The notes below the pieces were generated by a model. It searched no databases. It saw only the letters and a list, made by a program, of their open reading frames with translations, and was not told where the DNA came from. Positions 1 through 64,000 of a stretch of DNA of 64,000 nucleotides are shown one piece after another. Source of the DNA: Candidatus Omnitrophota bacterium (lineage in GTDB: Bacteria > Omnitrophota > Gorgyraeia > Pluralincolimonadales > Pluralincolimonadaceae); contig JBAZJG010000001.1 of NCBI GenBank assembly GCA_041651455.1, forward strand, positions 77,173 to 141,172, written 5' to 3'. Numbering within the stretch: position 1 is the first letter of the stretch; the number at the start of each line of letters is the position of its first letter. The position numbers and the translations under genes are program-made.

Positions 1-3000
1 GCAACTAATGCTTTAGATGATATGAGAACTGCACAAAATTTATTGAAGGAAGTGGAGGAGTTTCTCGGTGTGGGAGTAGTGGCGGTATTGGCAGACGCTG
101 GGGGAGGTAAGACACAAATGTCGGCTCAAATTACTGCGCCTCAAACCGATAGACCTGCTGGTATTCTCCTCCATGGCAGAAATCTCCATAGAGGGCAAAC
201 ACTTAATGACCTTGCACACCATTTTTCCATTAATGGCGTGTCCCTTAACAGTATGGAAAATTTGTTGGCAGCATTGGATGCTGCTGGTAAACGTGCAAGA
301 TGTCGCCTTCCAGTAATAATCGATGGACTTAACGAAGCAGAAAATCCTAGAGACTGGAAAGCACCGTTAGCTAGTCTTGGGGTAACTATGAAACGTTACC
401 CTAATGTTCTGGTGGTTTGCACACTACGTACAGGAGAACGTCGCAGAGATGAACAGCAATGGCAGCCACGACTACAAACAAATAATAGAGAGTCGTTTGC
501 AATTATGGCGCTTCCTGATGAGATGCGAAGAGTCGAGAGTGAAGGGTATGGCGAAGATGTTTATGAAGCTGTCGAGAAATATTTCCGATTTTTTAAAATC
601 AATCCCGGGGATGCCGAGATTCCTTTTGATCTCTTCCAGCATCAGCTTACGTTAAGAATATTTTGTGAAGTTACTAATCCCAGGCAGGAATCTGAAGTAA
701 GAGTTGATTATTTTCAGGCACTCTTGTCGCCACTTTTTGAAAAATATGTCACAAATGCTTGCATCCGTATTTCGGAAATGACTAATCTTAAACGTTCGTA
801 TAGTATTGATGAGTTAAGATCAGTTATCTTTAAACTTGGGGTTGAAATGTGGACCGCCCAACATCGAGAAATTAGCGAAAATCATTTTAGAAATACCGTG
901 TTAGATGCTCCGGATTGGGATAGCAGCGTTGTTAATCTATTCGTGCAAGAGGGGATTATTTTCCGAAATCCGGGAGATACTCCGGATGATTTCTTAATCA
1001 CACCTGCTCATGATGCACTTGGTGGGTATCTAATTGCCAAATCTTTACTTGAGAAGTACCAAAATGACACAACGTTCGAATGGCTTAAGAAACAAGATAC
1101 CATCGCTTTATTTAGCAGTGATAACAGTCATCCGTTAGCAGTGGACATTTTTAAATCGTTAGTTTCACTGACTCCGCGATATTTTCATGGTAGCAATCTC
1201 TGGAGAAAAACTTCAGTCTTTTCTGATGCAGCTTTGAGATTTACAGTAGATATTGAACCAACATACATCGATCAGGATACTACTGAGGCCTTGCTTAAAC
1301 TCTTGAAGGATGAACCTAAGAGGCGAAACTTTCTGTTTTCTCGAATTCGAAGAACTAGAAGTGCTGTCAATCATCCGTTAAATGTCAATTTTCTAGATTC
1401 TGCCCTTAAATTAATGTCTATTAACGAAAGAGATTTAAGTTGGACCGAGTGGATAAGAGAAACTCGAGCGGAGAAATTTAAGGATTTGCTCGCGATGGAG
1501 TTACGTTGGAAGCAAGACTTAAGTATGCGAACTCCAGCAGATCAACTTCGTGCAAAATGGATAATGTGGCTTTTGACTTCTACTGACCACGAACTCCGAG
1601 ACATAGCTACGCGCGCTCTTTATTGGTTCGGACGTGGAAATCCTGAATCACTTTTTGCGGAGAGTTTAAATTCACTTAATATTAATGATCCATACGTTCC
1701 GGAACGAATGCTTGCGGCTAGTTATGGTGTCATGATGGCTAAACAAGTCGATTTGACTAACCAGGCATTTGTAAATACTATTTTGCCTAAATATGCGCGC
1801 AATCTTTACGATTCGATATTTGCAAAGGGCGCATCTTTTAGCACAACTCATCTCTTGATGCGTGAGTATGCAACTAGGGTCATTGAAGTTGCAGTATTAC
1901 ATAATCCGAAACTTTTTAACGCAGAAGAGATCAGGAGAACTCAATCGCCATTCTTGGATGGCGGAATTCGCGAATGGGGAGAGAATACAACTTTGAAGGA
2001 AAGTCACGGGGGAGACTCGCCGTTTCGAATGGATTTCGAAAACTACACGATTGGTAGTTTGGTACGAGAACGCAGTAATTACGACTACAAGCATGAAGGC
2101 TATCAAGAAATACGAGCGAAAATTTTGTGGAGAATCGAGCAACTGGGATGGTCTAGTAATCAATTTAAAAATGTAGATGATTCTATCGCTAGTAGCCAAC
2201 ATTGGGGACGAACAAGTCATGATGCAAAGAAAATTGATCGTTATGGAAAAAAGTATTCTTGGATAGCTTTTTTTGAAATGTCTGGATTCTTGAATGATAA
2301 AAGCATTTTGGAAGATTGGCGAGAACGTACCTCTTCTGTAGACATTGATCCCAGTTTCCCTGAGCGCGTTATTAAGGAACGTTTTATTAAGGCTGATTTC
2401 CTTGGTGATCAGCAAATGGACACGAAAGAGTGGATTGCCAATGGTCCGTTACCAGATGTGGGGCCTTGTTTCCGTGTAGCTAAAGTTCAATCTTTAAAAG
2501 GACCCTGGGTCGCTTTGGATGGATTCGTTGTTCAAGAAGACAAAAAGCGCGGTCGAAGAATATTCTGCTTTATTCGTAGCCTTATCGTTGCTAATCGAGA
2601 TGCTCGATCCATACTAAATTATTTGCGTAAGCAAAACATGGGCGGGCGTTGGTTACCGGAAAAACCATCTGTGATTTATACATTCGCTGGAGAAATACCT
2701 TGGTGCGAGACTTTCCCGAAGAACGGGGCTTGTGAAATGTCATTTGTAACAAAAGAAAAAAAAGTGAAAGTTTTGCAGTCCAATCCGGAGTTATATTTAG
2801 ATGGGAAAAAGTTGGGATTGACTCAAATAGAATTGATCCAACATCGTTTATTCGGAACGATTAATGAAAAAGAGAAAATCTCAAATGACTTAAGTGACGA
2901 AGATATCGAGCGCGTTGAAGTTCGAGAAAGCCAGGTCGAAGTCGAGGAGATAAAAAAAGAATTTAAGAAATTCAATGTTTTAATTCCTGTTTGCGATTTT

Positions 3001-3360
3001 GGATGGGAAGGATATCAAACTGAAGCAAGTGATGCGGGGCATGCTACTACGTTAGCCAAGGAAATAGCTTTTGATTTAGAGTTAATTGGACAACCACAGA
3101 CGTTTGATCTATTTACGAAAGATGGTAAGCGTAGCACGCTTAATGTTTCTGACCAGAGCGGCGATTACAATAATCATCAATCTATGTTTTTTATCCGGGA
3201 AGATTTGCTTAAAACATATCTTAAGAAAAATAATTCTACGATGATTTGGGCAGTTTGGGGAGAACGAGAGTATTCCTATGACCAGCTTGAGAAACTCCGG
3301 AATGATCCAAATCGTCCGGCACAGACATATGCTGTGTATAGTTTCATAAAAAAGTATTGA
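1..3360 (+). CDS. NACHT/STAND-family P-loop NTPase, 5'-truncated. The reading frame is open to the window start with no in-frame stop upstream of the ATG at 22. The product is longer than 1112 aa; the C-terminal repeat/sensor region is unassigned.
   Basis: Walker A ADAGGGKTQ near the visible N-terminus and the NACHT-type Walker B PVIIDGLNEAEN are both present. The protein is large and multidomain, and the segment is strongly AT-rich compared with everything downstream. Confidence 0.5.
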   Translation, partial: ATNALDDMRTAQNLLKEVEEFLGVGVVAVLADAGGGKTQMSAQITAPQTDRPAGILLHGRNLHRGQTLNDLAHHFSINGVSLNSMENLLAALDAAGKRARCRLPVIIDGLNEAENPRDWKAPLASLGVTMKRYPNVLVVCTLRTGERRRDEQQWQPRLQTNNRESFAIMALPDEMRRVESEGYGEDVYEAVEKYFRFFKINPGDAEIPFDLFQHQLTLRIFCEVTNPRQESEVRVDYFQALLSPLFEKYVTNACIRISEMTNLKRSYSIDELRSVIFKLGVEMWTAQHREISENHFRNTVLDAPDWDSSVVNLFVQEGIIFRNPGDTPDDFLITPAHDALGGYLIAKSLLEKYQNDTTFEWLKKQDTIALFSSDNSHPLAVDIFKSLVSLTPRYFHGSNLWRKTSVFSDAALRFTVDIEPTYIDQDTTEALLKLLKDEPKRRNFLFSRIRRTRSAVNHPLNVNFLDSALKLMSINERDLSWTEWIRETRAEKFKDLLAMELRWKQDLSMRTPADQLRAKWIMWLLTSTDHELRDIATRALYWFGRGNPESLFAESLNSLNINDPYVPERMLAASYGVMMAKQVDLTNQAFVNTILPKYARNLYDSIFAKGASFSTTHLLMREYATRVIEVAVLHNPKLFNAEEIRRTQSPFLDGGIREWGENTTLKESHGGDSPFRMDFENYTIGSLVRERSNYDYKHEGYQEIRAKILWRIEQLGWSSNQFKNVDDSIASSQHWGRTSHDAKKIDRYGKKYSWIAFFEMSGFLNDKSILEDWRERTSSVDIDPSFPERVIKERFIKADFLGDQQMDTKEWIANGPLPDVGPCFRVAKVQSLKGPWVALDGFVVQEDKKRGRRIFCFIRSLIVANRDARSILNYLRKQNMGGRWLPEKPSVIYTFAGEIPWCETFPKNGACEMSFVTKEKKVKVLQSNPELYLDGKKLGLTQIELIQHRLFGTINEKEKISNDLSDEDIERVEVRESQVEVEEIKKEFKKFNVLIPVCDFGWEGYQTEASDAGHATTLAKEIAFDLELIGQPQTFDLFTKDGKRSTLNVSDQSGDYNNHQSMFFIREDLLKTYLKKNNSTMIWAVWGEREYSYDQLEKLRNDPNRPAQTYAVYSFIKKY

Positions 3361-3482
3361 TTCTACGGGGAAAACTAAAGGCGCCATTTTTTTATAAAGA
3401 GCCGATGAACGAATAAGATGTTTTGGTCGTTTTTTAACCGAAGGTTATGAAAAACAGAGATGCGCAAAATCATTGAAAACAT

Positions 3483-5519
3483 ATGAACGATAATCAGATA
3501 CAAAGAAATAAAATATTTCTAGTTACCTTCGGCTGCCAGATGAATTTCCGGGATTCGGAGGAGATAGCCGGTTTATTCATGAAGAAGGGGTATGCCCTTG
3601 CGGATTCCCCGGAAGAGGCGGATGTCGCTATATTCAATACCTGCTCGGTCAGGAAGCATGCCGAGGACCGCGCGATAAGCAACATAGGCGAGCTGAAGGC
3701 GCTGAAGAAGAAGCGCCCCGGCATGGTCATAGGCGTAGTCGGTTGCATGGCGAAGGCGCAGGGCGACAAAATAATCGAGAGGCTGCCGATAGTCGATTTT
3801 ATCGCCGGCCCCGCCAACATCTATGATATCCCCGGCATAGCCGAAGGCATACTCGCGGAGAGGAAAGAAGCCGTCATTGCGACGGATAAGAACGCGCGGC
3901 CGTACGTCGGCAACATAGCCTACCATACAAAGGGCATTTCGGCCCTCGTTACGATAATGGAGGGCTGCAATAATTTCTGTTCTTACTGCATCGTGCCATA
4001 CGTAAGGGGGCGCGAGGTCAGCAGGCCGTCCGGCGATGTCATTGAAGAGATCAGGGCGCTCGCGGAGTGCGGCTACAAAGAGGTCACATTGCTTGGGCAG
4101 AACGTGAATTCGTATACGGATTTCACGGGATTGCTCAAAGAGATAAACGGTGTAACGGGCATCGAGCGGATACGGTTCCTGACGAGCCATCCGAAGGATG
4201 CGGGGGAGGATCTCTTCAGGGCGATGCGCGACCTGCCGAAGGTATGTGAGCATCTTCATTTGCCCTTGCAGTCCGGTTCTGATAGAATACTTAAGTCGAT
4301 GAACAGGGGATATACGTCATCTGATTATCTTAAGAAGGTCGAGATGCTGCGCAAACATGTCCCCGATTGCGCGATAACAACAGATGTCATAGTGGGGTAC
4401 CCCGGCGAGTCCGATGAGGATTTCGGGAAGACCAAAAAGCTTATCGAGGATATAGGGTTCAACTCGGCATTCATATTCAAGTATTCGCCGCGGCCTCCGG
4501 CGAAGGCGAGCGGCCTCGAGGATGATGTCCCGAAGAAAACGAAGGAAGAACGCAACCAGGCGCTTCTCAGGCTGCGCGATAAGATATCTGACGCGAAGGA
4601 CAGGGAGTTCGTAGGCAGGCAGACGGAGGTCCTTGTCGAGAGCATATGCAGAAAGGAAAAGCATAAAGTGACGGGCAGGAACAGGCAGAACATAAAGGCG
4701 GTCTTCGAAGGCGGCAGGGAGCTGATAGGGACGCTAAAAAATGTAAAGGTAAGCTCGGTCGTCGGGCATACGCTCGCGGGCGGCGCGCTGATGTTCATGG
4801 TATTATTCGCGGCAGCCGCGGCAGCGGCGCCCGTTTTCGCGGAGACGGTCGAGGAATATTTCGTCGGCGGCGATTACGAGAATACGGTACGAGAAGGCGT
4901 AAAGCAGGTCGGCAATTCAAAGGAACAGGATAAGCTCTATTATATGATAGGCACAAGCCTGAACAAGATCGGCAGGTATGACCTCGCGAGGAAGAACTTC
5001 AACCAGCTCGTGAGCGCATTTCCCCGCAGCAGGTTCTGCCCGCTGGCACAGCTCGGTATCGCGGACAGCTATTACCTTACCGGGGATTATAAGAACGCGT
5101 TCACGGAGTATGAAAAATATATGACGAAATACCCTAACGCCGGGGGCGGCGCGACAGCGTATTTCAGGCTCGCGAAGAGCGCGCAGAAGGAAGGCAAATG
5201 GCAGGCCGCGCGCAACTATTACCAGAAAGTGAAAAGCGAATTCCCGATGAGTTTCGAGGCGCAGATGGCCGCGCAGGCCCTAGGCGATGAGATACTCTTC
5301 TTTACCGTGCAGGTCGGATCCTTCAACAAGAAGTCGAACGCCCTGAAGCTCTGCGATGAGCTTGTGAAAAAAGGGTACGAGGCGTCGATAGTGAAGCCGG
5401 AACAGCCGGGTGAGGGGTCCTACAAGGTCCGCGTAGGAAAGCTCGACGCGAGGGAAGGGGCGGAAGAACTCGCGAAGAGACTGCGCGCCGAGGGCCTGCC
5501 CACCAAAGTCCTGCCTTAA
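3483..5519 (+). CDS. miaB: tRNA-i6A37 methylthiotransferase MiaB. It is fused in-frame, with no stop codon, to a signal-peptide/TPR/SPOR-domain module that begins at ATG 4791.
   Basis: The N-terminal 436 aa have the MTTase N domain, radical-SAM motif CNNFCSYC, and the TRAM ending ...GTLKNVKVSSVVGHTLAGGAL. The next residue starts MFMVLFAAAAAAAPVFA-ETV, a signal-peptide-like stretch with an AxA site. TPR-like repeats follow, then a SPOR-type motif (FTVQVGSF...YKVRVGKL). Confidence 0.85.
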   Translation: MNDNQIQRNKIFLVTFGCQMNFRDSEEIAGLFMKKGYALADSPEEADVAIFNTCSVRKHAEDRAISNIGELKALKKKRPGMVIGVVGCMAKAQGDKIIERLPIVDFIAGPANIYDIPGIAEGILAERKEAVIATDKNARPYVGNIAYHTKGISALVTIMEGCNNFCSYCIVPYVRGREVSRPSGDVIEEIRALAECGYKEVTLLGQNVNSYTDFTGLLKEINGVTGIERIRFLTSHPKDAGEDLFRAMRDLPKVCEHLHLPLQSGSDRILKSMNRGYTSSDYLKKVEMLRKHVPDCAITTDVIVGYPGESDEDFGKTKKLIEDIGFNSAFIFKYSPRPPAKASGLEDDVPKKTKEERNQALLRLRDKISDAKDREFVGRQTEVLVESICRKEKHKVTGRNRQNIKAVFEGGRELIGTLKNVKVSSVVGHTLAGGALMFMVLFAAAAAAAPVFAETVEEYFVGGDYENTVREGVKQVGNSKEQDKLYYMIGTSLNKIGRYDLARKNFNQLVSAFPRSRFCPLAQLGIADSYYLTGDYKNAFTEYEKYMTKYPNAGGGATAYFRLAKSAQKEGKWQAARNYYQKVKSEFPMSFEAQMAAQALGDEILFFTVQVGSFNKKSNALKLCDELVKKGYEASIVKPEQPGEGSYKVRVGKLDAREGAEELAKRLRAEGLPTKVLP

Positions 5520-5520
5520 T

Positions 5521-6438
5521 ATGTCGAATAAGCTGGTGTTCATCGTAGGCCCCACGGCGATAGGCAAGACCGGCATATCGTTCGAGCTCGCTAAGCTGGT
5601 AGAATGCGAGATAATATCGTGCGATTCGATGCAGGTCTACCGGGGCATGAACGTCGGCACGTCCAAACCGGCGAAGGTCCTGCTTAGTTCCATACCGCAT
5701 CATCTCGTCGATATAATAGAGCCGTCCGAGGAGTTCTCGGTCGCGCAGTTCCGCGCGCTGGCGGTAAAAGCCATAGAAGACATAATATCCCGCCGCAAGA
5801 CGCCTCTCCTGGTCGGCGGCAGCGGCCTCTACGTGAAGGTCCTTATAGACGGCATATTCGAGGCGCCCGTGACCGACAGGGAGCTAAGGCAAAGGCTTGA
5901 GCAGGAGGCGGAGGAATTCGGCGTCGGGCAGCTTTACGCGCGATTGACCCAAGTTGACGCGGAGGCGGCGAAAAAGATCCACGCCAACGACCTGCGGAGG
6001 ATAATCAGGGCGCTGGAGGTCTTCGAGAAAGCGTCGGCGCCGATATCCGAACTCAGGAAGAAGACATCCGGGCTCGGGGATAAATACGACGTAAGGATAT
6101 TCGGGCTCGAGATGGAACGCTCGGCGCTGTATGATAAGATAGACGAAAGGGTCGAGCAGATGTTCTCCGAAGGCCTGGTCAACGAGGCGAGGGCCCTGAT
6201 GGAGGGGAAACTCAGCCTGACCGCGTCGCAGGCGCTCGGGTACAGGGAAGCCTTTGGTTATCTTGCGGGCGACTACGACATTGAGGAAGCCAAAAGATTG
6301 GCTAAGAGGAATACAAGGCATTTCGCGAAAAGGCAGATGACGTGGTTCAAGCGCGACCCGCGCATTGAATGGATAATGCTTGAAAAGGATTTCGATACAG
6401 AGGAGAAAGCAAGGGCGATATGGAAAAAGCTCTCTTAG
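5521..6438 (+). CDS. miaA: tRNA dimethylallyltransferase MiaA
   Basis: The P-loop [11 protein letters not shown] and the motifs [17 protein letters not shown] are present; the size is 305 aa and it lies immediately after miaB. Confidence 0.9.
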
Positions 6439-7682
6439 TAACCGTAGAATTCTTCGACAAGAAATATAAGGACACATGGCGGCTCGACGATATCAATTTC
6501 GAGCTCAGGGAGCTTGTGAGGTCGGCGGGACTGCAGGTCGTAGACCTTATAGAATGCTTCAAGGACAAACCGGTTGCCGGGCATTATATAGGGAAGGGGA
6601 AAGCCGAGGAGATTAGTTCTATCTGCAAGGATAAAGGAGCCGATGTCGTGATATTCGGCGATGACCTGACTTCTTCGCAGCAGCAGAACCTCGAGGAGTC
6701 GATAGGTGTAAAGGTCATTGACAGGACGCAGCTCATACTCGATATTTTCGCGCGAAGGGCCCATTCGACCGAAGGCAAGGTGCAGGTAGAGCTCGCGCAG
6801 CTCGAATACCTGCTGCCGCGCCTCAAGGGAAAGGGCATCATGCTCTCGCGGCTCGGAGGCGGCATAGGCACGAGGGGCCCCGGCGAGCAGAAACTCGAGA
6901 TGGACCGCAGGAAGATAAGGGAGAAGATCTCGAGACTGAAAGACGATCTCTCAAAGATCCACGAACGCAGGGGAGAACTCCGGCGCAGGCGCCATGAGGG
7001 CGAGATCTCGATAATATCGCTGATAGGATATACGAACGCGGGAAAATCGACGTTGTTGAACGCGCTCACGGATTCGGACGTGCTGTCGCAGGACAGGCTC
7101 TTCTCAACGCTGGACCCGACCGCGCGCAGGTTCGTGCTGCCGAACAACCAGAAGGTCGTCTTCGTAGATACGGTCGGTTTCCTGCACAGGCTCCCGCACC
7201 ATCTCATAGAGGCGTTCAAGGCTACGCTGGAAGAGGTTGCCGAAGCGGATATAATAATACATGTCCTCGATGCGTCGAGCCCGATGGTGCATGAGCTCAG
7301 CCAGGCGGTATACGAGGTGCTCGAAGAGCTGGATATACGAGATAAGACGATAATAACTGTGCTGAATAAGTCAGATAAGGTAGAGGACAAAGCGGTCATC
7401 TCGAGGTTACTGCGCGAATTCGACAACTCCATAGCGATATCGGCCCTGAAGAAGGAGAACCTGGAAGAGCTCGTCCAACGGGTCTCGATGATTTTGTTCG
7501 CCTCGCTCGTCTATGTAAAAGCCGTAATCCCGCAATCGGAAGGCAAGCTCCTGAGCCAGATCTACAAGGAATCCAGCATAATAAGCCGCGACTTCAAGGG
7601 TGAGTGCGTCTACCTGGAAGCGGATATGCCGGTCCGTCTAAAAAATTTACTTGACAAAAAAGGCTTTTGTGATAAACTCTAG
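6420..7682 (+). CDS. hflX: GTPase HflX
   Basis: It has the HflX N-domain and the G-domain motifs [19 protein letters not shown] and NKSD, and its start overlaps the miaA end by 19 nt. Confidence 0.9.
7651..7678 (+). promoter_or_regulatory. Sigma70-like promoter (TTGACA-16 nt-TAAACT) lying in the 3' end of hflX, directly upstream of CIRCE
   Basis: TTGACA sits at 7651-7656 and TAAACT at 7673-7678. This position is the one expected for the heat-shock operon promoter. Confidence 0.45.
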
Positions 7683-7709
7683 TTAGCACTCGGGCGAAAT
7701 GAGTGCTAA
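7683..7709 (+). promoter_or_regulatory. CIRCE operator (HrcA binding site), a perfect TTAGCACTC-N9-GAGTGCTAA
   Basis: The sequence ttagcactc gggcgaaat gagtgctaa is an exact match to the CIRCE consensus and sits immediately 5' of hrcA-grpE-dnaK-dnaJ. Confidence 0.9.
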
Positions 7710-8769
7710 TGGGGAAAGCCAAATGGTTGTAACCGATTATATATCAAGGAGAAACAACATCCTCGAGGTGGTTGTCGATTCTTATGTATCGACCGCCGCC
7801 CCGGTCGGCTCACTTGCCGTTTCCAAGAAGCTAAGGGAGCGCCTGAGCCCGGCGACAATCAGGAATATCATGTCCGAACTGGAAGAGGTCGGCTATATAA
7901 TGCATCCGCACACCTCGGCCGGAAGGATACCCACGGACAGGGGATACAGGTATTTCGTCGATTCGATAATGGAGCCGAAGCAGCTGACCCAGGACGAGAA
8001 GGAGTTCGTCGAAGGCGCCTTGAGCCAGGAGGCGGATGAGCTTGAGGACCTTATAAAGAGGGCGGCGCGCATAGTATCGGGGCTGACGGGACAGACATCT
8101 ATGGTCAGCTTCCCGAGGGCGAAGAGAAGGACCTTCAAGAGGATAGAGCTTATCCCCGCGACGAGGACGAAGGTATACGCATTGCTCTTCACGGCGCAGG
8201 GGCTCGTGAAGCACTCGATATTCGAGATACACGAGACGCTCGAGGAGTCGGAACTCTCGAAGGTGTCGAAGTTCCTGAACGACGAGCTCGACGGCCTGCA
8301 GCTGAACGAGATCGCGGACCACCTGCTCAGGAGGGTCATAGGGGAGAACGACCCGTTCCACCACCTGTTCAAGGAGGCGACGGAGCTGCTCAACATGTCG
8401 CATATCCTCGAGGACAGCGGCGAGAGGATATTGCTCGACGGCGCGCACCATATGATGGAGCAGCCGGAGTTCAGGGACTCGGACAAGGTCAAGCGCCTGC
8501 TGAAGATACTCGAGGAAGAGGAAGAGATCCTCGATATAATGGACCAGGACATGAACGAGCAGAACGCAAGGATACATATAGGTTCGGAGAACCCCTACGA
8601 TGACATCAGGGAATGCAGCATAGTGATATCGAATTACAGGATAGGCAACAGGAACGTCGGCAGCATCGGCGTGATAGGGCCGACAAGGATGGACTATACG
8701 AGGGCCGTCCCCGCCGTTGAATTCGTAGGCAACGCGTTCAGCAGGCTCCTTACAAGGCTAAGCGAGTAA
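7699..8769 (+). CDS. hrcA: Heat-inducible transcription repressor HrcA. The true start is probably ATG 7723, because ATG 7699 lies inside CIRCE.
   Basis: The wHTH region PVGSLAVSKKL...SPATIRNIMSELEEVGYI...SAGRIPTDRGYRYFVD is typical of HrcA, and the gene sits at the operon position expected for hrcA. Confidence 0.85.
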   Translation: MSANGESQMVVTDYISRRNNILEVVVDSYVSTAAPVGSLAVSKKLRERLSPATIRNIMSELEEVGYIMHPHTSAGRIPTDRGYRYFVDSIMEPKQLTQDEKEFVEGALSQEADELEDLIKRAARIVSGLTGQTSMVSFPRAKRRTFKRIELIPATRTKVYALLFTAQGLVKHSIFEIHETLEESELSKVSKFLNDELDGLQLNEIADHLLRRVIGENDPFHHLFKEATELLNMSHILEDSGERILLDGAHHMMEQPEFRDSDKVKRLLKILEEEEEILDIMDQDMNEQNARIHIGSENPYDDIRECSIVISNYRIGNRNVGSIGVIGPTRMDYTRAVPAVEFVGNAFSRLLTRLSE

Positions 8770-8772
8770 TAT

Positions 8773-9306
8773 ATGGATGAGCATAAGAAGGTAAAGATAA
8801 CCGAGGAAGAACTGTCCGCGCTGAAAGAGAGCGCGGCAAAGGCGGAAGAATGCGCCGAGAAGATGCTGCGGATGCAGGCGGATTTCGAGAACAGGAAGAA
8901 GAGGCAGGATAAGGAGAAACTGGATTTCCTGAGGTTCGCGAACGAGGGCATCATCACGGAGCTGTTGAGGGTAATGGATGATTTCGAGCGCGCTATCGAC
9001 TCGGCGAAGAATACGAACGACACGAAGGTGCTGCTGCAGGGGATCGAGATGGTCAGGCGCGACTTCGAGGATATACTGAAGGAGAACGGGCTTAAGGTGA
9101 TCGACCCCGCCGGGCAGCCGTTCGACCCGGAGAAGCACGAAGCGGTGGAGCACGTAGAGGATGTGGTTCACCCCGAGAATACCGTGCTCGAGGTCATGAG
9201 GAAAGGGTATGAGCTTAACGGAAAGGTTTTGAGGCCGGCGGCAGTGAAGGTCTCGAACAAGAAGGAAGAAGAAACTACGGAAGAAAAATCAGAGGAGGAA
9301 AAATAA
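8773..9306 (+). CDS. grpE: Nucleotide exchange factor GrpE
   Basis: GrpE-like coiled-coil and C-terminal beta domain are present, and it lies between hrcA and dnaK. Confidence 0.88.
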
Positions 9307-9307
9307 A

Positions 9308-11239
9308 ATGGCAAGAGCGATCGGAATAGACCTCGGTACATCGAACTCGGCTGCGGCGGTGATGGAAGGCGACCGCCCGGCGATAATACCGTCCGCGGAA
9401 GGCGCGGGCGTGGCCAGCGGGAAGGCGTTCCCGTCTTATGTGGCTTTCACGAAGGACGGACAGCGCCTCGTAGGCGAACCCGCGCGCAGGCAGGCCGCCA
9501 TCAACCCGGAAGGCACGATACAGGCCGCGAAGAGGAAGATGGGCACCGACTTCAAGTTCGGCGTATACGGCAAGGATTATACGCCGCAGCAGATATCGGC
9601 GTTCATCCTCCAGAAGATCAAGCAGGACGCGGAGGCATACCTCGGAGACACAGTCAACGAGGCGGTAATAACATGCCCCGCTTATTTCAACGATAACCAG
9701 CGCCAGGCGACGAAAGACGCCGGCGAGATCGCGGGGCTCAAGGTCCTGCGTATAATCAACGAGCCTACGGCCGCATGCCTCGCGTACGGGATCGACAAGG
9801 CCGAAAAAGAGATGAAGATAATGGTCTTCGACCTCGGCGGCGGTACGCTCGATGTCACCATCATGGAAATGTGGTACGACAAGGAGCAGAAGGCGAGCGG
9901 TTTTGAGGTATTGTCCACGAACGGCGATACCCAGCTCGGCGGCACCGACATGGATAACGCGTTGATAGAATACCTCGTCGGGACATTCAAGCGCGAGACC
10001 GGCATCGACCTCAAGAACGACAAGATGGCGGTCCAGAGGTTGCGCGAGGCGGCCGAGAAGGCGAAGGTCGAGCTCTCAAGCACCCTGCAGACCGACATCA
10101 ACCTGCCGTTCATCACGGCCGACGCGGGCGGGCCGAAGCATTTCACTCATACGATAACCCGCGCAAAACTCGACGACCTCGTGTCGCCGATAGTCAACCG
10201 CTGCCGCGCCCCGATGGAGAACGCGGTAAAGGACGCGAAGCTGACGATGAACGACATAGCAAGGGTAATACTCGTCGGCGGCCCGACGCGCATGCCGATA
10301 ATCCAGAAGTTCGTAGAGGATTACGTCGGCAAGAAGATAGAGCGCGGAGTGGACCCGATGGAGTGCGTCGCCCTGGGCGCCGCGATACAGGCGGCCGCGC
10401 TGAAGGGTGAGATAAACGACATACAGCTCTTGGACGTCACACCGCTTTCGCTGGGCATCGAGACGCTAGGTGGTGTTTTTACTAAATTAATCGAAAGAAA
10501 CACTACCATACCGACCAGGCAGAGCCAGACATTCTCTACCGCGGCGGACAACCAGCCGGCAGTCACGGTGCGCGTGCTGCAGGGCGAACGGCCTATGGCC
10601 AACGACAATGTTGAGCTCGGACGCTTCGACCTCGTGGGTATCCCGCCGGCGCCGAGGGGCATGCCTAAGATAGAGGTCACCTTCGATATCGACGCGAACG
10701 GAATTGTCCATGTCAACGCGAAAGACGTAGGCACGGGTAAGGAGCAGTCGATAAAGATCACGGCTCCGAAGAAGCTGTCGAAGGAAGAGATAGACCGCAT
10801 GGTCAAGGAAGCCGAGAAGTTCGCTTCCGAAGACACAAAGAAGAAGGAAGAGATTGAGACCGTAAATCAGGCTGATATGCTGGTTTATCAGACCGAGAAG
10901 CAGCTCAAAGATTACGGCGACAAGGTCAGCCAGCAGGACAGGGCCAATATAGAGACGGGTCTCAACGACCTGAAGCAGGCGATAAAGGACAAGAATGTCG
11001 ACCGCATCAAGAAGTCGATGGAGTCGCTGCAGCAAGCGTCGTATAAACTCGCCGAGGAGATATACAAGGCGAGCTCCCAAAAAGGTCCTCAGGGAGGCCA
11101 GCAGGAAGGTCCGCAGGCGGGCCCCGAGCAGCCGCAGGGCGGCCCGGCCGGAGAGGCAGGCCAGGAAGGCGGCACCAAGAAAGACGACATCATCGACGCC
11201 GAGTTCCGCGCGGATGATGAGGATAAAAAGAAAAGGTAA
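9308..11239 (+). CDS. dnaK: Molecular chaperone DnaK (Hsp70)
   Basis: Hsp70 signatures [23 protein letters not shown] and the Gly/Gln-rich tail are present. Confidence 0.97.
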
Positions 11240-11251
11240 TACATAAGAAAT

Positions 11252-11348
11252 CTTGAAATCCGGGTTTCACTTGGCCTTATTTATTACTCGCAGCATGCGA
11301 TAGCAACTGCGTCATAAACCGGCTCTGCGTGAAACACCGGATTTCAAG
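11252..11348. repeat. Long-range inverted repeat in the dnaK-dnaJ spacer, with a nested inner hairpin
   Basis: The 19-20 nt arms are cttgaaatccgggtttcac at 11252-11270 and gtgaaacaccggatttcaag at 11329-11348. An inner cgcag...ctgcg palindrome lies between them. Confidence 0.6.
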
Positions 11349-11374
11349 TATGCTTATGCATTAACATTTTATTT

Positions 11375-12538
11375 ATGGCAGACAAGCGCGATTACTATGA
11401 AATACTCGGCGTGCAAAAGAGCGCCGGGGCGGATGAGATAAAGGGCGCCTACCGGAAGCTGGCGCTCAAATACCATCCCGACAGGAACCCTGCAGACAAG
11501 AAGGCCGCGGAAGAGAAGTTCAAGGAACTTTCCGAGGCCTATGCTGTTTTATCGGATCCGCAAAAGAGGGCGCAGTACGACCAGTTCGGCCACGAGGGCA
11601 TAGATTCGCGCTACACGCGCGAGGATATCTACCGCGGCGCGGACTTCTCGAGCATATTCGAGGACCTCGGTATGGGAGGCATCGACCTCGAGGATATACT
11701 TGGCGGCATATTCGGCGGCGGCCACGGGATGTTCGGAGGGCAAAGGGCAGGCGCTGGAGGCAGGCGCCGCGGGTCGGACCTTCAGTTCGACCTGGAGATA
11801 AGCTTCATAGAAGCGGCTTTCGGCACTTCGAAAGAGTTCGTGGTGCCGCGCCACGAGATGTGCCAGGCATGCAAGGGCGAAGGCACCGCGCCCGGGTCAT
11901 CCCGCCAGGCGTGCTCAAAGTGCGGAGGAAGGGGCCAGGTACAGTCCTCGCAGGGATTCATGTTCTTCTCGCGGCCGTGCGACAAGTGCGGCGGGGAAGG
12001 AAGCATCATAACGAAGCCGTGCCCTAAATGCAGGGGCGCCGGCAGGACGGTCGTAGACAGGAAGATAACGGTCAAGATACCCGCCGGCATTGAGAGCGGT
12101 ATGCGGCTGCGCGTCGCGGGCGAAGGCGAGGCCGGCCAGCGCGGAGGCCAGCGCGGAGACCTTTACGTCCTCGTTTACGTGAGGCCCCACGAGATCTTCG
12201 AACGCCACGGCAGCGACATATTATGCGAAGTACCGATCTCGATGATAGACGCCGCACTAGGTACAGAAGTCGAGGTCCCTACGCTCAAGAGCAGGGTAAA
12301 AATGAAGGTCCCACCGGGTACCCAGAGCGGCAAGATATTCAGGCTCAGGGGCGAGGGGATAGCGGATGTCCATTCCGGAGTCCGCGGAGACGAGCATGTC
12401 CGTGTGATAGTCGAGACGCCGACGGCGGTCAACGAAGCCCAGAAGCGCATCCTCAGGGAGTTCGCCAAGGCCTCGGGCGAGGAGACCTTCCCCAAAGCCG
12501 CCTCATTCATCAAGAAGATAAAGAGCTTTTTCAGGTGA
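11375..12538 (+). CDS. dnaJ: Molecular chaperone DnaJ
   Basis: The J-domain [14 protein letters not shown], a G/F-rich region and four CxxCxGxG zinc-finger repeats are present. Confidence 0.95.
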
Positions 12539-12626
12539 ACGCCTCCTGCAAAGGCAGGTTCCGCAGGCTCCTGATTTTTTGGTTCCCAGTCATAGCATAT
12601 TGTGTTATAATCTTTATCGGTTCCGC

Positions 12627-12906
12627 GATGGAAAAGCCGCTCCCTGAGACACAGATCCCGCAGCTGGACAAATTCCTGCATGTGGTAGAATTCGGGGGGC
12701 TGTGTTTCCTGTTGATGCGGGCGCTTAAAGGAAGCTTCGCGGAGATGCCCCGCAGGATGGTCTTCATCATCGCGGTATCCTGCACAGTTCTGTACGGCGC
12801 CTCGGACGAAGTCCACCAGCTGTTCGTCCCGGGCAGGGTCAGCAGCATTATCGACTTGTTTTTTGATTCCCTCGGAGCGCTTATAATAGGCCTGATAAAA
12901 AAATGA
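12627..12906 (+). CDS. VanZ-like family membrane protein; start uncertain. The conserved N-terminal TM helix is encoded upstream of the first downstream ATG, 12627, in the same frame.
   Basis: Four predicted TM helices are present, together with the VanZ-type motif ...YGASDEVHQLFVPGRVSSIIDLFFDSLGALI. The only other in-frame ATG, at 12223, would overlap dnaJ by 316 nt. Confidence 0.45.
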
Positions 12907-14207
12907 CGATAATCAAACCGTTCAACGGCTACAGGTACGATACCCGCAAGACGGGAAAGCTTTCGAAGGTTATCACCCCTCCTTATGATGTCATAAACCC
13001 CAAACAGCAGGAAGCGTATTACCGCAAACACCCGGAAAATTTCATCCGCCTAGATCTCGGGAAGAAATACGCGAAGGACGACAGGGATGATAACAGGTAT
13101 ACGAGGGCCGCGAAGGCTCTCGAGGAATGGATAAGCAAAGGGATACTCGCGAAGGACCGCGAACCCTCGATATACGTCTACAGCCAGGAATATACGATAG
13201 GCGGGAGGAGGAAGGCGCGGCTCGGTTTCATCTCGCTCGCAAAGCTCGAGGAGGACCGCACGAAAGGGTTCCTGCCGCACGAGCGCACGTTCAAGGGGCC
13301 TAAGCTCGACAGGCTCAACCTGATGAAAGAGACCGGCGCGAACCTGAGCCCGATATTCTCGATAGTCTTCGACGATAACAATAAGATAATGGGTATACTG
13401 AAGCGCGTCTCGAGAAGCCGGAAGCCGGCGATAGACGTCGCGTTCGAAGGGACTAGGAACAAGGTCTGGCGCATGACGGACCCGGCGCTTATCAGGAAGC
13501 TCGAAGGCCTCATGTCGAAGAAGAAGGCGCTTATCGCGGACGGCCACCACCGCTACGAGGTTGCGCTGGAATACAAAGTCCTGAGCGAAGCGAAGGGCAA
13601 GGCCCCGCAGGACTGCCGCAGCGCCCTGAGCGAAGCGAAGGGTTACGTAATGATGTATTTCGCGACATCCGACCCGAAAGGGCTCGCGATACTTCCCACA
13701 CACCGCATGCTCGAAGGCGTATCAGCCAAAGACCTCCTGAAGAATTCCGGCAAATTAAAAGAATATTTCGATATCATAAAGGTATACGGCAGGAAAGGCA
13801 TGCTCGCGTGCATGAAACGCTGCGGCGGGCACGTAATAGGAGTATTCCTCGGAGGGAAGGACTACCTTTGCCTTAAACTGAACAGGGCGGACGCAAGCTC
13901 GCTCATAAGATCGGAGAACTCCTCCTACTGGAGGAACCTCGACGTGGTAATATTGCACCAGCTTGTCTTCGATAAGGTGCTGGGGCTTAAAGGCGAAAAA
14001 GCTGAAAAGGCGATAACGTTCACGAGGGACCCGGAAGTAGCGTTCAAATGGGCGGCCGGCAGGGGCAAGAGGATATCATTCTTTCTGAACCCGCCGTCGC
14101 TGAAAGATATCTATAACATAGTCAGGTGCCGCGAGCGGATGCCGCATAAGACGACGTATTTCTTCCCGAAGCCGCCGTCGGGCCTCGTCATCAACAGGCT
14201 GGAGTGA
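12903..14207 (+). CDS. DUF1015 family protein
   Basis: The N-terminus PFNGYRYD...VITPPYDVIN matches the DUF1015 signature, and the 434 aa size fits. Confidence 0.55.
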   Translation: MTIIKPFNGYRYDTRKTGKLSKVITPPYDVINPKQQEAYYRKHPENFIRLDLGKKYAKDDRDDNRYTRAAKALEEWISKGILAKDREPSIYVYSQEYTIGGRRKARLGFISLAKLEEDRTKGFLPHERTFKGPKLDRLNLMKETGANLSPIFSIVFDDNNKIMGILKRVSRSRKPAIDVAFEGTRNKVWRMTDPALIRKLEGLMSKKKALIADGHHRYEVALEYKVLSEAKGKAPQDCRSALSEAKGYVMMYFATSDPKGLAILPTHRMLEGVSAKDLLKNSGKLKEYFDIIKVYGRKGMLACMKRCGGHVIGVFLGGKDYLCLKLNRADASSLIRSENSSYWRNLDVVILHQLVFDKVLGLKGEKAEKAITFTRDPEVAFKWAAGRGKRISFFLNPPSLKDIYNIVRCRERMPHKTTYFFPKPPSGLVINRLE

Positions 14208-14208
14208 C

Positions 14209-15045
14209 ATGTTCGGAAAACCCAAATATACGATAGTCAAAGTTGCGAAAAAGAAAGACATCCCCGAAGGACTCTGGACAAAATGCGAGGACTGCGGGGA
14301 TATCATATATAACAAGGCGCTCGAGGAGAACATGAAGGTCTGCCCGAAATGCGATTACCATTTCGTGCTTACCGCCCACGAAAGGATCGCGATGCTCATG
14401 GACGAAGGCAGCTTCGAGGAACGTGATTCCGCCCTGAGGCCGATGGACCCGCTTCTCTTCAAGGGCCCGCGCTCCTACGAGGATAAGCTGAAAGAGGACC
14501 AGATAGCCACGGGCCTTACCGAGGCCTGCATAAGCGGCAGGGGTTCGATCGAAGGCAAGAGGGTCATACTGGTAGTCACGGATTCGCGTTTCATAATGGG
14601 GTCGATGGGATCCGTCGTGGGCGAAAAGATAGCCCGCGCGACGGAGCTCGCGACGAACCTCCGCTTGCCGCTGGTCATAGTATCGGGTTCAGGCGGAGGC
14701 GCAAGGATGTATGAAGGGCTCTTCTCGCTGATGCAGATGGCAAAGACCTCGGCCGCCATCGCGAAACTGCATGAGGCCGGCGTGCCGTATATCTCCGTCC
14801 TGACCAACCCGACGATGGCCGGCATCATGGCAAGCTTCGCGTCGCTCGGGGACGTGATAATAGCAGAGCCGAAGGCGCTTATAGGGTTTACTGGGCCCAG
14901 GGTAATCGAGCAGACGATAAGGCAGAAGCTCCCGCCGGGTTTCCAGCGCTCCGAGTTCCTGCTCGAGCACGGGCTGCTGGACATGATAATGCACCGGAAG
15001 ACCCTTAAACCCGGAATTGCCCAGTTAATAGAGTTCTTGACCTAA
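14209..15045 (+). CDS. accD: Acetyl-CoA carboxylase carboxyltransferase subunit beta (AccD)
   Basis: The N-terminal Zn-ribbon CEDCGDII...CPKCDYH is followed by a carboxyltransferase domain. Confidence 0.9.
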   Translation: MFGKPKYTIVKVAKKKDIPEGLWTKCEDCGDIIYNKALEENMKVCPKCDYHFVLTAHERIAMLMDEGSFEERDSALRPMDPLLFKGPRSYEDKLKEDQIATGLTEACISGRGSIEGKRVILVVTDSRFIMGSMGSVVGEKIARATELATNLRLPLVIVSGSGGGARMYEGLFSLMQMAKTSAAIAKLHEAGVPYISVLTNPTMAGIMASFASLGDVIIAEPKALIGFTGPRVIEQTIRQKLPPGFQRSEFLLEHGLLDMIMHRKTLKPGIAQLIEFLT

Positions 15046-15097
15046 TTTAACTTATGTAGTATCATTGACTTAAATATACTTACTTAAGGAGGTTCAA

Positions 15098-16201
15098 ATG
15101 GCTCAGGTAAGTCTCAGGCATGTCTCAAAGATCTATTCCGGCAACGTCAGGGCTGTCTCGGACGTAACGCTCGGCATAGAGAACAAGGAATTTGTGGTCT
15201 TCGTCGGCCCTTCCGGGTGCGGAAAGTCGACGACATTAAGGATGATAGCGGGCCTCGAGGAGATATCCGAGGGCGAGATATATATAGGCGACAAGCTCGT
15301 CAACGATGTCCCCGCAAAGGACCGCGATATCGCGATGGTCTTCCAGAATTATGCGCTCTATCCGCATATGACGGTATACGAGAACATGGCTTTCGGCCTG
15401 CGCCTTCGTAAGTATTCAAAGGCGGAGATAGACCAGCGCGTCAAGGAAGCCGCCCAGACGCTCGGGATAGCCAAGTACCTCAACAGGAGGCCGAAGGAAC
15501 TCTCCGGCGGCGAGAGGCAGAGGGTGGCCGTAGGGCGCGCGATAGTAAGGAAACCGCTCGTCTTCCTGTTCGATGAGCCGCTTTCGAACCTCGACGCGAA
15601 GATGCGCGTGCAGATGAGGACCGACATAAACAAGCTGCATACGCGCCTGCAGTCGACTATGATCTATGTCACGCACGACCAGACCGAAGCCATGACGCTG
15701 GGCAACCGCATCGTAGTCATGAAGGACGGCGTCGTGCATCAGGTCGCAGACCCCATATCCCTCTACGACAAGCCGGTCAACAAATTTGTAGCGGGCTTCA
15801 TAGGCAGCCCTCCGATGAACTTCCTGAACGGCAGGCTCATCAAGACGGACGGGAAGTTCCATTTCGACGAAGGGACGTTCAGGATAAGGATAGTCGATGA
15901 TATGGTGCCGAAGGTCTCGGCCTATGAAGGGAAAGAGATCATTTTCGGAATCAGGCCGGAGGACATTTATGACAAGCTGTTCGTCCAGGAGGCCGCGCCG
16001 GAGAACACGGTCACGGCAAGGGTCGATGTAGTCGAGCCTATGGGTTCGGAAGTCTACCTGCATATGGCGACTCCAAAACAATCGTTCACAGCGCGCGTCG
16101 GTGGCCACGATAAGCCCGAAGTCAACCACGATATAGACCTCGTGTTCGACATGTGCAAGTTTCATTTCTTCGATAAGGACACCGAGAAAGCGATAGCCTA
16201 G
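15098..16201 (+). CDS. Sugar ABC transporter ATP-binding protein (MalK/UgpC/MsmK family), with no adjacent permease
   Basis: Walker A GPSGCGKST, the signature LSGGERQRVA, a Walker B, and a C-terminal MalK-type regulatory (TOBE) domain are present. A strong RBS aaggagg precedes the ATG. Confidence 0.85.
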   Translation: MAQVSLRHVSKIYSGNVRAVSDVTLGIENKEFVVFVGPSGCGKSTTLRMIAGLEEISEGEIYIGDKLVNDVPAKDRDIAMVFQNYALYPHMTVYENMAFGLRLRKYSKAEIDQRVKEAAQTLGIAKYLNRRPKELSGGERQRVAVGRAIVRKPLVFLFDEPLSNLDAKMRVQMRTDINKLHTRLQSTMIYVTHDQTEAMTLGNRIVVMKDGVVHQVADPISLYDKPVNKFVAGFIGSPPMNFLNGRLIKTDGKFHFDEGTFRIRIVDDMVPKVSAYEGKEIIFGIRPEDIYDKLFVQEAAPENTVTARVDVVEPMGSEVYLHMATPKQSFTARVGGHDKPEVNHDIDLVFDMCKFHFFDKDTEKAIA

Positions 16202-16202
16202 T

Positions 16203-17633
16203 TTGAAAAAAATGAAACTCGTTTCAGGGATACTTGCGATAGCAGGTTTTCTCTTCGCGTCTACTCTTATCGTCTCAGCCTGCCATCAATACCCCATAGA
16301 ATACTGGATATACGGGGTCGTAGGTTCCCTGCTCATACTCGTAAACTTCCTCATACTTGCCGCGTGGTTCGCCTTCGGCGAATGGGGGCTCTGGACGTAT
16401 GTAGCCCTCTCCTCGGTGCTTACCCTTTTCGTCACGCTAGTCACCAACGCAAGGTGGCTCAATATCCAGATACTCGTATTCGTGGCACTCGGAGCGTTCG
16501 TGTCGATATTCAAGAACAGCATGGTCTCGTATATCATGTCCATAGACAGGCAGATAGGCACGCTCGAGGAAGAGCGCAATGCGCTGCAGGCGGAATATTC
16601 GTATATGCAGGGGACGAATGACGCGCTGAAGGAGAAAGTGATCAGGTATGCGACGCTCAAGGACCTCACAAGCAGGCTCAGTTCAACGCTTGCTCTGGAA
16701 GGGGTCATCGATATAGTGATCGAGAACGTATCGGACCTAGTCGAGAAGGCCGATGCCTGCATCCTCTACCTGGTCGATGAGGACGCGCACGAGCTCGCGC
16801 TGAAGGCCGCGCGCAGCAAGGAAGGCACGCTCTCGATAAAATCCAAGAAGGGCGACATCTTCGACATGTGGGTGCTGAAACAGAGGCAGCCACTGCTCGT
16901 CTCCGATACGGACAAGGATTTCAGGTTCAACCTCGACCTCGTCCCCGAAGAGTTCAGGAGGGAGTTCAAGTCGGTCATTGCGGCGCCGCTGATATCGCAA
17001 AAGAAGGTTATAGGCATACTGAGGGTCGAATCGAGGGAAGTCGAGGCGTACGTTTCGGATGACCTGAGGCTGTTGACCACGCTCTCCGACCTCGCCGCGA
17101 TCGCGCTTGAGAACGCGAAGCTCTACCGCCGAATAGAAGAGCTCGCGATCAGCGACGGGCTTACCGGCCTTTATTGCCAGCGCTACTTCAAGGAAAGGCT
17201 GGAAGAGGACATCCTTAAGGCCACAAGGCTCAGGCAGCCGCTCTCGCTTCTCATGGTAGACATAGACGGTTTTAAGTCATATAACGACAAATACGGGCAT
17301 ACTGCCGGCGATATAGTGTTGAAGTCGATAGGCGATATAATGAAATACTCGATAGAGCTCGGAGACCTGGCGGCAAGGTACGGCGGCGAGGAGTTCGTCA
17401 TAATACTTTTCGGGAAGAACAAACAGGATGCGAAATCGCTCGGCGAGGCCATCAGGAAAAAGATAGGGTCGCAGAAGTTCATCCTAAGGCAGGTGGAAAC
17501 GCACGTTACCGTCTCCATAGGATGCGCGACGCTTCCCGAGGATGCGGTGGCAAGGGACGAGTTGATCAGGACCGCGGATGCGGCCCTCTATCAGGCGAAA
17601 TCGGGAGGAGGCGACAAGGTATGCCTGGCGTGA
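16203..17633 (+). CDS. Membrane-anchored GAF-GGDEF diguanylate cyclase
   Basis: There are N-terminal TM helices, a GAF-like domain and a GGDEF domain with the active-site sequence RYGGEEF. Confidence 0.8.
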   Translation: MKKMKLVSGILAIAGFLFASTLIVSACHQYPIEYWIYGVVGSLLILVNFLILAAWFAFGEWGLWTYVALSSVLTLFVTLVTNARWLNIQILVFVALGAFVSIFKNSMVSYIMSIDRQIGTLEEERNALQAEYSYMQGTNDALKEKVIRYATLKDLTSRLSSTLALEGVIDIVIENVSDLVEKADACILYLVDEDAHELALKAARSKEGTLSIKSKKGDIFDMWVLKQRQPLLVSDTDKDFRFNLDLVPEEFRREFKSVIAAPLISQKKVIGILRVESREVEAYVSDDLRLLTTLSDLAAIALENAKLYRRIEELAISDGLTGLYCQRYFKERLEEDILKATRLRQPLSLLMVDIDGFKSYNDKYGHTAGDIVLKSIGDIMKYSIELGDLAARYGGEEFVIILFGKNKQDAKSLGEAIRKKIGSQKFILRQVETHVTVSIGCATLPEDAVARDELIRTADAALYQAKSGGGDKVCLA

Positions 17634-19096
17634 ACGCAAATACGCAGATAGGCCCGCAGCCCAGCCCCCGGAAGCGGCTCTTCTCGGGAAAGGGCATATT
17701 CTTCCTGTTCCTGTTCCTTGCGCTTGTCCGTCCGGCATACAGCCTGATCTTCAGCCAAAAGGCGTCGTTCTTCCTTCTCAACGTGAACCTTTCAGTGATC
17801 GCGATAGTCCCGGTCGCGTTCGAGTTCGGCCTTGTTCCCGCATACATTATATCGGGGTCGGTAAGCGCTGTCACGGTCGTGTCGATGTTCTTCAATAAAG
17901 GCGCGGAGCTGCCGTATCTAGCGTCGATACTTTTCATAAACCTTATCCCGCTGCTCCCCTCGTATTATAACGGGATGTATAACGAGTATTTCAAGAAGAA
18001 GAACTCGATTTTCAGCGAATCCAGGGCATCGTACGAAGAGTTCACGACCGAGCTTAAGGTGCTCAAGGACCTCAATATATCCCTGCAGAACCAGGTCCAC
18101 GACATCCTCGACCTCTACGAAGTGACAAAGAAGATGAGCGCCTCGCTCGAAATGGAAGAGATGCTGAGGATATTCAGGGATGCCGTAAGCAAGATATCGA
18201 AGTTCGTGACCGCGAAGGTCATACTGATAGACGAATCCCAGGAGGTCCCGGTCGCGCGGGTGACATATGAGATACATAACCCCACAACGAAGAGGCCGTC
18301 GTCGGCCGATGTGCACAGCGGGCCGCCCGGCAAATTCGACCAGCTGCTGGCGGAATCCATATCGTCGCGCAAGGAAGTCATATACCTTAAGTCCCCGATA
18401 GAACGCAGCCACCCGTTCAGGGAGTTCCTGGGCGGCGGGGACAAGTCGTTCATAGCGCTGCCTTTGCTTTCCGAAGGTATACCCATAGGCATACTTACCA
18501 TAGAGGGTATAGACGAAGAGCATGCCGAGAGCTTCTCTATCCTCGCGGAGCAGCTATCGCTCGAGCTTAAGAAGATAAGCCTGTACGAGAGGGTGCAGTC
18601 GCTTGCGATAACCGACGGGTTGACCGGCATATACGTCAGGAGGCATTTCCTCGAGAGGTACGCGGAGGATTTCGCTCGCTCGAAGAGGCACAACCTGAAG
18701 CTGTCAGTCCTCATGATAGACCTCGACCATTTCAAGCAGTGCAATGACACGTACGGCCATCTCGTCGGGGATATCGTGCTGAAGGAGATAGCAAAGATAA
18801 TGAAGGATTTCGTCCGCCAGGTGGACCTTATAGGAAGGTATGGCGGCGAGGAGTTCGTGCTCGCGCTGCCCGACACCGACAGGAATTCCGCGATAGCCGT
18901 AGCGGAGAGGATAAGGCAGGAGGTCGAAAGGCACAAGTTCAGGGCGTATGACGAAACGATAGCGATGACCATCAGCGCGGGCGTCGCGACATACCCGGAT
19001 AACGGAGACGATGTCCAGGTCCTGATAGACAAGGCGGACCAGGCCCTTTACAGGGCCAAGGAAGAGGGAAGGAACAGGGTGGTAAGTTGGCCCTGA
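17621..19096 (+). CDS. Membrane-anchored GAF-GGDEF diguanylate cyclase, a tandem paralog. Its start ATG at 17621 overlaps the upstream stop (ATGcctggcgTGA).
   Basis: It has TM helices, a GAF-like region and GGDEF (RYGGEEF). The track ORF begins at 17522, inside the upstream gene. Confidence 0.75.
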   Translation: MPGVNANTQIGPQPSPRKRLFSGKGIFFLFLFLALVRPAYSLIFSQKASFFLLNVNLSVIAIVPVAFEFGLVPAYIISGSVSAVTVVSMFFNKGAELPYLASILFINLIPLLPSYYNGMYNEYFKKKNSIFSESRASYEEFTTELKVLKDLNISLQNQVHDILDLYEVTKKMSASLEMEEMLRIFRDAVSKISKFVTAKVILIDESQEVPVARVTYEIHNPTTKRPSSADVHSGPPGKFDQLLAESISSRKEVIYLKSPIERSHPFREFLGGGDKSFIALPLLSEGIPIGILTIEGIDEEHAESFSILAEQLSLELKKISLYERVQSLAITDGLTGIYVRRHFLERYAEDFARSKRHNLKLSVLMIDLDHFKQCNDTYGHLVGDIVLKEIAKIMKDFVRQVDLIGRYGGEEFVLALPDTDRNSAIAVAERIRQEVERHKFRAYDETIAMTISAGVATYPDNGDDVQVLIDKADQALYRAKEEGRNRVVSWP

Positions 19097-19142
19097 AATA
19101 TATTGAAAAATCACGCGTTTTGAGTTAAGATTAACTCCTCAA

Positions 19143-20060
19143 ATGACGAAATTTGCTATAGGCATAGACCTCGGCGGCACGTATACCAAGCTCGCCCTTG
19201 TAAGCCCAAAAGGAAAGATCGTAGAGAGAGGCAGGCTGTCCACATCGGACCACCCGACCAGGGACGGGTTGCTGCGGGCTATTGCTTCCGAGATAGGTAT
19301 CCTCCTTAAGAGGGCCCGGGTACCCCGAAGCCGCGTAAAGGGAGTGGGAATAGGCGTGCCGGGGCTTGTGGATTTCAGCAAGGGCGTGGTTTACAACCTG
19401 ACCAACGTTAAGGGATGGAAGAACACGCCGGTCAAGAGGCTTCTTGAAAATAAGCTTAAAATACCCGTGCTTGCGGATAACGACGTCAACGTCATGGCGC
19501 TCGGTGAATGCAGGTTCGGCGCCGGCAAGGGAGCCGTTAATGCGGTCTGCATAACGCTCGGTACCGGCGTCGGCGGCGGCGTTATCATAGGCGGCGGGCT
19601 TTACCGCGGATCTACTTTCTCGGCCGGTGAGGTGGGGCATATGCCGCTTAAGGAAGACGGACTAAAGTGCAACTGCGGCGGTTACGGATGCCTTGAAAGA
19701 TATGTGGGCAACAGGCGTATTTCGGAAGAGTACAGGTCGATGAAGAAGGGCACAGCGGCCCTTATGAGCCCCGAGTCGATTAGCATCGCGGCAAAAAAAG
19801 GCGACAAGACGGCGATCGAGCTCTGGGACAGGGTGGGCAAAAGGATCGGAACGACGCTCGCGGGTATAGTGAACCTGCTGAACCCGGAGATGATCATAGT
19901 CGGCGGCGGCGTGGCGGAGGCGGGAGAGCATCTCTTTGGCCCCATGCGCGAGACAGTGAAAAGACGTGCGATGAAGATACCAGGCGGTGCCGTAAAGATA
20001 GTAAAGGCGAAGCTGGGCAACGACGCCGGCGTAATAGGGGCTGCGGCCCTTTTCTTTTAA
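19143..20060 (+). CDS. ROK family sugar kinase (glucokinase-like)
   Basis: The ATP site IGIDLGGTYTKLAL and the ROK Zn motif CNCGGYGCLE are present. Confidence 0.8.
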   Translation: MTKFAIGIDLGGTYTKLALVSPKGKIVERGRLSTSDHPTRDGLLRAIASEIGILLKRARVPRSRVKGVGIGVPGLVDFSKGVVYNLTNVKGWKNTPVKRLLENKLKIPVLADNDVNVMALGECRFGAGKGAVNAVCITLGTGVGGGVIIGGGLYRGSTFSAGEVGHMPLKEDGLKCNCGGYGCLERYVGNRRISEEYRSMKKGTAALMSPESISIAAKKGDKTAIELWDRVGKRIGTTLAGIVNLLNPEMIIVGGGVAEAGEHLFGPMRETVKRRAMKIPGGAVKIVKAKLGNDAGVIGAAALFF

Positions 20061-20085
20061 CAATATAAACGATCGGAAACGGGAA

Positions 20086-22356
20086 TTGCATAATAACAGG
20101 AACCTGGCTGTAATCTTTGTTGTTGCCGTTGCGGCGCTGCTAACATGCGCGTGCGCGAACGCGGAAGGGAAAGGCGGCATGACGCCCCTTGACTTCGATA
20201 AGGACAGCAAGGAGCCGGTCATCATCAACGGCGACACGGTCGAGTATGACGAGGCCGGGAAGACCGCCAGCGCTAACGGCAACGTATCGATAATATACCA
20301 GGACCTGAAGGTCACCTGCAAGAAGGCGATGTTCCATTCCGACACGAAGGAAGTCATCGCGGAAGGCGACGTCATCCTCACGCAGGACAAGAACGTGTTC
20401 AAGGGCGAGAAGGTCGTCTATAACGTAGAGACGAAGACCGGAACCGTCGTAAAACCGAATGTCTTCATAGACCCGACGTTCTACGGCGGCGGCGAGAAGG
20501 CGGAGAAGCTCAGCAAGGAGCATTATTATATCAAGCGCGGTTATGTGACCACCTGCGACAAGGAGCATCCGCACTACAGGGTCCAATCGAGGCAGCTTAA
20601 CGTATACCTGGACGACAGGGTGACCGCCAGCAATATCCTGATGTTCGTCGGGGACGTCCCGATATTCTATTTCCCGTATTACAGCCATTCCCTTAAGGAC
20701 AAGCATCCCGGCGTCACCATCGTCCCCGGCAAGAACGACGACTGGGGATATTTCGTGCTGACCTCATGGCGCTACTACTTCAACGATAACCTCAGGGGCC
20801 GTATACATGTCGACTACAGGGAAAAGAGGGATTTCGCCTACGGCATAACGACGAATTACGGCACCGAGGACTACGGAAGCGGCATCTTCAGGTTCAATTA
20901 TTTCGACGAGAAGAAGGAGCGCATCTGGAGCAGCAGGCCCGAGCAGGAATCCGACTCGCCGAAAGGCAAGAAGATCGAACGCTACCGCGCGCAGATGAGG
21001 CACAAATGGCAGATGGACCCGATAACGCAGGGAGTGTTCGAGTTCAACAAGATGTCCGACGCGAACGTGATCAAGGATTATTACATAAAAGATTACCAGC
21101 GTGACATGGTCAACAGCAATTACGCCTCCGTCATAAGGGCGGACAAATACTATACGACAAGCCTCCTCGCGCAGAAGAGGATGAACCGGTTCGATTCGGT
21201 CGTGGAATACCTGCCGCAGGTCAAGATAGAGTCGACGAGCATAAAGATAGGCAACACAAGTTTCTATTATGACGGCCTTGCCTCGGCCTCGAACCTCAAC
21301 AAGCTCGAGCCGTCGCCGGCAAACTCCGTGGCCACCACGAACAGGTTCGACACGAGCAACAAGCTGTCGTACCAGTCGACGCTCTTCGGATGGCTTTCGG
21401 TGACCCCGTTCACGGGCACAAGGCAGACCTTCTACAGCAGGGACCTGGAGGGCGACCGCAATTTCATGCGCGGGATCTTCTTTACCGGGACCGACGTCAG
21501 CACGCGTTTTTACAAGACGTATGATTATGATTCCAGGATGTTTAACATGGAGATCAATGGCATAAGACATGTGATCGCGCCGAAAGTCTCGTATTCATAT
21601 ACGCATGAGCCAACCGTAAACAGATCCAAACTCGGGCAGTTTGACGAGGTCGACGATATCGGCTTCCAGAACGCGATAATGCCGTCCCTCGAGAACAAGC
21701 TGCAGACGAAACGTATGGTAGGCGGCAAGATGACGACGGTAGACCTCGCGAGGTTCATGGTCAGCACTAGCTATAATTTCGCAACCGAGACCGATAAGGG
21801 CGGCAAGCTCGACAATTACAACCTCAGCTTCGAGTCGAAACCGTATAACTGGATGAGGCTCCTGTCCAACGCGGTATATAACCCGCACAGGTCGAGGTTC
21901 GAATCGTTCAGCTTCAACTTCGCGGGCAACCCCGAGCTAGATTTCGACAACCAGGACCTCAGGCAGGAAGTGTATACAGACATAACGAAGAAGAGATGGG
22001 GCTATGGCGGCGGCTACAGGTGGGATAACGACCTTGGAAGCCTCATAGAGAGCCAGTTCATGTTCAACGTGACGCCGAAGTGGAAGATAACCGCGTATAA
22101 CAGGTTGGACCTCAAGAGGTTCGGCACCACGATCGACGGGACGCCGAAGAAGTTCATCAACAGCATGGCAGAACAGGAATACAGGATCAGCCGCGACCTG
22201 CATTGCTGGATAGGCGATTTCGTATACAACATATCAAGGGACCACGGGCATACGTTCATGGTGATATTCAGGGTAAAGGCGTTCCCTGATGTCCCGGTCG
22301 AATTCGAGCAGAACTATAACCCGCCGATGTTCGGTTCGGCGATGCCCCCGGGCTAA
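20086..22356 (+). CDS. lptD: LPS-assembly outer membrane protein LptD (OstA)
   Basis: A signal peptide, an N-terminal OstA/LptA-like domain (VIINGDTVEYD...GNVSIIYQDLKVTCKKAMFHSDTKEVIAEGDVILTQ) and a large C-terminal beta-barrel region rich in aromatic residues are present. Confidence 0.8.
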   Translation: MHNNRNLAVIFVVAVAALLTCACANAEGKGGMTPLDFDKDSKEPVIINGDTVEYDEAGKTASANGNVSIIYQDLKVTCKKAMFHSDTKEVIAEGDVILTQDKNVFKGEKVVYNVETKTGTVVKPNVFIDPTFYGGGEKAEKLSKEHYYIKRGYVTTCDKEHPHYRVQSRQLNVYLDDRVTASNILMFVGDVPIFYFPYYSHSLKDKHPGVTIVPGKNDDWGYFVLTSWRYYFNDNLRGRIHVDYREKRDFAYGITTNYGTEDYGSGIFRFNYFDEKKERIWSSRPEQESDSPKGKKIERYRAQMRHKWQMDPITQGVFEFNKMSDANVIKDYYIKDYQRDMVNSNYASVIRADKYYTTSLLAQKRMNRFDSVVEYLPQVKIESTSIKIGNTSFYYDGLASASNLNKLEPSPANSVATTNRFDTSNKLSYQSTLFGWLSVTPFTGTRQTFYSRDLEGDRNFMRGIFFTGTDVSTRFYKTYDYDSRMFNMEINGIRHVIAPKVSYSYTHEPTVNRSKLGQFDEVDDIGFQNAIMPSLENKLQTKRMVGGKMTTVDLARFMVSTSYNFATETDKGGKLDNYNLSFESKPYNWMRLLSNAVYNPHRSRFESFSFNFAGNPELDFDNQDLRQEVYTDITKKRWGYGGGYRWDNDLGSLIESQFMFNVTPKWKITAYNRLDLKRFGTTIDGTPKKFINSMAEQEYRISRDLHCWIGDFVYNISRDHGHTFMVIFRVKAFPDVPVEFEQNYNPPMFGSAMPPG

Positions 22357-22372
22357 ATAAGGCAGGAGACCT

Positions 22373-23671
22373 ATGAAGATAACCGTGATAGGGGCAGGAT
22401 ATGTCGGGCTTGTGACGGCGGCGTGCCTTGCCGACCTCGGTAACGAAGTCACGTGCAACGATATCGACAGCGCGAAGATCGCCCAGCTGAACAGGGGCAA
22501 GATACCGATATACGAGCCGGGCCTCGACGACCTCATAAAGAGGAACCGCAGGGAGCACAGGCTTAAGTTCACGACAAACCTGAAAGGATGCGTAGAGTCG
22601 AGCGGGATAATCTTCATCGCGGTCGGCACGCCTCCGAAGGACAGCGGAGAGGCGGACCTAACGTATATAGAGGCCGTAGCCAGGGATATCGCGAAATACA
22701 TGAAGTCGTACCATCTCGTCGTCGAGAAATCAACGACGCCGGTCGAGACGGGGACCTGGATAAAGAAGACGCTCGAGGTGTATGCGCGCAAGAACGTGAA
22801 ATTCGACGTCGCGTCGAACCCGGAGTTCCTCAGGGAGGGCTCGGCGATAGGCGATTTCATGCATCCTGACAGGATAGTCATTGGCGTCGAGAGCAAGAAG
22901 GCGGAGCAGATGCTTACGGATCTCTACAGGCCTCTGGGCGCTGAGATAATCGTGACTAACATAAACAGCGCGGAGATAATCAAGCACGCGTCGAACTCGT
23001 TCCTCGCAACAAAGATATCGTTTATAAATGCCGTCGCGAACATCTGCGAAAAAGCCGGGGCCGATGTAGAGGAGGTCGCGCGGGGCATGGGGCTCGACAA
23101 GAGGATAGGCAGGTCGTTCCTTGACGCCGGCATAGGGTTCGGAGGGTTCTGTTTCCCGAAGGATATCGAAGCGTTCATACATATATCGGAGAAGATAGGG
23201 TATAATTTCGAATTGCTCAAGTCGGTTAAGAGGATAAACGAGGCGCAGAGGACACTGCTCGTTAAGAAGATAGAAAAGGCGGTCTGGAACATAAAAGGCA
23301 AGACGATAGCGATGCTCGGGCTGGCGTTCAAGCCGAACACCGACGATATGAGGTTCGCGCCGTCCTTGACGATAGCGGAGAAGCTCAGGCAGGAAGGTGC
23401 GCACATTAGAGCTTACGACCCGCAGTCGATGGCAAGGGCGAAGAAGCTGCCGGAGTTCAAGGGCGTGAAGTTCTGCGAAGGCCCGTACGAGGCAGTGAAG
23501 GGCGCGGACTGCACGGTCATCGTGACGGAATGGAACGAATTCAAGGAACTCGACCTTAAGAGGGCGAAGAAGCTGATGAGGCAGCCTGTCGTCGTAGACG
23601 GCAGGAACATATACGAGCCGAAGAAGATGAGGGAACTCGGGTTCAGGTACAGCTGCATCGGGAGGGCGTAG
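22373..23671 (+). CDS. ugd: UDP-glucose 6-dehydrogenase (UDP-glucose/GDP-mannose dehydrogenase family)
   Basis: The NAD-binding site MKITVIGAGYVGLV and a catalytic Cys region GFGGFCFPKD are present; 432 aa. Confidence 0.8.
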   Translation: MKITVIGAGYVGLVTAACLADLGNEVTCNDIDSAKIAQLNRGKIPIYEPGLDDLIKRNRREHRLKFTTNLKGCVESSGIIFIAVGTPPKDSGEADLTYIEAVARDIAKYMKSYHLVVEKSTTPVETGTWIKKTLEVYARKNVKFDVASNPEFLREGSAIGDFMHPDRIVIGVESKKAEQMLTDLYRPLGAEIIVTNINSAEIIKHASNSFLATKISFINAVANICEKAGADVEEVARGMGLDKRIGRSFLDAGIGFGGFCFPKDIEAFIHISEKIGYNFELLKSVKRINEAQRTLLVKKIEKAVWNIKGKTIAMLGLAFKPNTDDMRFAPSLTIAEKLRQEGAHIRAYDPQSMARAKKLPEFKGVKFCEGPYEAVKGADCTVIVTEWNEFKELDLKRAKKLMRQPVVVDGRNIYEPKKMRELGFRYSCIGRA

Positions 23672-23674
23672 AAG

Positions 23675-24121
23675 ATGATAGAAGGCGTGAAGATAAAGAA
23701 GCTGAAGGCGATCCCCGACGAGAGGGGCAAGCTCATGGAGATACTGCGCAACGACGACGATATATTCGAGAAGTTCGGCCAGGTATATTTTACGACCGCG
23801 TTCCCGGGCGTCGTCAAGGCGTGGCATTTCCACAAGAAACAGGACGACCATTTCGTCTGCCTGCAGGGGAAGATAAGGTTGGGGCTCTATGACGCGAGGG
23901 AGGGCTCGAAGACGAAGGGCGAGGTGAATGAGTTCATCCTTTCTCTCGAAGACCCTTTCATGGTAAAGATACCTAAGGGCGTGTACCACGGGTTCAAATG
24001 CATCGCGGACACCGAATCTATGATCCTGAACGTGCCCACCATGGCGTATAACCCGAAGGAGCCGGACGAGTTCAGGATCGACGCATACGATAACGACATA
24101 CCGTTCGACTGGAGGAAATGA
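23675..24121 (+). CDS. RmlC-like cupin, either a short-form dTDP-4-dehydrorhamnose 3,5-epimerase or an FdtA/WxcM-like 3,4-ketoisomerase
   Basis: This small cupin has the His motif KAWHFHKKQDDHFVCLQGK. It sits directly upstream of the rmlA/rmlB/rmlD homologs, where an rmlC is otherwise missing. Confidence 0.55.
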   Translation: MIEGVKIKKLKAIPDERGKLMEILRNDDDIFEKFGQVYFTTAFPGVVKAWHFHKKQDDHFVCLQGKIRLGLYDAREGSKTKGEVNEFILSLEDPFMVKIPKGVYHGFKCIADTESMILNVPTMAYNPKEPDEFRIDAYDNDIPFDWRK

Positions 24122-24861
24122 TGGCGCCGCGCGGGGTAATACTCGCGGGAGGCCTCGGAAAAAGGCTCGACCCGCTGACGAGGATCACCAACAAGCACCT
24201 TCTGCCCGTCTATGACAGGCCGATGATATATTACCCGATACAGACGCTCGTCGACGCGGGGATCAGGGACATTCTTATCGTGACCGGCGGCAATAACGCG
24301 GGGGATTTCCTGCGCCTGTTAGGAAACGGCTCCGAGTTCGGGCTTAACCACATCAACTACACGTACCAGAGGGGCGAGGGCGGGATCGCGGAGGCGCTGG
24401 GCCTCGCGAAACATTTCGCGCAGGGAGAGAAGATAGTCGTAATACTCGGCGATAACCTCATCGAGAAGAGCATAAAGAAGCATGTGGATGATTTCATAGG
24501 GCAGGCGGAAGGCGCGAAGATACTCCTTAAGAAGGTCCCGGACCCGCAGAGGTTCGGCGTCGCCGAGATCAAGGGCGGAAGGATAATAAGCATAAAGGAG
24601 AAGCCCCGGAAACCGAGGTCCGACCTTGCCGTTACGGGCATATATATGTACGATCCGAAGGTATTCGATATCATAAGGCCCCTGAAGCCGTCTAAGAGGG
24701 GCGAGCTCGAGATAACCGACGTGAATAACGAGTATATCAGGCTCGGAGAGATGACCTTCGACGTCCTCGACGGGTGGTGGACGGATTGCGGTACCTTCGA
24801 ATCGCTCTTCCGGGCGAACAAGCTTGTCGAAGAGGGCCTGAGAAGGAAAGGCGGCAGATAA
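24118..24861 (+). CDS. rmlA: Glucose-1-phosphate thymidylyltransferase (RmlA-type sugar-1-P nucleotidyltransferase, short form)
   Basis: The motif ILAGGLGKRLDPLTRITNKHLLPVYDRPMIYYPI is present. Confidence 0.75.
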   Translation: MMAPRGVILAGGLGKRLDPLTRITNKHLLPVYDRPMIYYPIQTLVDAGIRDILIVTGGNNAGDFLRLLGNGSEFGLNHINYTYQRGEGGIAEALGLAKHFAQGEKIVVILGDNLIEKSIKKHVDDFIGQAEGAKILLKKVPDPQRFGVAEIKGGRIISIKEKPRKPRSDLAVTGIYMYDPKVFDIIRPLKPSKRGELEITDVNNEYIRLGEMTFDVLDGWWTDCGTFESLFRANKLVEEGLRRKGGR

Positions 24862-25856
24862 TGAGGATACTTGTCACCGGAGGCGCCGGCTTCATCGGCT
24901 CGAACTTCATCAGGTACGTGCTCGGCAGGAACAAGAGCTGCGAGATAACGAACCTCGACAAGCTCAGCTATGCCGGGAACCCCGAGAACCTGAAGGATAT
25001 CGAAGGCAACCCGAACTACACGTTCGTCAAGGGCGACATATGCGACCATGACACCGTCGAGAAGGCGATGGACGGCTGCGATTACGTCGTGAACTTCGCG
25101 GCCGAAAGCCATGTAGACAGGTCGATCCATTCCGCCGACGAGTTCATACGCACGAACATCCTCGGGACTAACATCCTTCTCGAGAAGGCGAGGATGAAGG
25201 GCGTCACGAAGTTCATACAGATATCGACGGACGAGGTCTACGGCTCGATAGAAAACGGTTCATTTACGGAATCAAGCATGCTGGTCACGAACAGCCCCTA
25301 TTCGGCGAGCAAGGCGGCCGCGGAGCATATGTGCCACGCTTATTACGTGACCTTTGGCCTGCCGGTCGTTATAACGCGCAGTTCGAACAATTTCGGGCCT
25401 TACCAGTACCCGGAAAAATTCGTGGCTCTGGGCATAACGAACCTGCTCGAAGGGAAGAAGGTGCCGCTTTACGGAGACGGCAAGAACGTGCGCGACTGGC
25501 TCTTCGTTGAGGACAATTGCGACGGCATCTATTTCGTGCTGAACAAGGGCACGGCAGGGGAGGTATACAACATCGCCGGCGGTTACGAGATGATGAACAT
25601 CGAGATGGTGCACGCGATCCTTAAGGCGATGGGCAAAAATGATTCGATGGTCGAATACGTCAAGGACCGCCTCGGACACGACAGGAGGTATTCCCTCGAC
25701 GATTCCAAATTAAGGGCGATGGGATGGAAGCCCGGCCACACATTCGCGTCGGCGCTGGAGAAGACGGTCAAGTGGTACGGCGACAACCGCGACTGGTGGA
25801 TGAAGATAAAGCACAAGGACACATATAAGAGCTATTATAAGAAGCAATATAAGTGA
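24861..25856 (+). CDS. rmlB: dTDP-glucose 4,6-dehydratase
   Basis: [14 protein letters not shown] and the catalytic YSASKAA are present, and the TAATG overlaps the upstream stop. Confidence 0.88.
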   Translation: MRILVTGGAGFIGSNFIRYVLGRNKSCEITNLDKLSYAGNPENLKDIEGNPNYTFVKGDICDHDTVEKAMDGCDYVVNFAAESHVDRSIHSADEFIRTNILGTNILLEKARMKGVTKFIQISTDEVYGSIENGSFTESSMLVTNSPYSASKAAAEHMCHAYYVTFGLPVVITRSSNNFGPYQYPEKFVALGITNLLEGKKVPLYGDGKNVRDWLFVEDNCDGIYFVLNKGTAGEVYNIAGGYEMMNIEMVHAILKAMGKNDSMVEYVKDRLGHDRRYSLDDSKLRAMGWKPGHTFASALEKTVKWYGDNRDWWMKIKHKDTYKSYYKKQYK

Positions 25857-26725
25857 TGGGATCGAAGGTAATCGTAACCGGCGCTACCGGCATGCTGGGC
25901 CGCGATATCTGCCTGGCGTTCTCGGGGACGAATGAGGTAATAAGCGAGCGCGTTGATATAACCGACAGGGAAGCGTTCCTCGAATACGCGAGGTCTCACG
26001 CGCCGAATGCCATAATCAACACGGCCGCGATAGCCGATGTCGACCGCTGCGAGCGAGAGCCGGCGGAGGCGTTCCGGGTCAATGCGGAAGGCGCGAAGAA
26101 CGTCGCGGATGCCGCTTCGGCGGCAGGGGCGATACTAGTCCATATCAGCACCGATTATGTATTCGACGGAGAGAAGGCCGGGGACCGCGCCTATACGGAA
26201 GAGGACAGGACCGCGCCTTTAAGTGTTTACGGCAAATCGAAGTTAGCCGCGGAAGGATATGTCATTTCGGCCGGGTGCGCGTACGCGATTATCCGCTCAA
26301 GCTGGATGTTCGGCGCCGGAGGCAGGAATTTCGTCGACTCTGTAATTGAGGCGGCGCAGAAGTGCGGCAAGGTAAGGGCGATACAGGAAAAATACGGCGG
26401 ACCTACATATACGGCGGACTTAGCCGAGGCCATACGTGCGCTGTCCGCAAAGATGGCCGCAGGAGCCGCAAAACCGGGAATATATAATATATCGAACGCG
26501 GGCGTGTGCTCGCGTTACCAGTTCGCAAAGGAGATCCTTGAGTTCTGCGGCCTTTCCGCGGAGGTCGTCCCGATAACCGCGAAGGATGCGGGCGGGCCTG
26601 CAATAAGGCCAAGGATGACAGAGCTGGACAATTTGAAGATAGAAGGCGTCCTCGGGTACAGGTTGAGGCATTACAAGGAAGCGTTCAAAGAGTACATAAT
26701 AAGAAAGAGGGGGAATAAGGTCTGA
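25853..26725 (+). CDS. rmlD: dTDP-4-dehydrorhamnose reductase
   Basis: VIVTGATGMLG and YGKSKLAAE are present; the ~290 aa size is typical of RmlD. Confidence 0.82.
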   Translation: MMGSKVIVTGATGMLGRDICLAFSGTNEVISERVDITDREAFLEYARSHAPNAIINTAAIADVDRCEREPAEAFRVNAEGAKNVADAASAAGAILVHISTDYVFDGEKAGDRAYTEEDRTAPLSVYGKSKLAAEGYVISAGCAYAIIRSSWMFGAGGRNFVDSVIEAAQKCGKVRAIQEKYGGPTYTADLAEAIRALSAKMAAGAAKPGIYNISNAGVCSRYQFAKEILEFCGLSAEVVPITAKDAGGPAIRPRMTELDNLKIEGVLGYRLRHYKEAFKEYIIRKRGNKV

Positions 26726-28032
26726 TGGCAACCAAGTTCAAGGACAAGATCAAACAGAAGAAAGCGAAGATCGCGGTCATAGGCCTCGGTTATGTCGGGC
26801 TTCCGCTGGCGGTTGAGTTTGCGAAGGAGGGATTCCACGCCCTCGGTGTCGACCTCGACAGGAGGAAAGTGGATTCGATAAATGCCGGGGATTCGTATAT
26901 CCTTGATATCCCGGGTGATGAGATCAAGCCCCTCGCGAAGAAGGGCATACTGAAGGCAACGACGGATTATTCAAGGCTGAAGGAGGTCGACGCGATCATT
27001 ATATGCGTCCCTACGCCCCTGAGGAAGACGAAAGATCCCGACATGTCGTTCATAGTGTCGGCGGCAGAGGCGATCGCCAAGAACCTCAGGAAAGGGCAGG
27101 TTATCGTGCTCGAGTCGACGACATATCCCGGGACCACCGAAGAAGTGATACTGCCGATGCTCGAGGCCACGGGGCTGAAGGTAGGAAGGGATTTCTCGCT
27201 CGGTTTCTCGCCGGAGAGGATAGACCCGGGCAACCCGAGGTATATGACGCATAATATCCCGAAGGTCGTCAGCGGAATGACCGCCGGGTGCAGGGAGAAC
27301 ATTGCGCTGCTCTATTCGCAGATAGTTGAAAAGGTCGTGACCGTCTCGTCGGTGAAAGTAGCCGAGATGGTGAAATTGCTCGAGAACACGTTCAGGTCGG
27401 TAAATATCGGGCTCGTCAACGAGCTCGCGCTGATGTGCGACAGCCTCAAGGTGGACGTCTGGGAGATCATCGAGGCCGCGAAGACCAAACCGTTCGGGTT
27501 CATGCCTTTTTATCCGGGGCCGGGCCTCGGAGGCCATTGCATACCCATAGACCCGATATACCTGGCGTGGAAGGCGAGGATACAGGGTTTTGAGCCGAGA
27601 TTCATCGACCTCGCCTCGAAGATAAACGCGGACATGCCGGAGCATGTGGCCGAGAGGGTATCACGTTCGCTGAACAGCAGGTTCGGCAAAGCGGTCAAGG
27701 GCGCGAAGGTCCTCGTGGTCGGCCTGTCGTATAAGAAGGACGTGACCGATACAAGGGAGTCGCCGGCATACGAGGTCATCGAGAAGCTGGAGGAACGCGG
27801 AGCATCTATATCGTATTACGACCCCTTCGTTCCGTCGTCTATGATAGGCGGGCATAAGATGAAGTCCGTGGCCCTGACCGCGGCGGAGATAAAGAGGAAC
27901 GACTGCGTAGTTATAGTGACCGACCATTCGAACATCGATTACGATCTCATCTCCGAGAACGCGAAGTTCGTGCTCGATACGCGCAACGCGCTCAGGAATA
28001 TAAGAAAACGCGAGAAAATAGAAAGGCTGTAA
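26725..28032 (+). CDS. UDP-N-acetyl-D-hexosamine 6-dehydrogenase (WbpA/WecC/Cap5O family)
   Basis: The motif IAVIGLGYVGLPLA is present; the 435 aa size matches nucleotide-sugar dehydrogenases. Confidence 0.8.
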   Translation: MATKFKDKIKQKKAKIAVIGLGYVGLPLAVEFAKEGFHALGVDLDRRKVDSINAGDSYILDIPGDEIKPLAKKGILKATTDYSRLKEVDAIIICVPTPLRKTKDPDMSFIVSAAEAIAKNLRKGQVIVLESTTYPGTTEEVILPMLEATGLKVGRDFSLGFSPERIDPGNPRYMTHNIPKVVSGMTAGCRENIALLYSQIVEKVVTVSSVKVAEMVKLLENTFRSVNIGLVNELALMCDSLKVDVWEIIEAAKTKPFGFMPFYPGPGLGGHCIPIDPIYLAWKARIQGFEPRFIDLASKINADMPEHVAERVSRSLNSRFGKAVKGAKVLVVGLSYKKDVTDTRESPAYEVIEKLEERGASISYYDPFVPSSMIGGHKMKSVALTAAEIKRNDCVVIVTDHSNIDYDLISENAKFVLDTRNALRNIRKREKIERL

Positions 28033-28036
28033 ACTG

Positions 28037-28987
28037 ATGGCAAGATACCTTGTGACGGGCGGCGCGGGATTCATCGGCTCGAACATAACCGATGAGCTTG
28101 TCCGGCGTAAGCAGGAGGTCAGGGTCTTCGACGACCTCTCATCCGGAAGTAAGGACAACCTTAAGGCCGTGATGAATGATATAGAGTTCATAGAGGGAGA
28201 TATCAGGGACGCGACGCTGCTGAAGAAAGCGCTAAAAGGATGCGATTATGTCATTCACCAGGGGGCGCTGAGATCAGTCCCGAAGTCGATGACGAACCCC
28301 GGGCTTTATGACGATGTCAACGTTACGGGGACGCTGAACGTGCTGTCCGCAGCGGCCGAGAATAAGGTGAAGAGGCTCGTATTCGCGTCCTCAAGCTCGG
28401 TATACGGGGATTCCGAGAAACTTCCCCAGAGCGAGGACCAGATACCGCAGCCGGTCTCGCCGTACGCCGCGACAAAGCTCGCCGGCGAGCATTACTGCAG
28501 GGTTTTCGCGAAGTCATACGGGCTCGAGACGGTAGCCCTCAGGTATTTCAACGTGTTCGGGCCGCGCCAGTCGCTCGAATCCGAATACGCGGTAGTTATA
28601 CCGAAGTTCATAACATGCATACTCATGGGCGAGCAGCCGCCGGTCCACGGCGACGGGAAACAGAGCAGGGATTTCACGTATGTGGATAATGTCGTCGACG
28701 CGAACCTCACGGCCGCGACCCGCGAGGGGATATCCGGAGAGGTCTTCAATGTCGCCTGCGGGAAGGGATATAACCTGCTCGACCTCATAAGGATAATCAA
28801 CGACATCACGGGCAGGGATGTCCGTCCGAATTTCGAGGCCTCGCGCCCCGGCGACGTAAAACATACCCTTTCCGACATAACCAAGATGAAGAAACTGCTT
28901 AAACTCGACCCGAAGGTGGATTTTGTCCAGGGGCTGAGAAAGACGGTCGAATATTTTAGCGTGAAGCGCGCATCCGGGGGAAAATAA
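28037..28987 (+). CDS. NAD-dependent nucleotide-sugar 4-epimerase (WbpP/Gne/UDP-GlcA epimerase-like SDR)
   Basis: [13 protein letters not shown] and YAATKLAGE are present. Confidence 0.78.
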   Translation: MARYLVTGGAGFIGSNITDELVRRKQEVRVFDDLSSGSKDNLKAVMNDIEFIEGDIRDATLLKKALKGCDYVIHQGALRSVPKSMTNPGLYDDVNVTGTLNVLSAAAENKVKRLVFASSSSVYGDSEKLPQSEDQIPQPVSPYAATKLAGEHYCRVFAKSYGLETVALRYFNVFGPRQSLESEYAVVIPKFITCILMGEQPPVHGDGKQSRDFTYVDNVVDANLTAATREGISGEVFNVACGKGYNLLDLIRIINDITGRDVRPNFEASRPGDVKHTLSDITKMKKLLKLDPKVDFVQGLRKTVEYFSVKRASGGK

Positions 28988-28991
28988 TAAT

Positions 28992-30122
28992 ATGAAAGTT
29001 GCGCTGTTCGAGCTCGTAAGGCAGTATAACGCGCTGAAAGGCGAGATCGATCCCGCGATATCGTCGGTCATAAGTAAGGGCTCATTCATCCTCGGAGAGA
29101 ATGTGTCCGGCCTGGAGCAGGAGGTCGCTTCCTTCTGCGGCGCGAAGTATGCCGCGGGAGTCGCCAACGGGACGGATGCGCTCGAGCTGGCGATAAAAGC
29201 GCTCGGGATAGGCCCCGGGGACGAGGTGATAACTGTGCCGTTCACGTTCATAGCGACGACGGAAGCCATATGCCTTAACGGTGCGACGCCGGTGCTCGTC
29301 GATATCGAGCCGGATACGTTCAATATGGACGCATCGCAGATAGAGAAGAAGATAACGAAGAGGACGAAGGCGGTCATACCGGTCCATCTTTTCGGGCAGG
29401 CATGCGACATGTCGGCCGTTGAGACGGCCTCCAAAAAACACGGGATCAAGGTCATCGAAGATTGCGCGCAGGCGATCGGCGCGGAATATAAGGGGAGGAA
29501 GGTCGGCTCGTTCGGGGATATAGGGTGTTTCAGTTTCTTTCCGAGCAAGAACCTCGGATGCTTCGGCGACGGAGGCATGGTGACTACCTCGGACAAGGAG
29601 ACCGCAGACAAAATAAAGATGCTTCGCGTCCACGGGCAGGCACAGAGGTACCGCCACGAGATAGAGGGCCGCAACAGCAGGCTCGACGAACTTCAGGCCT
29701 CGATACTGCGCGTAAAACTGCGCCACCTCGACGGGTGGAACGAGTCACGCAGGAGGAACGCGGCATATTACGACAAGGCGTTCGCGCCTCTTAAGGCGTC
29801 GGGAAAAGCCGTATTACCCGTCGAAGCCGAAGGGCGAAAGCATGTATATAATATTTATAATATAAGGATCCCGGGCGGGAACAGGGACGGGCTAAGGGAA
29901 GCACTTACCGCGAAGGGAGTCGGCACGGCGGTATACTATCCGATACCGCTGCACCTGCAGCCGGTATATGCGAAATACGGATGGAAGAAAGGTGATTTCC
30001 CTGTGAGCGAGAAGGCCTGCGATGAGGTCCTCGCATTGCCCGTATATCCCGAGCTTGAGAAGGAAGAGCTGGAATATACCGCGCGATGCGTAAAGGAATA
30101 CTTAGCAGGGAGCAGGATATGA
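28992..30122 (+). CDS. DegT/DnrJ/EryC1/StrS family PLP-dependent sugar aminotransferase
   Basis: A DegT-type fold is present, with the lysine region [16 protein letters not shown]. Confidence 0.85.
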
Positions 30123-31051
30123 AGGTACTGATAACGGGCGGCGCGGGATTCATAGGTTCGCACTTGTGTGATCACTTGCTGGCAAAAGGCCATTCGGTAA
30201 TATGCGTCGATAACCTGATAACCGGCAAGATCGAGAACATCGCCCACCTCAGGAACTCGCGCACGGATTTCAAGTTCGTCAGGCATAACGTATCCGAACG
30301 GATGAACATAGGCGGGCCCGTCGATTATGTGCTGCATTTCGCGTCTCCGGCAAGCCCGGTCGATTACCATAAATACCCGATACCTACGTTGAAGGTAGGA
30401 AGCCTGGGTACCCACAATGCCCTCGGTCTGGCAAAGGCCAAAGGGGCAAAATTCCTGCTTGCTTCCACGAGCGAGGTCTACGGCGATCCGCTGGTAAACC
30501 CTCAGCCCGAGTCGTATTGGGGCAATGTCAACCCGATCGGCCCGAGGGGAGTATACGACGAGGCGAAGAGGTTCGCCGAAGCAATGACAATGGCATACCA
30601 CCGCGTTCATGGCGTGGACACGAGGATAGTAAGGATATTCAATACGTACGGCCCGAGGATGAGGAAGAACGACGGAAGGGCTGTCCCGAATTTTATCATG
30701 CAAGCCCTTACGGGAAAGGCACTTACAATATATGGCAAGGGCGCCCAGACGCGCAGTTTTTGTTATGTAGATGACCTTGTAAGGGGCATATATGCCCTAA
30801 TGTTTTCAAGGATCAACGAGCCGGTTAACATCGGTAATCCAAATGAGGTCACCGTACTGGAGATAGCCAAGACCATAATAAAGATAACCGGGAGCAAGTC
30901 GAAGATAACCCACAAAGCGCTTCCCGAGGATGACCCGAAAGTCCGCCGCCCGGATATAAAAAGGGCAAAGAAATTCCTGAAATGGGGCCCTAAAGTGCCC
31001 CTTGAAAAAGGCCTCAGGAATACCATAAGTTACTTCAGAAATAACCGATAA
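30119..31051 (+). CDS. UDP-glucuronate decarboxylase (UXS/ArnA-Cterm-like SDR)
   Basis: The motifs [23 protein letters not shown] and FKFVRHNV are typical of UXS. The start overlaps the upstream stop as ATGA, and the track ORF start at 30086 is rejected. Confidence 0.78.
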
Positions 31052-31079
31052 AAACCCCTTCCGATATCATTATTTCCCC

Positions 31080-31113
31080 TTGACACGACATAGGTTATAA
31101 CGTAAAATATAAT
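31080..31113 (+). promoter_or_regulatory. Putative sigma70-like promoter (TTGACA-17 nt-TAAAAT, with an overlapping TATAAT) for the internal regulatory module
   Basis: TTGACA lies at 31080-31085, TAAAAT at 31103-31108 and tataat at 31108-31113, all within an 81-nt AT-rich intergenic gap. Confidence 0.35.
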
Positions 31114-31132
31114 CGTTCATACCTAGAACGTT

Positions 31133-31744
31133 ATGCCTACTAACGACAGTTTCCAAAGACCAACTGAAGACTTGCGAAATCTTCAGTTGCTGGAGGAGAT
31201 CTCCAGGGATTCCACCGCTTCCCAGAGAAAATTGTCCGAGAAGCTGGGCGTGGCGCTTGGCGTTACCAACGCGTGCCTGAAGAAGATGGCCAAGAAGGGC
31301 TATATAAAAATAAAGGGCATAAACCATAAGCGCATCTCGTATTACCTGACCCCGGAAGGATTCACCGAGAAGACGAGGCTCACCTACCATTTCCTCGAAT
31401 ATACCGTCAGCTACTACATAAACCTCAAGAAGAACCTCTCCGACAAGATGAAACACATATCGGGGCAGGGCGTAAAACGCGCCGTATTCTACGGCGCGGG
31501 CGACGTGATGGAAGTCGCGTTCGTGATATCGCATGAGGCGAATATCGAGCTGCTTGGGATAATCGACGATGACCCGCAGAAACAAGGGACGAAGAAGTTC
31601 AATTACACGATCGGCGGCCCCGGCGCGATAAAGGAGCTTAATCCCGACGCGATAATAGTCACGTCGATACGATACAAGGACAAGATAATGAAGAACATAA
31701 ACGCTGACCAGGACCTGTCGAAGGTCCCGGTCTTTTATTTTTAG
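31133..31744 (+). CDS. Winged-HTH regulator with a C-terminal Rossmann-like domain of the CoA_binding_3 / WcaJ-N-terminal type
   Basis: An N-terminal wHTH region (LSEKLGVALGVTNACLKKMAKKGYI) and a C-terminal VFYGAGDV...LLGIIDDDPQKQG...AIIVT are present, the latter resembling the N-domain of polyprenyl-P sugar transferases and PglD/NeuD. Confidence 0.45.
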   Translation: MPTNDSFQRPTEDLRNLQLLEEISRDSTASQRKLSEKLGVALGVTNACLKKMAKKGYIKIKGINHKRISYYLTPEGFTEKTRLTYHFLEYTVSYYINLKKNLSDKMKHISGQGVKRAVFYGAGDVMEVAFVISHEANIELLGIIDDDPQKQGTKKFNYTIGGPGAIKELNPDAIIVTSIRYKDKIMKNINADQDLSKVPVFYF

Positions 31745-31752
31745 GCGGAGAT

Positions 31753-32262
31753 ATGATAGCCCCGGCGCTCAATTGGTACGCGGTAAGGACGAGGTCGAAC
31801 TACGAGTTCAAGGTAAGCTGCCTGCTCGGAAAGCGTTCCGTCAATACATTCTATCCCACCGTACTGAAATGGAGCAGGAGGAAGGACAGGAAGATGAAGG
31901 TCGCAAGGCCGCTCTTCCCGGGATATCTTTTCGTCGAATGCCCTGCGAACCCGAGAGACTGGCTCGGAATAAAACAGACGGAAGGAGTCGTGAGCATACT
32001 AGGCTCGAAAGCAACGCCGCTTCCTATACCTGACGACCAGATAGAAAGCGTAAGGAAGATAGTCGAGTCGGGCATCGACCCCATACCTCACCCGTATCTC
32101 AAGGAGGGCGAGAGGGTAGTCGTCGTTGACGGGCCGATGAGGGGAGCCGTAGGGATATTCAACAGGTTCAACGATAAGAAGGGTACGCTCGTGATAACGG
32201 TAGACCTGCTCGGCAGGTCATTGGCCGCGGAAGTGGACACAAACGTAGTCGAAAGGCTGTAG
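31753..32262 (+). CDS. NusG-family paralog (UpxY/RfaH/LoaP-like operon-specific antiterminator)
   Basis: The NGN domain WYAVRTRSNYEFKV and the KOW motif GERVVVVDGPMRGAVGIF are present. The protein is 169 aa and sits at the head of a long glycan operon. Confidence 0.7.
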   Translation: MIAPALNWYAVRTRSNYEFKVSCLLGKRSVNTFYPTVLKWSRRKDRKMKVARPLFPGYLFVECPANPRDWLGIKQTEGVVSILGSKATPLPIPDDQIESVRKIVESGIDPIPHPYLKEGERVVVVDGPMRGAVGIFNRFNDKKGTLVITVDLLGRSLAAEVDTNVVERL

Positions 32263-32362
32263 AACAGGCAAAAACAGACAAGAATATGGCGCTAAGTTAC
32301 AAGAATGTAACCGAAAGGGACGGAGTCCGCGTAGTGAAACGAAGTGTCCCGCCGCAGCGGGA

Positions 32363-33481
32363 TTGGAGGCTATCATGATCCGTTTAGCATATCCTGACCT
32401 CTCGTTCAAGGAGGTCTCGGCTGAGTTGAAGAAGGTCATCGATTCCGGATGGCTGACAAAAGGGCCTAAGACCGAAGAGCTCGAGTCCGCCGCGAAAAAA
32501 TACCTGAAGGTGAAAGAGGCGGTGGCGGTAAGTTCGGGCACCGCCGCGCTGCATCTTTCCCTGCTCGCGCTCGGTATAGGCAGGGGCGACGAGGTGATAG
32601 TCCCGGATTTCACGTTCCCCGCCGCGGCGAACGTGGTAGAGATAGTCGGTGCCAGGGCGGTCCTTGCCGACATAGACAGGGATACGCTTAACATAGATAC
32701 GGGCGACATGCGCCGGAAGATAAACAGGAAGACAAAGGCCGTCATACCGGTGCACCAGTTCGGGCATCCGGCAGAGATGGACGAGATAAAGGCCGCGGCC
32801 GGGAAGCGCGGGATCCGCGTGGTGGAGGACGCCGCATGCGCGTTCGGCGCGAAATATAAGGGCAGGATGTGCGGATCTATCGGCGACCTCGGGTGTTTCA
32901 GCTTCCATCCGCGCAAAGTCATATCGACAGGGGAAGGCGGGCTTATAACCACAAACGACGCGAAGCTCGCGAGGTCGTTGAGGAAGTTCAGGGAACACGG
33001 GATGGAACTCTCCGGCAGCGAGAGGATATTCTCGGAAGCGGGGTTCAATTACAGGATATCGGAGATATCATCGGTGCTGGGCATAGCGCAGGTCGGGAAG
33101 GTCGAGAAGATAATAAGCAGGAGGCTTGCGCTTGCAGTAAGATTCAGGAAGGCGATATCCGGGATAGGCGGCTTGCGCGTGGTCCCGGAGAAAGTTCCGG
33201 CCGGATACAGGCATATATACCAGTCCTTCATAATAGCGGTAGACGGCAGGAAGGAAGTGCCGGGCCTTATATCACACCTGAGGAAAAAAGGCATAGAGGC
33301 GACGATCAGCAACATAGTGATACACCGCCAGCCATATTACAGGAAGAAATACGCTTTGAAGGACCGGGATTATCCCGGCTCGGTCTGGGCTTATGAGCAC
33401 TGCATCGCGCTGCCGTTCCATACGAAGATGGGCGACGGCGATATCGGGTATATCTCAAAAATATTAAGGGAGGCGATATGA
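32363..33481 (+). CDS. DegT-family PLP aminotransferase (WbpE-like UDP-3-keto-sugar aminotransferase)
   Basis: A DegT fold is present, with FSFHPRKVISTGEGG. Confidence 0.82.
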   Translation: MEAIMIRLAYPDLSFKEVSAELKKVIDSGWLTKGPKTEELESAAKKYLKVKEAVAVSSGTAALHLSLLALGIGRGDEVIVPDFTFPAAANVVEIVGARAVLADIDRDTLNIDTGDMRRKINRKTKAVIPVHQFGHPAEMDEIKAAAGKRGIRVVEDAACAFGAKYKGRMCGSIGDLGCFSFHPRKVISTGEGGLITTNDAKLARSLRKFREHGMELSGSERIFSEAGFNYRISEISSVLGIAQVGKVEKIISRRLALAVRFRKAISGIGGLRVVPEKVPAGYRHIYQSFIIAVDGRKEVPGLISHLRKKGIEATISNIVIHRQPYYRKKYALKDRDYPGSVWAYEHCIALPFHTKMGDGDIGYISKILREAI

Positions 33482-34479
33482 TAACCCTCGCGCAGGCTGG
33501 TCTTGGAAGGTGGGGACAGAACCACTACCGCGTATTTTCGGGCCTCAAGGATTGCCGCATGAAGATATGCTGCGACAAGAGCAAGGATGTGCTCGACAAG
33601 GTCGCTGGCAAGGAGGCCGTAAAAACGACGGAATACGACAACATAATCAGGGACCCGGAGGTGGACGCGGTAATTATTACTACGCCGTCGGAGACTCACG
33701 CCGGGCTGACGGTTAAGGCGCTCTCCGCCGGGAAGCATGTTTTCGTCGAGAAGCCCCTCGCATTGAAGGTGGAGGATGCGCAGGAGATGCTGAAGGCCGC
33801 GGAAAAGAACAAGAAGGTCCTGATGGTCGGCCACCTGCTGTTATACCATCCCGCCGTAGAGAAGATAAAATCCTACATAGACAAGGGCGAACTCGGCGAC
33901 TTGCATTATATGTATTCAACGAGGGTAAACCTTGGTCAGGTCAGGGCGGAAGAGAACGCGCTATGGAGCCTGACGGCCCACGATATTTCGGTCGCGATAT
34001 ACCTGACGGGAAGGATGCCCATAGAAGTATCGGCTACCGGCAAATGCTACATTAGGGATTTCGTCCAGGACGTCGTCTTTGTCTCGCTCGCCTTCGACGA
34101 CAAGCTTATGGCGCATGTCCACGCAAGCTGGCTCGACCCGCATAAGATAAGGCAGTTCACGGTGGTCGGGTCGAAGAAGATGGTCGTCTTCGATGACATA
34201 GAGGCGACAGAGAAGATAAGGGTCTACGATAAGGGAGTGGACTGGACAAAGAATTACGGGAACTATGACGCGTTCCTTACCGTGCGCCAGGGGGACATCT
34301 ATATCCCGAAAGTAGATATGGTCGAACCGCTGAAGGTCGAATGCAGGCATTTCGTGGATTGCGTAAAAGAAAACAAGAGGCCGCTTACGGACGGAGAGAA
34401 CGGCCTCAAGGTACTCAAGGTCCTTGCGGCGGCACAGGAATCGCTTGAGCAAAACGGGAGGCCCGTAAAAATTGGCTGA
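33478..34479 (+). CDS. Gfo/Idh/MocA family oxidoreductase (WbpB-like UDP-GlcNAcA 3-dehydrogenase)
   Basis: An N-terminal Rossmann fold and the EKPLA motif are present. Confidence 0.75.
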   Translation: MITLAQAGLGRWGQNHYRVFSGLKDCRMKICCDKSKDVLDKVAGKEAVKTTEYDNIIRDPEVDAVIITTPSETHAGLTVKALSAGKHVFVEKPLALKVEDAQEMLKAAEKNKKVLMVGHLLLYHPAVEKIKSYIDKGELGDLHYMYSTRVNLGQVRAEENALWSLTAHDISVAIYLTGRMPIEVSATGKCYIRDFVQDVVFVSLAFDDKLMAHVHASWLDPHKIRQFTVVGSKKMVVFDDIEATEKIRVYDKGVDWTKNYGNYDAFLTVRQGDIYIPKVDMVEPLKVECRHFVDCVKENKRPLTDGENGLKVLKVLAAAQESLEQNGRPVKIG

Positions 34480-35044
34480 GAAAAAATATTTGGTTCATAG
34501 GTCCTCGTATATAGACAAGGGCGTCAAGATCGGCGCCGGCACGAAGATCTGGCATTTCTGCCACGTGCTGGAGGGCTCCGAAATTGGCCGCGGCTGCAAA
34601 ATAGGGCAGAACGTAGTGATAGGCCCCGACGCGCGGATAGGCGATAATGTAAAGATACAGAATAACGTATCCGTCTACAAAGGGGTGGTCCTCGAGGACG
34701 ACGTCTTCTGCGGGCCGTCATGCGTATTCACGAACGTATTCAATCCGCGAAGCGCGGTCCCGCGCATGGACGAGATAAGGCCGACGCTCGTAAGGAAAGG
34801 CGCCTCGATCGGCGCTAACGCGACGGTCGTCTGCGGGATCACGATAGGAAGGAACGCTTTTATCGGCGCGGGCGCAGTGGTGACGAAAAACGTGCCGGAC
34901 TTCGCTCTGGTATACGGGAATCCGGCCAGGCAACGCGGATGGATATGCGAATGCGGAGAGAAACTGGTGTTCAAGGCAGGGTCTGCACGTTGCAAGTCAT
35001 GCGGTAAGAAGTATTTCAAACGCGGCCTTTTGGTTAGAAAATAA
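34472..35044 (+). CDS. Left-handed beta-helix sugar N-acetyltransferase (WbpD/WlbB-like) with a C-terminal Cys4 zinc ribbon
   Basis: Hexapeptide repeats (IGAGTKIW..., IGRGCKIGQNVVIG..., IGDNVKIQNNVSV) are followed by CECGEK...CKSCGKKY. Confidence 0.75.
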   Translation: MAEKKYLVHRSSYIDKGVKIGAGTKIWHFCHVLEGSEIGRGCKIGQNVVIGPDARIGDNVKIQNNVSVYKGVVLEDDVFCGPSCVFTNVFNPRSAVPRMDEIRPTLVRKGASIGANATVVCGITIGRNAFIGAGAVVTKNVPDFALVYGNPARQRGWICECGEKLVFKAGSARCKSCGKKYFKRGLLVRK

Positions 35045-35065
35045 AAAGAGAGGTATTTCGCGTTA

Positions 35066-35950
35066 ATGCCGAATATTACTAAAAATTGGGATGCAGATAA
35101 TAATGTGGTATCGGAAAAGACATACAGCCGTCCGGTAATCATAATCAGACCGCCATCTGGAGCATTCTATCTGGACTTAAGGGAATTATGGTCATATAGA
35201 GAGCTGGCATTTTTCTTCGTATGGCGCGATATTAAGATAAGGTACAAACAAACGATAATGGGGGCGATGTGGGCAGTATTCCAGCCATTCTTTGCAATGG
35301 TGGTATTCACGGTATTTTTCGGGAAACTTGCGAAGATGCCATCGGATGGTATCCCGTATCCGGTATTCGTATATGTGGGACTTCTCTTGTGGAATTATTT
35401 TGCATTCGGACTTGCGCATGCAAGCAACAGCATGATCAGCAATTCTAATATAATCCAAAAGATCTATTTTCCCAGACTGATAATCCCCCTTGCATCATCC
35501 CTTATAGGATTAATAGATTTTGCGGTCGCCTCGGTAATCCTGGCTATGCTAATGGTATATTATAGTTATGTACCCAATTTTAGCGGTTTGGTATATGTGC
35601 CGTTCTTGTTGCTTATTGCATTTTTTAGTTCTCTGGGTATAGGCAGTATTCTTGCGTCACTGAACGTTAAATACAGGGACGTCCAGTATATAATTCCATT
35701 TTTCATCCAAATGATGATGTTCCTTACCCCCGTGATCTATCCCGCGAGTATTGTAGGAAGCAAGTACCGGTGGATCCTTTCGCTTAATCCGATGACCGCA
35801 GTAATAGAAACGGCCAGGGCCGCGATTTTCGGTAATAGTCGTGTTGATATACACTCACTTTGCATATCAGGCGCAGTTAGCCTCTTCTTATTCATATTCG
35901 GTGTTGTTTATTTCAGGAAAACAGAAAGGTATTTCGCGGACATAATCTAA
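35066..35950 (+). CDS. wzm: ABC-2 type polysaccharide export permease (Wzm)
   Basis: Six TM helices and the motifs LDLRELWSYRELAFFFVWRDIKIRYKQT are present. The GC content drops sharply starting at this gene. Confidence 0.8.
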   Translation: MPNITKNWDADNNVVSEKTYSRPVIIIRPPSGAFYLDLRELWSYRELAFFFVWRDIKIRYKQTIMGAMWAVFQPFFAMVVFTVFFGKLAKMPSDGIPYPVFVYVGLLLWNYFAFGLAHASNSMISNSNIIQKIYFPRLIIPLASSLIGLIDFAVASVILAMLMVYYSYVPNFSGLVYVPFLLLIAFFSSLGIGSILASLNVKYRDVQYIIPFFIQMMMFLTPVIYPASIVGSKYRWILSLNPMTAVIETARAAIFGNSRVDIHSLCISGAVSLFLFIFGVVYFRKTERYFADII

Positions 35951-35954
35951 AAAT

Positions 35955-37238
35955 ATGGAAAATAACATTATTGAGATAAAAGGGGTCTCGAAAAGGTACA
36001 AAATTGGCAGAGGAGACAGATATCTGGCGCTTAGAGACAAGCTCACGTATTTTATGAACCCGTTGAATATGTTCAGGAAGGGAAAACGAAAAAGTCCAGG
36101 CGAAGAATTCTACGCGCTTAAGGATGTTAACCTTAACGTAAGGAAAGGCGAGATAGTCGGTATTATCGGAAGGAACGGTGCCGGTAAGACAACATTGCTT
36201 AAAATTATATCGAGGATTACTTATCCATCCGGGGGTGAGATAAAGATATACGGAAGAGTTGCCAGCCTGCTGGAGGTGGGAACGGGATTCCATCCCGAAT
36301 TGACCGGAAGAGAAAACGTATATTTCAACGGGTCCATCCTCGGGATGAAGAAGAGTGAAATAACCAGGAAGTTTGATGAGATCGTGGCATTTGCGGAGGT
36401 CGAGAAATTCATCGATATGCCGGTTAAGCGGTACTCAAGCGGCATGCAGGTAAGGCTTGCGTTTGCAGTTGCGGCCCATCTCGAACCCGAGATCTTGCTT
36501 ATAGACGAGGTGCTATCGGTAGGAGACATAACGTTCCAGAAGAAAAGCCTCGGGAAGATGGAGAATGTGGCGAGAGAAGGCAGGACCGTTCTTTTTGTTA
36601 GCCATAATATGGGAGCGGTGCAGAGGCTGTGCAACCGCGCCGTTTTGCTGAATAACGGTTTGGTGGTTGAGGACGGCGACGTAAACGAAGTTACGGAAAA
36701 ATATATGAGCTACGGCTTGAATAAGGCCGGGGAAAGGATATGGAGCGAAGAGAACTCCCCCGGAGATGATGTTGTTCGGTTGAGAAGAATTTGTGTAATG
36801 AACGCGAAGGGCGAAATTAAAGTGGAGTTCAATACACACGAAGGGATATTTGTTTCGGTTGAATATGCGGTCTTAAAAAACAACTATCCGTTAAATACTC
36901 TTCTCTATTTCCTCGATGAAGAGGGGATTACGAAATTCGTTTCCATGGATAATCTTGATTCCCCATGGAAGGATACGGTAAGGCCCGCAGGATTATACAG
37001 GTGCACATGTGAAGTCCCTCCTGACCTGTTGAACGAAGGCACTATAAGGATAAATGTAATCGTAACAACGAGCCCGTATAACCTACACGCGAGGGACTCT
37101 GATGTGCTCGTCTTCAAGGTTATAGACGACATGAGCAACAGCGGGGTAAGGGGGAATTACCCGCGTGAATGGCCTGCCGCGGTAGTAAGGCCGAGGCTTA
37201 ACTGGAAAGTGGAGATGTTGAACCATGGAAAAGGATAA
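35955..37238 (+). CDS. wzt: Polysaccharide export ABC transporter ATP-binding protein (Wzt) with a C-terminal glycan-binding domain
   Basis: Walker A GRNGAGKTT, the signature YSSGMQVRLAFA and a Walker B are followed by a C-terminal extension of about 180 aa. Confidence 0.85.
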   Translation: MENNIIEIKGVSKRYKIGRGDRYLALRDKLTYFMNPLNMFRKGKRKSPGEEFYALKDVNLNVRKGEIVGIIGRNGAGKTTLLKIISRITYPSGGEIKIYGRVASLLEVGTGFHPELTGRENVYFNGSILGMKKSEITRKFDEIVAFAEVEKFIDMPVKRYSSGMQVRLAFAVAAHLEPEILLIDEVLSVGDITFQKKSLGKMENVAREGRTVLFVSHNMGAVQRLCNRAVLLNNGLVVEDGDVNEVTEKYMSYGLNKAGERIWSEENSPGDDVVRLRRICVMNAKGEIKVEFNTHEGIFVSVEYAVLKNNYPLNTLLYFLDEEGITKFVSMDNLDSPWKDTVRPAGLYRCTCEVPPDLLNEGTIRINVIVTTSPYNLHARDSDVLVFKVIDDMSNSGVRGNYPREWPAAVVRPRLNWKVEMLNHGKG

Positions 37239-37980
37239 GGACTCTATAATATTGGTCACCTGCGGCGATTCGATAAGTATGCCGCGCTCCTTCGACGGTA
37301 TCCGTTGCGGTCATACTTATTCCGAGATAGTAAAGAAGAGTCTACAGGAAAAATATAAGGATAAAGAGGTATTTCTGTTCAACCGAGCGCTGGGAGGGGA
37401 GAGTATAGCTACCCTTTTCAGGATATTCCAGACCGACATACAGTATTTTGGAAAAGACGGAAGAAAGATACTTATATTGAGCGCAGGAATAGTAGATTGC
37501 GCGCTCAGGCCAATACCTCTTTGGTTGAAAAGAAAGATAGGCGTCATGCCTTCCGTTGTAAGAGAACCGATTATAAAATTCCTGCATAATAATAGAGCCA
37601 GGTTATTCGGATTGGGGCTTAAATGGAGGGTGACGTCTCCCGGAAGGTTCAAGCGCATATACTGCAATATACTTGCTGAAGCCTCCAAAGCATTTTCGAA
37701 AGTGTATGTCTTTACCATTATGCCGACGACTAAAAAGACAGAGAAGCATTCGCCCGGACTTACGTCAAGTATCGACCTCTATAACAGTATAATAAGGGAT
37801 ATAGTGAGCGTGCTTGCTCTCCCTAATATAGAGCTGATCGACATTAATGAGATGATAAACGAGGAAAAATATGACGTTGAAGATGTGGTTAACAATTCAG
37901 ACGGAATCCACCTGACCGTAAAAGGGCACAGAGTATTTGCGGATAAAATACTGGAAAGAGAAAAAAATGAGATCTTGTAA
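37225..37980 (+). CDS. SGNH/GDSL hydrolase family protein (candidate glycan esterase/O-acyltransferase)
   Basis: Block I VTCGDSISM and block V SDGIHLT are present. Confidence 0.6.
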   Translation: MEKDKDSIILVTCGDSISMPRSFDGIRCGHTYSEIVKKSLQEKYKDKEVFLFNRALGGESIATLFRIFQTDIQYFGKDGRKILILSAGIVDCALRPIPLWLKRKIGVMPSVVREPIIKFLHNNRARLFGLGLKWRVTSPGRFKRIYCNILAEASKAFSKVYVFTIMPTTKKTEKHSPGLTSSIDLYNSIIRDIVSVLALPNIELIDINEMINEEKYDVEDVVNNSDGIHLTVKGHRVFADKILEREKNEIL

Positions 37981-38968
37981 AGCCAAGACGATACACGAGA
38001 GATTGACAGGTTTTGACAAGTTCAGCCGTTCCCTGGAACCTCCGTTCCCGAAAGACATGCTTATTGAGCTAACAAACGCATGTAACAATAAATGCCTATT
38101 TTGCGCGAACAGGAAAATGACAAGAAAAACAGGTCATATCAGGATAGGTATTCTGGATAAGGTGTTGTCTCAGGCATATGCTCTCGGGTGCCGGAACGTG
38201 GGTTTTTATACTACCGGCGAACCTTTTATATCAAGCAAACTGCCGCAATGTATCTCAATGGCAAAAAAGAAGGGATTTACGTACATTTATTTGACAACGA
38301 ACGGTGTTCTGGCGACTCCCTCGCGCGTACGAGAAGTGATCGAGGCGGGCCTGGACAGCTTGAAGTTCTCGATAAATGCGGGGACAAGAAAGACGTACAA
38401 AGAGATACATGGTAGGGACGATTTTGACAAAGTAATAGCAAACCTTAAATATGCCTCGGAGTACAGGAAGAAAGTGTCCTCGCCTTTGACCATTCATGTT
38501 TCATACGTGATCACACGAAAAAACGAGAGAGAGCAGAATCGGTTCCGTGAATTGGTAACGCCTTTTGCGGATGACGTGTTCTTCCTGAACGTGAGCAACC
38601 AGGGGGGCATGATGCCCGAGATAAAGAAAGATCTTGTGCCTGAAAATCCGAATAGGAAATTTACGTATTCAAAAAAAGTGCCGTGCAGTATGGTATTCAA
38701 CAGGTTGCATATTACCCACGAAGGGTACGTGTCTGCTTGTTGTGTCGATTTCCAGAATTACTTGATAGTGGCAGACCTTAACAAAGTTGACCTATGGAAA
38801 GCTTGGCGTAGCAGGGTATTTAAGAAAATTAGAAGACTTCATCTGGAGAATATGCTACAAGGGACTCAATGTTATAATTGCGTTTACGACAAGCAGGATA
38901 CGGTCAAGCCTTTGTTGCCTGAATACGCTGCGGCACCAGATAACATGTCAAAAAAAGGAAGGATGTAA
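37967..38968 (+). CDS. Radical SAM / SPASM(twitch)-domain protein
   Basis: The motif CNNKCLFC (Cx3Cx2C) is followed by a C-terminal Cys-rich region CSMVF...SACCVDF...CYNC. Confidence 0.72.
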   Translation: MRSCKAKTIHERLTGFDKFSRSLEPPFPKDMLIELTNACNNKCLFCANRKMTRKTGHIRIGILDKVLSQAYALGCRNVGFYTTGEPFISSKLPQCISMAKKKGFTYIYLTTNGVLATPSRVREVIEAGLDSLKFSINAGTRKTYKEIHGRDDFDKVIANLKYASEYRKKVSSPLTIHVSYVITRKNEREQNRFRELVTPFADDVFFLNVSNQGGMMPEIKKDLVPENPNRKFTYSKKVPCSMVFNRLHITHEGYVSACCVDFQNYLIVADLNKVDLWKAWRSRVFKKIRRLHLENMLQGTQCYNCVYDKQDTVKPLLPEYAAAPDNMSKKGRM

Positions 38969-38969
38969 A

Positions 38970-40304
38970 ATGAATATAGATATTATCATACCTGCCTATT
39001 CGGAAACCGGAAAGGTATATAGGATAAACAGCGTTTTGATCAAGGGCAGGCCAATAATAGATTACACGCTTGAAGCCGCCATTAACGCGCCGTATATCAG
39101 GGGTATATATCTGATAACTGATGACAGCAGCATGCTTGAAAGATACGGATCATTAAAAAAGATAAAGGTGGTCATGCATAAGCATGAGGAAAACGGCGAT
39201 AATATAAGACTTAAGACGATACTGTCAAGCGCGCTTAAAAAGATAAAAGGCGCGCGGCCTGATCTGGCGGTGTTGTTATTAACGTCGGCACCCTTAAGAG
39301 ATGCGGGAATATTAGAATCGGCACTCAATTATGCCAGGTCGTTTGAGGAATATGACAGTATCGTCGGCGTGACAAGGTCGAGGAAATCGAGATTCGGCGT
39401 ATTGAACGTAGGCGCCAATGGGAAGACGGATTATAGCCAGGACAGGACATGTATCAGTTATACGGGCAAGGGGCAGCATTACACCGCCGCGGTAAACGGC
39501 GCACTGTATATCGTGAAGACAAATAGGCTTGGAAAGTTGAACGAAATGCTGTTATCTAGTAGAACCTACGGGTTTGAAATGGACGAAGAGGCAGGTAAGG
39601 ATATAGACTCTTCGGCGGATGTGGCGGTAGCAGAAGCTTTTCTTTCAATGAAAGAGGAACGCTTCGGACAGCATGCAAGGGGAAGGTTTAATGTGCAGCG
39701 CCTTTATATTCATGACGACAGGCAGATGGGGATAAACAGGAATGTCCTTGATGCCATGGCATACGAACGCCATTTTATGAGATATCGGAAATTCTTAAAG
39801 CGCATTTCCGCGTCGGATGACGTACTTGACATTGCATGCGGGAGTGGCTACGGCAGTGAAATATTGGCTTCGAAAGCCAGGTCGGTGACCGGAGTGGATT
39901 GCGACCCGGTCACCATAAAATATGCAGGTCGCCATCATAAGAAAAAAAACATAAATTTCAAAACATCGGCGATTGAAAAATTCAATCCCAAACGAAAGTT
40001 CGACAAAATAATCAGCGTGGAGACGATCGAACACCTTACCGACCCAGAGGGATACATGAAGAAAGCCAGGGGATGGCTCAAGCCCGGAGGACAGATATGG
40101 TTGACATGCCCGCTTTCTGGAATATGTCGGCAGGAAACCGAAAATCCTTTCCATATAAGTGAAATAACGTATGAAATGCTTAAGAGGATAATGAGGAAGT
40201 ATTTTAAGACTACAAGCTTCTATCGACTATCCGGAAAGAAAATATTCTCGGGTGACACCCTGAACAATAAGACGGCGTATATAGTCGCGAAAGGAGCTTT
40301 ATAA
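38970..40304 (+). CDS. Bifunctional fusion of an N-terminal cytidylyltransferase-like nucleotidyltransferase with a C-terminal class I SAM methyltransferase
   Basis: The N-terminus IIIPAYSETGKVYRINSVLIKGRPIIDYTLEAA has an NTP-transferase fold. The C-terminus has MTase motif I VLDIACGSGYGSEILA. The track ORF start at 38787 overlaps the upstream gene and is rejected; the chosen ATG at 38970 has the RBS aaggaagga. Confidence 0.6.
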   Translation: MNIDIIIPAYSETGKVYRINSVLIKGRPIIDYTLEAAINAPYIRGIYLITDDSSMLERYGSLKKIKVVMHKHEENGDNIRLKTILSSALKKIKGARPDLAVLLLTSAPLRDAGILESALNYARSFEEYDSIVGVTRSRKSRFGVLNVGANGKTDYSQDRTCISYTGKGQHYTAAVNGALYIVKTNRLGKLNEMLLSSRTYGFEMDEEAGKDIDSSADVAVAEAFLSMKEERFGQHARGRFNVQRLYIHDDRQMGINRNVLDAMAYERHFMRYRKFLKRISASDDVLDIACGSGYGSEILASKARSVTGVDCDPVTIKYAGRHHKKKNINFKTSAIEKFNPKRKFDKIISVETIEHLTDPEGYMKKARGWLKPGGQIWLTCPLSGICRQETENPFHISEITYEMLKRIMRKYFKTTSFYRLSGKKIFSGDTLNNKTAYIVAKGAL

Positions 40305-41638
40305 TGAAGGATATAGTCAAGTCACCTATACGGACTGACGATAATGATATGGTGCTGTCCTTGCCGATGACTGTACATATCGAACTGACATCTTCGTGTT
40401 GTTTCACATGTAGGCACTGCTATAATTTTTGGAGAAAAGAAAAGATCAACCACGTGTTCATGACAGAGGAAGGCCTCGATAAGATATTGGATGAGCTAAT
40501 AAAGAACGGGGTGATGCATGTGATATTTACCGGGGGAGAGCCTTTCATGAACAGGAAGGTGCTGTTGCGTGGTATCAAAAGGCTGAAAAGCGCCGGTTTA
40601 AGTTCGACATGCAATTCAACACTGGCCGTTTTCAACTCGATAGAAGAACTTAAGGAACTGAAGGAGGCCGGATTAGAGCACATTCTGACATCACTCAACT
40701 CATGCAGCGAAGAGACGAACGATTATCTTGTTACTAAGCGCGGCGCTCAATCTAAGATCATCAAAGGGATGCAGAACGCGATCTCAGCCGGGATACGCAT
40801 AAGCGTGAATATGATTATCTCGGAAAGTAATATAAATGATATTTACAGGACAGGCGAACTTGCAAGCAAGCTTGGAGCGAAGAAATTTTTCGGAACGAGG
40901 GTGGTACCCCATCTTTCCGGAAAGATAGAAGACCAGAAGGAATTTCTTATCTACCAAAAAGAAGCCAGGGTCATACTGGATGAGCTTATAAAGGTTCAGA
41001 ATGATTTTGCTATTCAGGTCGGGACGCTCGTCCCATTCCCATATTGCTTTGTATTCAAGGAGGAAGACAGACAAAAGTATGCCCGGTTCTATTCGCACGG
41101 TTGCCCCGCGGGGAATAAGATGATATCCATAAACGCAAACGGGGAAGCGCACGCCTGCGTCCACGAAAAACAGGGTTATGGGAACATATTGGAGATCGGA
41201 TTGAGGTCTGCCTGGAAGAACATGGAAAAATGGAGGTCCGGCGAGTATTTTCCTTCTGTTTGTAAGGAATGCGAGCTATTTGATGAATGCAATGGAGGCT
41301 GTCGCCTTGCTACTTTGGCATACAAGGGGGATATTTCATCGACTGACAACCTGAGGGTAGGATGGGCAAAAGGGAAAAAGAGAGTTGAAGATTCTGGCGA
41401 GCGGATGATATTGAAAGCAAGATACGCCGTTCCGCAAACCCTACGTTTTAGGAAGGAGAACGGGTTCTCGGTGGTAGACCGTTTTGGATCGGAAGTCCTA
41501 TGTGTGAAGGACAGGATCGCGAAAGTCCTGATGGATCATAAACTAAAGAAAACCGCATTTATCCCAGAAGAAGAAGGCATCTTGGACATAGAGACGTTAA
41601 AAACGCTCATAAATGAAAAACTTCTGGTGAAGGCATAA
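40304..41638 (+). CDS. Radical SAM / SPASM-domain protein
   Basis: The motif CCFTCRHC (Cx3Cx2C) is followed by a C-terminal SPASM-like Cys cluster CVHE...CKECELFDECNGGCR. Confidence 0.72.
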   Translation: MKDIVKSPIRTDDNDMVLSLPMTVHIELTSSCCFTCRHCYNFWRKEKINHVFMTEEGLDKILDELIKNGVMHVIFTGGEPFMNRKVLLRGIKRLKSAGLSSTCNSTLAVFNSIEELKELKEAGLEHILTSLNSCSEETNDYLVTKRGAQSKIIKGMQNAISAGIRISVNMIISESNINDIYRTGELASKLGAKKFFGTRVVPHLSGKIEDQKEFLIYQKEARVILDELIKVQNDFAIQVGTLVPFPYCFVFKEEDRQKYARFYSHGCPAGNKMISINANGEAHACVHEKQGYGNILEIGLRSAWKNMEKWRSGEYFPSVCKECELFDECNGGCRLATLAYKGDISSTDNLRVGWAKGKKRVEDSGERMILKARYAVPQTLRFRKENGFSVVDRFGSEVLCVKDRIAKVLMDHKLKKTAFIPEEEGILDIETLKTLINEKLLVKA

Positions 41639-41655
41639 CAAAAGGATATTCAAGA

Positions 41656-42339
41656 ATGAAGATAAAGCATTATGCCCTCATTCCCGCAAAGAAGGATTCA
41701 AGCCGGTGTAAAAACAAAAACTGGAGGAAATTCAGTAAAAATTGCAACCTTGTTGATTACACCGTAAAGTCGGTACCCGGGAACATGTTTGAGAAAATAA
41801 TTGTATCGACAGATAAAATAGACTACCATCCTCCGCGGCATGTATTGAAACACCTGAGAGACAGGAAATTGTCGAGAAAGGGTTCGTGCGTAAAGGACCT
41901 GATACGAATAATTATACGCGAATACGGATTAAGGGATGAGGACTATCTTTGGCTTCTTAATCCTACTTCGCCGTTTAGGGAAAAAACCGACTTTACTAGA
42001 ATTGCGGATTATATTGGCAGGTATAAGCCGGATTCGGTAATCTCGGTTATAGAAATACACCCATTCATATGGAAAGGGGCCAGCCCTTTGTTTGAGACGA
42101 GAGGGAAACGCAGGAATACGGAGAGTTTTAAGGAAAGGTATTCTGTTGAGAACGGCATGTTCTATGTGATGAATATCGGTTATTTCCGTTCTAAAAGGTC
42201 GTGGTATGGAAAGCGGTCAATGCTGTATAAGCGGCACGGTATCCTGTCGTTTGTGGACATCGATACGGAAGAGGAATTTATAGAAGCAAGAAAACTGACC
42301 GGAATAAAGGACTTCAAAAACCGGGGGAAAAGAGAATGA
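41656..42339 (+). CDS. Acylneuraminate/ulosonate cytidylyltransferase family protein (CMP-sugar synthetase)
   Basis: ALIPAKKDSSRCKNKN and NPTSPFR match the NeuA/KdsB/PseF-type motifs. Confidence 0.68.
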   Translation: MKIKHYALIPAKKDSSRCKNKNWRKFSKNCNLVDYTVKSVPGNMFEKIIVSTDKIDYHPPRHVLKHLRDRKLSRKGSCVKDLIRIIIREYGLRDEDYLWLLNPTSPFREKTDFTRIADYIGRYKPDSVISVIEIHPFIWKGASPLFETRGKRRNTESFKERYSVENGMFYVMNIGYFRSKRSWYGKRSMLYKRHGILSFVDIDTEEEFIEARKLTGIKDFKNRGKRE

Positions 42340-43205
42340 TAAGATTTAAGGACCTGAAGGATGTCTACCTTATAGGAGAAATAGGCATAAACCATAATGG
42401 CGACCTTCAGATTGCAAAGAAACTAATTGACGCTGTATACGCATGCGGATGGAAATGTGTGAAGTTTCAGAAGAGGAATCCGGATGTATGTGTTCCAGAA
42501 AGTCAGAAAAATACAAAGCGTGACACGCCTTGGGGAATGATGACATACCTGGAATACAAGAAACGAACGGAGTTCGGCAGGAAAGAATACGATTATATCG
42601 ACAAATATTGTAGGGAAAAACCGTTGAATTGGACGGCGTCAGTTTGGGATCTAGGCAGCTTTAAATTCATGAAGAAGTACGATCTTCCCTTTATTAAGCT
42701 GCCTTCCGCCAAGATAAATGACATGGAACTGGTAGAGGCTGTTGCGAAGTCCGGGATACCGGTGCTTGCATCGACCGGTATGAGCTCATTGGGCGAAATC
42801 GACAAGCTCGTTAGTATCCTTAGGAAATATTCGTGTGAATTCGCTCTTATGCATACGAATTCAAGCTACCCCACCCCGTTAGAAGAGCTTAACCTGAATT
42901 GCATCGTTACGCTTAGAAAAAGGTATGACTGTGTTATAGGTTATAGCGGCCATGAGTATAACGTGGAACCTACCGTTTACGCGTGCGTTCTGGGAGCCAA
43001 GATAATCGAAAGGCATATAACCCTTGATCATACGATGTGGGGGACAGACCAATCATCAAGCCTTGAAGTGGGCGCCATGTACCTCCTCAATAGAAGAGTG
43101 CAGCATATCGATATGATGCTGGGGAGCGGAATCAAGAAGATAAGTGCAAGCGAAAGAAAAATTATCAATAAGCTGAAGCATAACCTTTGCGAAAGGAGAA
43201 AATAA
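42336..43205 (+). CDS. NeuB-family ulosonic acid (sialic-acid-type) synthase, a short form lacking the SAF domain
   Basis: YLIGEIGINHNGDLQIAKKLID is the NeuB signature; 289 aa. Confidence 0.72.
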   Translation: MIRFKDLKDVYLIGEIGINHNGDLQIAKKLIDAVYACGWKCVKFQKRNPDVCVPESQKNTKRDTPWGMMTYLEYKKRTEFGRKEYDYIDKYCREKPLNWTASVWDLGSFKFMKKYDLPFIKLPSAKINDMELVEAVAKSGIPVLASTGMSSLGEIDKLVSILRKYSCEFALMHTNSSYPTPLEELNLNCIVTLRKRYDCVIGYSGHEYNVEPTVYACVLGAKIIERHITLDHTMWGTDQSSSLEVGAMYLLNRRVQHIDMMLGSGIKKISASERKIINKLKHNLCERRK

Positions 43206-43864
43206 TGTTGGGGCCGGATTTCAATAAACAATACGAATATGAGAACAGTTTCTACCTTACAGCGCCCATTAACAGGATTAGCAAATTTGTCACTCATCTT
43301 GATCTTTTCAGGAGGATTTCCGGATTGTCAGGAGAGATCGTGGAATGCGGCGTATTCAAAGGAGTGTCGCTGTCCAGATTGATTAAATTCAGAGCATTGT
43401 TTGAAAATCCGCAAAGTAGAAAGATAATAGCATTTGATACCTTCGGAGATTTTCCGGAAGCAAAATACAAGGCTGATGTCAAAAAAAGGCGACAATTTAT
43501 CTCAGAAGCAGGAAGCAAAAGCATAAGCAGGGATGAATTGATCTGCATCCTGAAAAAGCTGGATCTCTACCAGAACATCGAGCTCGTGGCAGGCAATATA
43601 TTGAAAACGGTGCCGCGCTACGTTTCAAGGAACAGACATCTGAAGATAGCCTTGCTGCATATAGATGTTGATCTGTATGAAGCGACGGATATATGCCTAA
43701 AGGAACTGTACCCGTTGGTCGTAAAGGGCGGGATAGTGGTATTGGATGATTACGGCGCCTTTCCCGGAGCTAATAAAGCCATTGACGATTATTTTGTGAA
43801 TAAGAAGGTCAGAATTAAAAAATACCCTTATTCCAACGCCATATCATATGTGCAAGTCGATTGA
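43205..43864 (+). CDS. TylF/MycF-family SAM-dependent O-methyltransferase
   Basis: IVECGVFKGVSLSRL and the C-terminal VVLDDYG are present, and the TAATG overlaps the upstream stop. Confidence 0.62.
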   Translation: MLGPDFNKQYEYENSFYLTAPINRISKFVTHLDLFRRISGLSGEIVECGVFKGVSLSRLIKFRALFENPQSRKIIAFDTFGDFPEAKYKADVKKRRQFISEAGSKSISRDELICILKKLDLYQNIELVAGNILKTVPRYVSRNRHLKIALLHIDVDLYEATDICLKELYPLVVKGGIVVLDDYGAFPGANKAIDDYFVNKKVRIKKYPYSNAISYVQVD

Positions 43865-44379
43865 GAAAGGGCGGTGATAAAATGAGAATACATAAGTATT
43901 ACGATCTTAAGAAGGTAAAATTGATAGTATATGATTTCGACGGTGTTTTTACCGATAATAAGGTCATTCTTATGGAAGACGGGAAAGAAGGTGTTATAGT
44001 AAACAGGTCGGATGGGCTTGCGGTATCAATCTTCAAGAAAATGGGTATTCCTCAAATTATATTGTCTACCGAAAGAAATCCCATAGTTAAGGCCAGATCG
44101 AGGAAACTTGGCATACCAGCCTTGACCTGCGTTAACGATAAGAAGAAGGATCTCTCTTCATATTGCAGGAAACTCAATATCCCGCTGCATTCCGTGGCTT
44201 ATATCGGTAATGATATCAACGACTATGAAGCGATGTTATGCGTGGGATTCCCGATAGCGCCGGCGGATGCGAACAGCCGCATAAAAGGCATAGCGGAAAT
44301 AGTAACTAAAACACGAGGCGGGGAAGGAGTTGCCCGAGAGTTACTCGATATATTTACCCGCGGAATGGGAGTATGCTGA
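43861..44379 (+). CDS. HAD-IIIA phosphatase of the KdsC family (ulosonate-phosphate phosphatase)
   Basis: IVYDFDGVFTD and GNDINDYEAM are present; the protein is about 165-172 aa. Confidence 0.7.
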   Translation: MRKGGDKMRIHKYYDLKKVKLIVYDFDGVFTDNKVILMEDGKEGVIVNRSDGLAVSIFKKMGIPQIILSTERNPIVKARSRKLGIPALTCVNDKKKDLSSYCRKLNIPLHSVAYIGNDINDYEAMLCVGFPIAPADANSRIKGIAEIVTKTRGGEGVARELLDIFTRGMGVC

Positions 44380-46193
44380 AATACGACATGGGAACAATGA
44401 GGTGTGCGGACGGCTCTTCGTTGATTTATGAAGTCGATAAGACCGCATCAATGATCGCGCTTAGGATATCACAAGAGCTTAAAAAAGATCCGATCTTCGG
44501 AGAATTAGATGAAAGGTTGCCAGGCGGGTGGTCCCTGTTTTATTTTCAGATATTAATAAAAGATAAAATATATCCGTACATACGACAAGCACACGTCATC
44601 CGCTGGTATATCGGAAACGGGATAACCATACCTGATAAAGAGAAGACCGTAACGATACCGCAATGCGGTATACTTACAGTTTTAAAAGATCATTGGGATT
44701 TCGATGATGTACCTATACGGTACGGAAGAGGTCCGCTTTCCGGATGGGATAAGGCGCTGAAAAGAACGGTAAAACGGTACAGGGATGGTTTGCTCAAGAC
44801 CTGGGAAGCGTACATATTCGGTCAGGCAAAGGAAAATGCGAAGCAGGACCTCGCCGGGACCGCCCGCACCATAGCCTGTCATTATGCTGAAGGATTTGAT
44901 CCTAACAGGCGAAATGACTTGAACTGGTATGCCGGTAGCGGGATAGACGCGAAAGACGTTTTGATATACTTTGATTGTCCGGATAATATTACCGGTGGTC
45001 CTATCGGCAAGGAAACTATCGACAAACTTGAAAGCAAAGGTTTTAGATGCGTGGCTCTCAAAAATGGCGTCGTAAATAGCATGCATTCGGCATTTTGTAA
45101 AGTACCATGTATACACCCGGACAGATATCTAAAAGCAGGCCGTGTGCGCAACCCGGTTACGGATTGGCTTGTTGAGGAAGGGAACGATCTCATCCGGAGC
45201 GTAGAATATTGGAGGTCATTTTATAAGGAATTTGGCATAAAAGTGAATTATGTAGCGGAAGAGAACCCGTATGTGAACATTCCGCAAAGGATAGCTTTCG
45301 ATGTTGATGGCGAAAACGGCGGCCTTCTTGCAGGCAAGCAAAGGTCGGAGGTGCCGTTCATATACCGTTACCTGAATGGGTATCACCCCAAGCATATATA
45401 TTTTACGTGGAATAGGAGATCCGCGTTAAACATTGAGCAAAAACATGAGAATGTAGGCAGGATAGTGGTTACCGGTTATCCTTATGGCACGCTGTGTCCG
45501 GCGAAAGATGACGCTTCATTATTGAGATCGAGAGGAGCCAAATTCATAATAGCGCTTTTTGATAATATACACGGTTCCGATTATATATATTCAACCGATG
45601 AAATGAGGCGATATTATGAGGCCTTCCTGTCGTTTATGATTGAGGACGAAACGACCGGGATAATAATAAAATCAAAGAAACCGCTTGTTATCCAAAAACT
45701 GCCTGAGATACACACGCTTCTCGAAAAGGCGGTTGCAACAGGTCGGTGCATAAGGCTTGACAGGGAGATTGGCAGGCTTCCTTTTGACGCATCCAGGAAT
45801 GCCGATCTTGCCGTGGGAGTTGGCATATCATCACCTGTGATAGAAGCGGTGATAGCCGGTTGCAAGGGGGTTCATTATGACATCACGCATTATAAAAAGC
45901 ACGTGTTCTATGAATGGGGATACGAGAAAATTATCTTCGATGATATATTGAGGCTTATTGATGCGATAAAAAGATTCAAGAAAGAGCCGTCATCGGAGCC
46001 GGGACTCGGTGATTGGTCCGGGCATATCGAGGAGCTCGACCCGTTTTGCGACAGGAAAGGAGGAGAACGGATGGGGAGTTATATGAAAATTCTCTTCGAA
46101 TCATTCAGGTCAGGCAAAGGTCGTGTGACTGCCGTAAACGACGCGGACAGGACTTATTCTCGCGAATGGGGCGATTATAAGATTGTAAAATGA
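44373..46193 (+). CDS. Hypothetical 606-aa protein; possibly a glycosyltransferase (candidate capsule-type ulosonate transferase), fold unassigned
   Basis: It is a long ORF with good coding appearance inside the operon, but no motif was recognised with confidence. Confidence 0.3.
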   Translation: MLKYDMGTMRCADGSSLIYEVDKTASMIALRISQELKKDPIFGELDERLPGGWSLFYFQILIKDKIYPYIRQAHVIRWYIGNGITIPDKEKTVTIPQCGILTVLKDHWDFDDVPIRYGRGPLSGWDKALKRTVKRYRDGLLKTWEAYIFGQAKENAKQDLAGTARTIACHYAEGFDPNRRNDLNWYAGSGIDAKDVLIYFDCPDNITGGPIGKETIDKLESKGFRCVALKNGVVNSMHSAFCKVPCIHPDRYLKAGRVRNPVTDWLVEEGNDLIRSVEYWRSFYKEFGIKVNYVAEENPYVNIPQRIAFDVDGENGGLLAGKQRSEVPFIYRYLNGYHPKHIYFTWNRRSALNIEQKHENVGRIVVTGYPYGTLCPAKDDASLLRSRGAKFIIALFDNIHGSDYIYSTDEMRRYYEAFLSFMIEDETTGIIIKSKKPLVIQKLPEIHTLLEKAVATGRCIRLDREIGRLPFDASRNADLAVGVGISSPVIEAVIAGCKGVHYDITHYKKHVFYEWGYEKIIFDDILRLIDAIKRFKKEPSSEPGLGDWSGHIEELDPFCDRKGGERMGSYMKILFESFRSGKGRVTAVNDADRTYSREWGDYKIVK

Positions 46194-46196
46194 GGA

Positions 46197-47375
46197 ATGC
46201 ATATGAAACGGATTAATGTGCTTGTGGTCGGTGCGGGTATGTATGTTTGCGGAAGGGGTACAGAGACATTCGGGACCATCATCCCGTCGCTGAACGAATC
46301 AAACAAGTCCGGCGCTTTAGGAAAGATCTTTATAGCCGGAAGGAGCATCTCCGGAATAAGGGCCGCGAAAAAGAAGATTGCCTCACTAAATAAGGCTATG
46401 GGGACCGCGCCGGACCTATCTTTCTATGCCGACGTCAAGAACGGTCCAAAAGGTTATATAAGGGCAATACAGGAGATGCCGAGGCCGGCCTGCGCCATTA
46501 TCGCGGTTCCAGACAACATCCATAAGGATGTAGCAGAGGCTGCGTTGTTGAATGGTATGCATGTGCTGGTCGTTAAACCGTTTGTTGAAACGGTAAAGGA
46601 TGCGAAGGATCTCGAGAAGACGAGGAAAGAACAAGGGCTTTACGGGGCGGTGGAATTCCATAAAAGATACGATGATGCCAACCTGAAATTAAGGGATGCC
46701 ATATCACAGGGTGCTATAGGAGACCCGTTATATTTCCTTGCTGAATTCAGCCAAAGAAAGAGCATGCCGGAAAAAGTATTCAGAAGATGGGCGGCTTCTA
46801 CGAATATTTTCCAGTACCTTGGGATCCATTATGTGGATATGGTCCACTTTGTCACCAAGGCAAAACCGGTACGGGCAATGGCTACCGGCCAGTCGTATTG
46901 GCTGAGATCAAAAGGCATTGATACGTATGATGCCGTTGAAGCCGTTACCGAGTGGAAACTGGAGAACGGAAAAAGATTCGTTTCGCATATACTTACCAAC
47001 TGGATAGACCCCGAGAAGACATCGGCCATGTCAGACCAGAAGATAAAGGTCATAGGCACGAAAGGAAGGTTCGAGTCAGATCAAAAGGCCCGCGGAGTTA
47101 CTATGATTACCGATAAGAATGGCATAGAAGAGATAAATCCGTATTTTTGCAGCCAGTACGGTCCATATGGGAATGTGAGATTCCGCGGCTACGGAATAGA
47201 CAGTATAAAGACCTTTCTCAACGATTCTATAGCGATAGAGTACGGCAGCAAAACCATTGAAGAGCTTGAAAGGGAAAGGCCTACTTTCAATAACTCGCTT
47301 ATACCCACAATGGTGCTTGAAGCTGTTAATACAAGCTTGAAATGCAACGGTAAATGGGTTGAGATAGCCAGATGA
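46197..47375 (+). CDS. Putative NAD(P)-binding oxidoreductase (Rossmann N-terminus)
   Basis: INVLVVGAGMYVCGRG resembles a dinucleotide-binding fold; the rest is unassigned. Confidence 0.35.
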   Translation: MHMKRINVLVVGAGMYVCGRGTETFGTIIPSLNESNKSGALGKIFIAGRSISGIRAAKKKIASLNKAMGTAPDLSFYADVKNGPKGYIRAIQEMPRPACAIIAVPDNIHKDVAEAALLNGMHVLVVKPFVETVKDAKDLEKTRKEQGLYGAVEFHKRYDDANLKLRDAISQGAIGDPLYFLAEFSQRKSMPEKVFRRWAASTNIFQYLGIHYVDMVHFVTKAKPVRAMATGQSYWLRSKGIDTYDAVEAVTEWKLENGKRFVSHILTNWIDPEKTSAMSDQKIKVIGTKGRFESDQKARGVTMITDKNGIEEINPYFCSQYGPYGNVRFRGYGIDSIKTFLNDSIAIEYGSKTIEELERERPTFNNSLIPTMVLEAVNTSLKCNGKWVEIAR

Positions 47376-48415
47376 AAAAGATGTTCGTTCCGCACGAGCG
47401 GTTATCTGTATTTATAAAGAAGGTACTCCTAAATGCCGGGGTACGCGAAGATGTTGCGTATCATGTCAATGAAGGGTTAGTACAAGCGTCACTAAGGGGG
47501 GTCGATTCGCACGGTATAAGGCTATTTCCGCATTATATGGCGTCGGTAAAAGCGGGCAGGATAAATCCCGATCCCGAATATAAGTTCGAGAGGACCTCGG
47601 CCTCTACCGGAAAGTTCGACGCAGACCACACCTTCGGGCACGCCGCCGGCATAGAGTCGGCAAGGAAGGCGGTAGAGCTCGCCAAGGAAGCGGGGACGGG
47701 CAGCATAGCCGTGTTCAATTCGACCCACTTCGGCGCTGCCGCATATTTCACGCTCGAGATAGCAAAGCAAGGGATGATAGGGTTAAGCTTCACTCATGCG
47801 GATTCGCTGATGAAGACATATGCGGGCAAAAGGGCGTTCCTCGGGACGAACCCGATATCCTTCGCCGCGCCGGTGGAGGGCGAAGAACCGTTCTGCCTCG
47901 ACATGGCCACGACGCTTTATAATTTCAACAAGATAAAGCAGCTGAGGGAGCGCAAGCATCCCGCACCTGAAGGCGTAGGCGCGGATACGGAAGGCAATGA
48001 GACGACGGATGCGGATAAGATATCGATGCTGCTTCCAATGGGCGGATACAAAGGATACGGCCTTAGCCTGATGGTGGAGGTGCTTTGCGGGATACTTACC
48101 GGCATGCCATACGGCCCTAATATATCGAGCATGTTCAAGGCGCCGTTGTCGCAGAAAAGGTTCCTCGGACATTTTATCTGCGCGATGAGGATAGACTGTT
48201 TCCAGGAAGAAAAGGTCTTTAAGCGGCGCATGGCCGAATTGTTGAATGAACTGAGGAATGAGCCTCCCATGGAGAAAGGGGTACCGGTGCAGGTGGCGGG
48301 AGACCCGGAGAAGAAGGCCGCTTCGGAAAGGACGAAAGAAGGGATACCGATGGCCGCGCCGGAAGCGGAGGCCTTCATGAAGCTATCCGCCGAATACGGG
48401 GTGGAATTCATATAG
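47372..48415 (+). CDS. Ldh2-family (malate/L-lactate/sulfolactate dehydrogenase type 2) oxidoreductase
   Basis: PMGGYKGYGLSLMVEVLCGILTG matches the Ldh_2 family. The GC content returns to the high level here. Confidence 0.68.
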   Translation: MKKMFVPHERLSVFIKKVLLNAGVREDVAYHVNEGLVQASLRGVDSHGIRLFPHYMASVKAGRINPDPEYKFERTSASTGKFDADHTFGHAAGIESARKAVELAKEAGTGSIAVFNSTHFGAAAYFTLEIAKQGMIGLSFTHADSLMKTYAGKRAFLGTNPISFAAPVEGEEPFCLDMATTLYNFNKIKQLRERKHPAPEGVGADTEGNETTDADKISMLLPMGGYKGYGLSLMVEVLCGILTGMPYGPNISSMFKAPLSQKRFLGHFICAMRIDCFQEEKVFKRRMAELLNELRNEPPMEKGVPVQVAGDPEKKAASERTKEGIPMAAPEAEAFMKLSAEYGVEFI

Positions 48416-50061
48416 TGGAAAGAGCGGACTTCGCGATAATAGTCCCTCCGGCGGGGGTAAGCAATACGGTGTATCCGCCGTACGGGGCGATGTACATCGC
48501 GAGCGCGGCAAGGAAAGCGGGGCTCGAGGTCCGAATAATCAATGTCGATACCGACAGGATATCGAACGCAGAAGTAATTGAACGGCTGAAGGCGCTCAGG
48601 CCGGGATTCATAGGCATAAGCGGGATAGTCGCGCCGTCATATAAATATATCAAGGGCCTCAGCGCGGATATCAAGGCCGCGATGCCGGAGAGCATACAGA
48701 TACTCGGCGGAGGGTTGTCGAGCGCGGCGGAGACGGTCCTGAATAACATGCCGGTGGATTACGTTGTCGCCGGCGAAGGCGATAGGGCAATAACGGAACT
48801 AATCGGCCGCCTGCGGGACGGGAAGGTACCTTCGGACGTCACGGGGCTTTATTACAGGGAGGGTGGCAAATGCGTATTCACGGGCGCAAGGAGACTCATA
48901 GCGAATATAGATGAATTGCCTTATCCGGCGTTCGACCTGGTCGATATGTCCAGGTATATGCCCGACGGGAAGGAGTTCATAGGGTATTTCATCCAGGATA
49001 TAAAGGACAGAAGGATAACGGATCCCGGCCGTAAGGGCGGGATGGTGACGATACCGACGGGCAGAGGATGCTTCGGGAAGTGCTCATTCTGCTTCAGGGC
49101 ATACCCGGGGCTCAGGACCCATTCCATGAAATATGTATTCGACCTCATAGAATACTGCGCGGAGAAATTCGGCACGAGCTACTTCTCCTTCGGGGACGAA
49201 TGCTTCGCGCCGAACAAGGAACATAACCGGAAATTTATCGAGGAGTACAAGAAGAGGAAACTTGACCTTGTCTTCAGGATACTCGGAATGAGGGTCGACA
49301 CGGTCGACAGGGACATATTGCACGCTTATAAGGATATAGGATGCTGGATGATCGAGTACGGTTTTGAGGCCGGCAACCAGAGGATGCTTAATATTATCGA
49401 TAAGAGGGTCACCGTGGAGCAGAACAGGCAGGTCGCGCTCTGGACCAGGGAGGCGGGGATATATACGTCGCCGACGATCGTCCTCGCGATGCCCGGAGAG
49501 ACGGACAGGACAGTCAACGAATCTATAGGGTTCCTTAAATCGCTGAACCTCGGTTATAAGCAGTACCAATGGTCGTACGCCCTGCCGATACCCGGTGCGC
49601 CGCTATATGATTTTGCGAAACTGTCGGGCGCCATCAGGGACGAAGACGAATATCTCGCCTCGCTTGACGGCAGGGTCGCGGGCGCGGGGGTCTTCCATGT
49701 AAACCTTACCGATGAGCCGGACTCAACGGTCGCCGGATGGGCGGACAGGATAAAGGAAGAAGTCGACGCGGATTATTTCAGGAAGGTATACAGGTTCGGG
49801 GCTATCGCCGCGATAGCGCGCCTTCTTAAGAAGATCCGCCTGCACCTAAGGAGGAAGGACCTGAAGGATGTCATCAAAGGAAAATTGAAGAGCATCTGGC
49901 GGGGGCATCCGGGCGGGCAAACCTCTGCCCCTGTCGCGGCCCCGGCAAGGTTCAGGAAGAGAAGCGATATCGTATTCGAGGACCTGATAAAGGGCATGGA
50001 CGACACGGTCATCAACAGGGAGATGGCGCTTAAGAACATAAATACGAGGCTCGCGCCGTGA
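48415..50061 (+). CDS. B12-binding (class B) radical SAM protein
   Basis: An N-terminal cobalamin-binding Rossmann fold (AIIVPP...YIASAARKAGLEVRIINVD) and a radical-SAM motif CFGKCSFC are present. Confidence 0.75.
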   Translation: MERADFAIIVPPAGVSNTVYPPYGAMYIASAARKAGLEVRIINVDTDRISNAEVIERLKALRPGFIGISGIVAPSYKYIKGLSADIKAAMPESIQILGGGLSSAAETVLNNMPVDYVVAGEGDRAITELIGRLRDGKVPSDVTGLYYREGGKCVFTGARRLIANIDELPYPAFDLVDMSRYMPDGKEFIGYFIQDIKDRRITDPGRKGGMVTIPTGRGCFGKCSFCFRAYPGLRTHSMKYVFDLIEYCAEKFGTSYFSFGDECFAPNKEHNRKFIEEYKKRKLDLVFRILGMRVDTVDRDILHAYKDIGCWMIEYGFEAGNQRMLNIIDKRVTVEQNRQVALWTREAGIYTSPTIVLAMPGETDRTVNESIGFLKSLNLGYKQYQWSYALPIPGAPLYDFAKLSGAIRDEDEYLASLDGRVAGAGVFHVNLTDEPDSTVAGWADRIKEEVDADYFRKVYRFGAIAAIARLLKKIRLHLRRKDLKDVIKGKLKSIWRGHPGGQTSAPVAAPARFRKRSDIVFEDLIKGMDDTVINREMALKNINTRLAP

Positions 50062-51104
50062 TAAGGGAAGCGCTGCTCGGCGCGGATTACAGGTTCGACG
50101 GTGCGCGGCCGCCCGCATCGCTTAGCGGCACGCAGAACGAGGCGAGGGAGCTCTTCCTCAAAGAAATCCACGCGAGGGGAAGATACATCGACGTAGAAAG
50201 ATGCCCTTTCTGCGGGGCGGCGGAGTTCACTAAGATATCGGAAAGGGACGCGAGGGGGCTGCCGTGCGAAGTGGCCGTCTGCGACGCCTGCGGCGGTTGC
50301 TTCAAGAACAGGATATTGGACCCGGAGGCGAACAGGTACCTATACGAGAAGATATCATACAAGCTTAGAGGCAAGGACCGTTCTCCCGGTGCGGTAGAAG
50401 CGCTGTTCAGGAAAAGGATAAAGGAATTCGCATACCCGAGATACGGGTTCATAAGGCATTTCGCCGAACTGGAGCAGGATATGGACCTTATCGCCGAATT
50501 CGGCTGCGGCGACGGAGCGAACCTGGTCCCGTGGAGGAATGACGGTTTCAGCGTGACAGGCATCGAGTTCGACGGCGGAATGGCCGAGTTTGGCAAAAGC
50601 AAGGGGCTCGACCTCGTTCAGGGCGATTTCATGACGCACGACCTCGGAGGGGCGCGGCCGAAGCTTATAATACTGTCGCACCTGCTTGAGCATGTATCGG
50701 ACATGGACGCGGTTTTAAACCGCATTCATTCCGTGCTCGACCCTTACGGATACCTATTCATAGAAGTGCCGGGCGTGAAAGGACAAGGCCTCGGAAGGCC
50801 GTTATCTTCGTTCGATGTTGAGCACAATTACTATTTCGACCTCGAAAGCCTTTCGTCGGCGCTGGGGAAGAACAGGTTCTCCGTGGCTTACGGAGACGAA
50901 TATATAAGGGTGATCTGCAGGCCGTCCGGCGCACAAGCCGCGGTACCGCGGAATAAAAAGTCGGGCGCGCGAAGGATACTGGACCTTTTCAGGGAAGAGG
51001 AATCGGGAAACATCAGGGCTAAGGTCATGAACAGGCTGACCGGCGCGTACTTCAAGGCGTATTATTCGGTATTATCGTCAGGAGTCGGACATGGCAAAGC
51101 GTAA
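50058..51104 (+). CDS. Class I SAM-dependent methyltransferase with an N-terminal Cys4 zinc ribbon
   Basis: CPFCG...CDACGGC is followed by motif I LIAEFGCGDGANL. Confidence 0.62.
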   Translation: MIREALLGADYRFDGARPPASLSGTQNEARELFLKEIHARGRYIDVERCPFCGAAEFTKISERDARGLPCEVAVCDACGGCFKNRILDPEANRYLYEKISYKLRGKDRSPGAVEALFRKRIKEFAYPRYGFIRHFAELEQDMDLIAEFGCGDGANLVPWRNDGFSVTGIEFDGGMAEFGKSKGLDLVQGDFMTHDLGGARPKLIILSHLLEHVSDMDAVLNRIHSVLDPYGYLFIEVPGVKGQGLGRPLSSFDVEHNYYFDLESLSSALGKNRFSVAYGDEYIRVICRPSGAQAAVPRNKKSGARRILDLFREEESGNIRAKVMNRLTGAYFKAYYSVLSSGVGHGKA

Positions 51105-51828
51105 ATGCAGGACGGTCGCAATGATACCCGCGCGCATGGGCAGCACAAGGCTCGCTATGAAGAACCTCGCGTTGATAGGCGGGAAACCGATGATCTACTA
51201 CGCGATAAAGGCGGCGAAGGATTCGGGCGTATTCGACAGGGTGGTCATAAATTCGGAAGACAGCGTATTCGCGAAGATAGCGAAGCGTTACGGCGCGGAA
51301 TTCTACCTGCGCCCGCGGGAATGGGCGACCTCGGCCGCGAAATCCGATTTCGTGGTATATGATTTCGTCAGGAATAATCCGTGCGATGTGGTCGCGTGGG
51401 TAAACCCGACGTCGCCGCTGCAGACGGCGGACGAAGTAAGGGGCGCCATGGAATATTTCGTGAAAGAGAAGCTCGATTCGATGATAACCGTCAAGGACGA
51501 GCAGGTCCATTGCGTATATAAGGGAAAGCCGGTCAATTTCAACCTGAAGGAGGTCTTCGCGCAGACGCAGGATTTGGTCCCGGTACAGCCCTTCGTATAT
51601 TCGGTGATGGCGTGGAAGACGGGAAAGTTCATGAAAGAGTTCGAAAGGAAGGGTTTTGCGTTCTTTTGCGGTAAGACGGGGTATTACCCGGTAAGCAAGC
51701 TAGCGGGCATAATAATCAAAAGGCAGGAAGACCTGATGGCCGCGGACCTTATGCTGCGGTCTATCTCAAAAAAAGGCGGGTACAAGCTGCGCTACGACAA
51801 GCTCGCCGTAAAGGGCAGGAGAGGATAA
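51091..51828 (+). CDS. Acylneuraminate/ulosonate cytidylyltransferase family protein
   Basis: VAMIPARMGSTRLAMKNL and NPTSPLQ are present. Confidence 0.68.
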   Translation: MAKRKCRTVAMIPARMGSTRLAMKNLALIGGKPMIYYAIKAAKDSGVFDRVVINSEDSVFAKIAKRYGAEFYLRPREWATSAAKSDFVVYDFVRNNPCDVVAWVNPTSPLQTADEVRGAMEYFVKEKLDSMITVKDEQVHCVYKGKPVNFNLKEVFAQTQDLVPVQPFVYSVMAWKTGKFMKEFERKGFAFFCGKTGYYPVSKLAGIIIKRQEDLMAADLMLRSISKKGGYKLRYDKLAVKGRRG

Positions 51829-51829
51829 T

Positions 51830-53182
51830 TTGGGAAAGCTCGCTTCTATAATAATCAGGACAAAGAACGAGGAGCGCTGGATAACGCAGTGCCTGCACGG
51901 CGTGTTCGAGCAGGAGTACAAGGATCTCGAGGTCATACTCGTGGATAACGAAAGCGATGACAAGACGCTCGAGAAGGCCGGGCAGTTCAAGCTTGCGAAA
52001 GTCGTGAAATGCACAGAATACCTGCCGGGTAAGGCCCTAAACATCGGAATAAGGGAATCGAAGGGGGATTATATCGTATGCCTCTCGGGCCATTGCATAC
52101 CCGTGAACTCGAAGTGGCTCGGGAACCTGCTTAAGGACCTCGATGACCCCGGGGTGGCAGGCGTATACGGCAGGCAGGAGCCGATGAGCTTCACTCCCGA
52201 TTCCGACAAGCGGGATCTTACGCTCGTCTTCGGGCTCGACAGGAAGGTCCAGCAGAAGGACAGCTTTTTCCACAACGCGAACAGCGCCATGAGGAAAGAG
52301 ACCTGGCGGAAATACCCGTTCGATGAGGCCGTCACGAATATCGAGGACAGGGTCTGGGCGAAAAAGGTCCTCGAACAGGGATACAAGATAATATATGAGC
52401 CGGAGGCGAGTGTATACCATTATCACGGTATACACCAGAACAGCAATGAACAGCGCTGTTCGAACGTCGTGAAGATAATGGAGAAGCTCCACGCGGGATT
52501 CAGCAGGAAGCCGATAGACATGGAGAAGATGGATGTCGCGGCGATAATACCGGTAAAGGGCGCGGCCAGATATATCGGGGATGCGCCGCTCATCGAATAC
52601 ACGATAAAGAGAGCGAAGGAATCGAAATATATAAATAATGTGATAGTCTCCACGGATAACGAAGAGACCGGGCAGTTGGCGAGGAAGCTGGGCGCGAACG
52701 TGCCGTTCATAAGGGACCCTTCGCTCTCGAAAGAGAATATCGACCTCGCGCAGGTCCTGCGGTATACGATGAAGAAGCTCGAAGAGTCGCGCATACTTCC
52801 AGACATCGTCGTCCTGCTGGAAGTCACGTTCCCGTTCAGGCCCGAGGGCCTGCTCGACGACATGATCGCGCAGCTCGCGGAAGGCGGGTTCGACAGCGTC
52901 GTCGCGGCGAAGAAAGAGAACAAGGCTATATGGCAGCAGAAGGACGGTGTGATATCGCAGATAGAGGAAGGCATAACCCCTAGGCAGTTCAAGGAGCCCA
53001 CGTACATTGAGTTGAAGGGTGTCGGCTGCGTGACGCATCCGGAGTTTCTCAGGGAAGGCAAGCTCCTCGGTGAGAAGGTGGGCATCTACGAACTGGACAA
53101 CCCGTATTCGCACCTCGAGGTCAGGAGCGAGGATGATTATAAGCTCGCGTCATCGCTCATAAAGGAGGTATTCGGGAGGTAA
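51830..53182 (+). CDS. Fusion of an N-terminal GT2 glycosyltransferase with a C-terminal cytidylyltransferase-like domain; apparent TTG start
   Basis: The N-terminus SIIIRTKNEERWI...VILVDNESDD matches GT2. The C-terminus AAIIPVKGAARYIGDAPL...EVTFPFRP is cytidylyltransferase-like. A TTG lies at 51830, two nt after the upstream TAA. Confidence 0.55.
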   Translation: MGKLASIIIRTKNEERWITQCLHGVFEQEYKDLEVILVDNESDDKTLEKAGQFKLAKVVKCTEYLPGKALNIGIRESKGDYIVCLSGHCIPVNSKWLGNLLKDLDDPGVAGVYGRQEPMSFTPDSDKRDLTLVFGLDRKVQQKDSFFHNANSAMRKETWRKYPFDEAVTNIEDRVWAKKVLEQGYKIIYEPEASVYHYHGIHQNSNEQRCSNVVKIMEKLHAGFSRKPIDMEKMDVAAIIPVKGAARYIGDAPLIEYTIKRAKESKYINNVIVSTDNEETGQLARKLGANVPFIRDPSLSKENIDLAQVLRYTMKKLEESRILPDIVVLLEVTFPFRPEGLLDDMIAQLAEGGFDSVVAAKKENKAIWQQKDGVISQIEEGITPRQFKEPTYIELKGVGCVTHPEFLREGKLLGEKVGIYELDNPYSHLEVRSEDDYKLASSLIKEVFGR

Positions 53183-55032
53183 TGGCTTTTTCCGGAGTTA
53201 AAAAGCTCGTATTCATCAACGGCATAAACGAGGCCGACGCTTACATGGATGGCCTTCCCGCGGAAGATGCAGCCGGCGATACGCTCCTGATAGCGATGAA
53301 CCCGTCCATCCGTGCGCGCCTGAAGAGGAGAGGGTTCCGCGTCGCCGATACCGCGGATTATTTCACGGCGGATTCCCATGTGAACACGCTGAATAAGTCG
53401 GACGAACTTGTCAAATGGTTCGAGGCGAACGCCCGGTTCGCCGATACCGGGATGGGGGTTAGCGGCGCCTACAGGGATTTTTTCATATACTGGGTAAGGT
53501 TCGCGATGCATTACTGCATCTGGGCAATAGACATGGCATCCGCGGCTATAGAAGCGCATAAGCCGGAGTCGGTATGCGCATACGGCGCGGGTGGCAAGCA
53601 GGCTGTATCGAGTTTGTATATAGAGAACAGCGAAGGTTATTTCGGCCGCCTTGTAAGGGATACCGCGAAGGCGAAAAGCGTAAGATTCATAGACCTCGGG
53701 AACGGGGGCATCGGGCCCCGCAGGGAACAGGGGCCGCGCGCGATATACATGCGGTCGCTGGTAAGGTTCATCCTGCAGAATATAAAGTTCTCTTTATGGG
53801 AGGCCTCGGTATGGGCAAAGAACATATTCCCGGGCAAGAAACCGGTATTCTTCACGACGAGGTTCTATAACCTCGACAAGCTCGCGAAGGAAGCGGTAAA
53901 GGACGGCAGCGGCAAGAGGCCGGAGATACTGAGGGGGCCGGTAATATTCACATACGGCCTGTCCGATGCGGTAATAAAATTGTTCGGCGCCGCCCATTCC
54001 GCCGCGATAATATCGCAGAAGAAGAACTTCGCGGAGCTCGTCGAAAAGATAAGGAAGGACCCATCGGTATTCTCCTATAAGGCGGTATCGTTCGCAGAGC
54101 CCGTTTCAGGGAAGATCGAAGATAATCTGGGCGACCATATAATGGGCCTCATGCTGTGGACCGTGAAACTCAATGATTTTGTCGACAGGTCGAAGGCGTC
54201 ATTGTTCGTCTCCAACGGCAACAGGGCGGACGATGTGATACTGGCTGAATTATGCGCGAGGAAAGGCGTAAGGACGTTGCTGATAAGCCACGGTTCGCAT
54301 GTCCGGCCTAAGAACGTCCCTGAGAGGATAGAATGGGGCGAGCATGGAAGGGCGCTTCTCAGGGCGCCGTTCTCGGATATCGCGCTGCAGACGCCCGTCG
54401 CGGAAGGATACGTCGATGCCTTCAAGACGGAAAGCAGGATGATCAGGACCGGCCCTCTCATATGGGGAAAACCGGTGGAGCGCAGGAAGAGCGGCGTGAG
54501 GACTATCGTGCATGCAGGCACGCCGAAGGCGGCGAACAGCTTAAGGCCGTTCGTCTACGAAACACCCGATGAATACATACGCGGCATATGCGAGCTCGCC
54601 GCGGCTGTGGAGGGGATACCCGATGCGGTGCTTATCGTGCGTTTCAGGCCGTCCTCGGATATAGGGATTGAGGATATCAGGGAACTCGTGCCATTTTCCG
54701 ATAAAGTGAAGCTCAGCACAGACGGGCCTTTTTCGGCAGCGCTCGGGGCGGCGGACCTGCTGGTAAGTTTTTCATCTACGACGATAGAGGAAGCCCTGCA
54801 GAACAGGATACCCGTCCTTCTTTACGGAGGTTCTGGGCGCTATATGCACATAGAAGCTGTCGAGGCGGGAAGCAACGGCGAAATGCCGCGGTCGGCGATA
54901 TACCATGTGAGTAAGGCCGGCGACCTTAGGCCTGCAATAGAGAAGATCCTCGGCCTAGGAACGGACGGTAAACTATTCGACGAATATATATACCCTGAAA
55001 ACGAAAGGCAGCCTCTGGAAGTGCTATTATAA
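53182..55032 (+). CDS. Hypothetical 616-aa protein (candidate glycosyltransferase, unassigned)
   Basis: It is a long in-operon ORF with no confidently recognised motif. Confidence 0.3.
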   Translation: MAFSGVKKLVFINGINEADAYMDGLPAEDAAGDTLLIAMNPSIRARLKRRGFRVADTADYFTADSHVNTLNKSDELVKWFEANARFADTGMGVSGAYRDFFIYWVRFAMHYCIWAIDMASAAIEAHKPESVCAYGAGGKQAVSSLYIENSEGYFGRLVRDTAKAKSVRFIDLGNGGIGPRREQGPRAIYMRSLVRFILQNIKFSLWEASVWAKNIFPGKKPVFFTTRFYNLDKLAKEAVKDGSGKRPEILRGPVIFTYGLSDAVIKLFGAAHSAAIISQKKNFAELVEKIRKDPSVFSYKAVSFAEPVSGKIEDNLGDHIMGLMLWTVKLNDFVDRSKASLFVSNGNRADDVILAELCARKGVRTLLISHGSHVRPKNVPERIEWGEHGRALLRAPFSDIALQTPVAEGYVDAFKTESRMIRTGPLIWGKPVERRKSGVRTIVHAGTPKAANSLRPFVYETPDEYIRGICELAAAVEGIPDAVLIVRFRPSSDIGIEDIRELVPFSDKVKLSTDGPFSAALGAADLLVSFSSTTIEEALQNRIPVLLYGGSGRYMHIEAVEAGSNGEMPRSAIYHVSKAGDLRPAIEKILGLGTDGKLFDEYIYPENERQPLEVLL

Positions 55033-55043
55033 AAGGGCTTTAT

Positions 55044-56768
55044 ATGAAAGACAGCAGAAGACGATATAAAGGTTTCGAAATCCTGGATTGCACCGTCAGG
55101 GACGGCGGTTACCTCAACGATTGGAAGTTCGACAAGGCGCTCGTCAGGGAGGTATACAGGGCCGTTTCGAAAGCGGGTGTGCCCGTCATCGAGATAGGGT
55201 TCAGGGGGACGGATGAGCATTTCGACAGGAAGAAGTACGGCCCCTGGAGGTTCTCGGACGAGTCGTTGCTGCGCGAGACGATCGAAGGGATAGACGGCGC
55301 GAAGCTCGCGCTGATGGGTGACTTCGGCAGGATATCGGCGGACGACTTTGTCCCGCGCGACGAGAGCGTTGTCGATATCGTGAGGATAGCGGCCCATAAG
55401 AACGATATAGCGGAAACTATCAAGACCCTCGGCAGGATAAAGAAGAAGGGTTACAAGACCTCGCTTAACGCGATGGGATACAGCAACTACACGAAATCGG
55501 AACGGAAGAGGTTCATCTCGATGGTCAGGAAGGCGGGCCTCGATTATGTATATGCGGTGGACAGCTACGGTTCGGTCTTCCCGAACGAGATAGAAGGGCT
55601 CATCAGCCCGCTGCTCGGCATACGCGGGACGAAGGTCGGGTTCCATCCGCATAACAGCCTGCAGATGGCGTTCGCGAACACGCTTGAGGCGGTCCGCTGC
55701 GGCGCGGATATAGTCGATTCGACGTTCTACGGCATTGGCCGCGGGGCGGGCAACCTGCCGACCGAAATAATCGTGCTCTATAAGGAGCTTTTAGGCGATA
55801 AGAAATATAACGCGATTCCGGTCCTCAATTGCATAGACAGGTACTTCCTGCCGATGAGGAAGGAGATCGACTGGGGATACCAACTGCCGTTCATGCTCTC
55901 AGGGATGTACAAATGCCACCCGAACTACGCGAGCGGCCTGATAAATTACAGGGAATATACGATAGACGAGATATGCAAGGCGATGGAGGCGATAGAGAAG
56001 AAGAACCCGTTAGGATACAAGCCGGAGATATTAAAGGAGATCATCGAGGACGGGCTTATCGGAAAGCTGAAGGCCTCCTCCGTAGCGAAAAAGGCCGGTA
56101 AGGCCAGGAAAGCCGGGATACCGGTACCGTACGCGGGCAGGCATGAGGGAAGGGATTTCCTGGTACTTGCCAACGGGCCCGGCCTGAAGGATAACAGGGA
56201 GAAGATAGAGGCGTTCATAAGGAAGACGGACCCCGTCATACTCGGCGCGAACAACCTCTCGGGGCTGTTCGTCCCGCATTATCACGCGTTCAACAACAAG
56301 AGGAGGTTCACGGATTACGCCGGTACCGTTTCCGGTAAGTCGAAACTCCTCATAAGCGAATATTTCCCGGAGGAGTTCATAAGGGAATACACGGACAGCG
56401 ACTACGAGAAACTGTATTACAACGATGTCCTGAACGCTCATTTCGGCATCGATGACGGGGTCATCCGTACGAATTGCAGGACGATATCGGTCCTGCTTAT
56501 CGGCGCGGCGATAGTGATGGGCGCCAGGAGGATATTCGTCGCCGGGATGGACGGCTACCTCGGCCCGGGCACCGAAGGCAAGGCCCTTTATTACAACGAG
56601 AAAGACGAGAAGACCGATAAGCAGATGATCATAGAGAGGCACATGTGGTGCCAGAAGTTCCTGGAGGAGATAGAGGCATACCTGCAGAAGAACGGCAGGG
56701 AGGGTATCCATATCATAACGCCCACGACCTACAAGGCGTTCTATAAAAGCGTGGAAAATTACATATGA
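55044..56768 (+). CDS. Two-domain protein: an N-terminal HMGL-like (aldolase/pyruvate carboxyltransferase TIM-barrel) domain and a C-terminal GT42/Maf(DUF115)-like ulosonic-acid transferase-like domain
   Basis: The N-terminus ILDCTVRDGGY has the DTTLRDG-like motif. The C-terminus FLVLANGPGLKDNREKIEAFI resembles the Cst-II/Maf motif (AGNGPSL). Confidence 0.4.
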   Translation: MKDSRRRYKGFEILDCTVRDGGYLNDWKFDKALVREVYRAVSKAGVPVIEIGFRGTDEHFDRKKYGPWRFSDESLLRETIEGIDGAKLALMGDFGRISADDFVPRDESVVDIVRIAAHKNDIAETIKTLGRIKKKGYKTSLNAMGYSNYTKSERKRFISMVRKAGLDYVYAVDSYGSVFPNEIEGLISPLLGIRGTKVGFHPHNSLQMAFANTLEAVRCGADIVDSTFYGIGRGAGNLPTEIIVLYKELLGDKKYNAIPVLNCIDRYFLPMRKEIDWGYQLPFMLSGMYKCHPNYASGLINYREYTIDEICKAMEAIEKKNPLGYKPEILKEIIEDGLIGKLKASSVAKKAGKARKAGIPVPYAGRHEGRDFLVLANGPGLKDNREKIEAFIRKTDPVILGANNLSGLFVPHYHAFNNKRRFTDYAGTVSGKSKLLISEYFPEEFIREYTDSDYEKLYYNDVLNAHFGIDDGVIRTNCRTISVLLIGAAIVMGARRIFVAGMDGYLGPGTEGKALYYNEKDEKTDKQMIIERHMWCQKFLEEIEAYLQKNGREGIHIITPTTYKAFYKSVENYI

Positions 56769-57499
56769 AAATAATCGGGGTAATACCGGCGCGTTTCAAG
56801 TCATCGAGGTTTCCCGGCAAGCCGTTGGCGGATATATGCGGCAAGCCGCTCGTATGGTGGGTATACAAACAGGCCGTGAAGGTAAAGGAACTCGGAAAGG
56901 TCTATGTCGCCACAGATGACAGCAGGATAGCCCGGGAATGCAAAAAGCTCGCGATACCGTATGTGATGACATCGGGCAGGCACCCGACAGGCACGGACAG
57001 GGTCGCCGAGGTCGCGCGGAAGGTCAAAGCGGATATTTACGTGAATATACAGGGGGATGAACCCCTGCTGAAACCCGCTATGATAAGAAGCGCGATAGGA
57101 CCGCTTTTGAAAAAGAATTCCGGATTCGATGTTACGAACCTGATGTCTTTAATACGCAACCCGAAGGAAGTACCGAGCCCGACCGTCCCGAAGGTCGCGG
57201 TGAACGCGAAGGGTGACGCCGTATTCCTCTCGAGGGCGCCGATACCTTATCCGAAGAGGGGCGGCAACGCGCAGTATTATAAGCAGGTCTGCGTATACGG
57301 GTTCAGGAGGAAGGCATTATTGGCGTTCGGCGGGCTCCGGAGGGGGGCTTCCGAGCTTATAGAGGATATCGAGCTTCTGCGTTTCATAGAGAACGGCATA
57401 AAGGTCAGGATGATCGAAGTGAAGAGCGGCAGCATGGCGGTAGATACGCCTGAGGACCTCGAGGCGGTAAAAAAGATAATATGCAAAAGCCGGGCGTAA
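56765..57499 (+). CDS. kdsB: 3-deoxy-manno-octulosonate cytidylyltransferase (CMP-Kdo synthetase)
   Basis: IIGVIPARFKSSRFPGKPL, HPTGTDRVAEV and IQGDEPL are present. Confidence 0.85.
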   Translation: MKIIGVIPARFKSSRFPGKPLADICGKPLVWWVYKQAVKVKELGKVYVATDDSRIARECKKLAIPYVMTSGRHPTGTDRVAEVARKVKADIYVNIQGDEPLLKPAMIRSAIGPLLKKNSGFDVTNLMSLIRNPKEVPSPTVPKVAVNAKGDAVFLSRAPIPYPKRGGNAQYYKQVCVYGFRRKALLAFGGLRRGASELIEDIELLRFIENGIKVRMIEVKSGSMAVDTPEDLEAVKKIICKSRA

Positions 57500-58977
57500 T
57501 ATTCATCAACCCGTCGCTCGCGCAGGACGGGGGCAAATGCGACGAAGTGCTGTTCCCGTTCGCCGCCATCATGCTGCTCGCGACGATCCTCGATAAGTCG
57601 GGATACGATGTCACGATCATCGACGGCAATATGTATACGTCGGCGGAATGCATCGAAAAGGTCCGCGCGGCGGTAAACGAGAACACGGTCTTCGCGGGTT
57701 TTTCCGTGATGACCTCGCAGGTCAAATGGGCTTATGAAGTTGCCGGCGCGCTCAAGAAGTCGCATCCGGCCCTTAAGATAGTGTGGGGAGGGGTGCACGC
57801 GACTTTATACCCGGAACAGACGGTTGCGGACCCGCTCATAGACATCATAGCCGTCAATGAGGCGTGCAGTTCGATAGCGATGCTAGCGGAGGCGCTGAGG
57901 AACGGCGGTGATCTCTCGAACGTGCCCGGCATATATTTCAAGAAGGACGGAAAAACGATAAAGAACGCGCCGTACCTGCCGGATGACATCACGAAGATCC
58001 CGCAGATAGATTTCTCGCTCTTCGATGCGCTCCGCTACGCCAGGAACAACCTGCTCCCGAAGGCATACGACCTCCCGCTCAAGGATGCAGTGATGATGCC
58101 TATAATCACGGGGCTCGGATGCGCCTACAAATGTTCGTTCTGCATAAACGTCATCCTGAACAGGAAATACCGGTATATGGAAGCGAAGGAGATAGTCGAC
58201 AGGATAGAATTCCTGCAGAAGGAATACGGAGCGAACTTCTTCCAGCTGCTCGACGAGGACTTCTTCATAAACAAGAAGAGGACGATGGATTTCATCGAGC
58301 TTGTCGAGAAGAGGGGGCTCAAGTTCTATTTCAGGCCGTGGATGCGCGTATCGTATTTCAGGGACAATTACATTTCGGAAGAGGTCGCGAAACGGCTCGA
58401 GAAGATAGGCATGGTCACGGCGGTGATGGGGGCCGAGTGCGGCTCGCAGGCGATGCTGGATAAGATACATAAGCAGATAAAAGTGGAAGACACGGTGAAC
58501 GCGGCAAGGACTCTCTCGAAGACGAGGATCGTGCCGAGATATTCGATGATGGTAGGGCTTCCCGGCGAGACGAAGGATGACATACTGGCGACCTACCGGC
58601 TCGCGCTGAAATTGAAGGATATAGACCGCAGGTCGGACATACCGATACTCAGTTTTGCCGCATATCCCGGTTCGCCGATATACAGCGAAGCGGTCAGGAA
58701 ATACGACCTGAAGGAGCCCGGCAGTCTTGCGGAATGGGCGGTCCTCGACTTCTCGGGTTTCCTAGGTTTCTATTCCGCGCAGGGCAAGCCGTGGATATTC
58801 GACAGGAAGATATTCGAGAGGATGAACAATTATTACAATATCGGTTTCCAGTTCTCTCCGAGGAAGACATTGCGCAACAAAGTGCTCTACCCGTTGCTGA
58901 GGTCGCTGATCAGGTTCAGGTTCATTACGGGATGGTTCGGGTTCCCTGTCGAGGAGTTCATACTCGGATGCCGTTAA
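57481..58977 (+). CDS. B12-binding (class B) radical SAM protein
   Basis: An N-terminal B12-binding fold and the motif CAYKCSFC are present. Confidence 0.75.
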   Translation: MQKPGVIFINPSLAQDGGKCDEVLFPFAAIMLLATILDKSGYDVTIIDGNMYTSAECIEKVRAAVNENTVFAGFSVMTSQVKWAYEVAGALKKSHPALKIVWGGVHATLYPEQTVADPLIDIIAVNEACSSIAMLAEALRNGGDLSNVPGIYFKKDGKTIKNAPYLPDDITKIPQIDFSLFDALRYARNNLLPKAYDLPLKDAVMMPIITGLGCAYKCSFCINVILNRKYRYMEAKEIVDRIEFLQKEYGANFFQLLDEDFFINKKRTMDFIELVEKRGLKFYFRPWMRVSYFRDNYISEEVAKRLEKIGMVTAVMGAECGSQAMLDKIHKQIKVEDTVNAARTLSKTRIVPRYSMMVGLPGETKDDILATYRLALKLKDIDRRSDIPILSFAAYPGSPIYSEAVRKYDLKEPGSLAEWAVLDFSGFLGFYSAQGKPWIFDRKIFERMNNYYNIGFQFSPRKTLRNKVLYPLLRSLIRFRFITGWFGFPVEEFILGCR

Positions 58978-60404
58978 CCGCTTCCACGAAAAGGTTGGTA
59001 GAGGAATGCGCGGGTTTGAACGCACGGACCGCGGGACGGCTCGGACCCGGGCTCGGATTCCTTGTATGGGCCTCCCCGACGGCATACAGGGACCCGGAAG
59101 ACACAAAACTCTGGCATCCGGTATATCTTGAAAAGCCGGTTGCGTATAAGCTTCCCGCGCTTTGCTACCTGTACCTGCGTTATGCGCTAATAGGGATGAT
59201 AAGGTGCTTCGCTTACAGGGGTTTCTCCTACGCATACAGGGAGAAAAGCGCGCCGGTGCTTATCGTGATGGCTGAGGAGATAACGGACCATTCGCAGGAG
59301 TTCAGGACCGATTATATAATCGAAGATACTTCGCATCAGGAAGATAAACTCGTCTTCTCGCGGACAAAAAACATCGGAAAGAACTATACTGCGCTGGGCT
59401 TATGGAAGAAGATAATGATCGGAGAAAAGCTGGAAATGTCGCTGATAGCCGATTTCATCCAAAGATTACTGGCAGGACGCCTGAGCATTGCATACCTGGA
59501 ATCGCTGGCAATATTCCACAGGTGGGTGATATCTTATTCGTGGTGTTTTCATTATGATTTCTACATGCTGGTGCATAAGGTGTTAAGCCGCGAACCTGCG
59601 GAATACCGTTCGGTATTCGTACCGCATGAGATGCATTTCTATTCGAGGATGGTCTGGAAAGCGGCTAAAGCGCTGGATGTAAAAGGCATTACCGCGCAGC
59701 ACGCGATGATATTGCCCGAGAAGCTGTGGTATTTCCCCGAGGCCGCCGAAGTAAAGGCCGGATGCGCCCTTCCGGATATATTCTATGTTTACAGCGAAGG
59801 GACTAAAGCCCTCCTAGGCAGGTATTACCCGGGCACGGACCTACGCCTTTGCTGCAGCCCGAGGTTCAGGAAATGGAAGGACTCCGGGCGGTTGGACAGG
59901 TCGCGCGCCGATGCGGTAACGTTCGTATGCGGGATAATGGAGTACGACACCGCGATAATCGTGAAGGCTGCAAAGGCATTGCTTGCGGAGGAATATAAGG
60001 ATAAGAGGAAGATCAGGCTTCGGCTGCATCCCGCCGGTATAATAGGCAGGGCGCAGAGGGAATGGATAAAAGCGGCTTCCGGGGCGGTCTCGGTAGAGCT
60101 GTCGAAAGTGCCGCTTAAGGAGGAGTTTGAGCTGTCGAGGCTGATAATAGGTTCGAATTCCGCGGTTCTGCAGGAGGCGGTGCTTTCGGGCGTGCCGGCG
60201 CTCGCCCTCACAAGCGGGGAATATATATGCGCGTCCGTCCTTCCCGATGAAGATAAATGGACCATAGACGTATCGCGGTTATCATGGAAACGGGTAGAAG
60301 AGCAATCCGCCAGGACGCCGGACCAGGACACGACACGCCGGTTCAGGGCAAACATGGGGCTCGATAACCCGGACCTGACCACGGCAACGGTGGCCGCGGC
60401 ATGA
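58968..60404 (+). CDS. Hypothetical 478-aa protein (candidate transferase). The ATG at 58968 overlaps the upstream stop, and the track start at 58734 is rejected.
   Basis: It is an in-operon ORF with no confidently recognised motif. Confidence 0.3.
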   Translation: MPLTASTKRLVEECAGLNARTAGRLGPGLGFLVWASPTAYRDPEDTKLWHPVYLEKPVAYKLPALCYLYLRYALIGMIRCFAYRGFSYAYREKSAPVLIVMAEEITDHSQEFRTDYIIEDTSHQEDKLVFSRTKNIGKNYTALGLWKKIMIGEKLEMSLIADFIQRLLAGRLSIAYLESLAIFHRWVISYSWCFHYDFYMLVHKVLSREPAEYRSVFVPHEMHFYSRMVWKAAKALDVKGITAQHAMILPEKLWYFPEAAEVKAGCALPDIFYVYSEGTKALLGRYYPGTDLRLCCSPRFRKWKDSGRLDRSRADAVTFVCGIMEYDTAIIVKAAKALLAEEYKDKRKIRLRLHPAGIIGRAQREWIKAASGAVSVELSKVPLKEEFELSRLIIGSNSAVLQEAVLSGVPALALTSGEYICASVLPDEDKWTIDVSRLSWKRVEEQSARTPDQDTTRRFRANMGLDNPDLTTATVAAA

Positions 60405-61330
60405 GACCGCTGGTCAGCGTCCAGGTCTGTTGTTACAATTCTGAAAAGTATCTAGCACAGACGCTCGAGAGCGTAGCGGCCCAGACGTTCAAGGGATGGG
60501 AGCTTGTGATCGTAAACGACGGTTCCACGGACGGGACCGAAGCGATAGTGGACGGTTTCGTGAAGAAGGGCCTGCCGATAACCTACCACAGCCAGCCAAA
60601 CAGCGGTTTCGCGGCCGCGAGGAACAGGGCGGTAGGGTTGTCGAAAGGCGATTGGATAGCAATACTCGACCACGACGATGTATGGAAGCCGGAAAAGCTT
60701 GACGTTCAGCTTAAAGCGGCCGAAAAATACCCGAAAGCGAAACTGCACTTCTCCAACTCGGAATGGTTCACCGACGACGGGAAGATAGCGAGGAATACGA
60801 TAGAGGACGGCAGGTTCTGCTCCGGCATAATAAAGGAGCCCTTCACTGCGTTGCTGTCCGAGGGTTGTTTCATAGACAGCGAGACGGCGCTGATAGACAA
60901 AAAGACGCTTGAAGCCCTCGGCGGTTTCAACGAGAAATACAAGTATATCGTGGATTACGACATGTTCCTAAGGATAGCGAAGCAGGACGCTGTCTGCTAT
61001 GAGGATAAGGTGCTTGCGGGATGGCGTATGCACCCGTCGCAGGCGACGAAGAAGCTTGAAGAGGAGATGACGAGGGAGTATATCGACCTTTTTGAGAAGG
61101 CGCTGAAGGAGAGCGGCCTGCCGGCGGAAGTAAAAGAGAAGGTGAAGAAGTCGATAGTTTACCACCTCAGCAACTACTCGCTTCTCATGCTGAAGAAGGA
61201 GGGAAAGAAGGCGTTCCTGCGCACGCTGCTTGGCGGGATAAGGAAGAGGCCGATGAGCCCTCACACGTACCTGAAGACGCTGCATACGTTCTGCAGGGCG
61301 TATATGGGCGAGGACGTATCGTCAAGATGA
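60401..61330 (+). CDS. GT2 family glycosyltransferase
   Basis: VSVQVCCYNSEKYL...LVIVNDGSTDGT and DHDD are present. Confidence 0.75.
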   Translation: MRPLVSVQVCCYNSEKYLAQTLESVAAQTFKGWELVIVNDGSTDGTEAIVDGFVKKGLPITYHSQPNSGFAAARNRAVGLSKGDWIAILDHDDVWKPEKLDVQLKAAEKYPKAKLHFSNSEWFTDDGKIARNTIEDGRFCSGIIKEPFTALLSEGCFIDSETALIDKKTLEALGGFNEKYKYIVDYDMFLRIAKQDAVCYEDKVLAGWRMHPSQATKKLEEEMTREYIDLFEKALKESGLPAEVKEKVKKSIVYHLSNYSLLMLKKEGKKAFLRTLLGGIRKRPMSPHTYLKTLHTFCRAYMGEDVSSR

Positions 61331-62835
61331 AGGTGCTGTTCATAAATTTCAATATCGGCTCCACACCGGGGATCAATAACGGTATCGCATGCCTATCTGC
61401 CGTCCTGAAGGAGAAAGGCCACAGCACGGCCCTGATATTCCTCTGCGAGCAGCTGGGTTACGGCTTCGACCCGGACAGGATAAAGAAGGACATATTGTCC
61501 GAGGCGCCCGATATCATAGGGCTGTCGCTTATAGAGACGCAGCTTAAGTATGCCAGGAAACTGATGGAAGGGCTCAGGGACTATTATAAGGGCATCGTCG
61601 TATGCGGCGGGCCGTACCCGACGATGGACCCGGAAGGCTGCCTCGCGATAGATGGCGTCGACGCCGTATGCGTCGGAGAGGGAGAGGACGCGCTCGCCGA
61701 ACTTGCCGAAGCGGTAGAGTCCGGCAGGAAGTACGACGGCATAAGGAACATATGGGTAAGGAAGGGCAATGCGGTCATAAAGAACAAGCTGCGGCCGTTC
61801 AAGAGCTTGTATGACCTGCCTCCGGACGATAAGGAGCTCTTTGACCTGGACAGTATACTGCCGCTGAAGAATTACCAGCTCGAGACGATGATAGGCAGGG
61901 GCTGCGTATACCAGTGCAGTTACTGCATAAACGACTCTTATGTGAGGAAATACCGCGATCTTTGCGAACGCAAGGTCGGGCTCAACGATTACATAAGGTT
62001 CAAGGACGCCGGCAGGGCGGCCGCGGAGATAAAGGATACTGTTACGAAACATCCGCAGATAAAGAAGATAGCTTTTATAGATGATAATTTCATAACCGAC
62101 GAGAAATACCTCGCCAAATTATGCGGGGAATATAAAAAGACCGTGGACCTGCCTTTCATGTGCAACGTAAACCCCGCATCCTATAACGAAAGGAAGGCGA
62201 GGATACTGAAAGAGTCCGGGTGCGATGACGTGAGGTTCGGCATCGAGAGCGGCAGCGAGCGCGTCAAGAAAGAGGTAATGAAACGCCCCGTCCCGAACAG
62301 GAGCGTATTGGAGGCCTTCAGGATAAATAAAGAGCTGGATATGATGACCAGCTCATTCAATATGATAGGGCTTCCGACGGAGACGAAAGAGGAGGTCCTC
62401 GAGACGCTGAAGCTCAACGCGCGGATAATGCCGGACACGGTGAAGGTCATGACTTTCTACCCGTTCAAGAACACGCCGATTTACGGGTTCTGCGAGGAGC
62501 TCGGGCTTATCGATACGGAAGCGAAGGAAGAGCTAGATAATTACGATACGTTCACGTGCCTGAAGTTTCCCGATGAGTACCGCCTGTTTCTGAGGAAAAT
62601 GCAGGTCTGCTTCAACTGGTACCTGAACAGCATGCTGGGAAATGAGGCGTCCGGGGCGTACAGGGAGCTCGTGGAGAAGGCGGAGGGCATGTCCGGCGCG
62701 GAATGGGACGGCTATGATTTTTGCGCGGAGGACAGGAAGATATCCGATTTTATGAAGGCGAAGAAACTGGCGCATTACACGAAATATATGAACAGGAGCC
62801 TCGCGGTCAAATGGCCGAGCAGGCACCTGGAATGA
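61327..62835 (+). CDS. B12-binding (class B) radical SAM protein
   Basis: An N-terminal B12-binding fold (VLFINFNIGS...CGGPYPT) and the motif CVYQCSYC are present. Confidence 0.75.
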   Translation: MKVLFINFNIGSTPGINNGIACLSAVLKEKGHSTALIFLCEQLGYGFDPDRIKKDILSEAPDIIGLSLIETQLKYARKLMEGLRDYYKGIVVCGGPYPTMDPEGCLAIDGVDAVCVGEGEDALAELAEAVESGRKYDGIRNIWVRKGNAVIKNKLRPFKSLYDLPPDDKELFDLDSILPLKNYQLETMIGRGCVYQCSYCINDSYVRKYRDLCERKVGLNDYIRFKDAGRAAAEIKDTVTKHPQIKKIAFIDDNFITDEKYLAKLCGEYKKTVDLPFMCNVNPASYNERKARILKESGCDDVRFGIESGSERVKKEVMKRPVPNRSVLEAFRINKELDMMTSSFNMIGLPTETKEEVLETLKLNARIMPDTVKVMTFYPFKNTPIYGFCEELGLIDTEAKEELDNYDTFTCLKFPDEYRLFLRKMQVCFNWYLNSMLGNEASGAYRELVEKAEGMSGAEWDGYDFCAEDRKISDFMKAKKLAHYTKYMNRSLAVKWPSRHLE

Positions 62836-62860
62836 GCGCAGAAAAAAAGAGAGGTGCCGA

Positions 62861-63805
62861 ATGAAGATAAGCGTGGTCATACCCGTATATCAGGGAGGCC
62901 GTTCCGTGGGCAGGCTGGTCGATGAGCTTGTCAGGAACCTGCACGGGAAAGACGGCCTCGAAATCGTGCTTGTCAACGACGGTTCCACCGATAACAGCCA
63001 CGAGGAATGCCTTGCGGCGTTCAGGAAGCACATGTCTATAGTCAAATATACGAAGTTAGCGAAAAATTTCGGGGAGCATAACGCGGTCCTTGCGGGATTG
63101 AACGAGGCGTCGGGGGACTATGCAGTGATAATCGACGACGATTTCCAGAACCCGCCCGAAGAGATAAGGAAGATGGTCGATAAGGCCGTAGAGGGCGGTT
63201 ATGACGTCGTCTACAGCTATTACGACAGGAAGCGCCACTCGTTATTAAGGAACCTCGGCAGCAGCTTCAACGACCTCGTCGCGCGGTACCTGCTCGATAA
63301 ACCGAAGGACCTCTACCTCTCGAGCTTCAAATGCCTAAACAGGTTCACCGTGGGCGAGATAATAAAGTACAAGGGGCCGTATCCCTACATAGACGGGCTG
63401 GTGCTCAGGACGACCCGGAACATAGGCAAGGTGCTCGTAAAGCACGACAAGAGGAGGGAGGGCCGCTCCGGTTATACGCTTAGGAGGCTCATAAGGCTAT
63501 GGCTTAACATGTTCGTGAATTTCTCGGTCTATCCGTTGAGGGTCAGTACGTTCATCGGGTTCATATTCTTCCTGATAGGGGCCGTATTGAGCTTGCAGGC
63601 GGTCATCGAGCGGCTGGTCAACCCGTCGGTCCCCATGGGGATAACATCGATATTTGTCGCAATACTAATGTTCTCGGGATTACAGATGCTCATGCTGGGA
63701 GTCATAGGGGAATACCTGGGCAAGCAGTTCATGGCCAATAACCAGACGCCGCAATATGTCATACGGGAAACGCACGCCGCTAAAAAAGAGGAAGGTGGCA
63801 GATGA
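62861..63805 (+). CDS. GT2 polyprenyl-phosphate sugar synthase (ArnC/GtrB/DPM1-like), with two C-terminal TM helices
   Basis: ISVVIPVYQGG...LVNDGSTDNS and DDDFQNPPE are followed by a C-terminal membrane anchor. Confidence 0.75.
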   Translation: MKISVVIPVYQGGRSVGRLVDELVRNLHGKDGLEIVLVNDGSTDNSHEECLAAFRKHMSIVKYTKLAKNFGEHNAVLAGLNEASGDYAVIIDDDFQNPPEEIRKMVDKAVEGGYDVVYSYYDRKRHSLLRNLGSSFNDLVARYLLDKPKDLYLSSFKCLNRFTVGEIIKYKGPYPYIDGLVLRTTRNIGKVLVKHDKRREGRSGYTLRRLIRLWLNMFVNFSVYPLRVSTFIGFIFFLIGAVLSLQAVIERLVNPSVPMGITSIFVAILMFSGLQMLMLGVIGEYLGKQFMANNQTPQYVIRETHAAKKEEGGR

Positions 63806-64000
63806 AAAGACGCATGCCGGACGGGTTCTTCCGCGGAAAGAACGTGCTGATAACCGGGGGTATGGGTTTTGTGGGCAGCAACCTCGCCATAGCTCTCGTA
63901 TCTAAAGGAGCCAAGGTAACGCTTGTCGACTCGATGGTAAGGGATACGGGAGGCAACCTTTTCAACATTAAGGATATCGCCGAGAAAGTCCTCATCAACT
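63802..64000 (+). CDS. NAD-dependent epimerase/dehydratase, 3'-truncated by the window end
   Basis: VLITGGMGFVGSNLA is present, and the ATG at 63802 overlaps the upstream TGA. Confidence 0.65.
   Translation, partial: MKRRMPDGFFRGKNVLITGGMGFVGSNLAIALVSKGAKVTLVDSMVRDTGGNLFNIKDIAEKVLIN

Follow-up and report, generated by a model that had tools for sequence, protein, structure and literature searches.

A Predicted Kdn-Type Nonulosonic Acid Branch with a Linked TylF-Family O-Methyltransferase in a Candidatus Omnitrophota Bacterium

The genes described here lie in a stretch of 64,000 nucleotides from a Candidatus Omnitrophota bacterium, referred to below as the window. All four genes named in a preliminary description of this DNA are present at 41656-44379 as co-directional ORFs on the + strand, in the order cytidylyltransferase, NeuB, methyltransferase and phosphatase. 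Together with their neighbours, they are:

35066..37238, + strand: ABC-2 permease and ATPase (Wzm/Wzt-type), with ABC2_membrane and ABC_tran domains
38967..40304, + strand: fusion of a cytidylyltransferase and a class I methyltransferase, 445 aa, with CTP_transf_3 N-terminal and Methyltransf_11/25 C-terminal
40304..41638, + strand: radical SAM/SPASM protein, 444 aa, with Radical_SAM, Fer4_12 and SPASM domains
41656..42339, + strand: CT227, a divergent CMP-nonulosonate synthetase-like cytidylyltransferase, 227 aa
42336..43205, + strand: SAF-less NeuB-family synthase, predicted to be of the Kdn-9-phosphate type, 289 aa
43205..43864, + strand: TylF/MycF/NovP-family SAM-dependent O-methyltransferase, 219 aa from the ATG at 43205; the ORF opens with a TTG at 43187
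43882..44379, + strand: type C0 HAD phosphatase, predicted to be of the Kdn-9-P phosphatase lineage, 165 aa from the ATG at 43882; the ORF opens with a TTG at 43861
44373..46193, + strand: PFTS-motif protein with a GT-B fold in its AF2 model, 606 aa, a weak match to TIGR04417

The ORF listing and the junction sequences revealed overlapping stops and starts throughout the four genes and into the gene that follows, an operon-like arrangement. The CT227 and NeuB genes share an ATGA at 42336-42339, the NeuB and methyltransferase genes meet in a TAATG at 43203-43207, and the ATG of the PFTS gene at 44373 overlaps the phosphatase stop. The TAATG, and the agreement of 219 aa with the length of the homologues, make the ATG at 43205 the likely start of the methyltransferase. 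The phosphatase likely starts at its ATG as well, since the homologues are 164-166 aa long.

The synthase had been described as a short NeuB without a SAF domain, and our searches bear this out. PF03102 covers residues 30-267 (215.4 bits versus a cutoff of 22.1 in the profile search), only 22 residues follow it, and the domain search found no SAF domain in the protein. It is the sole NeuB-family ORF in the window. The score is 223 bits against the NeuB_NnaB model for N-acetylneuraminate/legionaminate synthases (TIGR03569, cutoff 400) and 165 bits against the PseI model for pseudaminate synthases (TIGR03586, cutoff 340), below the cutoff in both cases; membership in either also demands the C-terminal SAF domain, the source of a substrate-binding Arg. 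Glu15, His206, Glu225, His227 and Asp238 align with Glu25, His215, Glu234, His236 and Asp247 of the N. meningitidis enzyme. These five residues, the metal-binding His pair and catalytic acids, are invariant across the family alignment. Glu134 of the N. meningitidis enzyme is not retained; the equivalent residue is Lys126 in the window synthase and a Ser in the active enzyme from Prymnesium parvum.

The P. parvum enzyme provided insights into the likely substrate. This Kdn-9-P synthetase also lacks a SAF domain, accepts Man-6-P as its sole substrate, rejects ManNAc-6-P and does not use Ara-5-P (PMC6200933). The window synthase is 32% identical to it (E = 1e-33), and both contain the motifs KFQKRNP, (V/P)WD, SGH and W-x-G-T-D, which are missing from the long NeuBs. 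The alga differs from the window in having neither a recognisable KdsC-type phosphatase nor a linked methyltransferase. Phylogenetic placement of the synthase had been proposed as a test. In a neighbour-joining tree, from which BT1714, NANS and named LegI and PseI references are absent, all SAF-less NeuBs group with the P. parvum enzyme and apart from the SAF-containing NeuBs (87/100 bootstraps), which places the window synthase off the Neu5Ac/Leg/Pse synthases. The P. parvum enzyme is sister to the whole short-NeuB clade. On these grounds, we predict that the synthase is of the Kdn-9-phosphate type, using PEP and a sugar 6-phosphate. Its own subclade, from Omnitrophota, CPR and Methanoregula, has no characterised member and is usually accompanied by genes for SPASM and B12 radical SAM enzymes. 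The sugar-phosphate substrate could therefore differ, and the final product may not be plain Kdn.

The second proposed test concerned the relatives of the phosphatase, and they are not unrelated HAD enzymes. The phosphatase scores 104.5 bits against the KDN-9-P phosphatase model NF058599, below its equivalog cutoff of 180, 97.9 bits against the KdsC subfamily TIGR01670 (cutoff 106.95) and 91.6 bits against the KdsC model NF007019 (cutoff 208). In a PDB search, its best solved relative is the Streptomyces-type HAD 3mmz (125 bits). The Bacteroides Kdn-9-P phosphatase BT1713 scores 83 bits, above the 58-72 bits of the chains whose deposited names are KdsC or KDO8P phosphatase. An unnamed chain, 2p9j, which we take to be a KDO8P phosphatase, is level with BT1713 at 83.8 bits. 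Asp25, Asp27, Glu71, Arg79 and Lys82 align with Asp10, Asp12, Glu56, Arg64 and Lys67 of BT1713, and this D/D/E/R/K pattern is found in 72 of the 75 aligned HADs. The one Kdo-8-P phosphatase aligned, from Aquifex, has R/R/E at the last three positions. Work by Lu in 2009 and Daughtry in 2013 reportedly found that BT1713 binds Kdn-9-P through the Glu/Lys pair Glu56 and Lys67 and the conserved Arg64. The phosphatase is thus predicted to belong to the BT1713-type Kdn-9-P phosphatase lineage.

The preliminary description had called the branch Kdn/Kdo-type. The Kdn half of this label agrees with the synthase clade and the phosphatase pattern; the Kdo half is not supported, the HAD pattern being E/R/K and not the R/R/E of the Aquifex enzyme. 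In a Kdo-type branch, the HAD would be KdsC, with the kdsB gene at 56765-57499 as its partner, and KdsA would be replaced by the NeuB-like enzyme. As had been noted, the window does hold a true kdsB (288.8 versus the KdsB cutoff of 255) and lacks kdsA and kdsD: no DAHP-synthase-type or SIS-domain protein occurs among the 45 large + strand ORFs scanned, which are all + strand ORFs of at least 150 aa apart from two lying across scanned genes in a different reading frame. The HAD is also just 9 bits under the KdsC subfamily cutoff. A Kdo-type branch is nonetheless extremely improbable. Besides the HAD pattern, the P. parvum enzyme makes no use of Ara-5-P, we know of no Kdo-8-P synthase in the NeuB family, and kdsB lies 12 kb downstream of the cassette in a different module, beside an HMGL-like aldolase.

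The window contains five cytidylyltransferase domains. CT227 is a weak cytidylyltransferase match (PF02348, 32 bits versus a cutoff of 22.6; PseF model, 42.9 bits, below the cutoff of 205.7), and the profile search found no KdsB model match for it. Its PDB matches are CMP-sialic-acid and CMP-Kdn synthetases only, with no KdsB among them. The two best, at 27 bits each, are the mouse CMP-Neu5Ac synthetase 1qwj and P. parvum NeuA 9t4z, the CMP-Kdn synthetase. By eye, CT227 keeps the motifs IPAKKDSSRCKNKN, NPTSPF and VDIDT. Orthologues (253-516 bits) are located directly upstream of a NeuB or TylF gene in metagenome loci L084-L088. The cytidylyltransferase at 51091-51828 resembles the P. parvum CMP-Kdn synthetase and HAD-fused domains more closely (63 bits versus 27 for CT227), but it lies in another gene block, one whose conserved counterpart in a Brocadiaceae MAG includes a SAF-type NeuB. 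The product-activating enzyme is most likely the translationally coupled CT227.

Gene fusions and co-occurrence support the logic of PEP condensation, dephosphorylation and CMP activation put forward in the preliminary description. Of the 82 short NeuBs, 61 have a KdsC-type HAD within 5 kb, compared with 2 of the 24 SAF-containing ones (Fisher p = 5e-9, kinship ignored). NeuC-like epimerases occur within 5 kb of 13 of the 24 long NeuBs but of none of the 82 short ones (p = 1.6e-10, kinship ignored), and none is present in the window. The HAD of the window is two genes downstream of NeuB; elsewhere, the HAD is often fused to a cytidylyltransferase, in a protein encoded directly upstream of NeuB, and in Streptosporangiales the cytidylyltransferase, HAD and NeuB parts are joined in one ORF of about 688 aa. 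Cassettes in the actinobacteria Streptomyces, Brevibacterium and Nonomuraea contain a synthase of the same family (47-50% identity) and share the phosphatase lineage (3mmz). In them, one fused protein combines cytidylyltransferase and phosphatase, in some cases with the synthase as well, and no TylF or radical SAM partner is present, whereas the window proteins are all separate.

The vertebrate enzymes NANS, NANP and CMAS also carry out condensation with a phosphosugar, dephosphorylation and CMP activation. NANS carries a SAF/antifreeze-like domain, and NANP falls in a different HAD subfamily. The C-terminal domain of CMAS is KdsC-like (3ewi, 64 bits to the window HAD). BT1713 also hydrolyses Neu5Ac-9-P, which would suit a vertebrate-like route in which ManNAc-6-P is converted to Neu5Ac-9-P and the HAD serves as a NANP-like phosphatase. 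The identical three-step logic of the vertebrate pathway, with ManNAc-6-P as the NANS substrate (PMC8208679), and a ROK-family kinase at 19143-20060 are consistent with such a route. We consider it very unlikely. No NeuC, NanE or other ManNAc source is present in the window or near any of the 82 short NeuBs, the ROK gene is 22 kb away and outside the glycan cluster, and the characterised SAF-less enzyme rejects ManNAc-6-P. In addition, several Streptomyces genomes carry the short-NeuB cassette, and the Streptomyces cell-wall polymers, as far as they are covered by the references in PMC7845648, were reported to contain Kdn, not Neu5Ac.

The methyltransferase contains PF05711 (76.6 bits versus a gathering score of 23). 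Its best solved relative is the TDP-rhamnose 3'-O-methyltransferase CalS11 (63.6 bits), followed by NovP, and it shares the fold family and Asp-rich metal/base motifs of CalS11, NovP and MycF. Asp160-x-Asp162 and Asp187-Asp188 are invariant in 25 TylF-subfamily homologues and align with CalS11 and NovP, with one Asp-to-Glu change in CalS11. CalS11, NovP and MycF act on 6-deoxyhexoses in antibiotic pathways, whereas the subfamily of the window is genomically tied to NeuB-family synthases. The methyltransferase alone served as the seed for 40 metagenome loci, each flanked on both sides by 1.2 kb or more. A NeuB gene was found within 5 kb in 31 of them and adjacent in 23, counts that ignore kinship. 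Synteny of the block extends to L084 and L086-L088, and the same adjacency is seen in the cultured Citrifermentans bremense, in a flagellin-type locus with a Maf/MptE-like gene. Because NeuB neighbours are this frequent and are mostly of the long Leg/Pse type (22/31), the TylF subfamily is a nonulosonate-linked methyltransferase family and is not Kdn-specific. The conserved adjacency gives substance to the earlier suggestion that the inserted methyltransferase points to an O-methylated ulosonic acid.

Many TylF/MycF/NovP enzymes act on already attached sugars, after glycosyl transfer, and methyl caps that end ABC-transporter-dependent O-antigens are an established mechanism. The enzyme might then methylate another glycan residue, for instance a chain-terminating cap read by the Wzt-like ATPase. 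The nearest relatives of this ATPase are Wzt/TagH-type exporters of teichoic acid and galactan, and its C-terminus is longer by about 170 residues. Such a role is unlikely. The domain search detected no Wzt_C carbohydrate-binding domain in the ATPase, NeuB is the immediate neighbour of the methyltransferase in the 23 loci mentioned above, and this adjacency extends across unrelated cluster types, including the C. bremense locus, where no Wzm/Wzt was called within the 10-kb flanks.

A nonulosonate acceptor has precedents in chemistry. CMP-nonulosonates with an additional 14 Da, read as O-methylation, were seen by mass spectrometry but not attributed to any enzyme (bioRxiv 10.64898/2026.04.20.719630). 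Among known bacterial sugars is 5-O-methyl-Kdn, from a polysaccharide of Sinorhizobium fredii SVQ293, according to the citation of Gil-Serrano et al. (1998) in PMC7845648. We found no paper linking the TylF methyltransferase family to Kdn or sialic-acid-like sugars. The synthesis route is ordinary and already known; what is new, modestly so, is the link to the methyltransferase.

The neighbouring genes extend the association. The radical SAM/SPASM gene at 40304-41638 travels with TylF and NeuB genes: in 13 of the 40 loci, the TylF homologue has an orthologue of it within 5 kb that scores above 150 bits (up to 820), and the gene also occurs in a Pelagibacter locus (L034). The best solved relatives of its product are PqqE and BlsE. 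Orthologues of the cytidylyltransferase-methyltransferase fusion (398-463 bits) are directly upstream of a CT227-like gene in L084 and L085, and in L001 one immediately precedes NeuB. The AF2 model of the PFTS protein (pLDDT 86, pTM 0.86) matched GT-B glycosyltransferases, UDP-GlcNAc 2-epimerases and a polysialyltransferase in Foldseek. PFTS homologues adjoin NeuB, TylF or HAD genes in L001, L084, L085, L088 and L166, and the protein is a candidate transferase for the activated sugar.

Taken together, a Kdn-type nonulosonic acid branch that follows the phosphorylated route and has a dedicated nonulosonate methyltransferase is the reading we favour, and we regard it as fairly probable. Central metabolism would supply a hexose 6-phosphate, most likely mannose-6-P, which the SAF-less NeuB would condense with PEP to give Kdn-9-P. 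The HAD phosphatase would take off the 9-phosphate, and a cytidylyltransferase, most likely CT227, would form the CMP-sugar. The TylF enzyme would move a methyl group from SAM to a nonulosonate hydroxyl, possibly at the CMP-sugar stage. The adjacent GT-B protein may add the sugar to a glycan, and export of this glycan would fall to the Wzm/Wzt transporter encoded upstream. This pathway is based on the domains identified in the proteins, on the conservation of catalytic and specificity residues, on membership in clades, and on fusion and co-occurrence patterns; we infer the Man-6-P substrate, the cytidylyltransferase involved, the methyl acceptor and position, the timing of methylation, the role of the transferase and the identity of the product.

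The three steps and the enzyme families are those of the Kdn pathway of Bacteroides thetaiotaomicron, where BT1714 is the synthase, BT1713 the phosphatase and BT1715 the CMP-Kdn synthetase, as summarised in PMC6200933 from Wang et al. (2008), and the BT1713 D/D/E/R/K residues recur in the window phosphatase. The window differs in its inserted methyltransferase, its divergent cytidylyltransferase, and the adjoining SPASM gene and cytidylyltransferase-methyltransferase fusion.

These additional genes raise the question of whether the same phosphorylated route leads elsewhere. The sugar phosphate accepted by the synthase could be a different one, for instance a heptose-7-P or a modified hexose-6-P. 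Kdn could also be an intermediate from which the neighbouring radical SAM enzymes of the SPASM and B12 types, together with the cytidylyltransferase-methyltransferase fusion, make a C-methylated or carbon-extended ulosonic acid. In the window there are two radical SAM genes of the SPASM type and three of the B12 type, and SPASM, B12 radical SAM and cytidylyltransferase-methyltransferase fusion genes repeatedly flank NeuBs of the subclade (L001, L002, L004, L005, L008, L084, L085 and L088). In the Pelagibacter locus, an HldE-like heptose kinase/adenylyltransferase is three genes away from the NeuB-TylF pair, and the mass spectrometry study reported CMP-linked higher-carbon ulosonic acids. However, the phosphatase retains the exact Kdn-9-P-binding pattern, the synthase retains the motifs of the Man-6-P-specific enzyme, Man-6-P supply requires no cassette gene, and the roles of the radical SAM enzymes are purely putative. 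A different product is therefore rather unlikely.

A broader reading is more speculative. The fusion, the SPASM radical SAM gene, CT227, the short NeuB, TylF, HAD, PFTS-type GT-B and B12 radical SAM genes would make up a wider recurrent module with the four genes at its core. We suggest tentatively, judging it possible but somewhat doubtful, that this module makes a CMP-ulosonic acid that is O-methylated and perhaps also C-methylated or extended in its carbon chain, and that its radical SAM partners account for the higher-carbon CMP-ulosonic acids seen by mass spectrometry. The TylF subfamily would then be the hitherto missing nonulosonate O-methyltransferase. It may act at O4 or O8, the only hydroxyls common to Kdn-type and Leg/Pse-type sugars. 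The methyl position may thus differ from that in the S. fredii SVQ293 polysaccharide, to whose 5-O-methyl-Kdn, to our knowledge, no methyltransferase has been assigned.

Every large ORF of the 64-kb window lies on the + strand, and positions 22-64 kb form a single long glycan-biosynthesis cluster. The window sequence is 100% identical to that of a Candidatus Omnitrophota MAG. Four genes at 41656-44379 had been proposed in the preliminary description as a Kdn/Kdo-type ulosonic acid branch with O-methylation. All four ORFs are real and were found in this interval with the expected domain matches:

41656-42339, + strand: cytidylyltransferase CT227, 227 aa (PF02348, 32 bits; PseF, 43 bits)
42336-43205, + strand: NeuB-domain-only protein, 289 aa (PF03102, 215 bits, residues 30-267)
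43187-43864, + strand: TylF-family methyltransferase (PF05711, 76.6 bits)
43861-44379, + strand: KdsC-like HAD (Kdn-9-P phosphatase model, 104.5 bits; KdsC subfamily model, 97.9 bits; below cutoff on both)

Against the NeuB/LegI and PseI equivalogs, the 289-aa protein stays far under the curated cutoffs. At the gene junctions there are overlaps of the ATGA and TAATG kind as well as Shine-Dalgarno-like purine runs, and the ATG of the following gene (44373) overlaps the phosphatase stop. The four genes therefore look translationally coupled. The probable start codons are ATG 43205 for the methyltransferase (219 aa) and ATG 43882 for the phosphatase (165 aa); these lengths agree with those of their homologues.

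The window NeuB protein has >8,000 database relatives, of which the closest 120, from Omnitrophota, CPR groups, Elusimicrobia, Nitrospirae and others, are all 271-308 aa long and have no domain besides NeuB. When species-representative genomes were scanned, 80 loci were obtained at 45-62% identity, with hosts among the Actinomycetota (Streptomyces, Nonomuraea, Streptosporangium, Brevibacterium), Chloroflexota, Bacteroidota/Ignavibacteria, Pelagibacter, Planctomycetota and a Methanoregula. The NeuB metal-binding and catalytic residues are retained in this family. The Kdn-9-P synthetase of P. parvum, whose sequence is in the supplement of PMC6200933, is a SAF-less protein of 312 aa that converts Man-6-P only, and not ManNAc-6-P, Ara-5-P or unphosphorylated sugars (PMC6200933). 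It is 32% identical to the window NeuB (E 1e-33) and scores 150-158 bits against actinobacterial short NeuBs, which lack the SAF domain present in long NeuBs. We built a neighbour-joining tree from short NeuBs, the P. parvum enzyme, partial PDB sequences (N. meningitidis NeuB and Leptospira 6ncs) and unnamed SAF-containing NeuBs of the same loci, without BT1714 or named LegI, PseI and NANS sequences. In this tree all short NeuBs group together with the P. parvum enzyme as their sister, the short Leptospira 6ncs branches next, and the SAF-containing NeuBs and N. meningitidis NeuB fall outside. In bootstraps from Kimura distances, the short clade has 86% support on its own and 87% when the P. 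parvum enzyme is included. In the alignment, the two also share derived features missing in long NeuBs: KFQKR(N/T)P after strand 2, the Trp in (V/P)WD, SGH instead of SDH ahead of the first metal-binding His, and W-x-G-(T/S)-D where long NeuBs have GPD. In a published survey, ~30% of NeuB homologues were found without SAF and the SAF-less sequences clustered in a tree group with Streptomyces and Brevibacterium; the survey drew no connection between them and a phosphorylated route (PMC8208679).

Six-frame ORFs of all fetched loci were searched with the window proteins. Most short-NeuB loci have a KdsC-type HAD directly upstream of the NeuB gene, generally as the C-terminal part of a fusion with a cytidylyltransferase (~400-440 aa). 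Among NeuB genes flanked on each side by 2 kb or more of sequence, an HAD is found within 5 kb of 61/82 short but only 2/24 long NeuBs (Fisher p = 5e-9, uncorrected for relatedness), and both exceptions are in loci that also hold a short NeuB. Conversely, a NeuC-type UDP-GlcNAc 2-epimerase is found within 5 kb of 13/24 long NeuBs and 0/82 short ones (p = 1.6e-10, also uncorrected for relatedness), and none was found in the window. Fusions of cytidylyltransferase, HAD and NeuB are independent qualitative evidence of coupling. The HAD neighbours, the absence of NeuC and the fusions together suggest that short NeuBs use a phosphorylated sugar without dedicated supply genes. The product would be dephosphorylated and then CMP-activated, and we regard the predicted coupling of synthase and phosphatase as highly probable. 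In Streptosporangiales (Nonomuraea, Streptosporangium, Herbidospora, Microtetraspora, Acrocarpospora and Sphaerisporangium; loci L010-L021, L026, L029 and L053, at about 8765-10830 in each), cytidylyltransferase, KdsC-type HAD and short NeuB occupy one ~688-aa reading frame, in which the three steps would share one polypeptide.

The best solved relative of the window HAD is 3mmz (125 bits). It scores 83 bits against BT1713, the Bacteroides Kdn-9-P phosphatase, 64 bits against the mouse CMAS C-terminal domain and 58-72 bits against chains deposited as KdsC/KDO8P phosphatases. The unnamed Aquifex chain 2p9j, which we take to be a KDO8P phosphatase, gives 83.8 bits. Residues D25, D27, E71, R79 and K82 of the window HAD align with D10, D12, E56, R64 and K67 of BT1713. 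Lu et al. in 2009 and Daughtry et al. in 2013 are said to have identified a Glu/Lys pair and a conserved Arg as marks of the Kdn-9-P phosphatase lineage, in which fusion to a nucleotidyltransferase is reportedly typical. The D-D-E-R-K set is present in 72 of the 75 aligned HADs (the window protein, BT1713, 3mmz and 69/71 locus proteins), whereas the Aquifex enzyme, the single KDO8P phosphatase in the alignment, has R-R-E at the last three positions. This difference argues against a Kdo reading. Of the proposed Kdn/Kdo-type branch, the analysis supports the Kdn-type route but not the Kdo part.

A genuine kdsB is present at 56765-57499 (NF009905, 288.8 bits against a cutoff of 255), 12 kb from the cassette, and a + strand ORF scan of the window found neither kdsA nor kdsD, in agreement with the preliminary description. 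A second NeuB or a KdsA within the window was rejected after a search of its ORFs. None of kdsA, kdsC and kdsD lies near this kdsB. It is directly preceded by a gene for a 574-aa HMGL-like/4-hydroxy-2-oxovalerate-aldolase-like protein (55044-56768) and followed by a B12 radical SAM gene. The aldolase-like gene and kdsB could together supply a CMP-activated keto-acid sugar by way of a pyruvate aldolase.

Five CTP_transf_3 domains are found in the window, within about 19 kb (38967-57499). Two proteins are fusions:

38967-40304, + strand: cytidylyltransferase-methyltransferase fusion
51830-53182, + strand: GT2-cytidylyltransferase fusion

CT227 is divergent, and its solved relatives are CMP-Neu5Ac and CMP-Kdn synthetases only. 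By eye, it keeps the P-loop-like, TSP and DID motifs. Its ORF overlaps the synthase start, and its orthologues are always located just upstream of a NeuB or TylF gene (loci L084-L088). The cytidylyltransferase at 51091-51828 is closer than CT227 to the P. parvum CMP-Kdn synthetase (63 vs 27 bits), and HAD-fused cytidylyltransferases resemble it more than they do CT227. As the one most similar to known CMP-Kdn synthetases it was weighed for that role, and was downgraded because it belongs to a block that in Brocadiaceae is conserved together with a SAF-type NeuB. A Candidatus Brocadiaceae (anammox) MAG (L166, 10001-21875) holds the counterpart of this block (window 44373-55032) with scores of 144-682 bits, in the order PFTS (a 606-aa protein encoded at 44373-46193), GFO/IDH/MocA, Ldh_2, (B12 radical SAM), methyltransferase, cytidylyltransferase, GT2-cytidylyltransferase and ~620-aa protein. 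In that MAG it accompanies a Leg-type cluster, in which the synthase, a SAF-type NeuB, comes with its own cytidylyltransferase. As far as sequence conservation tells, the block is an independent module. Given its solved relatives, the synthase overlap, the positions of its orthologues and the tie of 51091-51828 to the other block, CT227 is favoured, without certainty, as the predicted CMP-activating enzyme of the cassette.

The closest homologues of the TylF protein are 58-93% identical and 216-241 aa long, with Asp motifs invariant in the subfamily, and several contigs are shared between the closest TylF and the closest NeuB homologues. One locus (L084) is syntenic with the window, carrying a cytidylyltransferase-methyltransferase fusion, a CT227-like gene, short NeuB, TylF, PFTS, HAD and cytidylyltransferase; L085 has the same gene set in a rearranged order. 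A Pelagibacter locus (L034) contains cytidylyltransferase, short NeuB, TylF and a SPASM radical SAM gene. In the cultured Citrifermentans bremense, a 65% identical homologue is flanked by a SAF-type NeuB on one side and a NeuC-like epimerase on the other, and the locus also has an aminotransferase and a Maf/MptE-like gene. We scanned metagenome contigs with patterns from the TylF alignment only, which gave 40 loci that extend 1.2 kb or more to either side. A NeuB-family gene is present within 5 kb in 31/40 and is the immediate neighbour in 23/40, lending support to the earlier idea of ulosonic-acid methylation. The NeuB is long in 22 of the 31 loci and short in nine. An orthologue of the SPASM radical SAM gene at 40304-41638 is within 5 kb in 13/40. 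TylF is present in just two of the 80 NeuB-seeded genome-scan loci. NeuB is thus near most TylF genes but TylF is near few NeuBs, suggesting that the methyltransferase requires a nonulosonate pathway but the pathway does not require the methyltransferase.

Leg/Pse-type sugars have non-anomeric hydroxyls at C4 and C8 only. The regiochemistry, if conserved, would therefore put the methyl group on O4 or O8, the predicted position. Among solved structures, the closest to the TylF enzyme is CalS11, whose deposition names it a TDP-rhamnose 3'-O-methyltransferase and whose substrate is a nucleotide sugar. That methylation takes place at the CMP-sugar stage is a tentative prediction, to which we give somewhat less than an even chance; methylation of a nonulosonate by the TylF enzyme, at whichever stage, is quite likely. 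5-O-methyl-Kdn is a known sugar of Sinorhizobium fredii (cited in PMC7845648), and +14 Da CMP-nonulosonates have been observed chemically (bioRxiv 10.64898/2026.04.20.719630). In our literature search, no top-ranked paper treated TylF and nonulosonic acids together, and no gene assigned to nonulosonate O-methylation was found.

The full model, a Kdn-type phosphorylated route combined with TylF methylation of the nonulosonate, is in our judgement reasonably likely, and Kdn itself is slightly favoured as the primary product. Cell-surface glycans and flagellins are capped by nonulosonic acids, and these sugars determine how phages, hosts and immune lectins recognise the cell. The three-step route is already known from B. 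thetaiotaomicron and P. parvum, and to our knowledge has been demonstrated in few organisms only. What is new is its occurrence in Omnitrophota, together with a conserved TylF subfamily that is linked to nonulosonates and has SPASM radical SAM proteins and cytidylyltransferase-methyltransferase fusions as partners. Simple signatures (a SAF-less NeuB with KFQKR and W-x-G-T-D; an HAD with the E/R/K triad) make the cassette recognisable across Omnitrophota, CPR, Actinomycetota, Chloroflexota, Bacteroidota, SAR11 and a methanogen. The data nominate an easily expressed enzyme family as a candidate for nonulosonate O-methylation, which could serve in making methylated sialic-acid analogues.

The PFTS protein has a GT-B fold (AF2 pLDDT 86, pTM 0.86). 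With similar E-values, Foldseek matched the model to a bacterial polysialyltransferase, to GT-B glycosyltransferases and to UDP-GlcNAc 2-epimerases. It is a plausible candidate transferase for the activated sugar on the basis of this model, and the epimerase matches make an epimerase-like role a conceivable alternative. Wzm/Wzt-type ABC transporter genes lie upstream of the cassette. The Wzt/TagH-like ATPase (35955-37238) extends ~170 residues past its nucleotide-binding domain without a Pfam match, and this extra C-terminal part could be a glycan-end-recognition domain.

The cluster has two SPASM radical SAM genes (37937-38968 and 40304-41638) and three B12 radical SAM genes (48415-50061, 57481-58977 and 61327-62835). 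The nearest solved relatives of the 444-aa radical SAM/SPASM protein at 40304-41638 are PqqE and the sugar-nucleoside decarboxylase BlsE. Across L034 and L089-L163, this gene repeatedly neighbours a TylF homologue directly (e.g. L091, L095, L096, L099, L101, L103, L106, L116 and L163), which suggests a two-enzyme modification step. In the Pelagibacter locus L034, a fusion of an HldE-like PfkB kinase and a cytidylyl/adenylyltransferase (14131-15651) is encoded in addition to the cytidylyltransferase/short NeuB/TylF/radical SAM block, which makes heptose-phosphate chemistry conceivable in the vicinity of a short NeuB.

Elsewhere in the cluster, RmlA/B/D-like genes are found at 24118-26725. Genes for a UDP-sugar 6-dehydrogenase, a DegT aminotransferase, a GFO/IDH/MocA oxidoreductase and a hexapeptide acetyltransferase (26725-28032 and 32363-35044) resemble the WbpA/E/B/D set for UDP-2,3-diacetamido-2,3-dideoxy-uronic acid. 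A winged-helix/MarR-like protein and a NusG paralogue are encoded mid-cluster (31133-32262); the latter may serve a very long operon as an antiterminator of the RfaH/LoaP type. The GC content is 42-48% across 34-47 kb, compared with ~55% on both flanks (the 46-48 kb bin is already at 49%). This low-GC stretch spans the ABC transporter through the PFTS gene into the GFO gene, as would fit a cassette gained by horizontal transfer. A relative (L086) with a 93% identical TylF keeps the same gene order as the window.

Follow-up and report, generated by a model that had tools for sequence, protein, structure and literature searches.

An aldolase-like barrel fused to a DUF115/GT42-like domain and coupled to a KdsB-type gene in an Omnitrophota surface-polysaccharide locus

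A 64,000-nucleotide stretch of DNA from a Candidatus Omnitrophota bacterium (the window) encodes one protein in which an aldolase TIM barrel is joined to a domain of the DUF115/Maf/GT42 group. The preliminary description had proposed this combination from motifs, and profiles, a structure match and homologues bear it out; the fusion itself is confirmed. Going by homology, gene context, and fold, the aldolase would make a 3-deoxy-2-ulosonic acid, a KdsB-like enzyme encoded next to it would activate this acid with CMP, and the C-terminal domain would bind and transfer the activated sugar, a reading to which we give a probability of roughly 45%. The ulosonate part of the reading draws on the aldolase, the KdsB-type enzyme, and the C-terminal domain, each of which points independently to 3-deoxy-2-ulosonates.

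The fusion gene, its family, and its neighbors

The open reading frame runs uninterrupted on the plus strand from an ATG at 55044 to a TGA at 56766–56768 and encodes 574 amino acids (Table 1). More than 100 full-length homologues (55–97% identity, 98–100% coverage) have the same length and contain both halves, and identical copies of the gene are found on three other contigs, so the fusion is not an assembly artifact. Mean pairwise identity in the family alignment falls to 24% in the linker, compared with 60–63% for both domains, and the AlphaFold2 (AF2) model gives the linker a pLDDT below 50 at residues 340–357. The domain interface is not fixed in the full-length model (pTM 0.63), and the C-terminal domain is predicted to be flexibly tethered to the aldolase half.

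Table 1. Features at the fusion locus (window positions)
Feature	Position	Strand	Evidence
616-aa protein, candidate separate glycosyltransferase, directly upstream	53182..55032	+	Motifs ISHGSHxxP and SFSSTTIEEAL; weak DUF6716 "putative glycosyltransferase"
Fusion gene, complete: aldolase, linker, and DUF115/GT42-like domain	55044..56768	+	ORF list; start and stop read; >100 full-length homologues
N-terminal TIM barrel, aa 11–250, class II pyruvate-aldolase-like	55074..55793	+	PF00682; PDB 3DXI, HsaF 4jn6, DmpG 1nvm; invariant columns
Helical subdomain after the barrel, aa 251–335	55794..56048	+	3DXI alignment; AF2 helices 258–335
Variable disordered linker, aa 336–361	56049..56126	+	Low pairwise identity; low pLDDT
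C-terminal DUF115/MptE-like, GT42/Maf-fold domain, aa 362–574	56127..56765	+	Profiles, AF2, Foldseek, hhalign
KdsB-type CMP-ulosonate synthetase	56765..57499	+	NF009905 288.8 bits (cut-off 255); NF003952 277 (193); TIGR00466 156.8 (155.2)
B12-binding radical SAM enzyme, directly downstream of the KdsB-type gene	57481..58977	+	

The fusion family comprises hundreds of sequences from more than 12 phyla, archaea included. Its hosts include groups without LPS (Clostridia, Chloroflexi, and archaea) as well as the gut commensal Phocaeicola (Bacteroides) vulgatus. HMMs of the aldolase and the C-terminal domain match a single ORF in 30 loci, and the pair PF00682 and PF01973 is already precomputed for about half of the database members, which NCBI names "aldolase catalytic domain-containing protein." A search for the same architecture thus finds it to be common in the databases and not a one-off. 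The earlier statement that such a fusion has not been described stands for its function and for the literature, where we found no paper describing the family, but it does not stand for the architecture, given the hundreds of database sequences and a member with an entry in the PDB. The family can be seen as a widespread variant of the ulosonic-acid pathway theme, with its function inferred.

The PDB entry, 3DXI, is a structural-genomics deposition titled "N-terminal domain of a putative aldolase," for which we found no publication. It is the N-terminal aldolase domain of BVU_2661 from P. vulgatus, the only half of that protein to be crystallized. BVU_2661 (510 aa) has the same two-domain architecture as the window protein, and the C-domain HMMs detect its C-terminal ~190 residues (1.8e-7 and 5e-10) in matches that span the two signature motifs. 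The aldolase halves share only about 33–36% identity, and the C-terminal domain of BVU_2661 is far more divergent and shorter, with GGGFN in place of ANGPGL. BVU_2661 also lies in a glycan locus: its start is overlapped by a GT4 gene, and downstream are genes for a CMP-sialate-synthetase-like protein and a PfkB kinase.

The window locus is an ABC-transporter-dependent surface-polysaccharide locus, and the island around the fusion encodes many nucleotide-sugar-modifying enzymes; the annotated ORFs of the window include no flagellar genes. The ATG of the KdsB-type gene and the fusion's stop codon overlap in ATGA, and the product of the gene scores above three curated cut-offs (Table 1). Homologues of this gene adjoin the fusion in 18 of 26 loci, and a CTP_transf_3 cytidylyltransferase lies within 6 kb in 21 of the 26, compared with 1 of the 52 loci in which the aldolase stands alone. 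That sole exception (L032) is a split, two-gene version of the fusion.

Other partners are less constant. A HAD phosphatase adjoins the fusion in 17/26 loci and is absent at the window locus, and the loci lacking HAD (L008, L017, L020, and BVU_2661) carry a dedicated PfkB kinase. B12-binding radical SAM enzymes are encoded no more than 6 kb from the fusion at 11/26 loci, and at two others (L003 and L090) immediately 3' of a stand-alone C-domain gene. Together with an Fe-S LdpA_C-like protein and an HpcH/HpaI aldolase, also encoded in fusion loci, they suggest a modified, non-Kdo product. The 616-residue protein upstream has no match in a Pfam search, and its homologues adjoin the fusion in L005, L017, L022, and L034; this family and GT2 enzymes are further candidate transferases beside the fusion.

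The C-terminal domain

The C-terminal domain contains the motifs ANGPGL (residues 376–381), GAN (401–403), PxYHxFxNxxR (411–421), NCRT (477–480), MGARRIFVAGMDGY (492–505), and TPT (559–561), as well as Y517. By itself, the fusion sequence matches PF01973 below threshold (E = 0.002–0.025, 14.8–18.4 bits against 34.6), but the family is matched by 19 of 20 relatives in one set (best E 5e-10) and 39 of 61 in another (best 9e-12). The domain is thus predicted to be a distant branch of the PF01973 family or clan. The PF06002 profile (GT42, CST-I) does not match the fusion protein and matches only 4 of 20 close relatives, at E of about 0.005. When both family profiles are searched against the PDB, GT42 sialyltransferases rank first, above the MptE kinase, and an hhalign comparison of the C-domain family with GT42 reaches a probability of 92% (E = 6e-7).

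Structure prediction gives the same picture. The AF2 model of the domain (pLDDT 86.5, pTM 0.87) has Maf (5mu5, 1.3e-5) as its top Foldseek match, and it also matches MptE-type HPPK (8sd5, 2.6e-4), ST8SiaIII (8e-4), and Cst-I (2p2v, E = 3e-3, TM 0.53). The model indicates a sialyltransferase-type single Rossmann-like (GT-A variant) fold of ~215 residues. The likeness to GT42 and Maf proposed in the preliminary description therefore holds at the level of family and structure, but not for the single sequence, which stays under threshold. The segment on which that proposal was based, LVLANGPGLK (residues 373–382), does align with GNGPSL of Cst-II, as does a downstream G-x-x-x-I-x-x-x-G-x-D-x-Y motif.

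A permissive hhalign alignment of 175 collinear columns, of low confidence outside the central 35, pairs N377/G378/P379 and N403 with N9/G10/P11 and N31 of Cst-II, R479/T480 with R129/T131, D503/Y505 with D154/Y156, and Y517 with Y162. In Cst-II, N9, N31, R129, T131/S132, D154, Y156, and Y162 belong to the donor site. The catalytic base of Cst-II, His188, is not matched with confidence; H533 lies five residues away, and stand-alone members have Glu or some other residue at its position. Cst-I and Cst-II share the GNGPSL-like and G-x-K-x-I-Y-x-x-G-x-D-x-Y motifs with the domain, which also has putative equivalents of R129, Y156, and Y162, but the fusion lacks a membrane-association tail and has a much shorter lid (residues 501–530, with low-confidence pLDDT of 37–65), and a CMP-sugar of the KdsB type (Kdo-like), not CMP-Neu5Ac, is its likely donor. 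Maf proteins, which the domain resembles in PF01973 below threshold, are about 600–700 residues long, their DUF115 core being framed by an N-terminal and a C-terminal domain, while the fusion has the core only, plus the aldolase. The domain is small and has no obvious acceptor-binding module. We call the domain a candidate transferase because the PF06002 and PF01973 thresholds are missed, the Maf flanking domains are absent, and there is no clear GT42 catalytic His.

The distribution of the domain fits an autonomous catalytic transferase. Most members of the C-domain family are stand-alone proteins (several hundred among 831 family representatives), three copies occur in one locus (L001), and the neighbors of stand-alone genes in L090 and L003 include CTP_transf_3 and a pyruvate aldolase of the HpcH type. 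Further points weigh against the transferase reading, among them the neighboring candidate transferases and the unfixed domain interface. Across phyla the domain is as conserved as the aldolase (60% and 63% mean pairwise identity), which is unusual for a glycosyltransferase with variable acceptors. The fusion would join the first and last steps of a pathway with the middle step in a separate gene, a less usual arrangement than the fusion of consecutive steps. Finally, PF01973 includes a proven pyrophosphokinase, MptE.

These last three points also favor an MptE-like (pyro)phosphokinase that phosphorylates an aldose ahead of the aldolase, HAD phosphatase, and KdsB-like enzyme, with transfer left to a separate enzyme such as the 616-residue protein. 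We regard this as the strongest alternative, if an improbable one. The animal sialic-acid pathway has the same logic, running from kinase to synthase, phosphatase, and CMP synthetase. The fused domains would then act consecutively, high conservation across phyla suits a small-molecule enzyme, PF01973 is the only Pfam family that the domain matches, the frequent HAD neighbor would have a phosphorylated product to act on, and candidate transferases adjoin the fusion. MptE, the archaeal 6-hydroxymethyl-7,8-dihydropterin pyrophosphokinase, shares its Pfam family name, its fold, and its size (about 215–240 residues) with the domain, and 8sd5 has a comparable Foldseek rank and scores 0.029 with the family profile. 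However, the sequence alignment covers just the N-terminal GxGPS region, and the context of the fusion is glycan assembly and not pterin biosynthesis. GT42 ranks above MptE in the profile searches, and the Tyr/Arg pattern and the strongest motif in common point to a GT42 donor site. A second kinase would be superfluous in the loci that have PfkB but no HAD, arabinose-5-P and other common sugar phosphates require no kinase of their own, and multicopy stand-alone paralogues in one locus (L001) are atypical of a pathway kinase.

Consecutive action would also follow if the domain were a nucleotide-sugar hydrolase that frees a reducing sugar directly for the aldolase, as PseG or NeuC do before PseI or NeuB, or if it provided substrate in some other way. 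Glycosyltransferase folds have been recruited as sugar-nucleotide hydrolases, PseG among them, and the island has nucleotide-sugar-modifying enzymes in number. This reading is nevertheless unlikely, and clearly more so than a kinase: the conserved residues recall a site for a CMP-ulosonate and not one for a UDP- or GDP-hexose, stand-alone members occur with no HMGL aldolase nearby (L003, L091), and we know of no hydrolase precedent within the DUF115/GT42/GT29 fold.

Still less probable is a noncatalytic CMP-ulosonate sensor exerting feedback control on the aldolase, much as CMP-Neu5Ac regulates GNE. Such a role would suit conserved nucleotide- and donor-binding residues in a domain with no clear catalytic base or acceptor module, tethered flexibly to the enzyme of a committed step. 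The predominance of stand-alone members and the two-gene version in L032 are hard to square with a purely allosteric module, though, and the very high conservation spans the whole domain, including the nonnucleotide motifs PxYHxFxNxxR and TPT.

The aldolase half

The N-terminal half matches PF00682 (HMGL-like) at E = 3e-22 (79.7 bits against a gathering cut-off of 29, residues 11–246), and its best PDB match is 3DXI (E = 8e-39, residues 11–320). The resemblance to HMGL-like aldolases seen earlier in ILDCTVRDGGY (residues 13–23) is thus far beyond chance. NCBIfam models of 4-hydroxy-2-oxovalerate aldolases match at 1e-35 and 9e-30; the scores are under the curated cut-offs (for the DmpG/BphI models TIGR03217 and NF006049, 104 against 286 bits and 123 against 229 bits), which indicates a related yet distinct subfamily.

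The metal and pyruvate ligands R19, D20, H201, and H203 are invariant in an alignment of 24 homologues and align with RDG and HGH of HsaF (4jn6) and 4lrs, with Tyr23 at the position of the His in the HsaF sequence RDGSH. The helical subdomain (57% mean pairwise identity) is common to 3DXI and DmpG-type aldolases. The half is predicted to be an intact DmpG/HOA-type class II metal-dependent pyruvate aldolase.

DmpG, BphI, and HsaF have the same TIM barrel, helical subdomain, and Arg-Asp...His-x-His site. In contrast to their role in aromatic and steroid catabolism, the window locus is one of biosynthetic glycan assembly, and the aldehyde substrate of the fusion is presumably a sugar. No acylating acetaldehyde dehydrogenase (DmpF-type) is found among the annotated neighbors in the window and related loci. 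A Claisen-type acyl-CoA-dependent synthase (like isopropylmalate (IPMS), homocitrate (HCS), or citramalate synthase) or a carboxyltransferase, giving a branched hydroxy-dicarboxylate substituent, is very improbable: the R-D...H-x-H site is common to the DRE-TIM metallolyase superfamily and matches to IPMS, HCS, and carboxyltransferases, among models as well as structures, lie at 1e-17 to 1e-8, but the HOA aldolases and 3DXI match far better, the helical subdomain is like that of DmpG and 3DXI, and the KdsB-type partner requires a 2-ulosonate, which an aldolase yields and a Claisen synthase does not.

A proposed ulosonate pathway and its significance

In the proposed pathway the aldolase, judging by homology and its intact catalytic residues, would join pyruvate to an aldose or its phosphate in an aldol condensation. 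The resulting 4-hydroxy-2-oxo acid would be a 3-deoxy-2-ulosonic acid, formed with no PEP-dependent synthase of the KdsA or NeuB type. Where this product is phosphorylated, the HAD phosphatase found at many of the loci may remove the phosphate. The translationally coupled KdsB-type enzyme would then convert the ulosonate to its CMP derivative, a well-supported step. Last, as its fold and conserved donor-site pattern suggest, the C-terminal domain would bind the CMP-ulosonate and pass the sugar to an acceptor, possibly a growing or terminal glycan. The fusion would thus hold the first and last steps of a Kdo-like acidic-sugar mini-pathway in one protein. For Maf enzymes, the use of CMP-Kdo as a donor in Kdo transfer has been demonstrated (bioRxiv 10.1101/2020.06.03.131540). 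The pyruvyl or lactyl substituent suggested in the preliminary description finds no support; the context points to an aldol reaction that gives a 3-deoxy-2-ulosonic acid, which the KdsB-type enzyme would activate.

The logic is that of the KdsA–KdsC–KdsB–Kdo transferase and NeuB/NeuA pathways, in which a C3 donor and an aldose (phosphate) give an ulosonate, followed by HAD phosphatase action, CMP activation, and transfer. The difference lies in the condensing enzyme, which is PEP dependent in KdsA and NeuB and in the fusion is an unrelated HMGL-like pyruvate aldolase with a GT42-like domain attached. A broader proposal is distinctly more tentative: the fusion may mark a hitherto unrecognized route, independent of PEP, to a CMP-activated 3-deoxy-2-ulosonic acid distinct from both Kdo and the classical nonulosonic acids, which the Fe-S protein, the second (HpcH) aldolase, and B12-radical SAM C-methylases may elaborate, with the GT42-like domain as a new minimal family of ulosonate transferases in capsule or O-antigen assembly from archaea to gut Bacteroides.

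Kdo and sialic-acid-like sugars affect how bacterial surfaces are recognized by phages, immune systems, and neighboring cells, and to our knowledge the textbook routes to them all pass through the PEP-dependent KdsA/NeuB synthases. The gut commensal P. vulgatus offers a host in which the fusion family is genetically testable, and the aldolase and compact transferase could possibly be used in the chemo-enzymatic synthesis of unusual ulosonic acids. If the proposed pathway is correct, a function could be assigned to 3DXI, a structural-genomics orphan, and to the stand-alone DUF115-like proteins, which form a large clade, and more than a dozen phyla would have a second, pyruvate-aldolase-based route to ulosonates that is tied to a minimal sialyltransferase-like domain.

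Architecture and distribution of the fusion

The protein considered here joins an aldolase half to a C-terminal domain of about 215 aa (the C-domain, aa 362–574). Its ORF is real and does not result from chimeric assembly, because the same protein is encoded with the same neighbors on independent metagenome contigs, and a 97% identical cluster member carries the NCBI name 'aldolase catalytic domain-containing protein [Candidatus Omnitrophota bacterium]'. Both motifs that the preliminary description had quoted are present, ILDCTVRDGGY at aa 13–23 and LVLANGPGLK at aa 373–382. The upstream gene stops 11 nt short of the fusion start, and the downstream ATG shares bases with the fusion stop codon (ATGA). 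The aldolase half and the C-domain show the same degree of conservation (mean pairwise identities of 63% and 60%), against 24% in the linker. A full-length model (pTM 0.63) shows a disordered linker, which is predicted to be a flexible tether.

The same architecture recurs well beyond this genome. A whole-protein search gave 717 clusters, and the best 120 are nearly all 560–610 aa and 54–97% identical with 98–100% query coverage, about half carrying precomputed PF00682 and PF01973 assignments. When GTDB species representatives were scanned, full-length fusions turned up in Deltaproteobacteria, Chloroflexi, Omnitrophota, Clostridia, Marinimicrobia, Bdellovibrionales, Solirubrobacterales, Elusimicrobiales, Bacteroidia, Planctomycetales, Opitutales, and Abditibacterium, as well as in archaeal MAGs of Methanobacteriota and Micrarchaeota. 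In one Micrarchaeota locus (L032) the two halves are split over adjacent genes. An exhaustive C-domain profile search returned 831 representatives (E<=1e-3); the best 150 are mostly stand-alone proteins of 205–260 aa, so the fusions are a subset of the C-domain family. One metagenomic locus (L001) holds three C-domain copies. The first is part of a 538-aa aldolase fusion that is divergent (4965–6581; 26% identical to the window protein), the other two stand alone (8001–8717 and 10172–10642), and around them are a KdsB-like gene, a HAD gene, sulfotransferases, and transposases. This paralogue expansion recalls maf gene families.

The PDB title of 3DXI identifies it as the N-terminal domain of BVU_2661 from Phocaeicola vulgatus. 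The full gene was found at 100% identity on the 4.4-Mb contig VOFL01000002.1 (L094:6001–7533). It encodes 510 aa, and the uncrystallized C-terminal ~190 aa, a divergent DUF115/GT42-like domain (VVIIGGGFN..., DIYLVGYDGYPG), match both C-domain HMMs (1.8e-7 and 5e-10) across both signature motifs. Thus the nearest solved structure belongs to a divergent protein with this same architecture, encoded by a gut commensal that has been cultured. BVU_2661 is followed by a CMP-sialate-synthetase-like cytidylyltransferase and PfkB, and an upstream GT4 gene overlaps it. A metagenome scan found 369 relatives, many on contigs labeled human gut metagenome. No publication on 3DXI or on the aldolase–C-domain fusion was found in the literature searched. 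The earlier view that such a fusion was undescribed thus holds for publications as far as searched; it does not hold for databases, where this uncharacterized family is widespread and has one half-structure in the PDB.

Assignment of the two halves

The fusion is assigned to the HMGL-like superfamily by PF00682 (aa 11–246; E=3e-22 with 79.7 bits, cut-off 29). The top NCBIfam models for the N-terminal half are 4-hydroxy-2-oxovalerate (HOA) aldolases (1e-35 and 9e-30), whose cut-offs it does not reach, which places it outside the curated family. The best PDB match is 3DXI (8e-39, aa 11–320), followed by HsaF (4jn6), 4lrs, DmpG (1nvm), and AmnG (8ih7); Foldseek with the full-length model gave the identical order. 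Four residues do not vary in 24 homologues: R19 and D20, aligned with RDG in HsaF, and H201 and H203, aligned with HGH there. Because of these matches and invariant residues, the N-terminal half is predicted to be a class II (metal-dependent) pyruvate aldolase that is intact and belongs to a distinct subfamily. Where HsaF has RDGSH, the fusion family and 3DXI have an invariant RDGGY. Residues 251–335 correspond to the DmpG-type helical subdomain, and no dehydrogenase partner (DmpF-type) occurs among the annotated neighbors in the window or in related loci.

The window C-domain alone gives a sub-threshold match to PF01973 (MptE-like/DUF115, Maf family; E 0.002–0.025). Among its relatives, individual matches were obtained for 19/20 members of a close alignment (A1, the C-domain plus 19; best 5e-10) and 39/61 of a broader one (A3, the C-domain plus 60; best 9e-12), and 4/20 A1 members also match PF06002 CST-I, so that the assignment is solid at the family level. 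Against the PDB, all eight A1 profile matches are GT42 sialyltransferases (E 0.013–0.035), and A3 places Cst-I (1.3e-3) and Cst-II (2.5e-3) on top. Aligned by hhalign to A4, a GT42 alignment of real sequences whose top match is 96% identical to the Cst-II seed used, A3 reaches 92% probability at the central motif (E=6e-7). Permissive settings give a collinear alignment of 175 columns with Cst-II that pairs N377-G378-P379 with N9-G10-P11, N403 with N31, R479/T480 with R129/T131, D503/Y505 with D154/Y156, and Y517 with Y162, Cst-II residues that we take to form the CMP-Neu5Ac donor site. This alignment, of low confidence outside its central 35 columns, offers no confident counterpart of the catalytic His188. 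A confident AF2 model of aa 345–574 (pLDDT 86.5, pTM 0.87) matched the Maf glycosyltransferase 5mu5 (1.3e-5), SteA, the MptE-type HPPK 8sd5 (2.6e-4), ST8SiaIII (8e-4), and Cst-I (3e-3) in a Foldseek search of the PDB. Given the profile, hhalign, and model results, the initial 'GT42/Maf-like' designation was correct at the fold and superfamily level. The C-domain reaches neither the GT42 nor the Maf family threshold and is a distinct, minimal branch.

Gene neighborhoods

The window opens with housekeeping genes (miaB-like, miaA, hflX, hrcA-grpE-dnaK-dnaJ, accD). The first 4 kb (GC 0.41) hold a 1112-aa ORF with no Pfam match, and a MiaB-like radical SAM methylthiotransferase (3483–5519; UPF0004 and Radical_SAM) carries C-terminal TPR repeats and a peptidoglycan-binding SPOR domain, an unusual combination. 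A glycan island begins at about 22 kb, with nucleotide-sugar enzymes, aminotransferases, methyltransferases, GT2s, NeuB accompanied by a KdsC-like phosphatase, five CTP_transf_3 (CMP-type cytidylyltransferase) domains, and five radical SAM enzymes (B12-binding domains in three). No flagellar genes occur among the annotated window ORFs. Within the island, GC is lower at 34000–47000 (0.42–0.48 against about 0.55), a block with the ABC-2 exporter, rSAM/SPASM genes, NeuB, KdsC-like phosphatase, and a TylF methyltransferase that may be a horizontally acquired cassette.

Features of the fusion locus and glycan island (window coordinates)
Feature	Position	Strand	Remarks
Fusion ORF	ATG 55044 to TGA 56766–56768	+	Uninterrupted, 574 aa; start and stop read directly
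KdsB-type gene	ATG 56765		Overlaps fusion stop; score/cut-off NF009905 288.8/255, NF003952 277/193, TIGR00466 156.8/155.2
ABC-2 exporter pair	35066–37238		Island
B12-rSAM enzymes	48415–50061, 57481–58977, 61327–62835
SPASM rSAM enzymes	37937–38968, 40304–41638
Large proteins without Pfam match	53182–55032, 44373–46193, 58734–60404		616, 606, and 556 aa
GT2 + CTP_transf_3 fusion	51830–53182		450 aa; kept in L022 and Brocadiaceae locus L005
CTP_transf_3 + SAM methyltransferase fusion	38787–40304		505 aa

The KdsB-type gene exceeds all three curated cut-offs. In the 616-aa family, the motifs ISHGSHxxP and SFSSTTIEEAL are conserved; the family matches DUF6716 'putative glycosyltransferase' weakly, gave no PDB sequence match, and adjoins the fusion at four further loci. 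For the 606-aa protein there is a weak match to TIGR04417 'PFTS motif protein'. ORF 58734 shares 244 nt with the rSAM gene before it; the real start probably lies near 58968, where it is called in L092. All three large proteins are possibly unclassified GT-B-like ulosonate transferases.

In 21 of the 26 fusion loci flanked by 4 kb or more, a CTP_transf_3 gene lies within 6 kb (KdsB-like in 18); other partners are HAD phosphatases (17), LdpA_C-like Fe-S proteins (11), B12-radical SAM enzymes (11), and HpcH/HpaI aldolases (10). Of 52 aldolase-only loci, a single one, the split version, has a cytidylyltransferase. Recurrent orders are Fusion-FeS-HAD-HpcH-KdsB-like, Fusion-KdsB-like-HAD, and Fusion-cytidylyltransferase-PfkB. 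The five-gene set, with an Fe-S protein of ~340 aa, occurs in L005, L011–L013, L015, L021, L023, L026, L028, and L030; its two different pyruvate aldolases and Fe-S enzyme suggest a more elaborate ulosonic-acid product. Its extra genes are absent from the 64-kb window. Stand-alone C-domain genes in L003 and L090 lie near B12-rSAM, HpcH aldolase, 2-hydroxyacid dehydrogenase, and CTP_transf_3 genes, and the B12 linkage in these loci, the window, and the fusion loci is a hint that a sugar, possibly CMP-linked, is C-methylated. Another (L091) sits in a dTDP-sugar cluster without CTP_transf_3. Stand-alone Paenibacillus aldolases of ~320 aa adjoin glycoside hydrolases; in P. psychroresistens (L050:5771–10969) a 3DXI-like aldolase lies by a GH38 alpha-mannosidase, a PhyH-type dioxygenase, and a large beta-helix/3-keto-disaccharide-hydrolase protein. 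These neighbors suggest a catabolic role in cultured Firmicutes, distinct from that of the fusion family.

A proposed ulosonate pathway

The architecture is confirmed and widespread, and the function that we infer for it is as follows. HOA-type aldolases make 4-hydroxy-2-oxo acids, which are 3-deoxy-2-ulosonic acids when the acceptor is a sugar aldehyde; exactly such acids are CMP-activated by KdsB-type enzymes, and GT42, GT29, and Maf-fold enzymes use CMP-ulosonates as donors. CMP-Kdo use has been shown for Maf (bioRxiv 10.1101/2020.06.03.131540). The aldolase, the KdsB-type enzyme, and the C-domain fold are thus three independent pointers to one compound class, the basis for the following scheme. 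The aldolase domain would condense pyruvate with an aldose or aldose phosphate, and the HAD enzyme would strip the phosphate where relevant. That the KdsB-like enzyme forms the CMP-sugar has strong support from its family membership and linkage. In the last step, the tethered C-domain would bind the CMP-sugar and transfer the sugar, a reading to which we give a probability of about 0.45.

Transfer is called into question mainly by the missing catalytic histidine, the absence of an acceptor module, a C-domain conserved to an unusual degree, the other candidate transferases among the neighbors, and the kinase MptE as a precedent within the family. We consider a C-domain kinase acting ahead of the aldolase unlikely, and in the A3 search MptE (8sd5, 0.029), like SteA (0.054), ranks below GT42. 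A sugar-nucleotide hydrolase feeding the aldolase is improbable, and a CMP-sugar sensor slightly more so. A Claisen-type synthase as N-domain is equally remote; IPMS, homocitrate synthase, and carboxyltransferase models score well under the HOA-aldolase models.

The proposed transferase route would share the working logic of a Kdo or sialic-acid mini-pathway but differ in its condensing enzyme, an unrelated pyruvate aldolase joined to a minimal GT42-like domain. The fusion is neither unique nor a categorically new object; it is of interest to glycobiologists for testing, and P. vulgatus offers a tractable system in which to do so.
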